Shown: in pieces, positions 1 through 64,000 of the stretch | Layout of the letters: every line of letters begins with the position of its first letter | Position numbering within the stretch: position 1 is the stretch's first letter | Assembly: GCF_026210795.1 (NCBI RefSeq) | Contig: NC_089429.1 | Span: 1,364,001 to 1,428,000, forward strand | DNA length: 64,000 bases | Source of the DNA: Rhizophagus irregularis | Lineage: Eukaryota | Direction of reading: 5' to 3' | Position numbers and translations under genes: made by a program | The notes under the pieces: generated by a model | Databases searched by the model: none | What the model was told of the DNA's origin: nothing | What the model saw: the letters and a program-made list of their open reading frames with translations, nothing else

Positions 1-261
1 TTTTCGAATAAATTCATCAACATCATGATTTCCACTTGTCCAATTTTTGAAATTTGGTTTAAAACTACAATAATTGCAAAGTTCAAAATTTATATTAAGA
101 TGGTCACAATTTTTACATAAACCATGTTTTTTATAATGTTCTTTTAATTCTTCGTCTTTTATTAGTTTATCAATTAACGATTCCTGTTCTTCAGTCAATC
201 TCCAATATTTGAAGTCTTTTATTTGTTCTAATACATCATCGCTTAATTTAATTTCATCCAT
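1..261 (-). CDS. 5' exon of a TKL-type protein kinase (runs off window start), paralog of the gene at 6644
   Basis: Manual translation from ATG at 261: MDEIKLSDDVLEQIKDFKYWRLTEEQESLIDKLIKDEELKEHYKKHGLCKNC...FKNWTSGNHDVDEFIRK, clearly similar to the 6644 N-terminus. Confidence 0.85.
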   Translation of the reverse strand, partial: MDEIKLSDDVLEQIKDFKYWRLTEEQESLIDKLIKDEELKEHYKKHGLCKNCDHLNINFELCNYCSFKPNFKNWTSGNHDVDEFIRK

Positions 262-1099
262 TTTAATAAATAATTTAGTAAACAAAAAAATATGTTATTA
301 ATTCGTATGTAAAAAAGTTACTAGTAAAATAATAAAAGAAAAAAAGAATGAAAAAATAGTGGTGAAACGGACTGAAACGTGTGAAACGATTGAAATGAAT
401 GAAACGTGCAATTATTTTAAGATCAGCAACAAAATTATCAAAAAAGACTAGTTAAAATACACCGATCGACAATTAAATTTATTCAATTTTGGGGTTTTTA
501 TTTAAATTCTCCATAATAGGTAAGTTAAAACTAGGCTAAACTTTTACGCGATATAATATATGAGAAATGGTTCGACTGGTTCGTGAGTCGTGACCAGTCA
601 TATAATTTATTGATGTAATTAAAAGCCAATCCATTCTAGAATATTTAGCCAAAGAGAGAATTTGGGAATCTGGAATTGTTTTAAAGTGTTTTGAAATACA
701 AACCTTTTCACAACATTTATTAAATTTCAAGTTGCTTTATAGTTTGATATCGTATCAATCGTATCATTAACAATACGTCGTCATATATATTAATTTGGCT
801 TATTTGTTTATGATTTTTATTTAAAATATACTGTATATAACAAAGTAATTTCGCAAAAAATAATTTTATATTTAAATAAAATTAATCAATTTATTTACCT
901 GGAAATAATTTAAGAGAGTATTAAAAATACAAGAAGTATGAGAAGAAACGTTAATAAATATTATTATTTTAATATTCTAAATTTAGTTAGTTAAAAGTAT
1001 TAAATAAAGATAATTTTATTGGTTACTAAAATATACATTTGATTATTCTACATCAATCTTTATATAAAATCGGGGCAACAAGTTAATAAACTATTAACT

Positions 1100-1830
1100 A
1101 AATGGGACTATGCGAATGGTGGAAATTTACATAATTATTTACAAAGGAATTTTAAAATATTACGTTACGAAGAATTTCATTCGGGTATTTGTGTTTTTAA
1201 CGTATTTATCAATTCTCTATGTAATAGTTATTGTGGATATCAATGATTTTCACGGCGCAAACTGATTTATCTCACGGTATCCGTACCATAAAGCCCTTTA
1301 ATATGCTTGTTTTGGCTAATAATGATAGACTTTTCATTCTAATATTGATAGACTTTTATACCCCATCTTTTTAAATAAACACCACCCGTGAGAATACCAA
1401 GAAAAAAAACACAAATTTTAACTAGGAACAGTGGGATAAATTTAAATTTATTAACCATTTAAATTTTTTTCATTTTAGACTTAAAAATATTTACAATAAT
1501 GGTGGAAATATGTTATTGTCAAATGCGATTTGGAAAGAGACCCGCAAATAGTACTTCATTAAATAATGAAATATATATGGAGTAATACCTTATATCGTAC
1601 ATTTTCAAAAGAATCCGATATATATAGTTTGGGTATGATTATAGAATTTGTAACGAGATGTAAACCTTTTTCTAACGTTGAACATGATGTTAATCTCATT
1701 TATGAAATTATTGATGGAAAACGATCTGAAATTACAAATGATACACCTGAATGTTACGTTAGGATTCTAATCCTTTAAATAGACCAACTATTAATGATCT
1801 TTATAATACTATTAATATATGGAATAATGA
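1100..1830 (+). pseudogene. Decayed kinase remnant
   Basis: Fragments DYANGGNLHNYLQRNF (~1107) and FSKESDIYSLGMI...KPFSNVEHDVNLIYEIIDGKRSEITNDTPECY (ORF 1566-1778), broken by frameshifts and deletions. Confidence 0.75.
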
Positions 1831-3338
1831 ACTGAATTTTAGAACTGAAAAAAATATCATTATGAAGGCGTTTAACTGCAAATTTTTCGAGAAAGCGAAA
1901 TAATGATGAATTAAAGATTGAAACTCAAAAAAAGTAAAAAAAAAAATAGTAAATAAATTTGAATAAATTCATTTTAATTAAGATCCCATATAAAAAAATT
2001 GGATACGTTTTTTATAAAGTTTTTATACGATTTTTTTTTCCTTAGAAATAACGTATCATGAATGGATACGGGAAAATGCACAATTCCGTATCACTAAAAA
2101 TATGGTTTGGATATATACGGAATTTACATGGAATTCGTATGGAATTTACATGATTTGATCACTGATTTTATCATTAAATTTATATGTAAAAATTGTAAAA
2201 GATTGTTTGAAATGTTAGAATATCAAGAATTCCTACTGAAAAATATATTCATTATGCTATTATGCTAGAAACTGTAAGTGAATGAACGAATTTATTGCAG
2301 AAAATTTTATTAGTTATATAGTTAAAACTTTTGTTTTTTCAGGTTGCCGCAGTTTGATGATATGGTCAGCACTACAATTTTCTTATATCTGTTCTTTAAA
2401 AAAATTGCAGCACACTTCATGAAACTGAAAGCGAACGGTAAAGAATTATTTAAATTTTATGTTCAAGAAATTTTTCAAAAAAAAAAAACTTAGAAATGTA
2501 TTTAATGACAAGTATAAGTATTTATAACTTAAATTGGAGGTTCACCATCATGTAAAACAATTTTATAACTGAATTATTATTTTATTAATAGTATTTTCAT
2601 TAAAATTCACTATTATTTAATATAATAATAGATTAAGATGAAAATAATTAATTGATGGATTTATTTTGAGAAGTATTATGAACATATATAAAAAGTTGTA
2701 TTTTGTATTATATAATATAAAATAAAGGCTCATCTTTTTTAGAAAAAGAAATTTCTAAAAAGATGTAAAACTTATTTTAGTTTCTCAATACTACGGTCCT
2801 ACCAATAAGGACTTCCGAAGAGGTGTACTTATGCTCCACCCTGAAAAAACTCAACAACAATAAGTAAAGGGATCACTAGTTGAAGGAAAGAAATTAATGA
2901 AATATTGAAAAAGAATTAATTTTAGCAGCTTTTATATTTTTAAACATCAACTATACTGCAAGTGTAGCAAAATTTTTCCTAATTATTTAATTATAGTTTA
3001 AGAGGTATGGAATTGTTACTTATTACTATTTAAAATATTAAATTTGATTAATCTTTTAACAAAAAAAATCTATTATTATTGTAACAAGCTTCTGTAATCT
3101 ATATTATAAATATAAACCTCAAATAAACTTATATTTGTTAGCTATTCATTTGGTACAGCTAGCAAGCTTTAAAATAAGTGTTAATTAAACGAAAGCATTA
3201 AATATTAACTATCAGATAATGCAGATTTCGTTATGGCACTGTCCTCAAATGCTTGTCAGGATTAATTAGCATTTTAATAAAGGTTTTACCACTTTTAAAT
3301 ATACATTATTAAATTGGGTAACATCAAACAATGTTATT

Positions 3339-3740
3339 TTATTTAGTAAAATTGTAAATAATATCATCCAATATATTAATATATAAATCAAAATATCTTT
3401 TAACAATAATATCATATGATCTAAATTCCTTTACTTCATATTTCAAATCAGCCAATTCACGTCTAACTTTAATGGCCAAATATTTAACCCTTTTCTTCTT
3501 CATAATATATTCCTTTGTATAAAATAAGATACCTTCGTATAAATCTTGCGTTATATCATTAATCAGAAATTTATTAACAAAAGTATTTTGAAAATCTACT
3601 AAGAACATTTTAAAATCATCTGCTGTAATAAAAAAAAGTTCTAAATGTAAATATTCTAATTTAGAAGGAAGAACTCGTCCTAAATTTTGTAATATGATTT
3701 GACTTAACTCTTGATCGTCCAAATCAATAGAAATATAATT
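3339..3740 (-). pseudogene. C-terminal fragment of an F-box-like family gene (same family as 31248-32789)
   Basis: IILQNLGRVLPSKLEYL...KKKRVKYLAIK aligns with IILKNLGQILPSKLDYI...RVKYLAIR; no N-terminal part visible. Confidence 0.7.
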
Positions 3741-5199
3741 AATAGTTTGTCCTATATAAAAAAGTAATTATTAGGTAAGGTAAAAAAACGTTGTATCAAA
3801 TTTCCGTCATGTTCATAAGTTTTAAAAATTGCATTCTTTCCATTCTTTCCAATTTAAGAATAGATGATTGATTATAATTAGAGAATTTTGCTATTTTAAC
3901 CAAAAGATTTTTCCCATCATACAAGGTAATAAAGTAGCCTATAAAGAATTGTGTTTTTAGTACGTTTTAACCCATTTTTATTTTAAACCTTTACTTTTTT
4001 AATTATATGAAACCTAAATACACATTGCTTAGTATAAATTGTTGAATACATGAAAATTAATTTTGAAAGAAAATAGATAGGGTTACCATGTTTATTTCTA
4101 AAATGTTAATAAAATGTTAGCACATATTTATACTATTTAGCTTTATAAATACCCATGAATATGTAAATATATTTTTTTAAGAAAAATACTTACGGACAGT
4201 TCAAACACTTAATTTCTTGGTGAGTTATACATTTTATGTTGTGATGGGAGTTCGTTTTCTTCGAAGTTCTCTAGTAAAAGTTCACTTAAGGAATTTCGCT
4301 TTCCAAGAGAGGTTTTTCAGTTTCACTCATTTCTTATAAAGTTAGATCGGGATATCATACTATACTATTTTGGATCTGTAAAATATTGCTTTCCTCCGCT
4401 TATTTCCGTCTCTCCTTTTTATTATTGTTTAGAATACTTTAGGGAATGTTTAAGAGTTACTTACTACCTTATGATATTATTTAATTTTTTAATAAAAGAA
4501 AAATAAATAAAAAAAATTTATATACATCGAAAATCAGAAGATATTTTCGTTAATATTATTCTGTTCTTTTTTTATTCCAAATAAAAAAAAAAAGAAAATT
4601 TATAAATCATTTTTCATTTTCTTCTTTTTCTTCTTATTTATTCTATTTGTTTTCCTTGAAAAAAAAGATCGTTATTTCCAAATTAATAATAAAACGTATT
4701 TAATAAAAAACGTTAAAAACATACTTTTGAAAACTTTTCCCACAAAAAAAAAAAAAAAGATTGGACTTCTCTTTTAAATTAGTGCAATAATAGTGGGTAT
4801 CATATCCTAAAAAGTCTTTTATCACGATCAAGTAAAAAATGATTTCGAAAAAATTCCATCAATACCTACACTAAAATTTTATGTGGGCTATGATTAAGAA
4901 AAAATCTCAAGATATATTCAAGTTATTGGGGATTTCTCATGAAGTAATTCTTAATTTTATCACGTTTTTAAAATGAATTTTTTTATGAACGAACGCTGGA
5001 CCATAACTTTCTTTTATTTTCAAGATGTTGAATATATAAAGAAATTTTAACAAATTAGGTAAGTATCTTTTTTATTTATTATGGCAAAAAAAATAACCAA
5101 ATAGCAGCGCAAAGTATAAATAACAAATAAAAAGCTTTTTTTTTTATTTTTAAAAAAATAAATATTTTATAATAAAAACCCTAAACCTTTTTTTTAGAC

Positions 5200-5830
5200 G
5201 TAACGCAAGCAAAGAAGTTGGCAATGCTGCGTTTAATCGAGTCTTGTTACATGATGTCATTGGCGATAATGTTTTCAAATTATTCAACTTGCTGATGGAT
5301 TATAATTCAAATATCCCTATAAATATTTATGATATGATGCAACGTACAACCATTCAAGTTGCTTTCGCTTATAAATTTGGTCTAAGTTATTAATGTCCTA
5401 ATTTAAAAGAATAACATATTTATACATATTTATTTAAATATCAGCGTCGCTATCACCTCGCTAAATATCCTGTGGTTTAATTTTAAAAAATATTTCATTA
5501 ATTCGTCTAACAATTCCAAACGTTTACGCCATTATTATTCCTCCAAAATCTTATAAGTGTCAATGTTTGACACGTTCATCATGATCCTAAAATTTGGAAA
5601 AATCCAAATCAATTTAACCCTTGAAGATTTTTAAACGGTGAAAAGAGACATTTGGACTCCTTTCAGTGACGATCCAAGAAATTGGTATGTAATCAAATCG
5701 TATTTCCTTATTAAAATGTAAATCGTATAAGATTCTAAATGAACTTTACATATTATATAAGTGCCGGTCAAAACTTCTCTTTAATGGAATATACATGTAT
5801 ATATATATATAATGCCGTATCCATAATACG
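5200..5830 (+). pseudogene. Cytochrome P450 pseudogene remnant
   Basis: 5573-5640 reads VHHDPKIWKNPNQFNP*RFLNG (PERF region with a stop). It is followed by PFSDDPRN(C), an intron, then AGQNFSLME, a degenerate FxxGxRxCxG haem motif. The left boundary is approximate. Confidence 0.7.
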
Positions 5831-6643
5831 TAAGTAATTTTTTAAAGAACCATTTTTTTTATTTAGTTAAAAATATTTTTATTATTTTATTTTTTAAATA
5901 TTTATATCAAAAATGTAGATTTTAATAGACTTTACGTTAATTACTCATAAGTCATAATATAAAAAAGTCTAGCCTAACTTTATTTTAATAGTAAATCAAT
6001 AGCCATCTATTATTAAGAAGTCATGAAAAATCTTAATAAACGAACGTTGCTTATTACAGTAATATGCTGCGCCACAACTACAACTTCGTTCAACTTTCAA
6101 TTTATTTGATCCTTTAGTATTCTTTGTTGTATCCCTCCTTAAAATTCTATAGTTTGAACATGCTGTTATATTATAACTGCAAGAAATTATTTAATTTATG
6201 TTTTATTACTTTTGGAATAAATTTAATAATATTATTTATTTATCTAAGCAATTTATATAAAAATTTTAATTTAATTTTCTGGTTTCATTATAATTTTTTT
6301 ACCAACAGTTGAAATTTCCTAATTACTTTAAAGGTTAATTAATTGAATTATACTTCCATTTATTTAATGATTAAATAACTTCTTAGTTGAATCACAATAA
6401 TTCAATCGTAAAAGAATATCACTATCAATAACAGAATGTATTAAAAGATAATAAATAATTGCTGATTAAAAAATCTTATAAAATATTGTAGTTGCTTTTT
6501 GTGTAACAATATTTTTATTTTTGTGATCATCAGCTGATTTAAAATTTGTCGATCACTGCAGTGCAACATATTAAAGGCGTAAATTTTTTTTTTTTTTAAA
6601 AAAAACTATTCATTTTTTACATAAAATTGACCAGTAATCTAAT

Positions 6644-8353
6644 ATGGAAGAATTTAAGCTCAGCGATGATGTATTTGAGCAAATAAAAGATTTTAACCAT
6701 TGGGAATTAACAGATGAACAAAAATTGTTAATTGATAAGTTAATATTAAATGAAGAATTAAAAGAACGTTATAAATGTAATGGTTTGTGCAAAGAATGTA
6801 AACAGCCTAATACTGGTAATGGTTGGTGTAAGTCATGTAATGTTAAGCATTTCCAACAAAATTTCAACAATTGGACTAGTGGAAATAATGAAGTTGATAA
6901 GTTTATTCAAAAAACACAACTCAGAGCTAAACGTTATGAAGAAATTTTAGAGTGGATTGAATATGATAGATTTGAAAATGTTGAATATTTGGCTAAAGGA
7001 GGATTTGGAACTATTTATAAAGCAATTTGGAAAGATGGATATATAGAAGAATGGGATTCTGAAAATAATCAATGGGAGAGAAAAGAATATTGGATCCAAC
7101 ATAAAAATTTTCCTGTTGTTTTAAAATGTTTACATAATTCTCAGAATGTTACATCCGAATTTTTAAGAGAAGTAGGTTACTTATTTGTATATAATTTTCA
7201 AACTACTGTTCCAATATAAATGTTAAACTTACTATTATTTATTATTATTATTATGGATTCTTTTTTAGATTGAATCACATACCATGATTATTTCAGATGG
7301 TGTAACTCGATGTTTTGGCATTACTAAAGATCCAGAATCTAATAATTTCATGATGGTAATAGAATACGCAGAAGAAGGTAGTTTAAGACAATATTTAAAT
7401 AATACATTTAATTCAATAAAGTGGGTAGATAAGTTGAATATTTTACAAAGGATTGCAGCTGGCCTCTTATCCATTCATGAAAAAGAATTAATTCATCGTG
7501 ATTTTCATTGTGGTAATATGTTAAAAGATAATGACTATACTATTATTACTGATTTAGGATTATGCCAACCAGCAAATGTAAAACCTTCTCAAAATGAATA
7601 TGAAAAACAAGTATATGGAGTATTACCTTATGTTGCGCCTGAGGTTTTAAGAGGAAAAGAATATACTCAAGAAAGTGATATTTATGCATTTGGAATTATT
7701 ACATATGAAGTCTGTACAGGGCTTCCTCCTTATCATGATATTGCTCATGATAAAATCTTAGCTATTAGCATTTGTCAAGGGCTTAGGCCAAAATCTGATT
7801 ATAAAATTCCTCAACTAATTTTGAACATAATTAAACAATGTTGGGATGCTGATCCTTCAAAACGACCTAAAGCAAATGAATTATATGATTCATTAGATAA
7901 TTTATATGATAAATTACTTGATGATAGTGATGATAGTGAAATCAAAAAGCAGGTTGAAGAAGCAGAAAGAATTAATGAAAAGATTACTTCTACTTCATTA
8001 CCATATAATGGTACTACTCTTTCATATACTACAAATCCTCAAGCAGTTTACACAAGTAGACTTTTAAACTTTAAAAATCTACCAGAACCAAAAAATGCTA
8101 TTGATAACAAAGATGACAATAATTCAATTGGAGAATATTCAGGTAATTAATGTTCTAGTTTATATTAGAAAAAGTATTCTTGAAATACTTATAATTTACA
8201 ATTATTTTTTTGTTTTCTAGAATCCATAGAAGCAATCGATTTCACTAAACTCAATCTAGGTACTCATTTACATTAACTTGCTTTTTGCATGATAATTTTA
8301 CTAATATTGTTAACAATTTATTTTAATTCATTCTTGTAGATAAAGACAACTAA
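6644..8353 (+). CDS. TKL-type protein kinase with Cys-rich N-terminus; exons 6644-7171, 7269-8142, 8221-8259, 8340-8353
   Basis: GGFGTIY, VVLK, HRDFHCGN, DLG, YVAPE and SDIYAFG motifs; GT-AG introns keep the frame to TAA at 8351-8353. Confidence 0.9.
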
Positions 8354-10040
8354 GAAAGGAAATTTACAAATATTCAGAATATAAATTTCTTTATTCGTAT
8401 ATATTATTTTATTATTTATTTTCTTTATCATTTTTACAGTATGTGTATTTTATTGGATTATATTTGTTATTATTAAAATTTTATAAATAAATTTTTTATA
8501 ATTAAACCATGTTGAACATCGAGTAATACTAATCATAAAATATCACGTCCAAATTCAAGAATTCTAAAGAGGAATACACAAGGAATATTAAAAGAGTTAA
8601 ACTATATGATGTTAAATTTGAAAATGTGACTATAGAATCAAGAAAAATATAAATAATGTAATTTATTACTTCGTTATAATTTTATAGTATACAGTACATA
8701 TAGTGATTCATCCTATTTATTTTTATAATAAAATATAATTGTATTCAAATATTTGAACAATTAGAATTTTTTTAATGATCGATCCAAATGTAGTTATTTT
8801 TCAAACAATGAAAAATTGGCGTAACATAAATATTTATATCTAGATTACCTAACCCGGGTCAAGCAACTGACTTGACGATGAAGTCAGGACTCAAAGCCAT
8901 AGTGCGGGCAAAAATTGTACTGACCAGCATTACTGATCACGTATATTTTAATTTGATCAACCACGTGACTGAAAGGCACATGCCCGTCATTGTAGTATCT
9001 CTTAAATGATAGCTATTGTTCTAAATTCCGCGGAATTTTCAGGATTTCCGCAGAGGATTCCATGGAATTTCATTGTATTACAGTTTAGATCGGCACATGA
9101 GTAGTGGTAAATCGCAGCCAAATTTAGCTGCAAAACACTTTAAGGGATAACATTCACAAGTAAAATTTCATTTGCATATTTTATTAATTTTTATTATACA
9201 GTAAGTATTGATATTGAATAATTTGGACAATTCCATTATAAACGGATTCGTTACATTTCTAATATTACTTTCTATAGATTCTTTATAACATATTTTTACT
9301 TCTATTAAACGCGAAATAATGAATTTTCAAAAAAGATTTTTCTCCATTTCATTAACTTTCATTACCAACTCACTCTAATCAAACCTTCATATAATCTTTG
9401 TGCCTCGTTGAACCAAATAATTTTGTTAATTCTGAAAGACCGCAGTAAGCACGTGACTGTTTTGAATTATCATTCGGTACAAAAAAATACGAAAAATAGT
9501 GGTGAAGGCTTAAACAAATTTATTATTAATTACCTCGCTTTGCTCCGGACAATAAAAAAATTTGAATACCAATTAAAATACTTGTGGCGATATATTTTCA
9601 GTAATTTCGAATATATTTTTAAATTTTTATTTTTATAATTTATATTGATTACAATTTTTATACTACTACTTAGGCAAACTTCAACAATGACCATTATGCA
9701 AGTTATGGTTTAATTTACATCATAAAATGTAATATTGTCATTATTGTTATTGAAACTTTATTTGGTTTCAATTATTTAAATTCTCGCACTGATCTCACAT
9801 ACTGCATACTCGCATCAATCTTTACTATAATTAGATGTGGTCATATGTAATATCATATATATTGTATGCATGGTGCAAAGCATGCAAAGCAAAATGATAT
9901 GCTTACAACATATATGCATCACTCAGCATGACATGAAACATATCAACTAAGCATTATATAATCACTTTTTTTTTTATAAATTGTTAATTTTTTTTTTTCG
10001 TATCAAGTTCCTTAAAAGATACACAAGAAAAAAAAAAAAA

Positions 10041-13000
10041 ATGTCGTTGGCAAATTCATCGGACCGAAATGGTTGGATTACTGATATGTTGTACAAAGAA
10101 CATATTACATTTCACGAATTTCATACTTTTGATAACATAAAATATATCGGGGATGCTGCGGCCAGAGCTTATACAGTTAATTCAAGAATTTATAATAAAC
10201 CCATGCTTATGAAACCTATAATTTTTAATCAATCTTTTACCATTCAAGACTTTGTGAATGAGGTATATGTCACACAATTAATATTATATTATTGTATTTT
10301 TATACGTTTTAAAAAATAAATTTTTTTTTTTTAAAAAAAAAATTATTATTTTTATTATATTATTATTTTTATTTATATTATTTTTTTTTTTTTTAGGTAA
10401 TACAACACCGAAAAGTCGAGTTGCACGATAATATTATACGTTTCTATGGTGTAACTAAAGAAGGTATGCTCTTACTATAATTTATTTAATGTATCAAATA
10501 ATAATGTTTCAAAAAATTTTTTTTTATTTACGACGGATTTTTTAATGGACAAGAAAATATTTGAGAAAAAAAATAATACAACATCCAAATGTATTTATTA
10601 CCTAGATTTTATCTTAAATATTAACCGAAACAATAATAAGCCGATATTAAACACAACCTTGAATTACGTGTTAAAGGAATTACGTGTTAAAGGCGCAGCA
10701 AAATTTAAGAGAGTACTCGATAAAAAATTAATTTTGCAAATTTCAATTATTCAAATTTTATTACGCTCGTTAACGATTAGATCGAGGACAGTATCAATAT
10801 ATGCTACTTCTGGAAGATACTGATGAAGGAACACTTCGTGATTACTTGAAGAAATCGTTTTTACAACTTAAGTGGGACGTTAAATTAAAATTTGCAAAAC
10901 AGCTTGTGAGCGCGGTAAATTGTTTACACGAAAATGATATCGTTCATCAAAATTTAGTAAGTCGATATTTTTTTTTTTATATTATTGATTAATTTTCATA
11001 TTCATTGAACATTACTAACGTAATTATGATTCGAATCCAGAATCCTGAAGATATTCTTATTAAAGGTGGAAATATCAAATTGGGCGGTTTCGGTCTTACC
11101 AAAAAAATAAAAAAGTTAACGAATGCTGTTTCAAGAATTTATGGTGTTTATATTCAATATGCTGACCCAGAATATTTGAAAAATCATCAAGAATTTATTA
11201 GAAATAAAAAATCGGATGTATATAGTGTTGGTGTCTTACTTTGGCAAATTTCAAGTGGAAGAGTTCCATTTGAATTTGAATTACCTGATTTTAGTTTAGT
11301 TCAATTAATAATTGAAGGGAAAAGAGAAATTTCTATTAAAGGAACTCCAAGTAAATATATCGATATTTATACAGGTAAGCAAATAAACTATCGTTAACTA
11401 TTTTTTTTCTTTATTTTATTTTAACATTTTATATATATATTTAGCTTGTTGGGAGGGAAATCTGAAGGATAGACCAAGTATTAAACAAGTTTTAAGAAAC
11501 ATTGACGAGGTAGAAATAACTAAAGACGTAACAAAGGGATTAAATTATTTTTTTAAAAATGATATCTCATCCTCCAGGACAACAACCGGTAACGACAATC
11601 ATGTTGATCATGATTGTTATATTTTAAATAGGAAAAAATCAATTTCTTCAATATTATCAAGTTCTTCATCAACAATATTAGATTTATTAACCATGTATAA
11701 GACGAAATATAAGAATGATGATAATAAATCCTGTATTATTATTGGTTCGAGTAATTCTTCAGCCGTCGATTCTGGTTCAACATTAGTAGAAAATTCCAAC
11801 GAAAAAAATTCTTTAGATGAATTATTATCTAAACCTGGAACAACTTTAGAAATTAAATATACTTTAGAAAATATGAACAAAGATATTAATGAATTAATTT
11901 TACAAAAATTATTATTGGAATTTATTTATCAATTTTATATATCAAATAATAAGGTCATTAATTCAGAATGGTTAAATGAATTTATTAAAAATCATCGTGG
12001 TATTAACGAACATTTATCATCAAAATATTTATTAGAAATGATGTTAAATCATAAAAATCAAAATTATTTTACAAATTTACTTGGTTACTTTTATGAAAAT
12101 GGTATTGGATGTGATAAAATGGATTTTATGAAAGCTTTTGAATATTATTTAAAAGGTTCAGTGGATGATGATTATTATTTTGATATAAAACAAAAATCAT
12201 TTAATTCAAATTTTTATAATATTAATAAATATGATAAAAATTCTTTTATTAGTTTGAAAATTATTCTTATATCTATTGGACAATATTTTTTAGGATTATT
12301 TTATTATAAGGGAATAAATGATAGTATAGAACAAGATTTTGAAAAAGCATTCGAATGGATTTCGAAATCTTCAGAAAATGGAAATCTTGTAGCTCAATGT
12401 ATGCTTGGATACTTTTATGAACATGGAATTGGAACACCTGAAAATGAAACAAAAGCATTTGAATGTTATATAAAATCGGCTGAAGGTGGGAATGCATGTG
12501 GACAATGTAATATTGGATTATGTTATGATAACGGATCATTAGGAATTGTTCAAAATAAATATGAAGCGTTTAATTGGTACTTAAAAGCAGCTGAAGGTGG
12601 CGATTCTTCTGGTCAATATAATCTTGGTTTATGTTATGAAGAAGGAGTTGGTACGATTAAGGATGAAAGTAAGGCTTTTGAATGGTATTTAAAATCTGCT
12701 GAAAACGGAAATGTATCTGGTCAATGTAAAGTTGGAGTATGTTACGAAGAAGGAATTGGTGTTGAGAAAAATGAATATAAAGCGTTTAAATGGTATTTAA
12801 AATCTGCAGAAGGGTATGATATTTTGGGACAATATAATCTTGGATTATGTTATATGAAAGGAATAGGTATCAATAAAGACGAAGAGGAAGCATTTAATTT
12901 ATTTTTAGAATTTGCTAAATCAGGAAATAATCTTGTCCAATCTTGTTTAGGATATTGTTATGAGAATGGAATTGGAACATATAAAGATGAAAGTGAAGCA

Positions 13001-13447
13001 ACTAAATGGTATTTAAAATCTACGGAAGGTGGAGATATTTTAACCAATCATAATCTTAAATTATGTTTTAAAAATATGAAGGATAAAGATCAAGCGTTTA
13101 AATGGTATTTAAAGTTTGCAAACCATGGAAATTCACTTGCTCAATATTATTTAGGAGATTGTTTTGAAAATGGTTTAGGCACGATAAAAAATAATGAGCA
13201 AGCACTTGAATGGTATTTAAAATCTGCTGAAGGAGGTAACGAAGATGGTCAATATAAAGTTGGTTATTATTACCAAAATGGTATTGGTATAATTAAAGAT
13301 GAACAAGAAGCGTTCAAATGGTATTTAGAATCCGCAAAAAATGGAAATTCTAAAGCACAATCTGCTGTTGGAATTTGTTTTATGTATGGTATTGGTATAA
13401 AAAAGAATATTTTTGAAGCAATTATGTGGTTTCAAAAAGCAAAATAA
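10041..13447 (+). CDS. Kinase-like domain plus Sel1-like repeat protein; exons 10041-10262, 10397-10463, 10781-10956, 11041-11374, 11445-13447
   Basis: Spliced frame is open. YADPEY and SDVYSVG kinase motifs, then repeated AQxxLGxCYExGIG...AFxWYLKSAE Sel1 units. Confidence 0.88.
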
Positions 13448-15336
13448 AAAAAAAATATTAAGGATTAAATTAAGTTTAAAATTAATAGTAAGACATGATA
13501 TTTGATTTTAATTAAGATTTTAGTTTAAAATTAAGATGATAAAAATAATTAAGATAATATTAAAACAAAAATAACAAATGTAATAACAAATGTAATATAT
13601 TTAAGTTACAATATTTGACAATAAATTCATAATTAGTAAATCTTTAATATACAAAATTTATAAATGCCTTGAATCTATTAATAATAATTAAAATATACAG
13701 TAAACTGTTAATATCTTTTTACATTATTACTCATATATCGTTTCGAATTTGCCTTAGATTTTAGCAGGAAGTGTTATATACAGTACTTCTACGCTTGATG
13801 ACATCATGTCAGATGTCCGTGTATTGTGTAAATTCCAATTATTTCGCTCATCTAACCTTCATTTCGTCAATATTTTATTTTATTGTAGGTTGATGAGAAA
13901 AACAAAATCTATTCATAAAGCACATGGCTTTGTATAACTCTTCAATCTTTCATAATGTTCATAATGTTCAAACTCAATGAGGTATTCATCAGAATTCATG
14001 GAACAAAACATAAAGATCTTGAGGAAACAAATTTAAAGAAATTACTTACATTATATGATATTATATACAGCGTGAATTTGCCAAACATAAAATAAACACA
14101 AAACTCCGAAAACCACATTGCAAATAGTTGGAATATTTGAATGTTATAATCTACTATTAATGTCCAGCAATTCAGATATTATATTATTATGCTCCGGGAT
14201 TACCGTATGGAGATGCCTTCTTTTCATTAGATCTACCGAATACCAAGAGTCTGAACTAAATTCAGCAATCAGCCAAAAATTTTATCACATAGAACGTGAA
14301 AAATCTTTATCAAAAGCTGATTTTTTTATACTATTTACAACTTCAGTACAATCTGAATTGTAGATGGGAAAATTCTTAAGAACTGTACTTTTAATTTTTA
14401 TTTTTATCTTGTTTATATTTTTTTTTTGTAGTACAAAATTTCAGTAGGACCCCTACTGACATAGATGAGAGGAGACAACGCGTCGCAACCTTAGTAGCCT
14501 TCATTTAGTCAGAATTTTAAAATGCGTATAATTTGCCAAAAATAAAATTTTCGATAGTTAGACTTTAACTTTGCGTAATTTTAGTTGGATTTTAAAGATA
14601 GTACGATATTGGATTTGCTTATTTTGAAGATATTACATATATCACGATAATCAATAAAAATAATTTTTTTCCTTTTAAAATTCTTTTTTTATTGCAAAAT
14701 GTTTCGTTGGAAATATCGTAAAGAGCGATTAGCTAAGTATGAATATGTTACCCACATTGTTCATTCAAATAAAAAAAAGTAGCGTGTATATGTGGAAAAT
14801 TAAATCGCAAATATAAAAATGATTATTTAAATAGACATGCGGCAAACCAGCTACAGATTCAATGGATTCAATGGATGAAGATTATTTTTTACAGATTGAT
14901 GATGAAAGTGACGAATATAAGATTTTAAATTGATTTAAGGTTAGAGGATTACGAATTTACGGTGCGTATTTTATAAAAATTTCAGGAGTCAGGAGCTACA
15001 AATGCGTACTGATCATAGTAATAGTAAATTTTTTTTTGCTGGATCTCACCTATATTAGTAATGTTTAGGTCCTATTTCAGTGGCGGGACGCATGCCTTTG
15101 CCACTTGTTCCAATATTAACGTTCATAAACATATATGGTCCTTCGCTTCGCTCTCCAGACAATAAAAATTTTTTTTTTCAAATAATCAAAGGACTACGCT
15201 CTAAGACTAATATCAACGACATAGATGATAGATGTACGAAAATATACATTTATACAACGTCTGTATAAATTTTTTAAACTAGAACTACCTAAAATAAGAT
15301 AAAACAAAACACTAAACCTAACTACCAAAATACATA

Positions 15337-15433
15337 TACCCTGTAAAAAAATTTTCAAGAAAAATGATTACATGTCTGAATTGAAAAATGATCATTTATT
15401 GGAGTTTTTTCCAGAATTTTTTTTATAGGGATA
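15337..15433. mobile_element. Small MITE
   Basis: Inverted ends ccctgtaaaaaaatt / aattttttttataggg; related copy at 16113-16228. Confidence 0.55.
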
Positions 15434-16112
15434 GTGTTAAACTAAACTGTATGTCTGTATCGATAAAAACTTTTAAACAAGAAACACGACAAAAATCTAA
15501 AAACTAATAAAAAACTAAAACTTATAAATAATACAGCCCATCCTTCTAGAAAAATCTCGTAGTTGTGACAAAAACTCTTTTCCTAAGTGACAACCAAATA
15601 TATCTCTTGATCTCTCAGGAACTGCATGGTACATATACCATCTTCTTACTTCATAACAAAATTTGTATAGTGTACTATTGTACTGAGTACTGACGCTTGA
15701 TATTCTTGTTGAATTTTATACTATATCTGAAACCTTTTTTCGTTTTCCAGAATATTCAACTCTTTTTGTAAAACGTCTTTGGTCGATATTTCTCAACAAA
15801 ATATATAATAAAAAGAGTGAAAAAAAGACTCAAGTTGGTATAGTTTTAACTCTTTCATAGAACTTTTTGTTTTTCCATGACCGTAAGGTTTGTTGTACAG
15901 ACCCCAGGTTCCCATTGGATCCGACGTAGAATTAGCTCGGATTCCATGTAATGACGGCAGAGGTCCGGATGATTACAAATGATTACAAATCAAAAAATTC
16001 CAGATGTTGATCAATCGAATCCGGGGCGAAAATTAGTATAGCCGATCAACAATTTCGGACGCCTACTGAAAATTGGCTGCATTTTGCATAAATAGTATTA
16101 CACAAGCAACTA

Positions 16113-16228
16113 TATCTCTATAAAAAATTTTTTGGGGAAAACTCCGATAAATGATCATTTTTCTAGTTTTCATTCCAAAAAAACTCCGATATATGATCAA
16201 TTTTCTAAAAAATTTTTTATAGGGATAT
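16113..16228. mobile_element. Small MITE just upstream of the ATG exon at 16281
   Basis: Inverted ends atctctataaaaaattttt / aaaaattttttatagggat in TA-rich flanks. Confidence 0.55.
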
Positions 16229-16280
16229 ATATATACTTGAATAAAGGCGTTTGGAAGAATTCTAATAATATTATTCAGTA

Positions 16281-19200
16281 ATGGCTCAAAGTAACGATAA
16301 GGAAGATAAAGGTAGGTAAACTTATTCGGAAAATCTAATGATAATATTACAGCTTGTAAATCATAAACATATAACTAGAGTAACTTGGTAATTATTAGTG
16401 AGTTATAATCATTATACTGTCAGATTGACTCGAAAATTTTGGGTCGGGTCATCAAACGTTTTTATAATTAAATATAAAAAAAATTGATTTTTTTATTAAA
16501 AACGTCAGACTTGACGTTTTTGTAATTAAAAAACAAAAAAATGACTTTTTTAGTTAAAAAACGTCAGGCTTGACGTTTTTGTAATTAAAAAATCAAAAAA
16601 ATGACTTTTTTAGTTAAAAAACGTCAGGCTTGACGTTTTTGTAATTAAAAAATCAAAAAAATGACTTTTTTAGTTAAAAAACGTCAGGCTTGACGTTTTT
16701 GTAATTAAAAAATCAAAAAAATGACTTTTTTAGTTAAAAAACGTCAGGCTTGACGTTTTTGTAATTAAAAAATCAAAAAAATGACTTTTTTAGTTAAAAA
16801 ACGTCAGGCTTGACGTTTTTGTAATTAAAAAATCAAAAAAATGACTTTTTTAGTTAAAAAACGTCAGACTTTACATTTTTGTAATTAAAAAATAAAAAAA
16901 AAATGACTTTTTCAGTTAAAAAACGTCAGACTTGACGTTTTTGTAATTAAAAAATCAAAAAAATGACTTTTTTAGTTAAAAAACGTCAGACTTGACGTTT
17001 TTGTAATTAAAAAATCAAAAAAAATGACTTTTTTAGTTAAAAAACGTCAGACTTGACGTTTTTGTAATTAAAAAATCAAAAAAAATGATTTTTTTAGTTA
17101 AAAACGTCAGACATGGCATTTTTGTGATTAAAAATAAAAAAAAATGATTTTTTAATTAAAAACGTCAGATTTGACATTTTTATGATTCAAAAAATTATTT
17201 TTTATGTTAGATTTGACAATTTTGTAATTAAAAATCAAAAAAATTGATTTTTTTAGTTAAAAACGTCAGACTCGACATTTTTGTAATTAAAAAATCAAAA
17301 AAATGATTTTTTTATTAAAAACGTCAGACTTGACGTTTTTGTGATTAAAAATCAAAAAAAATATTGGTTTTTTTTAATTAAAAATGTCAGACTTGATGTT
17401 TTTGTGATTAAAAATCAAAAAAATATTGATTTTTTAATTAAAAACGTCAGACTTGGCAGTTGGCATTTTGTAATTAAAAATCAAAAAAATATTGTTTTTT
17501 TTAATTAAAAACGTCAGCCTTGACGTTTTTGTAATTAAAAAATCAAAAAAATGATTTTTTTGATTAAAAATGTCAGACTTGATGTTTTTGTAATTAAAAA
17601 ATCAAAAAAAAATGATTTTTTTGATTAAAAACGTTATACTTGACGTTATTGTAATTAAAAAATCAAAAAAAATGATTTTTTTGATTAAAAACATCAGACT
17701 TGACGTTTTTGTTATTAAAAAATCAAAAAAATGATTTTTTTAATTAAAAAACGTCAGACTTGACATTTTTGTGATTAAAAAATAAAAATTAAAAAAATAT
17801 TGGTTTTTGTTTAATTAAAAACGTCAGACTTGACATTTTTGTGATTAGAAATCAAAAAAATATTGGTTTTTTTTAATTAAAAACGTCAGTCTTGACATTT
17901 TTTGTTAAAAAAATAAAAAATGAAGAAAAAATAAAAAATGAAGAAAAAACGTTTTTGCGTTATTTTATTTATAATTTTATATGGAAAAATGCCAAAACGT
18001 TTTTTTCTTAATAGTAATGCAAAAAAAAAAGTTTTTGGCATTTTTTTTAATAATATTATATGAAAAAACGCTGAAACATTTTTTTTACAATTTTTTTATT
18101 TTTTTGCAATATTTTATGAAATTTTAATGATCAACAAAAAAATGAAATTATGCAAATATTGAATGATGCAACAATTTAACAGGGACTTTTAGTGGCACAG
18201 GAAGAGTTTTTGCGAAAAGTTGGCATTAGAAGTTTTTTTCATTGACATTGACATTGACATTGACATTGACATTGTCACTGACATTGACATTGTCATTGAC
18301 ATTTTTTTAAAGTTATATAAGATTAATCTGAGAGTTTTTTACCAAAAAGGAAATTTTTTTATAAAAAGGGAAATGATTTTCAATTTCGAGGCAATTCAGC
18401 AGGTGTTTTAATAACAAATTGAGAAATGATTTCCATAGAAAATCTCGTGACAAAATTTATAATAAATTTAAAATAAATGATCAACAAATGATCAACAAAA
18501 TCGTTACTAGTTTTATAAAAAACGCCCAATAATATCTTTTTATTGTTTTAAATTTTAGAATTTTAAATAACTGTATTTATAAAAATTATTTAACTATTTT
18601 AGCTCGTAAGTTATAGGTTATTTGTAGTTTGAATAATAGTTGAATACTTAATCCTATTATATTTTATGTAACCAAATAATTTATTTTATTATTAATGATA
18701 TTATAGTTGGTAAGATAGTTATTTATTTCTATTATATTTTATAAATAACTAATTTTTTTCATTAATATAATTGTTTAATAATTATTGATGTTATAGAAGG
18801 CAAGTATTAATTTTATTTTAATTTAAAATATTTACATATAATTTAAATTAATAATTTTATTTAAATAATTAGATTGTAAGTTACTGCATACATTTAATTT
18901 TCATATACAATTATAGTATTTTATCTAATTAATCAATTTATTATAATTACTTTACTTAAAAATTATTAATGCTACAGGGTGTAAGTTATATGTTATTTAT
19001 TAATTCTGTTATATTTATAATATTTACACAATTTAAACTAACTAAATTATTTATTTAAAAATTACCCAAATATTTTTTTAGTTGGTAAGTTATACATTAT
19101 TTATTAATTTTATTATATTTGTATAATATTTATATAAACTAACTAAATTCTTTATTTAAAAATTTATTCAAATATTTTTTTTTTTAGTTGGTAAGTTATA

Positions 19201-22200
19201 CATTATTTATTTAATTCTATTATATTATATAATATTTATTTGAACTACTAACTAAATTCTTTATTTAAAAAATTAATTATTTAATAATATAGAGAGTAAG
19301 TTTTTATTATATTTATATAATATTTACATATGATTTAAACTAATTAAATTCTTTATTTTCAAATATTTTATTTTAGTTGGTAAGTTATACATTATTTATT
19401 TAAATCTATCATATTATATAATATTTACATGCAATTTGAACTAAATTTTTTATTTACAAAATTAATTATTTAATAATACAGAGAGTAAGTTATTTATTTA
19501 ATTCTATTATATTTATATAATATTTACATATAATTTATACTAACTAAATTCTTTATTTAAAAATTATTAGATTGTAAGTAATTTATTATGTTTATATAAT
19601 ATTTACATATAATTTAAACTAATTAAATTTATTTTAAAAAATTATTCAAATATTTTAGATCGTAAGTAGTAATTTATTATATTTATGTAATATTTACATA
19701 TAATTTAAACTGATTAAATTCTTTATTTAAAAAATTATTCAAATATTTTAGATCGTAAGTATTTTATTATATTTATATAATATTTACATATAATTTAAAC
19801 TAACTAAATTCTTTATTTAAAAAATTATTTATTTAATAATATAGGGAGTAAGTTATTTATTTAATTCTATTATATTTATATAGTAATATTTACAAATAAT
19901 TTAAACTAAATAAATTTTTATTTAAAAAATTATTAAAATATTTTAGATTGTAAGTAATATTATATTTATGTAATACTTATATATAATTTAAACTAATTAT
20001 ATTCTTTATTTAAAAAATTATATAGGGAGTAAGTTATTTATTTAATTCTATTATATTTATGTAATATTTACATATAATTTAAACTAACTAAATACTTTAT
20101 TTAAAAATATTTAGATCGTAAGTAATTTATTATATTTGTATAATATTTACATATAATTTAAACTAACTAAATTCTTTATTTAAAAAATTATTCAAATATA
20201 TTAGATCGTAAGTAATTTATTATATTTTGTAATATTTACATATACTAATTTAAACTAACTAAATTCTTTATTTAAAAAATTATTCAAATATATTAGATCG
20301 TAAGTAATTTATCATATTTATATAATATTTACATACAATTTGAACTAACTAAATTCTTTATTTAAAAAAATTATTCAATTTTAGTTTGTAAGTTATACAT
20401 TATTTATTATATTTATATAATATTTACATATAATTTAAACTGATTAAATTCTTTATTTCAAATATTTTAGATCGTAAGTAGTTTACTATATTTATATAAT
20501 ATTTACATATAATATATAATTTAAACTAATTAAATTCTTTATTTGAAAAATTATATTTCTTTAGTTGGTAAGTTATACATTATTTATTTAATTCTATTAT
20601 ATTTACATTTAATTTAACTAACTTTTAAAAATCAATCAAATATTCTAGATTGTAAGTAATTTATTATATTTGTTTTAATAATAATATTTACATATAATTT
20701 AAACTAATTTTAAAAAATTATTTATTTAATAATATAGGGAGTAAGTTATTTATTTAATTGTATTATATTTGTATAATATTTACATATAATTTAAACTAAC
20801 TAAATTCTTTATTTAAAAATTATTCAAATATTATAGATTGTAAGTAATTTATCTTATTTATATAATATTTATGTATAATTTAAACTAACTAAATTCTTTG
20901 TTTAAAAAATCTATTCAAATATTTTTTTTAGTTGGTAAGCTATACATTATTTATTTAATTCTATTATATTTATATAATATTTACATATAATTTAAATTAA
21001 CTAAATTCTTTGTTAAAAAAATTATTCAAATTTTTTTTTTAGCTAGTAAGTTATACATTATTTATTTAATTCTATTATATTTGTATAATATTTACATATA
21101 ATTTAAACTAACTTCTTTGTTTAAAAAATTATTTACTTAATAATATAGGGAGTAAGTTATTTATTTAATTCTATTATATTTATATAATAGAATTTTTCTA
21201 ACTATCACTGGGGTGATGATTACCCCAGTGATTTGAAGTAAAAAACTATATAATATTTACATATAATTTAAACTAACTAAATTCTTTATTTAAAAATCAT
21301 TCAAATATTGTAGATTGTAAGTAATTTATTATATTTATATCAATAATAATATTTACATATAATTTAAACTAACTAAATTCTTTATTTAAAAATAATAATA
21401 TAGGGAGTAAGTTATTTATTTAATTCTATTATATTAATTGCAATTAATTTAAACTAAAATAAATTATTTATTTCAAATATTTTTTTTTTAGTTGGTAAGT
21501 TATATATTATTTATTTAATTCTATTATATTAATTGCAATTAATTTAAACTAAAATAAATTATTTATTTCAAATATTTTTTTTTTAGTTGGTAAGTTATAT
21601 ATTATTTATTTAATTCTATTATATTTATATAATATTTACATATAATTCAAAACTAACTAAATTCTTTATTTAAAAAATTATTCAAATATTTTAGATCGTA
21701 AGTAATTTATTATATTTATATAATATTTACATATAATTTAAACTAATAAATTCTTTATTTAAAAAATTCTTTATTTAATAATATAGGGGGTTAGTAATTC
21801 TATTATATTTATATAATATTTGTATATGATTTAAACTAATTAAATTCTTTATTTCAAATATTTTAGATCGTGAGTAATTTATTACATTTATATAATATTT
21901 ACATAATAATTTAAACTAACTAAATTCTTTATTTACTAAAATATTTTAGCTTGTAAGTATATATTAAATTTTTTAATTGCATTTAATTTATTATAATTAT
22001 ATAATTTTACTTATAATTTAATTAAATCTTCTTAAAAAATTTTGTTAAACTATCTTAGTTGGTAAGTTATCAGTTATTATATGTTATTTATATAAGAATT
22101 AAAATCAATTATTTATTGTATTAAAATTTTATAATTTTATTTAGAGTAAGTATAATTAATATTATTCAATATTAAATTTTTAATTATTTTAAATTTTAAT

Positions 22201-25200
22201 TTAATTTCATTTTTTTGTATTTAAAGATTTGGTACTAGTGGAAGTAAAATTGTGGATCAATTTATTTCTGAAAATAAATTAAAATGGATTCCTTATAATA
22301 AATTTAAAAACATTGAATATCTTAATAAAGGAGGATTTGGTACTATATATAAAGCTATATGTAAGATTGAAGATAAAGATTATGAAGTAATCCTTAAACA
22401 TTTTGACTATCTTAATAATTCAGATGAAAGTTTAAAAGAATTTTTAAATGAAGTATGAATAAATAATATTTTTTTTTAATTTAATTATAATTTATTTATA
22501 CTTATTTGCTAAATATTATTTTTTATAGTGGCAAATAATTGATTCAAATAAAATTATTAAGATTTATGGATTTACAAAAAACCAAATACTTTGAATATAT
22601 ATGGATTTACAAAAAATCCAGATATTTTGAATTATGTATTAATAATGGAATATACAAATAAGGGTAATTTAAGAGGATGCCTAACAGAAATAGCAAATAA
22701 TTGGGAAAAAAAATTATTTTATTTGTATATTATTATTGTTGGTCTCAATGATATTCATGAAAAAGGTCTTATTCATTATAACTTTCATGATGGTAATATT
22801 TTATGTAACAAATATAAAGAAAATATATATGGAATTTATATTAGTGATTATTTAGGATTATATCAACTTGCAAAATTGTTTTTAAAAGAAAATAATATTT
22901 ATTGTATTATACCATTTATGGCACCTGAAATTTTAAGTGGTCAACCTTATACTCAAACAAGTGATATATATAGTTTTTCTATGATTATGTGGGAATTTAC
23001 ATCTGGAATTCCACCATTTAATGATAAAGCACATAATCTTCAACTTGCTTTAAGTATTTGTAAAGGTAAACGTCCTAAAATTATTGAAAATACTCCACAA
23101 TGTTATGTGGATTTGATGAAAAAATGTTGGGATGAAGATCCATTAAAAAGACCATCTACATTACAGGTTTTAAATATTATTAAAAGTTGGATATTCCGTT
23201 CTGGAAATATCAATGAAGAATCAAAAAGCAATATTACGGAATTTATAAATGCACCAATTGAGCATAATAACCATATTGTAGAATCTCATCCACAAGCATG
23301 CTATACAAGTCATTTACTTGATTTTACTAGTAAAGAATTAAATAAAATTCTAGAGGAATTTCAAGAATTGGAATCACTTAAATTGAAACAAAAAGTTGGG
23401 GATGCTGAGCAGAAACTTCTTAAATTAGAAAAAATTGCAGAAACTTATTATCAAAGTTCTCTAAATGAGTTAAAAGAAAATCGATTAGCATATCAGAATA
23501 TGCAAATGGAATTAGCTAATTTCATTACAACAGAGGAATTCAAAATTTGAACAAGATAATCAAAGTTTAAACTATAATTTAACTGTACAAAATAAAGAAT
23601 TTGCAGAAAAAAAAAATACCTTACAAACCCAAATTATTTATTTGCAAAATGAAAAGCAAGCTTTAGCTAACAATTTAACTGAACAGTTAAAACAAATCAG
23701 TCAATTAAATCAAGAAAAAAACAATCTGCAAAATGAGTTAGCTCAATCAAAAGTTAACATTCAAGAATTACAGTCTCAGCAAGATCAATTTAAAAATAAA
23801 TTAATTCAATCTCAAATTGATCATAAACAAATAGAAGAAAAAAATCTTAAGCTAGAAAATGAGTTAGTTAAGTTACAACAAGGAAATTCTCAATTTGAGA
23901 AAGATAACCAAAATTTGAGACTTGACTTGGCTGTACAACTTAAAATATCTGCAGAAAAAGAAAATACTTTACAACCCCAAATTACTTACCTGCAAAATGA
24001 AAGACAAGCTTTGGCTGAGGATTTAACTGAACAATTGGATCAAAATAAACTTGCTAGCCATCAAGTTCAAAATCAAATTGACCAGTTAATGCAAGATAAA
24101 AATTGTTTGGAAGAAAAATTAACTCAAACAGAAGATAATATTCAAAAATTAGAATCTAAACTAAGTCAATCTCAGGCTAATTATGAAAAGTTGTGCAATA
24201 GGTTAGATGGCCTATCACAAGATTACAAGGTTACTATTAAATTGAAAGCCAAGTCAGAAAAAGAAAAAGTTGAGTTGGAAAAAGAAAAAGCTGAGTTGGA
24301 AAAAGAAAAAGCTGAGTTGGAAAAAGAAAAAGCTGAGTTGGAAAAAGAAAAAGCTAAGTTGGAAAATGAAAAGGCTAAGGTAGAAAAAGAAAAAGCTGAG
24401 TTGAAAAAAGAAATTGCACAATTGGAACAAAAATTATATATTGAAGAACAAATCAAAATGCAATTAACCCAAGCTTTTGAGATGAAAGAAGTTAAAATAA
24501 GTGAATTTGAACAAAAATTGATTAATCTTAATTATGAGCGTATTAAAAAGTTAAAAGACAAAGAAAAAGAATTGACCAAAATTAAAGAGAAGTTAGTAAG
24601 TAAATTGACTAGTGGAGAAGATACTAAGGAAATTCATAAAGAAAAAAAAGCTAAACAAAAAGTGATAGATGAACTTCAACAAGAATTATTAACAACTTCA
24701 GCTTCTTATTATGCTAATAGGAAAAAACAGATTCTCAATCAAGTTAATAATTTTCTAAAGGCCAAGGGTAATTTTCTAACTTTACGGGAAGAAGCTATTG
24801 AAAAACTGCAAGATTGTTTTAATCAATTAGAAAGTTCTATTAATGAAGTAAGAAATACTATTGGTTCTACCAGAGATATGAAAATCTCTACATTGACTGA
24901 TAAATATACTAATAAATTTCAAAGTATTCTCATAAAATATAATGATGAAGTATTACAGCTAAACAAAAATTATTATTCCTTAAAGTATGTTGTTCAAAAA
25001 AATAAAGAATTGGATGTTAGCCTCACAATTGAAAATATTCTTAAGTTGAATAATTTCAATCTTGATAAATACAAAATTTTTAAAATTGCTACTAATTCTA
25101 AGGAAGGAACTGTAACCCAATTAAGTTCTAATATGATGGCAGAAGATATAAATACATTAAGAAGAAATTTGGATGAATTGAAATTAGAATTAAAGCAAGA

Positions 25201-25234
25201 AGAAAAAGAATTAAAAAATTTAGCAGCAGAATAA
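16281..25234 (+). CDS. Micro-exon-rich kinase-like plus long coiled-coil gene (two frameshifts: pseudogene or sequencing error)
   Basis: Exon 1 16281-16311 (MAQSNDKEDK+G, phase 1), 38 micro-exons 18603-22145, exon 22227-22452 (FGTSGSKIVDQFI...GGFGTIYKA), exon 22529-25234 (kinase then coiled coil). Frameshifts near 22580 and 23521. Confidence 0.7.
16490..17905. repeat. 60-bp tandem repeat, about 23 copies, with palindromic core
   Basis: Identical 60-nt lines at 16621-16860; each unit has AAAAACGTCA-G(G/A)CT-TGACGTTTTT; copies degenerate toward the right. Confidence 0.95.
18140..18550. repeat. Dispersed repeat, second copy at 42548-43718
   Basis: Shared tgcaaatattgaatgat...gcacaggaagagtttttgcg...(cattga)n...aataatatctttttattgtttta. 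Confidence 0.85.
18603..22145 (+). other. Array of 37 three-nt micro-exons and one 1-nt exon
   Basis: Every ~90-110 bp: branch point (often aactaac), YAG, exactly 3 nt, then GTAAGT-type donor (one GCAAGT, one GTGAGT, one GTTAGT). Confidence 0.85.
24257..24403 (+). repeat. 21-bp coding tandem repeat (EKEKAEL heptad, about 7 copies)
   Basis: gaaaaagaaaaagctgagttg repeated within the coiled-coil ORF. Confidence 0.9.
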
Positions 25235-26389
25235 TTAATAGATTACTGTTCAGTTCTTGATCAATTGCAATTAATTCATTGAGATGAACATATATTCTAG
25301 GATTTATTGAACATTATAGTACTCATTTTTTTAACAAAAAGAAAGTTTGTAGTCTTAGGAATTTGGAGAATTTTTTTTTTTTATTAAATTATAACTATAT
25401 TTATATACTTTTGTTTTTTCATCAAGAGGCTTCAATAAAAGATCATTAAACATTTTTGATGTGATAAGAAATTTCTTTTATATGATATGAGTTATTTATT
25501 AACCATTTATATATTGTAAATGTTTTGAATCAAACAAGTCAAACGAATATATCTGATATATATAGTATATATAAATCATTTTATCTTTGATATTAATTCA
25601 CCAACATAAATTTGCTAATATGCTTTATTTAAAGATATTATCATATTGATGTACTTGTTAAAAAAATTTATACATGATGTGGCTTTATTAATATTTTATT
25701 TTAAGTACAATAGATTCTCTCGGATTTCTTGATAGATTAGTTTCTTCTTGTTGAATCTTGTCAATAACTATAATTGATTTTCATTTCATAAATTTGAATT
25801 AGCATAAATAATTTTAGACTTACTATTATAGGCTATTGACTAGGTATGTAATTTGTTCAAAAAATTTTATCATTGTTTTTTATTCTAATAATACTGATAA
25901 TATTTATAAGTTTATTACTTTTTTCAATTTTAATACTGTCATTATTTTTAATCATAGTATGTTAGTATATGATAAAAAATTAGCATTAAAATATAAATTA
26001 CATTCATTAAATAAAGAAATATTATAAATTTTGTCTTGAAATAAGGAAAGAATGCTTAGAATTACTTTGGAAAGGAAATAAAATAAATAGAAAATTAAAA
26101 TTCTTATTATCCTCTGTTATGCCTATTACAAAATAGTAAATAAAGAAAAGAAAGCACATGCATTACATAATTTAGCTGACTTTGAATTATATTAACATCT
26201 TGCAATCATAATTATCCTAATAAATAATCAAGAGATTTTTAATGAGGCTTAAATATAAAATAATTTGCTTTAAAAAAATCTATTATAAAGACAAAATACA
26301 CTAGCTTATATAATCATGATATTTGTAATAGTGCAACCGCAACTCTAATCTCATTTTTTTTTTATTATAATAACTGAATTATATAAAAA

Positions 26390-27700
26390 CAACCTATTAT
26401 AATATAGACGTAAACATCTGTTAATAAAGCATCTATCTAAAAAAAAACTATACTAATAAAATTAATCTAAATACTAAAATTAGAAGCATAATTAGAAGAT
26501 CTAAACGTAACTAAAGTGTAATATTTCCACAAATCTTCTGTACCTATTTCATACCAGATACTTTTAGCTACTATATCGTTATTGATATAATACCCTGTCC
26601 ATCTTTATAAAGCATCATAAATAAAGAGTTTTCAATTTTTTCTCATCATGTCCCAAACGAGGTAACAAAGATTGATGTAATTTACTCACTTTTTTCATCT
26701 GTTTCGTTATGCCCTGCCTTAATTCTCATTCATTAAAACTTTTACATCGTTCACTCCACATGAATTTTCTAGCCATATCATGTATATCCTCTACAAAACT
26801 TGCTATAGCGTCTTTAAAAATTTTATCCTCTATCTCTAGAAACAACCTTTTGTTAACTATTCCTTTAATAGCTTCATGAAAAATTCAACCATTAAATACC
26901 ACTTTCGACTTTTCATTCAAAATGTGCAATAGACGTGCATGATAATTATAATAAATCCTAAAATCCTTCTCATTTAACTTAGCTTTTAAAGATTCAAAAG
27001 CTTCATTAATTATTTGAATAATAGATGTATCTGCCTGACTACATATCCAAATATGTGTCCATGTTTCAATTGTATAATTACAACGTATACATCTCCCACT
27101 TTGATATGATTCTGGATTACGTTTATTTAATAATGTAAAATTTCCAGAAAATTTTTAATATTATAAGCATTATCAGAATTATTCCAATCTGTATTTTCTT
27201 CATTAAAAGCTTTCATAATAATTCTGATTGAACGAACCCAGTCAATCTTTTCTATCGAATTATTGAATCTATAATATCGACACACGTCTAAAAATAAAAA
27301 TTCTGCTTTATAACTCCATTGATTATATAATTTATAAAACTCCCTTGGCGCCTCTTTAATTAATTCCTTTTCCCAATATAAATTATATTTCCAGTCTATC
27401 TCCTGATTCAACTTTATTATAATCAAATTTCTATCTTCTTTCATCATTAACGCAACTTTACTCAAACTATCAGCCAATTCATTTCCTAAAATACCCGAAT
27501 GACCTTTAACTTTATAAAAAACCAAATCCCATTCTAATTTTATCATCAACCATTTTAACCATCTCCATAATCCAATACTTTTAACGTTCCATATCCTTCT
27601 GGTCGACCATATTCTATTATCTACTATTAATTTGTACTCTAATCTCATTACTGCAATTTCTTTATCAATCATACACTGTATTACAGCTGTCTGAGAGTAT
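26390..27700 (-). mobile_element. 5'-truncated, decayed non-LTR retrotransposon (RNase H plus C-terminal Cys/His motif)
   Basis: KVKGHSGILGNELADSLSK (RNase H C-terminal motif) in ORF 27127-27738; after a frameshift CIRCNYTIETWTHIWIC at ~27045-27092. Boundaries approximate. Confidence 0.75.
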
Positions 27701-30700
27701 GAGAGTATGCTACAAGTTTTGAGCTTTGGTATGTACAATACAAAACCAAACTTTTGTTAAATCTCAAACTATATCAAAATTAGTATTATGTTAGCAAATA
27801 AGAAATAAACGTATGACTGGATTTTTCTAATAATTACAAATTGAATTTGACTATAAGTGAAATTTTTTTTTCCTGAAATACTAATGAAGGTATTGCATTT
27901 TATATTATTTTGTATAAATTTTATAAAATAATTGATAATAACTAATTTTATTTATTGATTCTCAATAAGTTTGCTTAGATATTTTTAGTTCATCATTAAA
28001 ATTAAGGTGAGAATATAACTTATTACCTACTTTATTTATTTTTATGATGTTAAAATAAATTAATAATTTTTTTAAATAGTAGATGGTGATGTTGACAGCT
28101 AATCAAATCAAATTCAAAATTTTATACCCAAATATTGTTTTTTTTATTTATTTATGATTATATTAAGAACCGTGTTGATTTTTTTTTTATAATATGTTAT
28201 ATAATTTATTTTTATAGTTTCATAATTATTTTTATTCCTTGCTTTGGCAATATTGTTATTCTCATAACATTCAGTTTTATGAGATATTATTTTTACTTCT
28301 TCTAGTTTGATCAATAACCTTCTATCTACGAGTCATCTTGCTTAAAATAATAAATTAGCTATCATAAAAATATCCTTTGAAATAAAATTTGAATTTTCGC
28401 AGAGAATTGACATGACAATCCTTATTACTTAGTGAAGGAATGCATTACTAATTTTTTTTAAAAAAAGACTGAAATTATCCAACAAAATTATTATGAAACT
28501 AAATCTAAGAAACTCCTTGATATAATTATTATGACAGCTAATAAAAATGTGAATTTACAACTTAATCAGAATTTGCAACACTATTTACAACAAATAATAA
28601 GAATATAAATAATATAATTGACACATCCATCGTTAATACTTAAATATTAATCCTTTGTTGCTTTCTTTGATGTAGATAAAAATGAAGTTAATATAGGAAA
28701 ATATATAAAAAAGATTTTGATTTAGAATTAGTTAAAATCAAACATTATCAAGTTAATATATCAATATTTATCTACTTCAACAAAGATGTTCATTTTTTTT
28801 ATTACAACCATTTTGTTCAATAATTATTACATTTTTTCATAGGATGATTAAAAATACAAGATGTCTCATAATTATTATAACAACAGTCTTTATATTTAGA
28901 AATAAAGATGGTACATACATTTTATGTAATACTTGTAATATTTATGAAAAAACAAAATTGACATATGGAAAAAAATATCATTCTTTTTATATAACAGATT
29001 ATTATAATAATATTATTATTAATATAAAGAATAATGAAAATTCAATTTTAAAATATATTGAACGATCAAATAATATAAATACTATGCGAAAGATGTGAAA
29101 AACAAATGCCATGATCAGATAAATATTGGATGAGTAAGTTTGCCGTTTATGGATTGGTATCAGATAACTTCGCGAGCCTATCAATCTTTGAAATCATTTG
29201 AATGCTGATACTTACTACAGATTAAGCAACGTTTATTATAACTTTCCATCTGTGCTAAAGTTGTCAAAGGCCAATGGAACGGCGATCGCACAGGATTGAT
29301 AGTTAAAACGATAGATTTGAGAAATTATTTTTAAAGAATGTTCCGTCCAAATTACATATACTCGTTAATTAATCTGATATTTGTAGCACACCTACTGTAA
29401 TTCGCCTAATTCAGCTTAGCCATATAAAATCATTATTTTTTAGGGTGATTTATTTTATTAAAGAAAACAAGAATACTCTAATAACTTATTTTACCTTGTA
29501 TAATTAGACTATCAAGGCATGACTGATCTTGAAAGATGAGTGATTTACGTTTTATTTTCAAGAAAAATTTTTGGACTTTCTTTCAAACATTAACATTATA
29601 ATCAATCGTCAAAGTAACATTAATAATGTTTACGAGGAACTATTGATTTCATCTGGCCCATTCATTATTATTTATTACTATCACTAAAATTTTTATAGGC
29701 TTTCATGAGTTAGCTGTAGAATTCTACCTTCTTATATGTTAGAGAACGGAACCATCTCATGATTGTAATGCAAATTATGTAAGAATTTATTCATTATAAT
29801 TCATTTATTTTATTATTTATTATTTATTATCAGTGAAAATAGTACCGTGAATTCCTTATTTTCCAAAAATTTTACGGATTTTCTTCCGACAAATTTTTTG
29901 TATATACGTATATAGATATATATATCATATAATATATAAAAGGTATCATTTTTTTTAACGTATTATAAAATGTTTGTTAAACTATATTTCCAAAACGAAA
30001 GTTTCTAATGAAAAATAGATACCAATGATTAACCCAAATGTTAATAGACAAATTTTAAAAAGGTACATCTTTCGAAAAAAGACGGAATTTTCAAAAAGAA
30101 TGGTTAAAAATTTACAATCGCAAAGTTAGGCAAATCAGAACGAGAAAATAAATTTGGAAGTGAAGGCAATAGTTTCTATTTAAAATGGGTTGTTTAATTA
30201 ACACATTAAATGTAAAAAATTTTTTATTTGTAGGTTCGATGAATTTTTAAATCTTCTCATATTGATGCAACAAATTATGAAATTACAAAGATGGAATTTT
30301 CGTGAGAATTATAAATTTGCAAGATTTGAAAGAATGAATAAAAATAATATTACTAGGAAATGACAGTGATTAGACGTCTCCAGAGAGTTTTTAGATTAAA
30401 AAAACCTCAAAAAATTTTTTCAGTGGGCATACGAATCTGCAGAATATACAAAGGATTTGAATTTTGAAGCATTGTCGACAGTCTCCGATTTTCCTTGGAC
30501 GTACAGTACTTATGAGATGGTAAAGAAGTCGTAGCCTCTCAAAAAACAAACTTACGTAAACGCAAGGTCAAATTGTTCTGTAGCGTTCAAAATTGCTTGA
30601 AAAGTAATTTCGGACACTTTTAAAATTTCTGACATAAAATCTGGTAATACTGTAATTCTTGCTGTAATCTGATTATTTTTGAATTATTGGCTGATATTAG

Positions 30701-31247
30701 CAGTTTAGCACAAATCGCAACAAGTATTGCTTTTAGTACTATTCTGCTTCAAGAAATCATATGTATTATCAGTCGTTACTGTAAGAGATCATCATTTAGA
30801 AAATAATAAATGAAATACAAATTCACTTATTACAATATCATACTCAAAAATATTTCAGAAGATTTGTCCGAATTAACTTGTGAATCATAAAATTTTAAAA
30901 TTTTTCAGAATGATTTTCAACATTAAATATATGCATTTTAGTCGGTAGATTATGTATCGTTTAGTGATTCCATGTTAAATTCCTAATTTTTGAAAATTTA
31001 AAAAAATGTGTAGATCATCTAAATAAATAAATTCTGTGTAACCTTACGACCGTGACGTTAACCAAAAATTTAAAAAAGCGAGATTTATATGCCGATCATA
31101 TAATCCGGCTAGTGTTATGTTATGTTAAAGTTGCACCTAATTTTTGAAACATGTTACACATAATTAGCCAACATTAATTGTATGAATTGTGCGACAATAT
31201 TGGAATCATTGCTCCGAAAACCTAACTTTTCACTTTCAATTACAAAA

Positions 31248-32789
31248 ATGTCATGTTCAAAAATATTTTCAGGAGATTTACCTGAATTAACATATGATGT
31301 TATAAAATATTTTCAGAAAGATTTTTCAACTTTATATTCATGTATTTTAGTAAACAGATTATGGTGTCGTTTAGCAATTCCATTATTATGGGAGGAACCA
31401 TTTTCGATTTGTACCGATAACCATATAATTATTAAAATTATTAAAATTTACTTGAATAATTTAAATGATGATTTTAAAATGAAATTATATGAATATAAAA
31501 TTATTAATAATTCATTAATACCTTCAAAGAATATGTTGCTGTTTGATTATCTCAAGTTTTTAAAATATTTGAATACACATAATTTTATTTTATTTGTTGA
31601 AACATGGTTAGGTAATGCTATTTATAATTTAAAACCCGAAAATATATTATATGATTCTGAAAAAAAATTTAAGAGATTAGTTCATATGTCATTCTTTAAA
31701 ATTTTTATTGAAAATGAAGTAAATTTAAATACTCTTGAAATTGAGATTTCAGGTAATAGTAAATATGATACATATCTTGATAATAATCTTGAGTTAATTT
31801 TACAAAATCAAAATTTTATTCAAAACGTTAAAAATTTGAAACTTCATATCTACAAATATGAAGAAAATACGGTAATTAATAATCATATATCGCAAATAAT
31901 TCATTCACATCAAAATCTTAAAAAAATTTTCTTATTTAACTTAAGTATTAATGATTTATCTTTATATCAATCATTATTATCATCAAAAGATCATAATTGT
32001 TCAAATACTTTAAATACTATCATTTTATATCAAATTAAATTAAAATTAATGAACAATCTTGATAAAATATTTGAACAATTAAATGTTTTAGAATCTGTTC
32101 ATATTATTTATTGTTCATTTTTGAATAGTAATTTTATTCAACAAATTATTAATTTAACTAAACCATTTAAATTAAAATCTTTAATTTTAAATGAGATACC
32201 ACAATTTGAGTCATTACAACAATTATTACTAAAATCTGGTGATTATTTAGAAAATTTCGGCGGGCGTGAAATTTATTATTTTAATCATGATATATCACAA
32301 TTAATAAACTATTGTAATAATATCAATTTTCTTTATTTTACTGAGTATGATGAAAATAAGAATTCTACTTATCAAAAAATCAATTCAATTGAAAATATTA
32401 AACAAAATCTCAATTATCTTTCAATCAAAATACGTTCACCAATTAGTAGTTCAATCATATTAAAAAATCTAGGACAAATTCTCCCTTCTAAATTAGATTA
32501 CATAAGTTTGAATTTAAAAATTGAAAAAAGGGATTTTAGAGTATTCTTAGAAAATTCTCAATATAGTTTTATTAATAAATTGGTAATACTACAAATGGGT
32601 GATGATGATATTTTACATTGCATAAAGGACTATTGTATTATGAGAGTCAAGTATTTAGCTATTAGGGATCTTAAGAAAGAATTGTTTGATTTTAAAGACG
32701 AAGTGAGGGAATTGGAGTTACATAATATTAAAGTTCAAAGACATATTGATTTAGATATTAGAATTTATGACTTTATGAAAGAATATTGA
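31248..32789 (+). CDS. Intronless F-box-like protein of the expanded Glomeromycotina family
   Basis: MSCSKIFSGDLPELTYDVIKYF...LYSCILVNRLWCRLAIPLLWEEPF; the ORF extends upstream to ATG 31182 but 31248 fits the family start. Confidence 0.85.
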   Translation: MSCSKIFSGDLPELTYDVIKYFQKDFSTLYSCILVNRLWCRLAIPLLWEEPFSICTDNHIIIKIIKIYLNNLNDDFKMKLYEYKIINNSLIPSKNMLLFDYLKFLKYLNTHNFILFVETWLGNAIYNLKPENILYDSEKKFKRLVHMSFFKIFIENEVNLNTLEIEISGNSKYDTYLDNNLELILQNQNFIQNVKNLKLHIYKYEENTVINNHISQIIHSHQNLKKIFLFNLSINDLSLYQSLLSSKDHNCSNTLNTIILYQIKLKLMNNLDKIFEQLNVLESVHIIYCSFLNSNFIQQIINLTKPFKLKSLILNEIPQFESLQQLLLKSGDYLENFGGREIYYFNHDISQLINYCNNINFLYFTEYDENKNSTYQKINSIENIKQNLNYLSIKIRSPISSSIILKNLGQILPSKLDYISLNLKIEKRDFRVFLENSQYSFINKLVILQMGDDDILHCIKDYCIMRVKYLAIRDLKKELFDFKDEVRELELHNIKVQRHIDLDIRIYDFMKEY

Positions 32790-35399
32790 TTAGTTAAAGA
32801 ATATTTGATTAATTATAAAATGACAATAATGTTGCTTTACATACAGTATTTACTTTAATAATGGTATGATGTGACGCGAATTTATAAATACTATTCAATC
32901 ATTTTTAGAAATGAACCTAGTCCACTGGTTAATTCTATTATATTTAAATTTTAAATTGTATAGATAATATAGCGTTTTTTTTTCTATCCTATAATTCAAT
33001 ATGATTTTACTTAATTCGTATTTTTAAATCATTTTTTTGTTTCCAAATATTTCAAACAATTTAAACTCGCTAATAATCTAGGAATTTAAGACCTCATTGC
33101 GGATAAATGGGTTTATTTACTATTATTAAAACAATAATTAAAGGAATAATATTAAATACAGACAGATTTAATGTCATTAATTATGATATAGTTTATTAAA
33201 AATACTCTTTAATACAAACGTGAGTTTACAACTTCAGAAAGTTCATGTTCGATAAGCCTTGTTCATTCATCATAGCTGAAGTTTAATTGATCAGGTGAAG
33301 GTTTTCAAATTTAAGCTTTAGCTACTTTATTTTAGAGCTATTGACATCAATGATATAAATAAAATAAAATCATGTATAATCACTCTATTAAATAAACTAC
33401 ACGTAAATTTCACATAATACATATTAGTAATAATTCATTTCTTGACTAATTAATATACTGTACTTGCATATAATAAATTCCAAATTAATAACGGTTTCTG
33501 TTTTCCTAATTATATTTTGAACTAGTTGTAAAGGATTTTAAATAGATAGTTGCGTACGTACAATATAAAAATTTTTTTCTTGAATATTTTATTTGTTCGC
33601 TGCATTTACTTTTTATTGGCACTTTTTATAATACTATGGGCTAAATTTTAACATCTAAAGCTAAAACTAAAGTAATTATTTTAGCGATAATTTCTTTAAT
33701 TCGTTAAATATTTTTGCATAATATGTATATCCAGAAACTTCCAGTCAGTGAATGATATATTGTAACGTTATCTGTATATTTACAAAATTCTTCATTACTT
33801 AAATTTGATTTGTCCTGTTTGTGCAACATTTTTTGAGTTAATAGATAGTATATTTAGGTTTTCGTTGTATAAACTAATACAAATGATTTTTGAATTCTTC
33901 TATTGATCGGTAATCAATGTGCTAAAAAAATTGACAAAAATCATAATGATGAATTTGAGACATTTATTATACAGTATATTTATCTTACATAATATTATAG
34001 GACCCCGGAAAGGTGGGTGCAACCAAAAAAACTTCTAAGCATCTCCTTCTAGGCCGGAGTTATAATAATTAGTATCTAAATAAGGAATAATTTCCTGACT
34101 GGGAATTGAATGTTCGGTTACCTGAAACTCTAACAAATATATCGATCAAAAAAATAAATTTGGGATCAAATTTTTTCGTGTATAGAAATATAGAAAAAAA
34201 ATTAAAAGTATTATCATACTTTCAATTTTTATAATTAATATGAATTTGGAAAAAATGAGAAAACTTGTACAATGGTTCTTTTTTCTTTTAAAAAAAAAAA
34301 AAAGTTTCAACGTATTTTACAAATAAACCCATTTAAGCTGCTACCCTTTATTCATTTGCATGACCAATAGGTTTAATTCCAATAATTTATTCAAAAAAAA
34401 GATCATAAATAGAATGCCAACTTATAAATCAAACATTCGGATATCAAGAATATGCAAAAAAATTTCGTTCATCGTTCGTACACCCGTCACGTGAGTGGTA
34501 GAGCAAATATTTACTTTTCGCAAAGATCACACTGTTAAAGATATGATCAATATCAAATAAATCTTTATTATTCCTTCATAATATTGTTACGATGAAAAAC
34601 AATGTGACGAAGTCACGTGATATAACCATTGATCGGGACGATAAATTATTGTTGGATGATCTATGTTCGAAATGTTTGATATATTAAATATATTAAATAT
34701 ATTGCACATATTATACATATGGTATGTATATATGGCACATATCAAACATTTTAAACATTTTTAGTTTAGTGTTTTTACTTATAAATAGACACGATGTTTT
34801 TCAATGTAATTAGATAGGTATCCAAGTCAATAAGATATTTACCGATATTAAATAAAAACACTTTTATTATTAATAATATCTTTGGTTATCTCATTGTTAA
34901 TTATTGTCATATACACCTAACCTTTTGATTTTTATTGTCATTTATTGTCATAATCCTTTATTTGTGTCCGATCATATTTGCCATTTGGGAGTGCAATACT
35001 TTATTCACATCTGATCGGATTTGAAGTTAATTTGGTTAATTGTTCTTGTTTATTAATCTTGCATTAACTATTGTTATATTACATATACACATATACCTTC
35101 TGCCTACATCAGTAATATTTTTCAGAACAGGATCCATAATTTTCTATAGAATCCCTAAAGATTCGCAAATTCATGAAATCCTAAAAATTCTTTGCTAATT
35201 TTTAAGAATCTTTTAGAAATCTATTAATTGTCAGATTCTTTAAAGATCCTTAAATAAAAAACTCTAAGGATTTTTTTAAAAACTTTTTCAATTAATTTAA
35301 TATGAATATTATTGTTAATATTATTAATATTATGATTACTTTATTATTAAATGTTATATATTATATTGGATATTAATATTTACTATATATATTTTCAAA

Positions 35400-38350
35400 A
35401 AATAAACTTATTTACGAAAAATTCATTATTAAAATCAAACTATTTTACCATATGCACTAAACCTGCAATGGATTCAAATGGTATTAAATCATAATGATTT
35501 ACAAATTTCATATGGGACATTCATACATTATGGGATATCGTTTAGAATAGTAATCATACCAATGTACTAAAGCAAGAGACAAATAAGGATGATTAGGAAG
35601 GAACAAAACTTCAATTAACATTAATACCTGTAAAATAAATAAAAATATTAAATAGTGTTTAGTTTTAATTAAAATAAATATATAAATACTTGCCTTGCCA
35701 TAACATAATCCACCTTCAGTTAAGTAATCTGTATTACCCATTGCAATTGCAACATCACTAAATCTTGCATAACCATGAAATTTACTTGTTGCATATATGA
35801 TTTCTCCATTTGACAGTGTTCCATTAGCATAAATCTTTAAATAAATTTCTTCATTTGCTGATGCATTAGATATATCATCTAAGTATATATCTAAACAAGC
35901 AATTAAATGTTCCATTCCTTCAATACACAATTCATTTATATTTTCTTCATGCTTAAGCTTTTCTTGAAGAGTATATATTTCACTTATTGGCAATTCCCAA
36001 AGAAGTGATTTCATAGAATTTAGTTTTAAACTTATAGTTTTTTCGTAATGGTATTTGTAATTATTTGTCGTCAAATCTAATAATATATTTAAGTTGTTAA
36101 AAAAATCTTTTACATTTATTTGGCTGAAAATTGCATTATAACATACTGTCTTAAACATTTGATTATGTGTATTTTTTTTATTAGACATTCTATATGGATT
36201 TTTAACCCAATTTTTGTGAAGCATTTCATACGTCTCAGTTGTCAGCCCATTTAATGCATCATATTGCCAAATGGTATAAATAGTATGATATCTCCACATG
36301 TGAAGCTTTGGTAACTGAAATCCACTAGGAGAGAATTGCGCAAATATATTTACAAAATCATTAGACCAATCTATTATTTCATGCTATATAAAAGCAAATT
36401 AGTAAAAAAATCATATGTAATATTATACTATTATTATGTAAGAAATAATTATACTTCAAAGATTTTTAAATCATCTTCATTAAATTTCTTTTTTTGTGAC
36501 ATAATATACATCTTAATAAATTTAATTTAACATATAATAAGGTTTTTACATAAAGAAATAGTATATAAATTACTATCTGTTTGGTTATTGATTTTATTGC
36601 CTGTTGTGTACAGCTCATCAAGAACAAATACAATAATCTTCATAACATCTCGCATTTCACCTCCTGTAAATTTTGTACCTTGTTGATAACCTTTTTTTAA
36701 TATTCTTAAATTATTGAATCGTGTAATAGTAGCCAGTCGATTGTCCATAGTGCTCTATATGAGCCAAGCCAGCTCATGAGCTTTTAAGCTGAGCCAAGCC
36801 AAGCTAAACCAAGCTGCGGCAGTTATAGCTTGGCTTGGTGCTGGCTTGGCTTGATTTATTGAAAATTAAAACTAAAGTTTCAAAACGTGTAATAACTTCG
36901 CCAATATTGCTCTAAATTTAATGAATTTACTACCATTCGATTCCTCTTGATGAGACGAATCTAATGGTAGTAAAATCGTTAAATTTGGAGCAATATTGGC
37001 GAAGTTATCACAGTTTGAAACTTTAGTTTTAATAAATTTTATATGATTTTGAAAATGAGCTAGCTTGTGAGCTTTTGGAACAAGCCAAGCTAAGCCAAGC
37101 TGAGCTAGCCCTTGGCTCGGCTCAAGCTGGCTCATGTAGAGCTTTAATTATCCATTTTACTGATTATTTGATTTCCATACTGATGCATGAGCATATCTCT
37201 TATGATATAATCAAGCATATATGGAAATAATCCAATTTCTTGTAAATGCATACGATCTAGTGCTGCTGCATCATATATGTTCATTATTCTAAAAAAATTG
37301 TAATTTTAAATTAAATCAAAAAAAAGAATCGTCAAATAAATTCAAATAAATTAATACCTAAAATTCCAGAAAAAATTATCATATTCGTGAATGGAACAAT
37401 TTTCTGCATTGTGAGAAGCAATAGCTTCTTGCATGTTTTCATGATTATGCAAATCTATCATATCCTGTTCAATATTCATATTATTTAATTGATCACCAGG
37501 CGTAAGACATTTATAGCAAGGACATCGTATATGATATGACTTGTAAGTACAACAAATATCCTGTACTTCTAGCATATCTGCAATTATAATAGACAAATAA
37601 ATGGTAAAGTGCTCAACTTTTCCATTTATTGCTAAGTATATACCATCCTCCTTAGGAAGTAGACCTAATAAATATTTCAAAGCACGATGCTTCAAATCCC
37701 ATTGCTTCAGCTTAAATTCCTTTGAATTTTACAATTTATTATCTCACGTAGTTAAATAAGGTAAAAATCTGATAAAAACTTTTGCATCAGGTAAGTTGCA
37801 GTGTAAATTTGGAATATTTCCAAGGGTTAAGAAAATAGGATACTCAGATTTTTGCCCAAGAGTGTCAAGAGTAGTTCCATCAATATAAATCATAACTGAT
37901 AAAATTTTGCTAAATGAATTATATCTTTCATGCCACCACTCTGTGGTATACTGTTCAGAATAAACACATACAAGTGATCTATTCTAGAATAAAATTATTA
38001 TTAATCTTTTGAAATATAATACACCAATATATACATTATAAAAATACTTACAAGACCAAATCAAAAAGAAAATCTTAGTCAAATCAGAATTCGAAACCAA
38101 ACTTTTGATTGCATCATAAATTGGCCTATAATGTAATTTATAAATTTCTTCTTCAAATATAATGAGTTCTTTTTCTTTAAATTGTAAACCTTTAACATCC
38201 ATATTGTCAATAATTGTACGCCCTTTTCTGGTAGATCCAGGAAGTTGATCAGTACAATGTTTTTTTAGTATATGTAATATAGAATCAGCAGTTGCGTCAG
38301 AAAGATGATATTGTGTTACAGCCATCATAAATTCTTTGTACATTTCACTA
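35400..38350 (-). pseudogene. Plavaka-like transposase, fragmented
   Basis: LHYRPIYDAIKSL; IYIDGTTLDTLGQKSEYPIFLTLGNIP; ADMLEVQDICC...CPCYKC; TTETYEMLHKNWVKNPYRMSNKKN. The family call is from motif recall, not a search. Confidence 0.75.
36748..37146. mobile_element. hAT-type MITE inserted in the transposase
   Basis: TIRs tagtgctcta / tagagcttta; 8-bp TSD attgtcca / attatcca; subterminal (agcca)n repeats; palindromic centre. Confidence 0.85.
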
Positions 38351-40547
38351 GGCCATAAATCTTATAATTAATTTTTATATTTATATTAACATAAATTTTC
38401 TTAAGTTATATATTATAAAAACTTTATATATTTTATTCTTTAGGAACTTTTTTTCTTATTTAAACACCTTTTTTTTCAATACAATACATATATAAAAAAT
38501 TTATATTGAGCTAACTTTTATAGTTTCAACCTTCAGATGCAACTTGTTGGTAAAAGGTAAATATTACTTTTAAATATATAAATATATGTAATTTTTTATG
38601 AAAAATCAGTTTACTTAATAATTTTCTTAATAAAATTTATGGTAAATCTAAATTTACAATTTTAGCAAAAATTAGCCAATATTAAACTAGGGTAATTTGG
38701 TATTGTTAGTAAGTTATAATATAATTATTGCATTATTCAGTAATTATTTATATATATTTTAAGTAATATAATAGGGTTTATATTAAAAAGTTGATTTGTA
38801 TTTTGTATATTTATCAAATAATAAATTTTATGGTTTATTTTGAGTTTATTAGTTTTATTAAAGAAATATTATATTTAATGATCAAAATGAATTAATCCTG
38901 TAACATGTTAAATGATAATAATATAAAGATAAATATAAATATAATAGTTTGTATTGATTTTAATAAAATATTAGATATGATGATAATGTTAAGTATACAT
39001 CAAGGTTGCATGGGATGATCTCCCTCCTGAATCTCCTGAATAATAAAAATTGATATGAAAATATAGAAATATAATATGGACGAAATTATATTTATTTTGT
39101 AAAAGATATTTTGCGATGTGATTTTAACATGATTTATATAAAGAAAAAAACTCCATTAATCCATTTATATTTTGAAACAATAAAATGATATATCTTTTTT
39201 TTATACTGTATATTCATACTGTATGCTTATAAAAAAATAAAATCTCCATATTTTTTAATATTCCACATTTTAAAGTACTTAATTAAATTCATATATTTAT
39301 TATTAAATTCAAATAATAGAATAGCATCTGTTTTTTAATACTAATATATTTCATTAATTTATAATGTTCATACATTGCATTTATTTATTAAGTTTCATTT
39401 ATTCACATTTATTGTTAACCTTTTGTATACATGCAATTTACTTTATATATACTGCCTATTATCAGAATAAGTATGTTAATTATGTAATCATTTATAAACT
39501 TAATAAATAAACGCGTTAAAAAAAGAATCAGAATAAGTAAAAATTGGCAAAAAATTGGATAGCCAATTTTTGGCTACATCTGTCCAATTTGTGACTTTTA
39601 CAGCCGATTTCATAGATCGTTACTAGTGTATTACCAATATAAAAATGTAGATTCCATAATCCATATACAATTTTTTTGTATGGTAAAAAATAAAAAAAAA
39701 TTTATATTGTAATATTAAATTTAATTTTAAATAATAATGCTTTATTAAGTAATATTAAATAAAAATTTAAATTTTAAAAATACACTAAAGAATGTAAATT
39801 TATTTGCAATTCAGTATAGTATGATCATAAAAAATATAAATTACTCCACTGCATTTTCATGAAAATTGGATTTTGACTGCTAAACAACTTTTAATTAATA
39901 AAAGAAGTCGATTTCCTTTGACCAAAATGTTCAAAATACTGTTAAGCCAGTTCTTGTATGCTTATAAAAATAAGCGTATGGGTGTATGGTAAGCAGAAGG
40001 ATAATTGAATAAAATAAGTGTTAAATAATATTAATGAACGAAAAGTGAAAATAACTATATGTAAATATTAATAAATATATCACTGTCGATCAATTTACGA
40101 AGGTTACACAATAAAATAAAATGTAAAATTCAGTCAAATGCGAATACGGTATTGCACACACGGGCATATACACTCAGACGCAATATTGACTCACAAAATA
40201 TAACAATTATGAAAAATAAACAATGAGATAATTTATTTAATAAATGCTTTATTAAAATATAACAGAATTATCTATCTTCAATACATAGAAAAATAATGCA
40301 TCTATTTATATGTAAAAACACTAAGCTAAAAATGTTTAAAATGTTTAATATATGCCATATATACCATATGTGCAATATGTGCAATATATGCCATATATTT
40401 AATATATTTGATATATTAAACATTTCGAACATTGATCCTCCCGTTATATGACGTTGATCATTCAACAATAATTAATCATCCCGGAAATTACCATTGATCA
40501 ACGATTATATCACGTGACTTCGTTGCATTGTTTTCATCGTAACAATA

Positions 40548-41655
40548 CGTCTGAAGTGACAAAACAGAAAAAATAAAATTCATGAATGAGTACCGTTGTG
40601 AAAAACGTGAATACCCCTTCAAGTATTAACTGTACCTTCATGAAAATTAATATCCAAGCAGATTATGACCCACTGAAAAACTTTCAATTAATATAAGAAG
40701 TCAATTTACTTTGACTAAAATGCTCAAAATACGCTCTGAAGTGACAAAACGGAAAAAATAAAATTCATGAATAAGTATCATTGTGAAAAACGTGAATAAC
40801 CCTTCAAGTATTAACTGTACCTTCATGAAAACTAATATTCAAACAGATTATAACTCGCTGAAAAACTTTCAATTAATATAAGAAGTTGATTTACTTTGAC
40901 TAAAGTGCCTAAAATACGCTCTGAAGTGACAAAACAGAAAAAATAAAATTCGTGAATGAGTACCGTTGTGAAAAACGTGAATAACCCTTCAAGTATTGAC
41001 TGTACCTTCATGAAAATTAATATCCAGGCAGATTATGACCCGCTGAACAACATTCAATTAATATAAGAAGTCGATTTACTTTGACTAAAGTGCTCAAAAT
41101 ACGCTCTGAAGTGACAAAACGGAAAAAATAAAATTCGTGAATGAGTACCATTGTGAAAAACGTGAATAACTCTTCAAGTATTAACTGTACCTTCGTGAAA
41201 ATTAATATCCAAGTAGAATATCACCTGCTGAACAACATTCAATTAATATAAGAAGTCGATTTACTTTGACTAAAGTGCTCAAAATGCGCTCTGAAGTGAC
41301 AAACCGGAAAAAATAAAATTCGTGAATGAGTACCGTTGTGAAAAACGTGAATAACTCTTCAAGTATTAACTGTACCTTCATGAAAACCAATATTCGAACA
41401 GATTATTACTCGCTGAACAACTTTCAATTAATATAAGAAGTTGATTTACTTTGACTAAAGTGCCGAAAATACGCTCCAAAGTGATAAAACAGAAAAAATA
41501 AAATTCCATTGTGAAAAACGTGAATAACCCTTCAAGTATTAACTGTACCTTCATGAAAATTAATATCCAAGCAGATTTTGACCCGCCAAAAAACTTTCAA
41601 TTAATATAAGAAGTCAATTTACTTTGACTAAACTGCCCAAAATACGCTCTGAAGG
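40548..41655. repeat. 185-bp tandem repeat, about 6 copies
   Basis: ctgaagtgac at 40551, 40736, 40921, 41106, 41291; related reverse-orientation units at ~60330-60830 with the same 185 period. Confidence 0.92.
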
Positions 41656-42672
41656 TAAAAAAAATTTGTAACTTAGTACTATCATGTAAAAATGTAAATA
41701 ACTCCAAAAATATTCACTGTGCTTTCATGTAGATTAATATCTTAACAGCTTCAAACTTGCTGAACTACTTTTAATTAAAGAGCAAGATTTACTTTGGCCA
41801 AAATGCTCAAACCATAATTTGAAATATGTGTAAACAAACTATAATATTTGTTTATATTTAAATTCTGAGTTATTTAATTTAAATATGTTTGTGTTTATAT
41901 TTAAGGAAAAAAAATAAAATTTTACTTCTATTTTATTAGGTTTTTGTAAATGAAAAGACAAAAAAATAATCAGCTGAAAAAATAAAAAAATTCTTTGTTA
42001 ATAACCGTAATACATGATCATATGTTGCAATATTAAAATCGGAAATCCTATATTTAAATTGGTAATACGTATTACATATATGACCGATAGGCCAAATTAT
42101 ATTTCCTGCTATTACAATTGTAAAATAATATTAAAATTATGAATAAATTAAAAGTTTTTCTAATTTGAAAAATGCAAATCTTTCTGAATTACTCAAATTT
42201 TCAAATCTGTTTATTATAGTATAATCAATAATTAATTTTCACTGCAAAATCTCCTAGGAATGGATAAATAAATACATATAAAATTTACTACCCAGTAAGG
42301 TTTTTTTGGATGGTTCTAACCTCTACTTATTATTTATTTTATTTATTTTATTTTTTTTATAGAGAGAAATTGTCATAATATATGTATTATTTTAAAATTA
42401 ACATTTTAAAAATTAAATTGAAAAACTATAATTTATTAATTAACAATAAAATGTTTTTTGTTAAAATTATTTAAAAATTTTTTAAATTATAGTGAAAATG
42501 CTACAACAGTAAATAATATTATAATAACGAAATTGATCAGCAAACAAATGAAAACATGCAAATATTGAATGATGTCTCAATTTAACAGGTATTTTCAATA
42601 GCACAGGAAGAGTTTTTGCGAAAAGTTGGCATTAGAAGTTTTTTTCATTGTCATTGTCATTGTCATTGACAT

Positions 42673-43436
42673 TATCACAGAATATTTTTTCTTATTTTTA
42701 TTTTTTATTTTTATTGTTTTCATTTTATTTATTTCTATTTTTATCTTTTAATTATTTTTAGTTATTTTTAGATAGATTACTTGTAGTTGATTTTGGTTGT
42801 TTATAGATTAGATAAAAAGCGGAAGCTTAGCGATGTAAAATGGCTGAATATAAGTAGCTGTATAGACAAATGTGCCCAGATCGCCACAATTGGCCGGAAG
42901 GCGATTATGGTAAAATGACAGTTCTGGACGAAAGGACAGAATCGTATTAATATTTTGACGTTATAAAAAGGGTTGGTGTTGGAAGGAATTTTAGTTTAGT
43001 TCAGTTTGATATCATAAAGTTTTATTGTTATAAGATAGATATCAGGATATTACAGAGCGCCAGTTGAGGCAGTAATATCGTATTCTTTTTATTAATGAAT
43101 AAACTTGTCGATTTGCTTCCGAATTATTGATACATATTTTATTACGTTGTTTATTATCATTTTATTATCATTTATTAACAATTATTAATTTTCGCTATAC
43201 ATCGTTGATTTACTATATACACTTATAACTAATTGTTATCATAAACATACTATCCGATTTACTCCTAATCCATTATATCATTTATTATTGCCTATAATCG
43301 TTCATTATCGACTATTCATATATACACATTTACTTTACCGATTGTTATATATCGCCATATTACCTTACCACTCACATACTGATCCTTATTTTTCTTTCTG
43401 TTACTACCTACCAAACGTTATAAATCGGTGGTAACA
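42673..43436 (+). mobile_element. Probable solo LTR
   Basis: Insertion relative to the empty site at ~18270; termini tatcac (TG>TA) ... gtaaca; 4-bp TSD acat; TATAAAA at ~42962 and AATAAA at ~43098. Confidence 0.7.
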
Positions 43437-44186
43437 ACATTATCACTGACATTGACATTGTCATTGTCATTTACATAAAGTTATATAAGATTAATTTGAG
43501 AGTTTTTTACCAAAAAGGAAATTTTTTTATAAAAAGAGAAATGATTTTCAATTTCGAGGCAATTCAGCAGGTGTTTTAATAACAAATTGAGAAATGATTT
43601 CCATAGAAAATCTCGTGACAAAATTTATAATATATTTAAAAATAAATGATCAACAAATGATCAACAAAATTGTTACTAGTTTTATAAAAAACGCCTAATA
43701 ATATCTTTTTATTGTTTTAACTTACAAAATTTATATAAATATTTGCTAATTTTTTGTATAAATACAATTTTAATTGCAAATTACATGTTTTAATAAAATA
43801 ATATTTTAAATATTTACAATATTTAACAAATTTTATAATTTGACTAATTTTTAAAAGTTGTTTATAGTAAAAATACTTCAATAATTATTTAATTTTAATA
43901 AAATTTAAAGTATAATCTAAGGTTGCTTGGCGAAACTTGGAAGTTTAGACAAGTGTTGAAATCAAAACTAGTTTAAACATTTTGTTAAAAAGTAAAAAAA
44001 TTGCGAAACTGCGAAACTGCGAAAAGTTTAGACATATTTTTATATAGTAATTTAATGAAGTTTCGCCATTTACTATAGTAAATCATATGAATTAGTATAT
44101 TATGTATATCTTTTCCTATAAAAGTTAGAATACATTTATCTGAATTTACCGAATTGCAGAAAAACATTTGATCTGATTTTCGTGTA

Positions 44187-47100
44187 CAGTCAACTCCCTC
44201 TATAGTCACTCCCGTTATAGTCACATTCTACTATATAGTCACACCAGTTGAATGTTCAAAACACTTTATTATTAAAATCTATCCTATATAGTCACAATCT
44301 ATCTATAGTCACTATCACACCTATCCTCAAAAATCTTATATTAAAAAGAACTGTTTATAATCACAGTTATATAAAGAATATATTAAATAACTTGGCATCT
44401 AATAATCGTACAAAGTTGTATCATAGCTTGTTAGAATCGTCTCACTGAGACGAATCGAATAGTGGTAGTTTTATCCTTTCCTTTGCTAGTGTTTACGGCC
44501 AGACCACCCATTGCCTCTTATGAGACTAATCTCGGATCTGTGTTCTATCATCTTCACTGGGCAACCATTATACCGAGTACTTAATTCCTCAGGTAACAGC
44601 ACCACTATAGAAGACATCCCCCATCGGGCCATTTTAGGCTGATCTGAAGCTAGGTACACGCCGCCTACTCATCCTATATCCATTGCATGATACTGATACT
44701 CAATTTATTTTACGACCTTTAGAGAGCATCTACTTTCATGGAGGACTTTTGACAGGTAACATCAACCATCTAATACTCTTCCATACCACCATTTTAAGTA
44801 CTAAGTCTCACTCAAAGGCCACTACAGCCCGCGATTACCTAGCACCGATAGTACAGTTGTTTACCCCAATTGGTATACTTTGTAGTGACCACTCGGACAG
44901 GAAGTAGCAGGCTTCTGTTCAGGATCATCCCTTATGGTGGGTATCAACCACCAGGGATCACCAACCAGGACCCAAGAAGTGGGGAATCGAACCCCATAAC
45001 CATGCTATCTGTTCTGTGCACAAACACCTTTGGCTTATTCCTAAGACCTAACAGAAGGTCAAACTACCACTAAGACATTGCACCCTCAGCTTTACCATCT
45101 AGGATGATCATCTAGCCATTACTGATCCCAAGTGGTATCGTGGAGTGACCACCTGAACAGGAAGTCCCCCCAAGGTATAGTAGTGACCTCAAGGACAGGA
45201 CTGCGCACATACCAATGGCCTCATAGGGAACGTTAGAAGGACACCATGACCCTTAATTGAAATGTGCGGCCTAACCGTACACACTAATTCACCATGATGC
45301 AGTCCAACTACACTAATCCCTGTACCTTCACGCTATTGGTTGTAGCGTCTGCAGTAAAATTCTTTTTATTTCCGTGGTCATGGGAATCGAACCTGCGACC
45401 TCACCATACTCAGGCTTAATGAGGGTCTCAGTGACTAACCACCGAGATAGGGTGACCAACCCTAGTTTTATCCTTTTCCTTTGCTAATGTTTACGGCCAG
45501 ACCACCCATTGCCTCTTATGGAGACTAATCTCGGGTCTGTGTCCTATCATAGTTTTATCCTTTTCCTTTGCTAATGTTTACGGCCAGACCACCCATTGCC
45601 TCTTATGAGACTAATCTCGGGTCTGTGTCCTATCATCTTCAATGGGCAACCATTATACCGAGTACTTAATTCCTCAGGTAACAGCACCACTATAGAAGAC
45701 ATCCCCCATCGGGCCATTATAGGCTGATCTGAAGCTAGGTACACGCCGCCTACTCATCCTATACCCATTGCATGATACTGATACTCAATTTATTTAACGA
45801 CCTTTAGAGAGCATCTACTTTCATGGAGGACTTTTGACAGGTAACATCAACCATCTAGTACCCTTCCATACCACCATTTTAGGTACTAAGTCTCACTCAA
45901 AGGCCACTACAGCCCGCGATTACCTAGCACCGATAGTACAGTTGTTTACCCAAGTGGTATACTTTGTAGTGACCACTCGGACAGGAAGTAGCAGGCTTCT
46001 GTCCAGGATCACCCCTATGGTGGGTATCAACCACCAGGGATCACCAACCAGGACCCAAGAAGTGGGGAATCGAACCCCATAACCATGCTACCTGTTCTGT
46101 GCACGAACACCTTGGTTGGTCTAAGACCTAATAGAAGGTCAAACTACCACTAAGACATTGCACCCTCAGCTTTACCATCTAGGACAACCATCTAGCCATT
46201 ACTGACCCCAAGTGAGGTATCGTGGAGCGGACCACCTGGGAACAGGAAGCCACCCCCTCAAGCATAGTGAGTAGCGACCGCGAAGGACAGGGACTACGCA
46301 TACCAATGGCCTCATAGGGAACGTTAGAAGGACACCATGACCCTTAGTTGAAATGTGCGGCCTAACCGTACACACTAATTCACCATGATGCAGTCCAACT
46401 ACACTAATCCCTGTACCTTCACGCTATTGGTTGTAGCGTCCGCAGTAAAATTCTTTTTATTTCCGTGGTCATGGGAATCGAACCTGCGACCTCACCATAC
46501 TCAGGCTTAATGAGGGTCTCAGTGACTAACCACCGAGATAGGGTGACCAACCCTAGTGTTTTATCCTTTTCCTTTGCTAATGTTTACGGCCAGACCACCC
46601 ATTGCCTCTTATGAGACTAATCTCGGGTCTGTGTCCTATCATCTTCAATGGGCAACCATTATACCGAGTACTTAATTCCGCAGGTAACAGCACCACTATA
46701 GAAGACATCCCCCATCGGGCCATTATAGACTGATCTGAAGCTAGGTACACGCCGCCTACTCATCCTTAATCCATTGCATGATACTGGTACTCAATTTATT
46801 TTACGACCTTTAGAGAGCACCTACTTTCATGGAGGACTTTCGACAGGTAACATCAACCATCTAGTACCCTTCCATACCACCATTTTAGGTACGAGGTCTC
46901 ACTCAAAGGCCACTACAGCCTGCGATTACCTAGCACTGATAGTACAGTTGTTTACCCCAAGTGGTATACTTATGTAGTGACCACTCGGACAGGAAGTAGC
47001 AGGCTTCTGTCCAGGATCACCCCTTATGGTGGGTATCAACCACCAGGGATCACCAACCAGGACCCTCAAGAAGTGGGGAATCGAACCCCATAACCATGCT

Positions 47101-49231
47101 ACCTGTTCTGTGCACGAACACCTTGGTTGGTCTAAGACCTAACAGAAGGTCAAACTACCACTAAGACATTGCACCCTCAGCTTTACCATCTAGGACAACC
47201 ATCTAGCCATTACTGACCCCAAGTGGTATCGTGGAGTGACCACCTGAACAGGAAGTCCCCCCCAGGTATAGTAGTGACCTCAAGGACAGGACTGCGCACA
47301 TACCAATGGCCTCGCCAGGGAACGTTAGAAGGACACCATGACCCTTGTTGAAATGTGCGGCCTAACCGTACACACTAATTCACCATGATGCAGTCCAACT
47401 ACACTAATCCCCGTACCTTCACGCTATTGGTTGTAGCGTCCGCAGTAAAATTCTTTTTTATTTCCGTGGTCATGGGAATCGAACCTGCGACCTCACCATA
47501 CTCAGGCTTAATGAGGGTCTCAGTGACTAACCACCGAGATAGGGTGACCAACCCTGTTTTATCCTTTTCCTTTGCTAATGTTTACGGCCAGACCACCCAT
47601 TGCCTCTTATGAGACTAATCTCGGGTCTGTGTCCTATCATCTTCAATGGGCAACCATTATACCGAGTACTTAATTCCTCAGATAACAGCACCACTATAGA
47701 AGACATCCCCCATCGGGCCATTATAGGCTGATCTGAAGCTAGGTACACGCCGCCTACTCATCCTATACCCATTGCATGATACTGATACTCAATTTATTTA
47801 ACGACCTTTAGAGAGCATCTACTTTCATGGAGGACTTTCGACAGGTAACATCAACCATCTAGTGCCCTTCCATACCACCATTTTAGGTACTAAGTCTCAC
47901 TCCAAAGGCCACTACAGCCCGCGATTACCTAGCACCGATAGTACAGTTGTTTACCCCAAGTGGTATACTTTGTAGCGACCACTCGGACAGGAAGTAGCAG
48001 GCTTCTGTCCAGAATCACCCCTTATGGTGGGTATCAACCACCAGGGATCACCAACCAGGATCCAAGAAGTGGGGAATCGAACCCCATAACCATGCTACCT
48101 GTTCTGTGCACGAACACCTTGGTTGGTCTAAGACCTAACAGAAGGTCAAACTACCACTAAGACATTGCACCCTCAGCTTTACCATCTAGGACGACCATCT
48201 AGCCATTACTGACCCCAAGTGGTATCGTGGAGTGACCACCTGAACAGGAAGTCCCCCCCAAGGTATAGTAGTGACCTCAAGGACAGGACTGCGCACATAC
48301 CAATGGCCTCATAGGGAACGTTAGAAGGACACCATGACCCTTAGTTGAAATGTGCGGCCTAACCGTACACACTAATTCACCATGATGCAGTCCAACTACA
48401 CTAATCCCTGTACCTTCACGCTATTGGTTGTAGCGTCCGCAGTAAAATTCTTTTTATTTCCGTGGTCATGGGAATCGAACCTGCGACCTCACCATACTCA
48501 GGCTTAATGAGGGTCTCAGTAACTAACCACCGAGATAGGGTGACCAACCCTTGTTTTATCCTTTTCCGATCACTGGCTGACGAGTTATTCAACAAAATGT
48601 TAAACATCGGCATTATAATATTTCTTGATTTACGTTTACTGCGCCATTTAACATTTTGCTAGATTTCTCAGTACCTAGTGATTGTAAAAAGACGATTTAT
48701 AGCTCGTTGGAATCGCCTCATCGAGACGAATCGAATGGTGGTAAGCTCATCTCTCTGTGATCAATATTGACGGAGTTATTACTTAAAAACCATTTAAATT
48801 TTTTAATTTCGGAAATTGATCTAGTGATTGGATTTCGATGTATTTTATACCATTAGATTCGTCGCATCAAGACGAATCAAATGGTAGTAAGATCGTCTCT
48901 TTAGGATCAATATTAGCAGAGTTATTACACAAAAACCATTAATATTTTTTTAATTTCGGAAATTAATCTAGTGATTGGATTTCGACGTATTTTATACCAT
49001 TAGAACCGTCTCATCAAGACGAATCGAATGGCAGTAAGATCATCTCTCTACGATTAATATTGGCGAAGTTACGATACAATAAAGTTTTAAGTATAATTCT
49101 GGCTAAAATTATGTTAATTTTTGGCCGGAATTATGATATACAAATATAAGAAATTTTTTATATAGTCACATCTCTTTATAATCACCAAATATGGACTGTC
49201 CCAAATGTGTGACTATAAAGAGAGTTGACTG
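44187..49231. mobile_element. Non-autonomous Tc1/mariner(pogo)-type element nested in the hAT
   Basis: 23-bp TIRs cagtcaactccctctatagtcac / gtgactataaagagagttgactg; TA TSD. Confidence 0.88.
44482..48550 (-). mobile_element. Tandem stack of four ~1-kb tRNA-headed SINE-like elements plus one 71-bp truncated copy
   Basis: GC-richer near-identical units separated by ttttatccttttcc; the minus-strand 5' head contains the GGTTCGATTCC B-box. Confidence 0.75.
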
Positions 49232-49374
49232 TAATTAAAAATTTCTCACATTTTATTTTTCTATCAGATTTCTTTTAATTAATCATAAAAATTGTACAAA
49301 TATTTTTTTAAAGTAATAAAATTTTAAAATTTTATGTGTTTAAAATGACTTTATTAATTTTATTTACAAATTAT

Positions 49375-50914
49375 TTATTGATTTTCATTTACATATTTAT
49401 TTAATAAGTCATTAACATTGTAATTCAATATACCCCTACCATTTGTATCATCAACAATCTCATCATCTATTAAAACAATATTTTCATCATTATTATTCTT
49501 TTCATTATCAATAAAATCATCATCTAAATCTTTAGGTATATTACCAATACCATTCAAAATTAAATCATTTGATAAATCAATTTCATTTTCAATCCAAATA
49601 TTTTCAATTAATACAATAAAAAAGCTGATCTGATCTGATCCATTTTGGATCAGATCCGCGGATACGAATCAGATTGGATTTTTTTTGGAACACTACTTGA
49701 AGTGGTCCATCTAGTTATGCAATATGATTTAAGACCACCGCCTTTAATGCCAGATTCTTCAATCAATTTTCAAAATTTACCACCTATTTTATCAACAATT
49801 AATTAATGTAATTAATATTTAAATGTTGAATCTTTTGCTAATTCGCAAGATTAAAGTATATCTCTTACCAGCCATATGTGAATTGCGAAAAAAGGTGGTT
49901 AATATATTTACTCTACGAAGTAATCTATCTGCAAAATTGTAGCTAACTATATCACATGCAATTAAATTAATGCGGTGTGATATACACCGAATGCTCTCAA
50001 TTTTTGGATACTTTTCATTAATAATCTTTCTTGCTTTTCTAATATTGGCTGCATTATCTGACACGATTGCAAAAATCCGTTCAAATCCCACTTTTTTGAT
50101 AACTTCTTCAATTTGTACAGCCAAATACTCAGCTGTATGCGAATCTAATGATAGATCTGAAAGTTGGTACAGATACTCCTTTCGTGATGGCATGAAAAGT
50201 ATAAAGTTCCAGATAAATTGGTAACGTCCAAAAGTCCATCCATCCAGAGCTTTACAATAAAAGAAATAAGAAAATTTAAAATTAATAATATAATATAATA
50301 GAAAAGGTAAAAGAATTATAATTTACTTACTGAGAGTCAAATTATGCTGATTCATAATATCCTCATTCATCTTTTTATAAACATTACATAACTCAGTTTC
50401 AAGTAAACGGCCAGATAAATATTCTCATGTTGGAGGATCGTAACCAGCGTTAAGTTCTTTCAAAAAATCAATAAAAAAAGGGTGCTCCACAATTCTATAC
50501 GCTATCCCACAACAAATGAAAAATTTCACAAAAGCACAATTGATTCGATTTATCCTTGCTTCTGGAAGGTTAGTTGAATCATGAAAAGCCATTATAGTGG
50601 TTCAACTGACCACAGACTTATCAACCTTTCTTTTTTTGTTAGAAGTATTTCCCGATTTCTAACCTTCTCCATATATTCATGTAAAACAAGTTGCAGCACA
50701 TTTGAGCAATGGTTCGCAAGATGTTCCTCTAAAATAGGTGTTTTGCCACGTTTTCATGTTTTTGAACAATATTTACACTCAGCTTCAAATTTTCCAGGAG
50801 AAACTGCGATTTTTTTGATGAAATGCTGCTAAATTGGTCCTAAGGGTCATCCACCTGCATGTTTTTCCTTTCCAGATCTTTGAGTTTCTAGATTAATAGG
50901 TGTTATTGAATCCA
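49375..50914 (-). pseudogene. hAT transposase pseudogene (BED finger plus DUF659-like region)
   Basis: AECKYC near 50770; LDGW near 50245; IVSDNAANIRKARKII...IRCISHRINLIA in ORF 49819-50193; stops, frameshifts and an internal deletion. Confidence 0.85.
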
Positions 50915-52281
50915 TTTAAATAAATGTTTAATAAAAAATTAAAATTTGAAAAAAGAGATGCGAAAAAATTTTTTTTAATGAATAATATAATTTATAGTAA
51001 TTTACACATTGTCACATTGATAACTTAGCTATTATTATTATATAGTATTGACTATTAAGATTTGGTTTGAATAATTTAAATTAGTAAATATAATACCAAA
51101 TAAATGTGGCAAAATTATTTAACTAAAAATGTAAATACATACCTGCCATTGTACTAAATAAAGCTTTGGCCTTTGTGTTGTGACGGCAGAATTTCTTTTA
51201 AATTAATCAATAAAGAGGAATTATTCATTTTTGTTAAAGGGGATCTTTGTTTGACCGCAAGTCTTTGTGTATGAGCAGTTTTAACTGGTACAAAAGCAAG
51301 TGTATTAAACAATTTGCGTGCAGTACCTATTAATAGCTCACTCTCTTAGTCTCCTTAACTTACACAAAGTAAATATTGCTAACATAATTTTTGCTAATGT
51401 AATGTATTGCTAACGTAATATTACTAATGTATTGCTAGCAAAGAGCAACATTTTATTGAAAATGAGTTTTGGTAAATTAAAATATTCTGATCAATAGCAC
51501 CTGATTATCAAGATCGTCACATTTTATTGGCTAAAACATTTCGCCACAGTTTCAACATTTCACATAATTTCAACATTTCGATATTGTCAAAACGTTTTGT
51601 TACCAGTTTAAACATCATTAAGTAAAGTTTCAACATTTTGCGAAATCTCAAATGAGTTTCGCCTGGCAACCTTAGTATAATCATTTTAATTGATTATAAA
51701 ACAGTATGTAAAATTTGAGAATATGTTATTTATAGAATTATTGAATAAATATACTGTTACACAAAATGCAGATCATTTAGTTAAAACACTAAAAGATTTG
51801 TTGGTTGCCGATCGTACTAAAATAGAAAAGCTTGATTTGAAATGTATTTATATAATCAGCAAATCAATACCAAAGATGGGGGATCAGCATCTTAAAATGG
51901 AAATCACTCAAAAACTAATCTTATGTTAACGTTAAGTTAACGTTAACCTATCATGACATGTCAATCATTTCAAGTCATAACAATAACGTGACGCGCCACC
52001 CACCCACCCATAGGGTGATATTGCACTTATATAGAATGATCTTTCTTGCTTAAAAATTATGGGATAAAATTTTTAGCAAATCATGTGAAAACTGAATAAT
52101 TTTTTTGTTAGCCAAAAATGATCAACAACCGGATGACAAATTTTAATATTATGTAAATAAACAATTTGTTTGTATTACTTATTTAAATATAGATACATTT
52201 TTTTTTTATTTTGAACCAAAAAATAAACAATAATCAAATGGTAAATTTTCATTATCGTCGTCATTACATTATCGTTATAAT

Positions 52282-52632
52282 TAAAGTTCCCTGCCGAAAT
52301 TAGGGAGTTTCGGCATGTCAAAATTGTCAAAACTATTTTGACATGTCAAAATTGTCGAAACCTAAAAATATTACATTTCACGTAATAACTCGGCGTCCAA
52401 TGATCATAGAAAGATGCACCATAGCTCGTTGGAATCGTCTCATAACGACAAGTTGAATGGTGGCTAAATCGTCTTTCTACGATCATTGGACGCCGAGTTA
52501 TTACGTGAAACGTAATATTTTTAGGTTTCGACAATTTTGACATGTCGAAACTATTTCGGCATTTCGGCATTTCTACAGGTTTTAGTTTCGACATTTCGAC
52601 AATAGCCTGTAGAGTTTTGGCAGGCAACTTTA
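52282..52632. mobile_element. hAT-type palindromic MITE
   Basis: TIRs taaagttccctgcc / ggcaggcaacttta; perfect 8-bp TSD gttataat. Confidence 0.9.
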
Positions 52633-55600
52633 GTTATAATGCTATCATGAAAATTTTTTCAGGGTAGTAATTCTAAAAATGATTAACAATCAGATAATAA
52701 GATTGTTGTTTTATTATAATGTTATCATAAAATTTTTTTTTCTCAACAATTGGATGATAAAATTAAATAAATGTTATATCAAGTAATTTTTTATTTTGAA
52801 ACAAAACAATAAACAACAACTAAATGGTAAAATTTCATTATCATTGTCTTATTATTATGATATTCAGTTATCATAATTTTCCAGAACTAAAAATGATCAA
52901 CAATCGGATAGTAGAATTGTTTTATTACAATATAATCATGAAAAATTTTTTTCCAGAGCCGTAATTCCAAAAATGATGATAGTAAATATTAAATAAATGC
53001 TTTATCAAGTAATAAACAATCTTTCTGTATTGTTATTTAAAGTTAATCACATATTCTGATATATATATTTTTTTATTTTTAAACCAAAAAATAAACAACA
53101 ATCAAGATAATTAACCTTAAAATGATTAACAAGTGAAATAACTAAGCCAAAAATGATTAACAAGCAAAATAAACCGAAAATGATCATCCTTTACCAAATG
53201 AGAAAAAAATTATGTTAATAGCTAGTTAAGAGTAATTTCTCATTTTTTTTTATAGATATGTTAAATATAATCAAAAATTTTGCAAATAAAGTGAAAGTTA
53301 TGGTTTGGCTAGAAAAGCCCGGCGAGCGAAGCGAGCCAAATGAAATTGCATCATCATAATAAATCACATGAATATTTAATACACAATCACATGATCTACC
53401 AGTAATTTTTCCACCAGTTAAAATTTAGAAATTCTCTTTAAATCTTAAAAACTATTTATCATAATAATTATGATACTGTATGGTAGTATAAACCAACTTA
53501 ATTAAAAAAAAAGTCAGAATTATTACAGTTCTAATTATACTATGACTATAGCTCCCTGCCATGTTTAATGTTAACTTGTTAATATGTAAAATACTAATTG
53601 ATATTTTGAAATATTTTACATAATAATATATACTAAAATTTTACAGGCTATTTTATATTCTTTAAAAGTAATTATATATTAAATTATATTAAAATTGAAT
53701 AGTTATTGAAATACTTTTACTATTAACAACTTTTAAAAATTAGTCAAATTATAAAATTTGTTAAATATTGTAATAAATATTTAAAATATTATTTTATTAA
53801 AACATGTAATTTGCAATTAAAATTGTATTTATACAAAAAAATTAGCAAATATTTATATAAATTTGTAAGTTTAATATTGGCTAATTTTTGCTAAAATTGT
53901 AAATTTAAATTTACCATTAATTTTATTAAGAAAATTACTTTTATTTATTAAGTAAACTGATTTCTCATAAAAATTTACATATATTTATATATTTAAAAGT
54001 AATATTTACCTTTTACCAATAAGTTGCATCTGGAGGTTGAAACTATAAAAGTTGGCTCAATATAAATTTTTTATAAAAGTATTATATTTAAAAAAAAAAG
54101 CATTTAAATAAGTAAATTAGTTCCTAAAGAACAAAAATATATAAAGTTTTTATAATATATAACTTAAGAAAATTTATGTTAATATAAATACAAAAAATTA
54201 CTATTTATTAGTAATTATAAGAGAAATGAAATGACCACTGACTGATAGGTAAGTTTTGAAAATAATTTTTTAAACCTTTTAAAAAAATGTTTTTAATGTT
54301 TTTTTTTAATATTCAATTATAAGGAATTGGTTATGTTGAATTCCATAGCTAGGTAAGTTTTGAAAAAAAAATTTTCAAAACTTTAAAAAAACGTTTTTAA
54401 CATTTTTTTTCTAATACACTATTATAGGGAATCGATTACAATGAATCCCATAGGTGAGTTTCAAAAAAATTTTTTGAAACTCCTTTTTTTTATTATTTAA
54501 TTATAGGGAATCAGTTATAATAAATCCCATAAGTTCCCTATAAAAATAAGTATCACAGGTCAAAATCGAGGCTATCGGTTGCATATCGGTAGAATATGTA
54601 TATGATATGTATATGATATGCAACAATTACACACATATCGGATACCTGATATCTGTAATATTTATGCAGAAGTTCAGTGATATATATTATAGATATCATG
54701 CACATATTACACATATATCGGGTAGTATAATATCGGGCACATATCTTATACATGTCATATAAATATCATATAGATATTGGTCAGTATAATATCAGATACA
54801 TGTTATATAAATATCGGATAAATATAGGATACATATCGTACATTTATCTGACAATACGATAGATAATTTTTTCATATAATATTATAATTTAATCTGGGCA
54901 AAATTATAATTTCAGATTAATTTTTAATTTTAATTCGGGCTAAAGTAAAATTTTATTACACAAATTTTATTATTTTCAATTAAACTAAAAGTTTTATTGT
55001 TTTTTAATTAATAATAAAAAAAATTACAAAAAAATATATTATTCTATATAGCTATATAAATAATTAGATATCTGTTATCTACAAATAGTGCTTATTTTTA
55101 TCTGTTTAATATTTAAAAGAAAGAAATAGTATTTTAGTAATAAAGATATTAGTATGAATAATGTATTCGTAAAAGAAAAAGAATAGTATTAAAAAAATGT
55201 TAGTAAAAAATGGTTAGTAATAGAAAATGTTATTAGTATGTTTAGTAGTAAAATATATTAGTAAAAACAAACGTTAGTACACTGGTCAAAATTGATGTTA
55301 TCGGGCACATATCATCTACCCGATATGTGCCTGATATGTATGAGATATATGTGCGATATTTAACAATACTACACATATCAGGTACCCAATATGTGTAGTA
55401 CAAATGTAGAAATTCGGACACATATATTATACATATCAGATACATATCGGGTATATATCAGGTAGTAAAATATCAGTTACATATAGTATACATATCAGAT
55501 ACCCGATAGATTCTAATAAATATCGGACAGATATTACATACTTATCGGGCACATGATATGTGTAGTACAATTGCAGAAATTCGGTGACATATAGCATAAA

Positions 55601-55673
55601 TATCAGATAGATTTCGGATAGATATTATACATTTATCTGACTAGCATTCTATATATACCAATAACGTATAATA

Positions 55674-56606
55674 CATATGGGCTGATTTGTCTACCTTTAA
55701 TTAAAATATTGATTTTATTACATTTTTATTATACAAAATACTATATAATATACAGTAAATTGGGGATGAGTATTAAAAAATTTTTATTTAATGTTATTAT
55801 ACTATAATTTGGTAAATATTTCTTTTAAATTAATATAATTCTTAGCACTTACTATATATGTTAAAAATTTGTATTTCAACTTTAAACGTAAATATCTCCA
55901 GATCCAGTGATCCAATCGGCAAGCTCTTTTTTCGTTCATATTGCCCAGATCAAGGGCTTTCCAAAGAGCCTAAATTTATAAAAAATGGATTAGTGGATCC
56001 CAAGATATTTGCATTTAAGCATGTTAAAAAGTTCGTACCTCAACTTTAAATGTAAATATCTCTGGATCTAATGATTCAATCGGCGAGTTCTTTTTTCGCC
56101 TATAACGTCCAGAACAAGGGCTTTTCAACGAGCCTAAAATTATAGAAAACGGATCAGTGAATCTTGATATATTTGCATTTAAAGATAGTAATACAAACTC
56201 CGACATAAAATAATTATTTTTATTGTTTAAAAATATCTATTATGATACCATCTTTTATATGATATTTTTATTATATTTTTATAAACATTTATAGCTGCTA
56301 AGACTATATAAATTTTTATTTTACTTTATATTTTATTAAAATATACTTACTTTTTAATAATATATGTTAAAAATTCCATATATATAAGAAATGGGTTTTT
56401 TATTAGTGAAATGGGTTTTTTCACAGCTTTTTTACATTTAATAATTTAAGTTTCGCAAATTTAAATTTTTGTTCAACTTATTATTTAGTCAAGTGATCAT
56501 CAATCAGATGATTTTTTGGTATTACAAAACAATTTTGAGTAACAAAAATTATGAAAATCAATTTAATAACTCCTTTTAATGCAGAGTAAACAAATCAGCC
56601 CATATG
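55674..56606. mobile_element. Nested TIR element with 3-bp TSD
   Basis: TIRs catatgggctgatttgt / acaaatcagcccatatg; TSD ata; internal inverted repeat ~55875-56185. Confidence 0.8.
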
Positions 56607-57438
56607 ATACACATTTCAGATAGTAGTATTTATGCTAATTTAATAGATTTATAATTTAAATTCAATTGTTAAAAGTTTTATTTATATTTTTTAAAAATAT
56701 TACAAAAAAAAATTATTATTTTATATAAATTCAATTAAAATTATGTAGATACTAATTTATAATTAATGTGTTCACTTGTTTGTTGCTTAGTATTTGTATT
56801 TTCATTTAATAATTTGATATTTAAATAATAATAAAAAATGTTAAAGAGAGTGAGAGATTAGTGTTAGAAAATATTAGTATAAATATTAGTAAATAGAAGT
56901 GTAGTAGAAAATGTTAGTAAAAACATTAGAAGTATTAATAAAAAATATTTAGTAGTAAAATATAAAAAGAAATGTTAGTAGAAGTGTTAAAAAAAGTTTA
57001 GTACGTAGCATAGTAATAGAAACATTAGTAGGAGAAAAACATATTAGTAAGAACATTAAGAAAAGAGATATAACAGAAAATGTTAGAAAAAAAATGGCAA
57101 TAAAAAATATACCTTTGTATTTATTTTGGACAAAACAATAAAATAAAAATTTTTAAAAGAGAAAAGATTTTAAGAAAAAAAAAAAAAAAAAAAAAAAAAA
57201 ACGCGAAAGACAAATAAATAAAAAAATCGTATTACCACGTGATTAACAATAATTATTAATTTTTATTGGCTATTTAGGTAATTATTGATTTTAAATTGGT
57301 TTGTGTAATGCATTTATACTAAAAGTACATTCAATTACACTCAATTGCACTGCAGTTAAACTCTTTATCACTTTAAATACAAAATCATACATTTCTACGC
57401 TGTATATACCAATTAGTCATCTATCGGTCACCTATCAG

Positions 57439-57975
57439 CACAGGTCAAAAAGTGAAAAATCAGGCACCAATCGGTCACCAATCAGGTAGCTGATTGGTGA
57501 CTGATTGGTGACTGGTTGGTACCTGATTGGCATTTTCGCCAAATACCGTCACCAATCAGGCAGTTTGCTAACTTTTGATCCAGTGATCAGAAAAAGATGA
57601 AATATAGCTCATTGGAATCGTCTCAACAAGACGAATCTAATGGTAGTAAAATCGCATCTCTAGGATTGATAGTTAATAAAAAATTAAATAAAATATAAAT
57701 GATACATTTTCATTTTTATATTTTACTTAATTTCTCATCAAGTATTAATCCTAGAAATGCGATTTTACTACCATTAGATTCGTCTTGTTGAGACGATTCC
57801 AATGAGCTATATTTCATCTTTTTCTGATCACTGGATCAAAAGTTAGCAAACTGCCTGATTGGTGACGGTATTTGGCGAAAATGCCAATCAGGCACCAATC
57901 GGTCACCAATCAGGTACCTGATTGGTGACCGATTGGTGACTGATTGATGCCTGATTTTTCACTTTTCGACCTGTG
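57439..57975. mobile_element. Near-perfect palindromic CMC-like MITE
   Basis: Ends cacaggtc / gacctgtg; 3-bp TSD cag; arms almost fully complementary. Confidence 0.9.
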
Positions 57976-59064
57976 CAGTCACCTATCATGCATATACCCG
58001 ATACCCGATTCATCCAAAATTCAAAAATAAAAGAAATATAATTTATGTTTCTTTAATATATTAAAAAATTCCTAAGCTTACAATTTCAAGTCTAGGTTCA
58101 TCCAAAAGTCCGGCAACCTAAAAAAAGAAGAAAGAATCGTTTAGTAACATTTCTTAAAGAATAAAATAAAAAAACTACCCACCCTTTTTTTACCTAAATT
58201 CCAAAGTTCAGGTTGTATTATTCGTCCGGCAACCTAAAAAAAAGAAAAAGAGAAAAGAGAAGCATTAAAAACGTTTCTCTTAAAAAAAACAAAAAATATT
58301 ACTCCGCTTATCTGGGTCATCTAAAAGTTTTTTGAAGGTAAATACCTTTGAATTTTCATTTCACCATCCCGGAGACCTAAAAATTAAACCAAAATGTTAA
58401 TTACGTTTTGTTGAAAAACAAAAAAAAATAAATTTTTTCAAAGATAAATAAATACCTTTGAATTTTCATTTTACCATCCAGGAATCTGAATACCTATAAA
58501 AAAATAAAATCAAATATTAGTTACGTTTCATTGAAAAAAAAATAACAAAATTAGAAGAATTTTGAAGTATACTTTGAAATTCTATCCAAGGATCTAAGGA
58601 TTCTGCTAACCTACGCCGATGCCTATAAAATAAATGAAAATAAGGTTGGTTAGTTAAATAAAAAAAAATTTGAAATAAAAAGTTTAGAAGCATTTATTCG
58701 CTTCAAAACTTACCAATCCAAAGCCTAAAGAGTAACTGAACCGATACCTAAAAAATAAAATAAGAAAATAAATTAAATTAACTTAAAAAAAAATAATAAA
58801 TTTCAAAGCTTTTGCTTCGAAACTCACATATACAATGCCCATCACAAGGATATCCGATATCTACATACAAATAAAAAAAATTAATTAAATTAAAAAAAAA
58901 TTATTTCAAATAAATTTCAAAGCAAAATGCTTTGAACTTTGAAGCTTACCTATCCAATGCCTATCCAAGGGTATCCGATGGAATTAATAACCTATAAAAT
59001 AAAATAAAATAAAAATTATTAATTAATTAAAAAAAAATTATTTCAAAGTTTTCAAATTTACCTA

Positions 59065-59586
59065 CATCAGGAAATTTGTTTAGGCGTAATTTAGTGTAAT
59101 ATTTTGAAGGTGGTGTAAAATTTCGAAATATTACACTAAAAACGTAATATTACAAAAGTTTACGCTCTTAAATTTGAATAATTATAGTAATTTAAGAATA
59201 TCTCGCTATCTACTGATCCAATCAAGACGATCTATAGCTCATTGGAATCAGCTCATCAAGACGGATCGAATGGTAGTAAAATCGCATTTCTACAGTTGAT
59301 AGAACGCTCTATAGTATGCAGTAAAGTTTTAAAGTAATAGAAAATCATCTATCGAACGTAAAGATACGATTTTACTACCATTCGATTCGTCTTGATGAGC
59401 TGATTCCAATGAGCTATAGATCGTCTTGATTGGATCAGTAGATAGCGAGATATTCTTAAATTACTATAATTATTCAAATTTAAGAGCGTAAACTTTTGTA
59501 ATATTACGTTTTTAGTGTAATATTTCGAAATTTTACACCACCTTCGAAATATTACACTAAATTACGCCTAAACAAATTTCCTGATG
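59065..59586. mobile_element. Near-perfect palindromic MITE with TA TSD
   Basis: catcaggaaatttgtttaggcg... / ...cgcctaaacaaatttcctgatg; inserted into a minus-strand short exon. Confidence 0.9.
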
Positions 59587-59829
59587 TATATATCCAAAGC
59601 CCAAGAGCTAAAAGCCAAAACCTAACAAATAAAGAAAAAAAAATCAAAAAAAAAATCATTTTTTTGTTTTAATAAAAAGTTTCGAAGCTCTTCGAAACTC
59701 ACATATCCAAAGCTGCTCATGTCAAGAGCTAAAAGCCGATCGTGAAACCTACAAAGAAAAAAATTAAAAAATAATTATTTTTTTTTTTAACAAAAGAATT
59801 TTTGAAGCTCTTCGGAACTCACTTATATC

Positions 59830-61149
59830 AGGACCCCAGAAAATGCTTATATATGTAAGGTACCAAGGTGCTTAGCCAACATAGAAAAATTTTATGATGT
59901 AAGAATTTTATAATGCTTAATTTTAAGAAAATTTTATACTATGTAAGATAATTAAATTGCATATTTTTGGTATTATTTTAAAATACTAAGAGTTTCTAGT
60001 TGCTTATTTTTCATATTTATAGAACTTTTTAAATTATTATATATTGAATTTATAATTAATTTTTATTTATTTTCACTAACGGTAAGTGTTAATTTTGTAC
60101 TACATTTCACGATTTTATATAAATACATAAACAAAAATTTTTTTTGATGGAATTTCAGTTTTTTTTTTCAATGTTTTATTAATTATCTTTCAATAGTATC
60201 TTTTTAATTTTTATTAAACTCAGTGTATTATTTTTAATATAAAATTACTATATTATACATGTTTATTTTGTTAAATAAAATTACTGTAAATATGTTTTAC
60301 TTTAAAATATAATTTCACTACTTACCACTTTGGTTATATCAAATTATCTTTTATGCTTAAGTAAGGTTATTCAGCAAGTTAAATCTACTTGTATTTTAAT
60401 TTTCATAAGGCTAAGTATGATATTTATATAGAAAAGCATATTTTTTTTAACGGTAATAACTTTTAAATTTTTCACTTTTCGTTTATAACTTCAGAGCGTA
60501 ATTACACCACTTCAGTCAAATGAAATCGACTTTCTAAATTAATTGAATGTTGTTCAGCAAGGTCGAAACTACTTATATATTAATTTTTATAAGTGTGGGT
60601 ATAATACTTATGGAGAAAAGTGCATTTTTCATAACGGTACTAACTTCCGAATTTTTCATTTCTCCGTTTACAACTTCAGAGCGTAATTACACCCCTTTGG
60701 TCAAATGAAATCGACTTTCTAAATTAATTGATAATTGTTCAGCAAGGTCGAAACTACCTATATATTAATTTTTATGGGTGTAAGTATAATACTTATGGAG
60801 AAATTTACATTTTTTGTAATAGTATTAATTTCGAATTTTTCTCTTACTGTTTATTAACTTTATTAATTGAATATTATTAATCTACTTGTATATTATGTTT
60901 AGTTTTATAGCTTCACAACATATTTAAAATTGGATTTAATAAAATATATTAATTAATAAATATATTTTATAAATTATATGTGTTATAATAAAAATTTAAT
61001 TAGGTTAGAAGATTGATTTGCTTATTTTTATATAATTTTTAAGGTTAGATATCAACAATGCTTAGCGATCATAGTAAAAACCTGTGCTTAGAGCTACTAA
61101 TAAAAAATATTTTTGGGACCTTACCTATATAAGTATTTTCCGGGGTCCT
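59830..61149. mobile_element. TIR element with 8-bp TSD containing 185-bp repeats
   Basis: TIRs aggaccccagaaaatgcttata / tataagtattttccggggtcct; TSD cttatatc; a similar terminus lies at 33999. Confidence 0.85.
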
Positions 61150-61369
61150 CTTATATCCAAAGCCCAAAATAAAGAAAAAAATTAAAAAAAAAAAGTTTTT
61201 TTAATAAAAAGTTTCGAAACTTTCAAAACTCACCTATATCCAAAGTTCATGAGCCAGAAGCCAATATCTAATTAAATATAATATAAATTAAAAAAAATAT
61301 TTTATAAAAAAGTTTTGAAGTGAATTTCACTTTGAAACTTACCATTCTAAAACTTAAAGACATCGTAAC

Positions 61370-63379
61370 TAGTGCTCTGAACGAGTCGAGTTGAATCTGA
61401 GTCTAAATTGATACTCAACTTGACTCGAGTCAACCCAGTTCAGCCTGCTTAAAAATAATGCTTTAATAACTACGTTTTTAGTTGCAATGAATACACCTGC
61501 ACACACCCATTTATCTCTATTCCTGATCACCGTTCTGAAAGAAGAGACCGTTCCTAAAAAAAATAAGAATAAGGTGAGTAAAAAAAAGAACAATAAAATC
61601 AAAGAAAAAAATGAAAAAAAAATGAAAATATACTAACCTCCTGCCTTCTTAGAAGTTTACCGAAATCACCGTTCTGAAAGAAGATACCATTCCTGCTGAA
61701 GAAATAAGAATAAGGTGAGTAAAGAAAGAATAATAAAATCAAAGAAAAAAATGAAAAAAAATGCAAATATACTAACCTTCCGCACCTCTTGCATTTTTAG
61801 AAGTTGCCATTCTAAAAGAAGAGACCATTTCTAAAGATATAAGAATAAAGTAAGCAAAAAAAGAAACCCGAAAAAAAATGAAAATGTACTAACCTTCCGC
61901 ACCTTTTGCATTCTAGAAGTCCACCGAAATTAAAGTTGCAGCTCGAAAAAGCTCAAGCCGGCTCGCCTACAAAAAAAAATCAGTTTCGGACTTTCGGTCA
62001 TATGACTTACCGAACTGATTTATCAGTTGATAATCTTTTTTTATTACAGTAAAAAAAAAGATTATTAAAAAACGGGTTTATTTTTTTTATAATGAACTCG
62101 GCCTTACACCCTTAAACTGAATGCGAAAGGTAAGCGGATTTATATTTTTTTTTTTAATTGATTTAAGAACGTTACTAACGTTCTTTTTCACCTTTTTCTT
62201 CTAGAAACACCTTCTGGGACTGGAATTTGGCGAAATGGTAGGTTGAGAAGACTGCTGAAAAGGGGGGGAGTGTTTTTTTTATTGTAGAAAAGCTACTAAT
62301 GTTCTCTTTCACCTTTTTCTTTTAGGAAAACCTTCTGGAGTAGGATTTTGGCGAAATGGTAGGTTGAGAAGACTTCTGAAAAGGGGGGAGTGTTTTTATT
62401 TATTGTAGGAACGCTACTAACGTTCCTTTTCCTCTTTTTTCTTTAAGAATACTTCCCAGAACTAGAATTTGGCGAAATGGTAGGTTGGGAAGACTGCTGA
62501 AAAGGGGGGAAGTGTTTTTTATTGTAGAAAAGCTACTAACGTTCTCTTTCACCTTTTTCTTTTAGGAATACCTATCATTTCAGCGAAATGGTAGGTTGAG
62601 AAGACTTCGGGAGTGTTTTTTATTGTAGGAAAACTATTAATAGCGTTTCTTTTCCTTTTTTTTCTTTAAGAATACTTCCCGGAACTAGAATTTGACGGAA
62701 TGGTAGGTTGGAGAGGAGGAGGAGTGTTTTTTTTGATCGTAAGAACGTAACTAATGTTCTTTTTTTCTTTTCTTTTTTTTTTATAGGAACGGATCTATCG
62801 GCACTATTTCTAAAGGTAATTTAGAGGGAAAGGGTCTTTTTTTATTTTGATAAGAACGTTACTAATGTTCTTTTTTCTTCTTTTTTTATAGGTGCCGTTA
62901 GAATTCGACCGGATAAGAGTTTCTATGATGAGATTGGTGGGAATTTTGGAAAAAAAATATAATTTACTATCGTATTATAAGATTGACCAAATTGTCCGGG
63001 AATATATATCTCTAAAATATAATGTATAATTATAAAGATATTGTAATAATTTATAAATTTATATTGTTGTTTCGGAAATTTGATGTATAAATTGTAATTA
63101 TAATTTATTAAATTAAATCGAATAAATAAATAAATAAATAAATACGTTAAATAATTAATCAAAACAAATTAATAGCTCGAGCCCAGCTTGGCTTGAGCCG
63201 AAATCTATCAAAGCTTGACTCAGCTCATTTGTTTCGAGCTAAGAATTATTATAGCTCGACTCGTATCAAGCCGAATCATAGAAATTTTTGTGACTTGGTT
63301 CGGCTTGGCTCAATATAATCTTCAAGCCGAGCTCGAGCCAGACCCTGGCTCGACTCAAGTCAGCTCATGCGGAACTTTA
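61370..63379. mobile_element. hAT-like element with divergent short-exon arrays
   Basis: Ends tagtgctctg / cggaacttta resemble the 36748 MITE; subterminal gagcc/ctcga repeats; TSD not preserved. Confidence 0.6.
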
Positions 63380-64000
63380 ACCAAAATTGCTGTTCTGAAA
63401 GAACCGTTTAGTCCGTTCCTGAAGAAATAAAAAAAAAACAAAAAAAAGATCAGATAATCAAATGATTCTATTTGAGTCGATCTTTTCCCGATTTGAGTCA
63501 ATTCTGAATCAAAAATTTAATAAATAAAAAAAAATTTAAAATACCGGTACCACATATCATACAAATATCGGGTGCCTGGTATACATATCGGTGACTAATA
63601 GTTTAGCTATCGGGGTCTAGGCAATTTACAATTTTAGGAATTTTCTAAGATGTAACAAATTGGGTACCCGATATGTAAAAAAGCCCAATATGTACCCGAT
63701 TAGTTACCGATATATAGGTACCCGATATGTACCCGATAGTATTGATTTTGACCAGTGGTAGGTTAGAAAAAAAGAAAAGAAGTGTATAATATAAATAAAA
63801 ATTAGTAAAAAATATACCTTTGTATTTATTTCACCTCTTTTTTGAAGTTTGCTGTTTAAAGAGAAAATAGATCTTGTTAATTATTTTTCTTTAATAAATA
63901 AAAAAAATAAATATTTAAATTACCTTGATGTGCGTTACTCTCATATTCTTCTGAAGATATATGATTAGATCTTCTTTTTCTTGAGTTTACTATATATAAA

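Follow-up and report, generated by a model that had tools for sequence, protein, structure and literature searches.

A tandem array of three-nucleotide exon candidates 5' of a kinase-like gene in Rhizophagus irregularis

Upstream of a kinase-like gene in the window, that is the whole stretch of 64,000 nt of the Rhizophagus irregularis genome analyzed here (NC_089429.1, positions 1,364,001 to 1,428,000), splice-site-like signals repeatedly enclose three nucleotides, which raises the question of whether these triplets are exons and, if so, what they encode. The array as observed is real. It comprises 37 three-nt AG-NNN-G(T/C) units at 18603-22061 and a one-nt unit (A) at 22145, and every position listed for them in the first-pass annotation was found again. 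A strict pattern matched 42 times on the plus strand of the 64-kb window, 36 times within 18500-22230, while none of the six matches on the minus strand fell there; the unit missed by this pattern is 21787, with the donor GTTAG, and unit 18797 has a GC donor. The array region has 37 matches, whereas 500 dinucleotide shuffles gave 0.048 on average and never more than 2. No Rfam match at gathering score was present in 15500-26000.

The array is a tandem repeat with a period of about 90 bp in which, as had been claimed, the splice signals and the 3-nt spacing are constant while intron bodies vary: the AG, the donor G, the donor +4A and the donor +5G are unchanged in all 37 units, whereas the introns drift in length from 73 to 162 nt and show no length phase (15, 9 and 12 of them leave a remainder of 0, 1 and 2 on division by three). 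A CTRAY branch motif lies at most 75 nt upstream of 28 out of 39 acceptors. All micro-units except one (37/38) are 3 nt long and symmetric. The exon letters have a G+C content of 35% and a mean pairwise identity of 0.37, compared with 8.5% and 0.80 for the intron cores. Among the 37 units there are 12 distinct triplets, and pairs of units with identical triplets have both intron flanks in common (permutation p=0.0002 for each flank). Triplets travel together with their two intron flanks, an indication that they have been shuffled as cassettes. Growth by tandem duplication of intron-plus-codon units, suggested earlier, is also backed by the repeat structure and this flank linkage.

The predicted gene to which the array would belong is laid out in Table 1. 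After Met-Ala its first exon encodes polar and charged residues only. The exon ends in phase 1, as previously read. An additional triplet at 16353 was also suggested; it keeps the frame, but with a weak donor (GTAAAT) and a preceding intron of 41 nt it stays optional. The splice sites on either side of the insertion in array intron 28 are intact.

Table 1. Features of the predicted gene; positions are those of the window.
Feature	Position	Strand	Evidence or remark
Predicted coding exon 1: 31 nt from the ATG, phase 1 at its end, GTAGGT donor	16281..16311	+	Sequence; 3/254 fetched proteins start alike (P0081, P0091, P0111); phase-1 ATG exon before L071 array
Long first intron	16312..18602	+	Contains 60-bp satellite (16456-17920) without splice-site pattern
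Possible extra triplet exon, weak donor, frame kept	16353..16355	+	Sequence only
37 three-nt exon candidates, introns with branch-point motifs between them	18603..22061	+	Sequence pattern
Insertion of ~63 nt with G+C-rich hairpin, in array intron 28; limits approximate	21189..21251	.	
One-nt exon candidate, phase 1 to the phase 2 required by the kinase exon	22145..22145	+	L062 likewise has a single nucleotide between homologous introns
Kinase exon: TSG motif, Gly-rich loop, conserved Lys	22227..22452	+	Paralog RNA reads depart at 22452, GT donor
Ordinary intron, 76 nt	22453..22528	+	
Last exon: PF07714 kinase-like domain, then long coiled-coil-like region	22529..25234	+	Two frameshifts; relative P0001 is one open frame

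The downstream ORF matches PF07714 (E 6.9e-27), and as Pfam found no domains other than kinase domains in the downstream ORFs, the gene is not a NACHT-ankyrin NLR. A protein search returned 68 relatives, at most 81% identical over the first kinase exon; those that are named are Rhizophagus proteins. The catalytic-loop Asp is missing from the window gene, which has HYNFH at this place, and, of 16 close relatives selected through a motif, 13 lack it too; the gene product is a predicted pseudokinase. The gene is frameshifted near 22575-22581 and near 23521, and both of these were missed in the first-pass annotation. Both frameshifts are carried by contigs of run X1 and are absent from those of run X15. 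The allele in the window is, judging by these lesions, a decaying copy unable to make the full protein.

Joining exon 1, the array, the one-nt unit and the kinase exon at 22227-22452 gives an open frame, in agreement with the earlier reading. When the one-nt unit is omitted a stop appears, so this unit is required for entering the kinase exon in frame. In the window array alone the absence of stops could well be due to chance (P=0.42 when the order is shuffled). Pooled with six homologous contigs, there are no stops in 95 phase-1 codons where 3.5 are expected (P=0.008), counts to be read with the caveat that triplets are copies of a few cassettes and hence not independent; the pooled test excludes L047, a contig with no blastn link to the window, which is open in phase 2 and has one stop in phase 1. 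For the same reason no significance is claimed for an avoidance of triplets whose first letters would form stops. Codon choice resembles that of the host in phase 1 (+12.8 bits) but not in phase 0 (-10.1 bits), while phase 2 has six stops. Trp makes up 11 of the 95 pooled phase-1 codons, as against 1.9% in the kinase ORFs of the window, and the predicted array product would be a Trp- and Asp-rich segment in place of the Cys-rich domain of other family members.

Homologous arrays were found on six metagenome contigs, and two of these (L062 and L029) continue into kinase exons. In L062, 73% identical to the window, the layout of the last triplets, the one-nt unit and the kinase exon is the same; the base of the one-nt unit is A in the window and T in L062, and use of the homologous acceptor in L062 would bring in an in-frame stop near the start of the kinase exon, which a downstream AG would bypass. 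The array of L029 enters another kinase subfamily, in phase 1, and the kinase exon there starts with GT; a Cys match at this junction was dropped, being one residue off the family motif. L071 has a matching phase-1 ATG exon followed by exons of 60 and 15 nt and then the array, and in L028 three units have decayed donors. Similar arrays are present at paralogous loci (L062, L029, L071), so that this half of the refutation named in the first-pass annotation, a lack of such arrays there, does not apply. Our filter kept 18 of 122 loci, one of which (L008) was rejected as lying inside a long ORF. Many metagenome matches are accounted for by (GTAA)n microsatellites, which fit the search pattern; the reading of TAA-type metagenome arrays as coding for Asn/Tyr/Asp runs was rejected, L026 being such a (GTAA)n microsatellite. 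The 16 pattern matches in prokaryote genomes include three true arrays, all from a single bin and on short contigs rich in A+T, and the viral contigs scanned gave no match.

With slightly better than even confidence, we propose that the array is spliced into a hypervariable N-terminal segment of the predicted pseudokinase, and that this segment is diversified through shuffled codon cassettes in the DNA and probably also through exon skipping. Going by fungal splicing in general, each intron of about 90 nt would have its own donor, branch point and acceptor, and the introns could be removed one by one through intron definition; once one neighboring intron was removed, a triplet would become the end of a longer exon. 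All triplets begin and end in phase 1, and with this symmetry the frame would survive whichever of them were included; only the one-nt exon would be obligatory. Each triplet completes one codon and begins the next, and the residues would therefore depend on which neighbors are joined. At the DNA level, unequal crossing-over within the shared intron core would reorder the few cassette types. By analogy, we infer that the segment may be a variable region for binding or for sensing non-self.

It is rather unlikely, in our estimate, that the triplets are real exons which are all spliced in, in fixed order, with no variation other than the differences that cassette shuffling creates among alleles and paralogs, as in the hypervariable repeats of fungal NLRs. 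The stop-free native order of the seven arrays supports in-order joining rather than skipping, and full inclusion also agrees with the linkage of triplets and flanks and with the strong donors of all 37 window units. Joins that skip units would create a stop in only 4 of 666 cases in the window, which speaks for skipping, but in 39 of 406 in L028, so free skipping is not safe from stops everywhere. On the other hand, exact 3-nt symmetry would be useless without skipping, and the mini-exons of Tuber are described, in the portions of the literature available, as alternatively spliced. In three relatives, whose first exon resembles that of the window gene, the linkers to the kinase exon measure 2, 2 and 5 residues in the annotated proteins, short and unequal lengths at odds with full inclusion.

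Among the RNA reads and contigs we saw none with a joined triplet, nearly all the reads being from paralogs, as follows from the few that are at least 99% alike to the window gene (1/1850 and 3/2134 in two sure RNA runs). Among the best matches listed, which covered only the array end, no read had a loose end at the kinase acceptor, the X23 and X24 reads being nearly all paralogous. None of the 68 relatives has an annotated array-like N-terminus; many of them start at a Met inside the kinase exon, as would be expected if gene callers miss such exons. Neither did further protein and HMMER searches yield an array-like N-terminus, either in 39 proteins picked from their hits or in hits screened by N-terminal motif.

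The fact that exon 1, the one-nt exon and the kinase exon join in frame by themselves would also suit a model in which the units are stepping stones for removing a single 5.9-kb intron, by splicing of a recursive type, with the triplets mostly discarded. Ratchet points in recursive splicing are zero-length AG/GT sites. Unit 18797, with a tandem AG directly before its GC donor, offers one such zero-spacing (AG/GC) alternative, and the L029 kinase exon opens with GT. However, the spacing is 3 nt in 37/37 units, the array itself accounts for most of what would have to be spliced out, and bases destined to be discarded would have no need of a constant length of exactly 3 nt, a raised G+C content and freedom from stops in one frame. 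We therefore regard this model as improbable. Still less probable is an unspliced AT-rich satellite copied from one intron-like unit and without function. A tandem repeat of about 90 bp in a broken gene copy could be just that, and (GTAA)n microsatellites satisfy the same search pattern, but the stretch from AG to GT is the one place free of indels, the letters enclosed by the invariant splice positions vary more than any others, diverged paralogs such as L062 retain the layout, and the adjoining 60-bp satellite has none of these features. Hardly credible is a reading of the triplets in phase 0, one residue each, as a membrane-like Leu/Ile/Gly peptide apart from the kinase: it is stop-free with 34/37 residues Ile, Leu, Gly or Phe (L048 is similar), but this hydrophobic look is due to T at the phase-1 wobble position, there is no in-frame join with exon 1 or the kinase, codon usage departs from that of the host, neither L028 nor L029 is hydrophobic in this phase, and phase 1 is settled by L071 and L029.

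If the triplets are spliced, as we favor, part of the largest gene family of a model mycorrhizal fungus is mis-annotated at its most variable end, and two long-standing questions become testable, namely the signals sensed by thousands of Rhizophagus kinases and the source of diversity in an asexual fungus. The range of codon-sized exon arrays would then grow from a single NLR family in a truffle to include a distant lineage of fungi and another protein class, and 38 consecutive exons of 1-3 nt would be a natural test of the limits of the spliceosome. A wider and more tentative proposal is that arbuscular mycorrhizal fungi possess a kinase/pseudokinase family whose N-terminal sensor is written codon by codon from shuffled intron-codon cassettes. 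With any subset open to skipping, each gene would have a combinatorial repertoire, and thereby a receptor library built by splicing in an asexual, multinucleate symbiont; the device may have had independent origins in several lineages of eukaryotes (contigs with units of ~33 nt and with G+C-rich units of ~95 nt) and be invisible to current annotation.

The value of the locus is reduced by its broken allele and by a precedent. A new gene architecture, as the first-pass annotation had it, is not what we see here, since NLR genes of Tuber melanosporum (nank, NACHT-ankyrin) are described, in the accessible parts of the sources, as having dozens of alternatively spliced 3-bp mini-exons, a finding credited to Iotti et al. 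2012 (PMC4986451, PMC9815663, PMC13449251). We found no published codon-sized exon array from Glomeromycota or at the N-terminus of a kinase, and the supplements of PMC10234402 could hold such gene models. Both systems, as far as those accounts go, are fungal and have dozens of frame-neutral 3-bp units in tandem, here as seen at the DNA level, in an expanded family with a putative role in non-self recognition. Unlike nank, where the array diversifies a C-terminal recognition domain, the present one lies 5' of the kinase exon in a Glomeromycota kinase-like/coiled-coil gene that is not an NLR, is read in phase 1 and closes with a one-nt phase adapter, and its alternative splicing is a proposal. 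Schistosoma MEGs, in the sections of the account available, encode small secreted proteins, consist of micro-exons for up to 75% of their coding sequence and vary by skipping of symmetric micro-exons that, as here, occur in runs (PMC4015677); in our gene the micro-exons amount to 112 nt against about 2.9-3 kb of ordinary exons, are single codons and would encode a hydrophilic N-terminus. The isolated one-nt exons of plant APC11 and VPS55, according to the text accessible, have a GTRAGT donor and are missed by annotation, which truncates N-termini (PMC8831610). Our one-nt candidate has the same type of donor and is likewise missed, but whereas those are single and conserved, it ends a tandem array and its base varies between paralogs. 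Within the expanded kinase repertoire of R. irregularis, given as 2,533 genes in the portion available (PMC10234402), the gene shares the PF07714/PF00069 domain and the TSG motif; in its close subfamily, however, most members are without the catalytic Asp, and the annotated ones have no array-encoded N-terminus. As in Podospora NLRs with repeats of high internal conservation and brown-algal receptors with one exon per repeat, where near-identical units recombine according to the parts consulted (PMC13449251), diversity here would come from recombination of near-identical units, with the difference that introns form the conserved repeat and single codons the variable coding units.

The array of 37 candidate three-nucleotide exons (triplets) is a real feature of the window. 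All the triplets, as well as the single A at 22145, were found where the first-pass annotation had placed them. In the 64-kb window the strict AG-NNN-donor pattern matches 42 times on the plus strand, 36 of these inside the array (the one remaining unit, at 21787, has a GTTAG donor and is missed), and six times on the minus strand, never within the array. Dinucleotide shuffles of the array region gave on average 0.048 units and at most 2 (500 shuffles) vs. the 37 present. The region is a tandem repeat with a period of ~90 bp; its units are therefore not independent, and what matters is whether splicing constrains them. All 37 units keep AG, donor G, +4A and +5G, and the AG-to-donor distance is constant across the array, even beside an intron with a hairpin-bearing insertion; array introns are 73-162 nt long, their lengths are indifferent to frame, and a CTRAY branch motif lies upstream of 28 of 39 acceptors. 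Triplet bases vary more than any other part of a unit (entropies of 1.77, 0.97 and 1.99 bits), with a between-unit identity of 0.37 vs. 0.80 in introns and a G+C content of 35% vs. 8.5% in intron cores. From these sequence patterns the triplets are likely exons. There are 12 distinct triplets; units with the same triplet have upstream and downstream intron ends in common (p=0.0002 each), and a central intron core is common to all units, which indicates that the array consists of a few exon-centred cassettes (a triplet plus its intron flanks). On sequence grounds, shuffling of cassettes at the DNA level is well supported, and we infer that they were reordered through recombination in the common core.

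Since the predicted ATG exon (exon 1) finishes in phase 1 and entry into the kinase exon must be in phase 2, the 1-nt unit is required while the number of triplets is free; a join without this unit produces a stop. In phase 1 the wobble position is T or G, which matches codon choice of the window ORFs (+12.8 bits, 32 codons). Codon choice is mismatched in phase 0 (-10.1 bits, 37 codons) and fits in phase 2, yet that phase has six stops. Taken by itself, the lack of stops in the window array does not reach significance (P=0.42). Pooled with six homologous contigs, there are 0/95 phase-1 stops vs. 3.5 expected under shuffled order (P=0.008), most of the signal being supplied by contig L028 (P=0.033); L047, unlinked to the window by blastn and open in phase 2, was excluded. 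The pooled product has 11 Trp and 14 Asp in 95 residues, vs. 1.9% and 5.5%, respectively, in window kinase ORFs. The kinase paralog at 6644 has no array; its N-terminus is Cys-rich and its HRDFH loop intact; sequence comparison bears out the earlier proposal that the array occupies the position of this Cys-rich segment, directly before the common TSG motif.

A pattern of three consecutive array units was searched for in metagenome contigs (at least 109 stretches, 106 loci kept), prokaryote genomes (16 matches) and viral contigs (0 matches). Many matches are (GTAA)n microsatellites, and filtering retained 18 of 122 loci. Among the 106 metagenome loci listed, six have blastn homology to the window. 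L062, 73% identical over 1.7 kb, has four triplets, a 1-nt unit whose two flanking introns are homologous to the last two of the window array, and a kinase exon; an in-frame stop at the homologous kinase acceptor would be avoided by use of a downstream AG. In L029 the array enters a kinase of another subfamily in phase 1, without a 1-nt unit. L071 has an exon 1-like ATG exon of 22 nt ending in phase 1, followed by 60- and 15-nt exons and eight triplets. L028 (minus strand) has 29 intact and three decayed units; the latter have lost donors or a deleted triplet, i.e. single cassettes decay.

Among the matches were also two more classes of array, which come from other organisms. L114, L118 and L122 are short contigs (17-20% G+C) filed in a 'Mycoplasma sp.' bin, of which they are likely eukaryotic contamination. 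Their arrays read in phase 0. Products of L118 and L122 have a Cys-x-Cys start, a variable middle and a Cys-Pro-His-Lys-Gly end, resembling a zinc-finger loop; the L118 array includes one TGA triplet and comes after a coiled-coil-like ORF. L054 has a kinase-like match upstream of its array. Without blastn homology to the window, L047 is by sequence a separate array family. The window itself is AT-rich and contains kinases, a Sel1-repeat gene and other genes with introns. Parts of intron 1 past its satellite (~18130-18570) recur at 42534-42673 and 43437-43741 with 89-94% identity, which indicates a dispersed repeat inserted in this intron.

Coordinates of arrays and other features in the window and in contigs (L-handles)
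Location	Positions	Feature
Window	6644-8340	Kinase paralog
Window	10040-13447	Kinase-like exons, then 11 Sel1 repeats
Window	16281-16311	Exon 1 (predicted)
Window	16456-17920	60-bp satellite within intron 1
Window	18603-22061 (+)	Triplet array
Window	22145	Candidate 1-nt exon
Window	22227-22452	Kinase exon
Window	24257-24413	Coding repeat in the coiled-coil region, 21-bp unit, 7.5 copies
Window	44600-47500	G+C-rich island (42-48%), similar short ORFs recurring every ~1.1 kb; probable repeat element
L114	16-1214 (+)	Array; 31-38 triplets and ~30-nt GT..AG introns in L114, L118 and L122
L118	596-1841 (+)	Array, as L114
L122	39-1064 (minus-strand coordinates)	Array, as L114
L047	44-1394 (minus-strand coordinates)	AT-rich array, 16 triplets, diverged introns, open in phase 2
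L012, L038, L042, L052, L054, L073, L105		G+C-rich (~56%) triplet arrays, ~90-95-nt spacing, <=28 units

Where relatives of the kinase exon carry names, they come from Rhizophagus, which makes a Rhizophagus host likely. None of 68 relatives from the protein search has an array-like annotated N-terminus, and many begin at a Met within the kinase exon or at its border. Three of 254 fetched proteins, all genome annotations (R. irregularis and R. clarus), have an exon 1-like start and reach the kinase exon's Phe-Gly after 2, 2 and 5 residues. At the sequence level they support exon 1 and its phase, and their short linkers, as annotated, are compatible with short isoforms. The catalytic loop of the window kinase is HYNFH and the catalytic Asp is missing in 13 of 16 close relatives too, thus the subfamily is predicted to be pseudokinases. 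The related protein P0001 joins kinase and coiled-coil region in one ORF of ~900 residues; its counterpart of the window's 21-bp coding repeat is a shorter, less regular run. Four other related kinases (P0081, P0111, P0045 and P0051) begin with an acidic Glu/Phe/Gly/Ser repeat whose length varies, which is a second means of diversifying the same N-terminal position.

The window allele carries two frameshifts, one near 22575-22581 (one base short, inside a 35/36-bp duplication) and one near 23521 (four surplus bases). Contigs of sequencing run X1 are identical to the window at both sites, and those of run X15 show differences of +1 and -4 there; the frameshifts are therefore genuine, and an intact version exists, either as an allele or as a very close paralog. 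Array splice sites show no decay, which suggests that the damage is recent. Of the sequence datasets listed as containing the gene, none is recorded as RNA. Two RNA runs labelled with the same species were mapped, and reads at least 99% alike to the gene numbered 1 of 1850 mapped reads in the first and 3 of 2134 in the second. Paralog reads diverge from the window at the donor after 22452, and among the read ends listed for them none covers sequence before 22227.

Most likely, each short intron would be defined and removed individually and the symmetric phase-1 triplets joined in genomic order. Triplet skipping would preserve the frame; skip-joins of triplets create a stop in 4 of 666 cases in the window and 39 of 406 in L028. 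Such skipping may occur at the RNA level, given triplet symmetry and precedent in Tuber, and by analogy the segment encoded by the array has a putative sensing role. We consider exonic use of the triplets highly probable and lean slightly towards the full reading, in which exonic triplets are also skipped.

Titles and abstract openings, with subscription journals mostly outside coverage, revealed no such arrays for Glomeromycota. In the paper on the long-read annotation of R. irregularis, the passages that deal with exons, kinases and splicing are likewise silent about them. Codon-sized exon arrays are an already known, yet barely studied kind. According to passages in three papers (PMC4986451, PMC13449251, PMC9815663), NACHT-ankyrin genes of Tuber melanosporum contain mini-exons of codon size, tens to dozens in number, that are alternatively spliced; the passages credit these to Iotti et al. 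2012. Schistosome MEGs and plant 1-nt exons, judged from excerpts of their literature, are further from the window array than the Tuber system. As far as the Tuber passages describe it, that system works like the window array, which is nevertheless not a member of it, since host gene, position and phase adapter differ.

What the first reader, a model, noticed from the sequence alone, without database searches (positions are those of the whole stretch)
18603..22145. Phase-1 triplets could generate combinatorial or hypervariable peptide diversity
Seen: each codon is the last base of one exon plus the first two of the next, so a small triplet alphabet (ATC, ATT, TTG, GGA, AGA) yields many residues (N, H, Y, D, W, R, L, F, V, I, E). 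Skipping any exon keeps the frame but removes one residue and can rewrite a neighbour; only a few joins (T+AGA, T+A+A) create stops. Recent unit duplications are visible (the TTG units at 21492 and 21587; the ATC units at 20115, 20205, 20297). Inference: exon skipping or unequal crossover could diversify a recognition segment on a signalling protein, conceptually like schistosome micro-exon genes but at single-codon resolution.
Basis: inference. Interest (0 to 1): 0.85.

Follow-up and report, generated by a model that had tools for sequence, protein, structure and literature searches.

The report
Codon-splitting micro-exon array on fungal kinases
In a root-symbiont fungus, 37 three-base exons and one single-base exon sit in front of a kinase-type gene, transcripts of related genes carry the matching spliced junction, and swapping of these tiny exon cassettes in the DNA likely builds a variable, possibly partner-recognising, protein end, although this particular copy is broken.

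Summary
The array is real: 37 three-base exons and one 1-base exon between 73-162-nt introns, in front of a Rhizophagus irregularis kinase-family gene. Phase 1 is right. It is the only frame that joins the kinase; polyA reads of paralogues break off exactly at the kinase exon and continue with the predicted last units (9 of 10 bases); related loci start that exon in phase 1. Arrays precede related kinases in 8 of 45 fetched loci. The core is three exon-centred cassette types in scrambled order, joined through a shared intron core, which points to DNA-level shuffling. Exon skipping, isolate differences and a recognition role are untested. This copy is likely dead: two frameshifts, and 4 of 7,903 laid reads at 99% identity or more. 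The closest precedent is the 3-bp mini-exon array of Tuber NACHT-ANK genes; my searches found nothing for Glomeromycota. This scan noted similar one-codon arrays before in other genomes (HET, kinase-HET, protist receptors), none in look-alike DNA. Verdict: new variant of a known kind.

The parts
16281..16311 (+). candidate first coding exon (MAQSNDKEDK plus one base, phase-1 donor)
   Evidence: N-termini of gene models P0079 (MALSNDKG) and P0109 (MAHSNNKV) resemble it; not confirmed by RNA; a phase-2 donor 4 nt further on is also possible
16456..17902 (.). 60-bp AT-rich tandem repeat inside the presumed first intron
18128..18569 (.). dispersed repeat ending 33 nt before the first micro-exon; copies at 42534-42673 (89%) and 43437-43741 (94%)
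18603..18980 (+). five older edge units (CTC, TTG, AAG with GC donor, ATT, GGT); nearest-neighbour flank distance 0.19-0.27
19082..21869 (+). core of 30 three-base exons in three cassette types (ATY 13, TTG-type 9, RGA-type 8) joined by a shared intron core with a CTAAC-type branch motif
21950..22061 (+). two edge units CTT and TTG, matched by paralogue RNA
22145..22145 (+). 1-nt exon A that converts phase 1 to the phase 2 of the kinase exon; also in L001, L002, L003
22227..22452 (+). first kinase exon (FGTSG...FLNE)
22529..25234 (+). second exon: rest of the kinase fold (HYN in place of HRD), coiled coil and C-terminal helical bundle
22565..22634 (+). 35-nt tandem duplication: frameshift, stop about 21 codons into the exon
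23516..23550 (+). second frameshift; allele P0214 reads through here, models P0265 and P0267 step round it with an intron

Best explanation
The array is a chain of complete short introns separated by 3-base exons that would splice in phase 1 into a roughly 38-residue variable N-terminal segment of a Rhizophagus kinase-family protein, and its sequence is likely diversified mainly in the DNA, by crossover or conversion between exon-centred cassettes, to vary a segment that likely binds a partner. Shown: the anatomy; the frame; the spliced junction in paralogue RNA; arrays before related kinases; the cassette order. Inferred: each intron is removed on its own (intron definition, established for short fungal introns, recalled); the near-identical intron middles give the homology for exchange, so one residue can be added, lost or swapped without a frameshift, and because codons straddle exons each change also rewrites a neighbour; point changes at the last exon base (C/T in front of GT, a CpG site) add more. 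The segment takes the place of the CxxC...CxxC domain of intron-free relatives and is Trp-rich, which fits a binding surface. This copy is likely a recent pseudogene; intact family members would carry the function.
For: 30 exact motifs against 0.32 expected; AG and G of the donor in 37 of 37 introns, CTRAY in 28 of 38. Loose ends at 22227 in 162 and 180 polyA reads; their consensus matches the spliced prediction at 9 of the last 10 bases and the intron at 3 of 10, and reads S-F-E-F-G against P-F-E-F-G here. Micro-exons before the kinase exon in 8 of 45 loci (L009 and L010 look like one gene), 29 units in L007, 16 in L009; that exon is open only in phase 1 in L004-L007 and L009, and in phase 2 behind a 1-nt exon in L001 and L002. 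Acceptor-side and donor-side class agree across the exon in 29 of 30 core units (MI 1.38 bits, p 5e-5) but not across the intron (MI 0.15, p 0.29). Within classes diversity is 0.25-0.51 at exon base 3, 0 at base 2 (the wobble position), 0.11-0.12 in flanks. Trp is 8 of 75 array-coded residues against 5 of 275 in the kinase.
Against: The RNA is from paralogues whose genes I did not see: 1 of 3,742 and 3 of 4,161 laid reads are 99% alike or more; only the last 30 letters were given, as a consensus. Classes were set by eye; the class-free check is weak (r 0.137, p 0.011 across exons; r 0.08, p 0.094 across introns). The diversity contrast rests on about six changes and the units are not independent. 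L007 has a phase-1 stop (1 of 28 joins; 42 of 406 possible joins) and L009 a 2-nt unit, so both are broken or need skipping. In four gene models (P0045, P0051, P0079, P0109) an acidic 8-residue repeat fills the same place, which suggests a tolerant spacer. No allele of the array from a second isolate was obtained.
Confidence: 0.6

Rival explanations
1. Combinatorial exon skipping is the main generator: one gene gives many isoforms, as reported for Tuber nank genes.
For: Triplet skips keep the frame; only 4 of 666 joins stop here. Loose ends agree only 0.60-0.62. A stop in L007 and a 2-nt unit in L009 could be removed by skipping. Precedent: PMC4986451, PMC9815663.
Against: Splice sites are uniformly strong (donor positions 0.95-1.00 conserved), as expected for constitutive splicing. 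Low agreement is also what a paralogue mixture gives. In L007 10% of joins are stops. No isoform was seen.
Confidence: 0.25
2. The array is a spliced but functionally tolerant spacer: an intron-plus-triplet unit expands by slippage and survives because it keeps the frame; its sequence does not matter.
For: Copy in the window is frameshifted yet the array is tidy. Stop-free order is common by chance (41.6%). Acidic repeats fill the position in other models. T at the wobble base fits AT bias; ATC/ATT fits CpG decay (inference).
Against: The layout is kept in two kinase subfamilies only 42-57% alike in the first exon, with different intron cores. Variation sits at non-synonymous positions. Trp enrichment. 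About 38 introns per transcript is a cost.
Confidence: 0.12
3. The triplets are read in phase 0 as a hydrophobic, membrane-spanning run (Leu, Ile, Gly).
For: Phase 0 is open and hydrophobic, and third-base changes are mostly synonymous in it.
Against: It is out of frame with the kinase; paralogue RNA holds the extra A that fixes phase 1; L007 has two TGA units in phase 0.
Confidence: 0.02
4. The array is an unspliced satellite that only looks like introns.
For: Tandem Repeats Finder calls it a 91-bp repeat; bacterial repeats match a three-unit pattern too, 40 of 43 hits.
Against: Splice signals are the most conserved columns; it always abuts a kinase exon on the coding strand; RNA shows the junction.
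Confidence: 0.01

Closest known systems
3-bp mini-exons of the Tuber melanosporum NACHT-ANK (nank) genes (Iotti et al. 2012; seen only through passages in PMC4986451, PMC9815663, PMC13449251, PMC10197012)
   Same: Fungal, expanded gene family, dozens of 3-base exons in a row, proposed to diversify a signalling protein.
   Different: Here: Glomeromycota, a kinase or pseudokinase without NACHT or ankyrin domains, N-terminal position, codons split across exons, a 1-nt adaptor exon, and evidence for DNA-level cassette exchange; alternative splicing, reported for Tuber, is not shown. The phase in Tuber is unknown to me.
Schistosoma micro-exon genes (MEGs; passages of PMC4350168, abstract start of 10.1101/2023.06.21.545858)
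   Same: Runs of very small symmetrical exons that allow in-frame loss.
   Different: MEGs are secreted, mostly made of micro-exons, with long introns; here 112 coding bases in front of a cytoplasmic kinase fold, no signal peptide, introns of about 90 nt that are copies of each other.
High-internal-conservation repeat arrays of Podospora NLRs (passages of PMC9815663, PMC13449251)
   Same: Near-identical units reshuffled by unequal crossing-over, with variation focused on few coding positions.
   Different: There the conserved unit is coding (WD, TPR, ANK); here it is the intron, and the coding part is three bases.

Membership tests
Tuber nank mini-exon genes | dozens of 3-bp exons in tandem | tested here: met
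   37 triplets
Tuber nank mini-exon genes | NACHT-ankyrin (NLR) architecture | tested here: not met
   Pfam on the three window ORFs gives kinase families only above cut-off
Tuber nank mini-exon genes | alternative splicing of the mini-exons | not testable with these tools
   only a 30-letter consensus of paralogue reads was returned
Tuber nank mini-exon genes | diversified part is the C-terminal sensor domain | tested here: not met
   array lies 5' of the kinase exon; the Tuber position is taken from PMC9815663
Schistosome MEGs | very small symmetrical exons | tested here: met
   37 of 38 units are 3 nt, phase 1-1
Schistosome MEGs | most of the coding region is micro-exons | tested here: not met
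   112 nt against about 2.9 kb of kinase and coiled-coil exons
Schistosome MEGs | signal peptide, secreted or membrane-anchored product | tested here: not met
   crude test only: best 9-residue hydropathy 0.43 with the candidate first exon; first exon unconfirmed
Podospora-type HIC repeat arrays | near-identical units reshuffled by crossover | tested here: inconclusive
   cassette order fits, but no second allele was compared
Podospora-type HIC repeat arrays | repeat unit is a coding structural repeat | tested here: not met
   the repeated part is intron
Active protein kinase (PF07714/PF00069) | kinase fold sequence above Pfam cut-off | tested here: met
   94.8 bits against 23.1
Active protein kinase (PF07714/PF00069) | catalytic-loop Asp (HRD) | tested here: not met
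   HYN here; 12 of 13 relatives with the same C-terminal domain and a readable loop lack the Asp

The most novel reading that the evidence does not exclude
Arbuscular mycorrhizal fungi carry an overlooked repertoire of intracellular kinase and pseudokinase receptors whose N-terminal sensing segment is written one residue per exon in split codons and diversified both by cassette recombination between nuclei or paralogues and by exon skipping: an antibody-loop-like system for self/non-self or endobacterial recognition, invisible in current gene models.
Probability: 0.22. Interest if true: 0.9.

Novelty: new variant of a known kind. Interest (0 to 1): 0.66.

Why it matters
R. irregularis has 2,533 kinases (PMC10234402) with no explained purpose. 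A subfamily of them appears to lack its true N-terminus in public models: among the 66 closest hits the sequence before the first kinase exon differs from model to model or is absent. If that N-terminus is a micro-exon-coded variable segment, the models are wrong in a systematic way, and these fungi have a diversity generator comparable to fungal NLR repeats. It can be tested with existing long-read genomes and RNA. Thirty-eight introns three bases apart, ending in a 1-base exon, is also an extreme case for splicing mechanics.

Tried and rejected
No whole genome was held, so paralogues in the same assembly were not counted. No RNA holder was listed for this stretch. Reads were laid on the kinase exons only; the array and the candidate first exon were not covered, so isoforms and the 5' end stay open. 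Contig runs X7 and X2 listed no loose end at 22227 among the rows shown (667 rows not shown). No transcript-derived protein with the spliced N-terminus turned up among 68 hits or the best 150 of 420 representatives. Phase-0 membrane-helix reading: considered first, rejected. Viral contigs: one hit, a 42-bp coding repeat. C-terminal domain: no Atlas hit; confident model (pLDDT 88) but no Foldseek match at E 0.001 and best VIA Z 12.2 to designed helical bundles: uninformative, no effector fold claimed. The kinase control was out of frame and was redone; only one search is used. An early count of 38 triplets and a 34-nt duplication were corrected to 37 and 35. Iotti 2012 and DeMarco 2010 are not held.

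Full report
Observation. Between 18603 and 22145 lie 38 units of acceptor, tiny exon and donor: 37 of three bases and a last one of a single A, with introns of 73-162 nt. The exact motif TAG-NNN-GTAAGT occurs 30 times, all here, against 0.32 expected. Over 37 introns the donor positions are 0.95-1.00 conserved and AG 1.00; 28 of 38 introns hold a CTRAY branch motif, mostly 31-53 nt from the end. One donor is GC (18797).

Host gene. The next exon (22227-22452) starts a protein kinase whose named relatives are Rhizophagus proteins. Public R. irregularis proteins are 100% identical to the downstream ORFs (P0265), which names the organism. The protein continues with a coiled coil and a helical bundle of no informative fold match. 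The catalytic loop reads HYN; 12 of 13 relatives with this C-terminus lack the Asp, so this subfamily is likely pseudokinase. A candidate first exon at 16281-16311 ends in phase 1 and resembles the starts of models P0079 and P0109; a satellite and a dispersed repeat lie between it and the array.

Frame. Joined in order, the units are open and in frame with the kinase only when each codon is the last base of one exon plus the first two of the next; the 1-base exon bridges to the phase-2 kinase exon. Phase 2 has stops. Phase 0 is open and hydrophobic, which I first took seriously, but it misses the kinase frame. Two polyA runs (a quarter of each read, 80% likeness) gave 162 and 180 reads that stop matching exactly at 22227; the consensus of their loose ends matches the spliced prediction at 9 of the last 10 bases and the intron at 3 of 10, and falls into triplets of the same alphabet. 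These are paralogue reads: 1 of 3,742 and 3 of 4,161 are 99% alike or more. The evidence is therefore for the family, and for the last three or four units only; I did not see the genes these reads came from. Agreement of 0.60-0.62 shows that the segment differs among reads but cannot separate paralogues from isoforms.

Family. L001 aligns to the window's units at 79% over 266 columns; L007 and L009 at 66%. Relatives without arrays (L008, L011, L012, L014, L016-L019, L021, L023) carry an unbroken CxxC...CxxC domain at this place. The remaining loci are distant kinases or lack upstream DNA. Against a clean picture: L007 has one phase-1 stop in 28 joins and L009 one 2-nt unit; both also have inserts in an intron.

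How it changes. The 30 core units fall into three cassette types centred on the exon. Acceptor-side and donor-side type agree across the exon in 29 of 30 units (p 5e-5) and are unrelated across the intron (p 0.29); the intron middles are shared. That is the pattern left by crossover or conversion in the middles. I set the types by eye; a distance test without types points the same way but weakly. The first five and last two triplets are more diverged, as at the edges of a turning-over array. Within types, exon base 2 (the wobble base) never varies, base 3 has diversity 0.25-0.51, flanks 0.11-0.12; this rests on about six changes. ATT units mostly have ATC nearest neighbours (4 of 5 in the core), which fits repeated C-to-T change at the CpG formed with the donor (inference; CpG methylation in this fungus is recalled). 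Trp is 8 of 75 array-coded residues in three arrays against 5 of 275 in the kinase (units not independent).

State of this copy. A 35-nt duplication at 22565-22634 stops the frame about 21 codons into exon 2. A second frameshift lies near 23520; two public models step round it and a 98% allele (P0214) reads through, so it is a real lesion and polymorphic. The near absence of exact reads fits silence, decay of the message or a different strain.

Comparison. Reviews describe dozens of alternatively spliced 3-bp mini-exons in Tuber melanosporum NACHT-ANK genes (passages read: PMC4986451, PMC13449251, PMC9815663, PMC10197012); the primary paper was not held. MEG features come from passages of PMC4350168 and one abstract start. 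This locus works like the Tuber array in layout and like Podospora repeat arrays in its turnover, and belongs to neither family. Searches for micro-exons with Rhizophagus, mycorrhiza or Glomeromycota listed no report of it; passages of the long-read annotation paper (PMC10234402) do not mention it; its supplements and subscription journals were not searched. PMC11121469 (passages) calls fungal micro-exon work limited. Earlier notes of this scan describe one-codon arrays in other genomes; none came up by sequence or place. They gave the Tuber lead and are not counted as support.

Verdict. Real, family-wide, spliced in phase 1 in relatives (about 0.9), reshuffled in DNA (about 0.8), a recognition surface (about 0.45), diversified mainly by skipping (about 0.25); these odds are my judgement. 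New variant of a known kind; interest 0.66.

Noticed in passing
L065 1-1215 (+), L071 580-1880 (+), L087 (- strand, first 1100 nt): Three contigs filed in one 'Mycoplasma' genome bin (GC 0.18-0.20) hold arrays of at least 23-31 highly variable 3-base exons between introns of about 30 nt; phase 0 is nearly open and rich in D, E, W, Y, R, C; L065 has a RING-like Cys/His pattern downstream. Likely DNA of an unidentified microbial eukaryote and an independent parallel. Table 6 gave no clear ORF.
   Followed up: partly
window 21152-21313: One intron is 162 nt because of an insert of about 66 nt with a perfect inverted repeat (hairpin, MITE-like).
   Followed up: no
L007 1470-1735; L009 1428-1653 and L010: Inserts in array introns; the one in L009/L010 has terminal inverted repeats.
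   Followed up: no
P0045, P0051, P0079, P0109: Gene models in which an acidic 8-residue repeat of variable number fills the place between first exon and kinase exon.
   Followed up: no
window 24257-24413: 21-bp coding repeat in the coiled coil; allele P0214 is 7 residues shorter over this ORF, so copy number likely varies.
   Followed up: partly
window 6638-8150 and 9951-13447: Two more kinase genes: one with the intron-free CxxC N-terminus and an HRD loop, one followed by 108-bp Sel1-like repeats (the Sel1 label is recalled).
   Followed up: no
window 16456-17902 and 18128-18569: 60-bp satellite and a dispersed repeat with copies at 42534 and 43437 sit between the candidate first exon and the array.
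   Followed up: partly
window 44600-48700: GC-rich (0.37-0.48) stretch with long internal repeats in a 24% GC window.
   Followed up: no

Follow-up and report, generated by a model that had tools for sequence, protein, structure and literature searches.

A non-coding element of ~980 nt, present in high copy number in Rhizophagus irregularis, is best explained as a retroposon that RNA polymerase III (pol III) likely transcribes and that is likely inserted through sequence-specific target-primed reverse transcription with the help of a LINE, with its copies stacking on one another; we give this reading a probability of about 0.8. In the window, the whole stretch of 64,000 nucleotides that was analysed, the minus strand carries four ~980-nt units and a 71-nt stub in a head-to-tail row within a MITE. 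The original prediction had described five units stacked at one target and bounded by GTTTTATCCTTTTCC, and both points hold, exact copies of this sequence being found at 45465, 45552, 46558, 47556 and 48553. It had also noted the lack of a long ORF; the longest stop-free stretch in six frames is indeed 72 codons. Self-comparison of the unit revealed no terminal direct repeat. The arrangement is as follows.

44187..49231, no strand assigned: host non-autonomous Tc1/mariner-type MITE, ~960 bp without the stack
44432..44467, plus strand: quasi-palindromic motif with a GTCTC-NNN-GAGAC core, the target sitting in its right arm
44468..44481, plus strand: outer target duplication, one T fewer
44482..45463, minus strand: U1, full unit, the most diverged
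45464..45479, plus strand: A and the 15-nt duplication (16-nt TSD)
45480..45550, minus strand: U1b, 5'-truncated, last 71 nt kept, matching the minus-strand 3' end alone
45551..45566, plus strand: A and the 15-nt duplication
45567..46554, minus strand: U2, full unit
46555..46572, plus strand: AGT and the 15-nt duplication
46573..47555, minus strand: U3, full unit, bearing alleles that are in the minority across the family, a compensated base pair among them
47556..47570, plus strand: 15-nt duplication, extra base absent
47571..48551, minus strand: U4, full unit
48552..48567, plus strand: T and the 15-nt duplication, then host GATCACTGG

The 3' junction is the same in all five units, each ending in a fixed AAA with neither a poly(A) nor a simple-repeat tail. 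Poly(A) or simple-repeat tails are frequent in SINEs, yet not universal. The 5' junctions vary, with four forms among the five units (A, A, AGT, none and T), and the TSD length ranges from 15 to 17 nt across the stack. Pairwise comparison of the full units gives 23-48 substitutions over ~978 aligned bases (95-98% identity). The differences are mostly private (23 in U1, 1 in U2 outside its odd segment, 13 in U3 and 6 in U4), and only 5 sites divide the units two against two. U1 is likely the first insertion of the stack. Beyond U1, the private substitutions show no agreement with the insertion order proposed below.

All four full units carry the minority-or-half allele of the reads at 48003, 48148, 48243 and 48299, thus the units are related and are not random draws from the family. 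This could be explained by membership in the same subfamily, by local copying, by conversion, or by a strain difference. At three sites U1b agrees with U2-U4 and not with U1. The U3 alleles 47785G, 47818C, 47800T and 48409C segregate across the family, so U3 derived from another source copy.

Head-to-tail units of such identity, with minority alleles in common at four sites, might be expected if unequal crossing over or gene conversion acting between the duplications had multiplied one or two targeted insertions in place. Recombination would copy the junctions exactly, but the four full-length 5' junctions all differ; the 5'-truncated unit has a duplication of its own, the differences are mostly private, and truncated copies lie on the same target across the family. 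Local amplification is improbable, and as the sole cause it is largely refuted. A collapsed or mis-joined repeat in the assembly is more improbable still. The segment of U2 at ~46210-46300 (~90 bp), which is full of small insertions and represents either a variant or a local consensus error, would fit such an artefact, as would the fact that no contig spans a whole unit; against it, the units differ by 2-5% and carry family-wide alleles, independent contigs carry head-TSD-tail junctions, and the flanks rebuild a single MITE.

The family was surveyed in contigs of four public sequencing runs, out of 16 runs containing the element. In three of these runs 14,976, 8,528 and 8,246 contigs aligned, with many alleles and junctions. 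The family is high-copy and dispersed in R. irregularis, a statement based on the numbers of contigs, alleles and junctions, summed contig depth not being used as a copy number. Among the 15 joints listed of 35, seven connect an internal point to the duplication, seven are internal deletions and one is a strand change. Counting these joints plus the 12 listed of 67 table rows, at least 13 distinct 5'-truncation points join the same duplicated sequence. In all eight truncation joints for which letters are listed, A or TA intervenes, which are also the bases just before the 15-mer in the target. The intact empty site is also present: in three runs, the sequence at loose ends before 48553 is GAATCGAATGGTGGTA (22, 18 and 15 contigs). 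Loose ends before 47556 lead to another unit's head (26 contigs, mixed consensus) or to the target, and no loose end was found at the element's own 3' end (47571) among the rows listed. Joints are detectable only with both sides inside the aligned stretch and the loose-end listing leaves out 650 rows, so off-target copies are under-seen and these counts do not give an on-target fraction. Random insertion sites and simple tandem amplification were the patterns named beforehand as contrary to the original prediction; what was found is independently truncated copies at the same target, an empty target, and head-TSD-tail stack junctions that recur in independent contigs.

The recurrence of stack junctions in contigs would also be expected if part of the stack had moved as a block, a read-through multimeric RNA being reverse transcribed in one event. 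U1b and U1, for instance, could stem from one such event in which truncation fell 71 nt into the second unit. The array offers no terminator to such an RNA, its 4.07 kb of minus strand holding only one T4 per unit, and the minority alleles common to four units also speak for block transfer. However, U4 has as its extra base the first base of U3, the outcome to be expected had it duplicated a site that U3 left behind, U1b sides with U2-U4 over U1 at three sites, and U3 has a different haplotype. We consider block transfer possible though rather unlikely; it modifies the explanation by targeted stacking and does not replace it.

The host MITE is bounded by 23-bp TIRs of the CAGTC type (44187-44209 and 49209-49231, 21/23 identical) with TA on either side, and the DNA on both sides of the stack reunites as one coherent MITE. 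The palindromic motif containing the target has 10 matches in the 64-kb window, against 0.00 expected, and the wider motif is also carried by other palindromic elements of the window. Related copies are located as follows.

48714, 48860, 49007, 36932-36968, ~52430, 57619, 57770, 59249 and 59377: copies related to the quasi-palindromic motif

The GAGACGAATC motif is not described in the literature searched, Repbase and subscription journals lying outside that search. As a point against insertion at one fixed target, one contig joins a head to the motif's mirror arm, which differs from the 15-mer in sequence. A TA-flanked TIR element as host, and the motif in other palindromic elements, support the earlier reading of a site-specific SINE aimed at a motif of DNA transposons.

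Several features of the unit point to pol III. A second, mid-unit B-box had been proposed, and perfect B-boxes are present at nt 71 and nt 469. The sequence GGTTCGATTCC has 8 occurrences in the 64-kb window where 0.02 are expected; each full unit holds two, and every one is on the minus strand. Among 3000 dinucleotide shuffles of one unit, three contained one B-box and none contained two.

48462..48551, minus strand: tRNA-like head of U4, with its B-box at 48471-48481 and alike in all full units
48070..48086, minus strand: second T-arm/B-box hairpin of U4, perfect, B-box at 48073-48083 (U1 counterpart at 44983-44993)

The tRNA-like folding claimed for the head stands in part: the named stems are in the sequence, but a cloverleaf is not recovered by energy (z = -1.4). 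ARAGORN found no tRNA in the head, the only Rfam match was tRNA-Sec at 15.5 bits (E = 1.4, below the cut-off of 47), and no A-box lies at the expected place within two mismatches. The minus strand of the unit has 4 occurrences of TTT where shuffles have 15.7, and none of 5000 shuffles reaches so low a count, a depletion that is strand-specific and spans the whole unit; depletion of T4 runs by itself is marginal (P = 0.055). The longest T-run in the unit is four, and the first T5 lies 135 nt past U1. On these sequence features, the element is likely transcribed by pol III. Six RNA runs from six studies contain 0.42-0.52 of the unit's words, a figure that is not evidence of expression.

The head unrecognised as a tRNA, and a GC-rich structured body that could be a LINE UTR, might instead suggest that the element is not a SINE, and is a non-autonomous partner of a site-specific LINE that arose either by internal deletion or independently and is expressed from flanking promoters, its B-boxes being incidental. 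Its length agrees with this as well, since 980 nt exceeds the usual SINE size range, being about twice the usual length. Two perfect B-boxes, one of them 70 nt from the 5' end, and the strand-specific TTT depletion argue for pol III, and we regard this alternative as unlikely.

Behind the head, nt 171-980 are predicted to form a closed rod in which the 3' tip is paired with bases right after the head, a structure new in this analysis.

47575..48375, minus strand: RNA body as a predicted closed rod, in which unit nt 177-198 pair with nt 956-977 and further helices are nested

The body fold has a predicted energy of -304.9 kcal/mol (z = -4.6, 0 of 148 shuffles). The same long-range helices are predicted for U1, U3 and U4, and the minimum-energy fold of U2 differs. 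One pair is compensated, 47785G with 47818C, and the frequencies of the two alleles match in three runs (20-25% and 17-24%). Among 12 informative polymorphic sites, 9 are compatible with the fold against 6.7 expected (P = 0.15, or 0.047 counting the compensated pair), and predicted pairs are broken by 7 of 32 differences of U1 from U4 and by 8 of 23 of U3. Polymorphism thus gives thin support for the rod. In Rfam, no ribozyme family (hammerhead, HDV-like) was found at gathering score and none convincing to E = 10, and no snRNA matched to E = 10. Rfam did not support a suspected resemblance between the antisense tail and 5S rRNA.

The anatomy of the stack, the constant 3' and variable 5' junctions, the truncated copies on target, the empty target and the MITE host are observed, and from them we infer the steps of a mechanism. 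Junctions and truncations fit target-primed reverse transcription that is sequence-specific and duplicates ~16 nt. Transcription by pol III would start at the head, driven by the B-box. Because the unit has neither a terminator nor poly(A), transcripts would run on into the target, and the RNA would end in flanking DNA, with the target sequence directly behind its 3' end. The GATC side of the 15-mer would be nicked by a LINE endonuclease, for which TSD length and precedent make the APE-type L1/Tx1 kind most plausible; the freed 3' OH would then anneal to the target sequence that the RNA carries by read-through, and reverse transcription would begin at a fixed base. Cutting of the second strand ~16 nt off would duplicate the target and leave an intact site beside GATCACTGG where the next copy could insert. 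This suggests that the copies arrived in the order U1, U1b, U2, U3, U4. The folded body would likely serve in recognition by the LINE protein or in RNA stability. If the target-specific reading is true, GGAAAAGGATAAAAC is expected directly after most 3' ends genome-wide.

More speculatively, the element may be a pol III retroposon that aims itself in part by means of its RNA: without a terminator, transcripts would end in the target and anneal to the nicked primer, and the 800-nt closed rod, which belongs to no known RNA family, would present the 3' end to a sequence-specific LINE reading a palindromic motif of many unrelated MITEs. We hold this tentatively, as a possibility with the odds against it. 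If true, such MITEs would be a renewable safe harbour in a mycorrhizal fungus. The folded body and terminator-less design would make it possible to test directly whether the precision of insertion is set by read-through target RNA.

No LINE with the same 3' tail is present in the 64-kb window, and the tail and target patterns had no match in metagenome contigs, viral contigs or prokaryote genomes, collections that hardly contain this fungus. An RNase H-bearing LINE remnant at ~26300-27800 was rejected as the partner, since its local alignment with the tail scores 29 and shuffles give 26-30. Families of L1-Tx1 have been reported from R. irregularis. The stack points to an undescribed sequence-specific LINE in this fungus, for which few genetic tools exist. 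With a 16-nt duplication and dispensable MITEs as targets, its enzyme would be a candidate for site-directed insertion, and the stacks, which record the order of insertion, would be usable as strain and nucleus markers.

Some known classes do not accommodate the element. Retrozymes and other ribozyme-bearing retroelements are rejected by the Rfam search, and SINEU, by head type, by the lack of a U1/U2 snRNA-derived head. Like tRNA-derived SINEs (SINE2), the element has a B-box head, is non-coding, shows TSDs and 5' truncation, and is high-copy; unlike them, it has a fixed target and neither a poly(A) nor a simple-repeat tail. In trypanosomes, autonomous and non-autonomous retroposons (ingi and RIME) are stacked with TSDs between them at RHS hot spots; they differ in having a Pol II promoter and a target in a protein-coding gene family. 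TRIMs with a small-RNA promoter (Helenus, Cassandra) are described as having two LTRs, a PBS, a PPT and a 4-5-bp TSD (PMC10886601), and were rejected because the element has no terminal direct repeat, a TSD of 15-17 nt, and 5' truncation. A curated R. irregularis library has SINE-labelled families (PMC11075540), and its GitHub version may already catalogue the element's consensus; the term "site-specific" is absent from the main text of that paper and the tail sequence from its supplement. No target-specific SINE in fungi is described in the literature searched, Repbase, subscription journals and that GitHub library lying outside the search.

According to the discussion in PMC4494074, R2 and R1 are co-transcribed with their target, and an RNA ending in the target would strengthen precise integration, as we infer for the R. 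irregularis element; R2 and R1 differ in having rDNA targets and in being autonomous. Tx1L in Tx1D of Xenopus is described as likewise a sequence-specific non-LTR insertion in a DNA transposon (PMC4494074; PMC1950540; PMC6719617), but Tx1L is autonomous and encodes an endonuclease, whereas the R. irregularis element has no ORF. The closest precedent is SINEU-3, with Tx1-Mar, in Mariner-N4_AMi of crocodilians, as reported by Kojima (2015; PMC4494074). There, too, a non-autonomous retroposon occupies a fixed site in a non-autonomous Mariner-type element with a 16-nt TSD, tandem copies around the TSD are read as successive insertions, and on-target truncated copies prove independence. The R. irregularis element differs from SINEU-3 in its fungal host, its B-box head (against a U1/U2 head), its length (~980 nt against ~170), its folded body, its five-deep stack, and a target motif found in several palindromic element types. 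SINEs homing to DNA transposons, only crocodilian in the literature searched, are thus extended to an early-diverging fungus.

The array predicted at one target sequence is a real, site-specific, stacked retroposon. Four full units of ~980 nt (48% GC) and a 71-nt unit, equivalent to the minus-strand 3' end of a full unit, lie between copies of GTTTTATCCTTTTCC, which is exact at 45465, 45552, 46558, 47556 and 48553 and lacks one T at 44468. Pairwise, the units differ by 23-48 substitutions, and no ORF in the unit exceeds 72 codons, consistent with the predicted absence of a long ORF. The 3' junction is identical in 5/5 units, and the plus-strand bases between the first base of each unit and the 15-mer target are as follows:

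44482..45463, minus strand: full unit U1, A
45480..45550, minus strand: truncated unit U1b, A
45567..46554, minus strand: full unit U2, AGT
46573..47555, minus strand: full unit U3, none
47571..48551, minus strand: full unit U4, T

Many 1-4-nt insertions distinguish U2 at 46210-46300 from the other units, and read depth dips at the equivalent position of U4 (48225-48266), indicating either that this is a variant subfamily or that the consensus is wrong there. Each unit also contains three related hairpin modules (minus-strand nt 263-296, 298-342 and 556-600; U4 47952-48289), consisting of TCCTGT and then a 9-bp stem with a TTGGGG end.

Excision of the stack leaves a ~960-bp element (44187 to 49231), bounded by terminal inverted repeats of 23 bp that begin CAGTC and by TA at either side, which we take to be a non-autonomous Tc1/mariner-type element (MITE). 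A quasi-palindromic motif with the core GTCTC-NNN-GAGAC, matched 10 times in the window (0.00 expected), has the 15-mer as its right arm. Three further motif copies in the MITE form 147-bp repeats; within the window, the 15-mer is present only in the copy that was inserted into. The motif also lies at or near the center of long palindromic elements:

~36760-37145: palindromic element
52283-52632: palindromic element
57430-57985: palindromic element
59066-59590: palindromic element

The target is carried by the MITE, a DNA transposon, in line with the prediction. The unrelated palindromic non-coding elements listed, with another at 48675-49082, have ~60-90 bp around this core in common, central or nearly so, possibly as a shared binding or recombination site; a full-text literature search for the core returned primer-like matches only.

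Whether the units inserted separately or arose by local duplication was considered. Several observations favor separate insertions: the four full units each have a different 5' junction, the truncated unit brings a duplication of its own, most differences are private (two-against-two sites, n = 5), and U3 carries family-wide alleles (47785G, 47818C, 47800T, 48409C). The first two also speak against simple tandem amplification of one insertion, named in the original prediction as an alternative. At 48003, 48148, 48243 and 48299, however, U1-U4 all carry an allele found in a minority or half of reads, which counts against full independence of the four units and points to one subfamily, nearby sources, or a strain unlike those compared. 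For separate insertions, the bases at the junctions suggest insertion in the order U1, U1b, U2, U3, U4, because the extra base of U4 is the first base of U3 and the outer duplication beside U1 lost a T retained in all other copies. U1 is the most diverged unit (23 private substitutions), but the counts for U2 (1, odd segment excluded), U3 (13) and U4 (6) depart from this sequence of insertions.

Part of the unit is present in 16 of 20 listed sequencing runs (12 studies). Contigs from four runs were compared with U4 and its flanks; three yielded 14,976, 8,528 and 8,246 matching contigs carrying numerous alleles, which shows a large family, contig depth being distinct from copy number. Among the 15 joints listed of 35, seven connect a unit-internal point to the duplication, seven are internal deletions and one is a strand change; these counts cover joints with both sides inside the compared stretch and differ from an on-target fraction. 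Together with 12 listed of 67 rows in a further table, they give at least 13 distinct truncation points joined to the duplication. All eight truncation joints with letters listed have A or TA before it, the bases 5' of the 15-mer in the target, so the usual duplication is 16 nt. Three truncation joints and one full-length head adjoin a duplication running into the tail of another unit, likely reflecting stacks elsewhere. In three runs, the sequence at loose ends before 48553 is GAATCGAATGGTGGTA, the empty site (22, 18 and 15 contigs); those before 47556 read the head of another unit (26 contigs, agreement 0.6) or target, and none among the listed rows (650 others lie outside them) falls at the unit's own 3' end. 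The copies listed speak against random insertion, off-target copies being under-represented among them. One contig (run X2), in which a head is joined to the motif's mirror arm (48552 to 48701, opposite strands), suggests insertion there, with register about kept and a duplicated sequence different from the 15-mer; as a lead from this contig, palindrome position may be relevant to targeting besides the 15-mer.

Against the B-box consensus, each full unit has two perfect minus-strand B-boxes, at nt 71 and, as predicted, mid-unit at nt 469 (two in 0/3000 shuffles). TTT occurs 4 times against 15.7 expected (equally low in 0/5000 shuffles); the single T4 and lack of T5 are alone marginal (P = 0.055). 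The predicted tRNA-like head keeps its B-box and resembles a tRNA only loosely: ARAGORN found no tRNA in it, Rfam tRNA-Sec scored 15.5 bits (second module, 16.5) against a cut-off of 47, and no cloverleaf formed by energy.

The RNA fold is an addition to the original prediction. The U4 minus strand folds at -352.7 kcal/mol (z = -3.3, 0/20 shuffles; plus strand, z = -1.8), and nt 171-980 give z = -4.6 (0/148 shuffles). Positions 177-198 are predicted to pair with 956-977 (probability 0.87-0.99), enclosing nested helices also predicted in U1 and U3 and absent from the U2 minimum-energy fold. In U3, the predicted pair 734-767 is G-C in place of A-U, and the alleles at its two positions match in frequency in three runs. 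The four common transversions are all at positions predicted to be unpaired; overall the polymorphism-pairing test, excluding six U4-private sites and always-compatible classes, is weak (9/12 sites compatible vs. 6.7 expected, P = 0.15). Many unit-private changes disrupt predicted pairs, as expected after insertion.

We estimate a probability of roughly 0.8 that a pol III transcript is mobilized in trans by a sequence-specific LINE, which would supply target-primed reverse transcription (TPRT), each insertion restoring the site and thereby permitting the next copy. Lacking a terminator, the transcript would extend beyond the unit's 3' end into the target (from U1, 135 nt into the MITE before the first T5), which would explain an invariant junction without poly(A). 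We infer this read-through step by analogy with R2, co-transcribed with its target according to a mention in PMC4494074. PMC11075540 reports L1-Tx1, R1, R2-Hero and RTE among the families of R. irregularis, and a 16-nt duplication inside a DNA transposon would fit the Tx1-type precedent. The predicted LINE with the same 3' tail was not found in the window or in metagenome contigs, viral contigs and prokaryote genomes, collections with hardly any of this fungus. A degenerate LINE-like 3' part at ~26300-27800 (minus strand), with a short A tail and a sub-threshold RNase H remnant (Pfam E 9e-4), was rejected as the partner, being unrelated to the tail of the unit.

The window (25% GC) contains Sel1, kinase, F-box-like, Plavaka and DUF659 sequences. 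The 512-aa protein encoded at 31251-32786 shares 99% identity with one from Rhizophagus irregularis, and all 120 listed relatives with an organism name are Rhizophagus. Inverted repeats of 205 bp (43716-43916 and 53671-53874, 93% identical) enclose a ~10-kb nested transposon pile, to which a broken hAT-like DUF659 gene (~49800-50900) belongs as well as the MITE with its stack. Broken pieces of a Plavaka-like transposase lie at 35508-38361 (minus strand), and minisatellite-like arrays (periods 60, ~91 and 185 bp) at 16456-17920, 18981-21970, 40544-41811 and 60366-60853.

As expected of a SINE, the unit is non-coding and has the features of TPRT; the tRNA origin of its head, which scores below thresholds, and a tail shared with a LINE are putative. 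It differs from SINEU, which has a U1/U2 head, and from TRIMs, which have LTRs, and a retrozyme was rejected, the RNA matching no ribozyme or other Rfam family. No SINE specific to one target is described for fungi in the literature searched. SINE-labeled families are present in the curated library of R. irregularis (PMC11075540), which is on GitHub and may already include the unit consensus. In PMC4494074, crocodilian SINEU-3, ascribed to Tx1-Mar, has a fixed target in Mariner-N4_AMi, a 16-nt TSD and tandems spaced by it. The R. irregularis element works alike, and like Tx1L in Tx1D, inserts into a DNA transposon.
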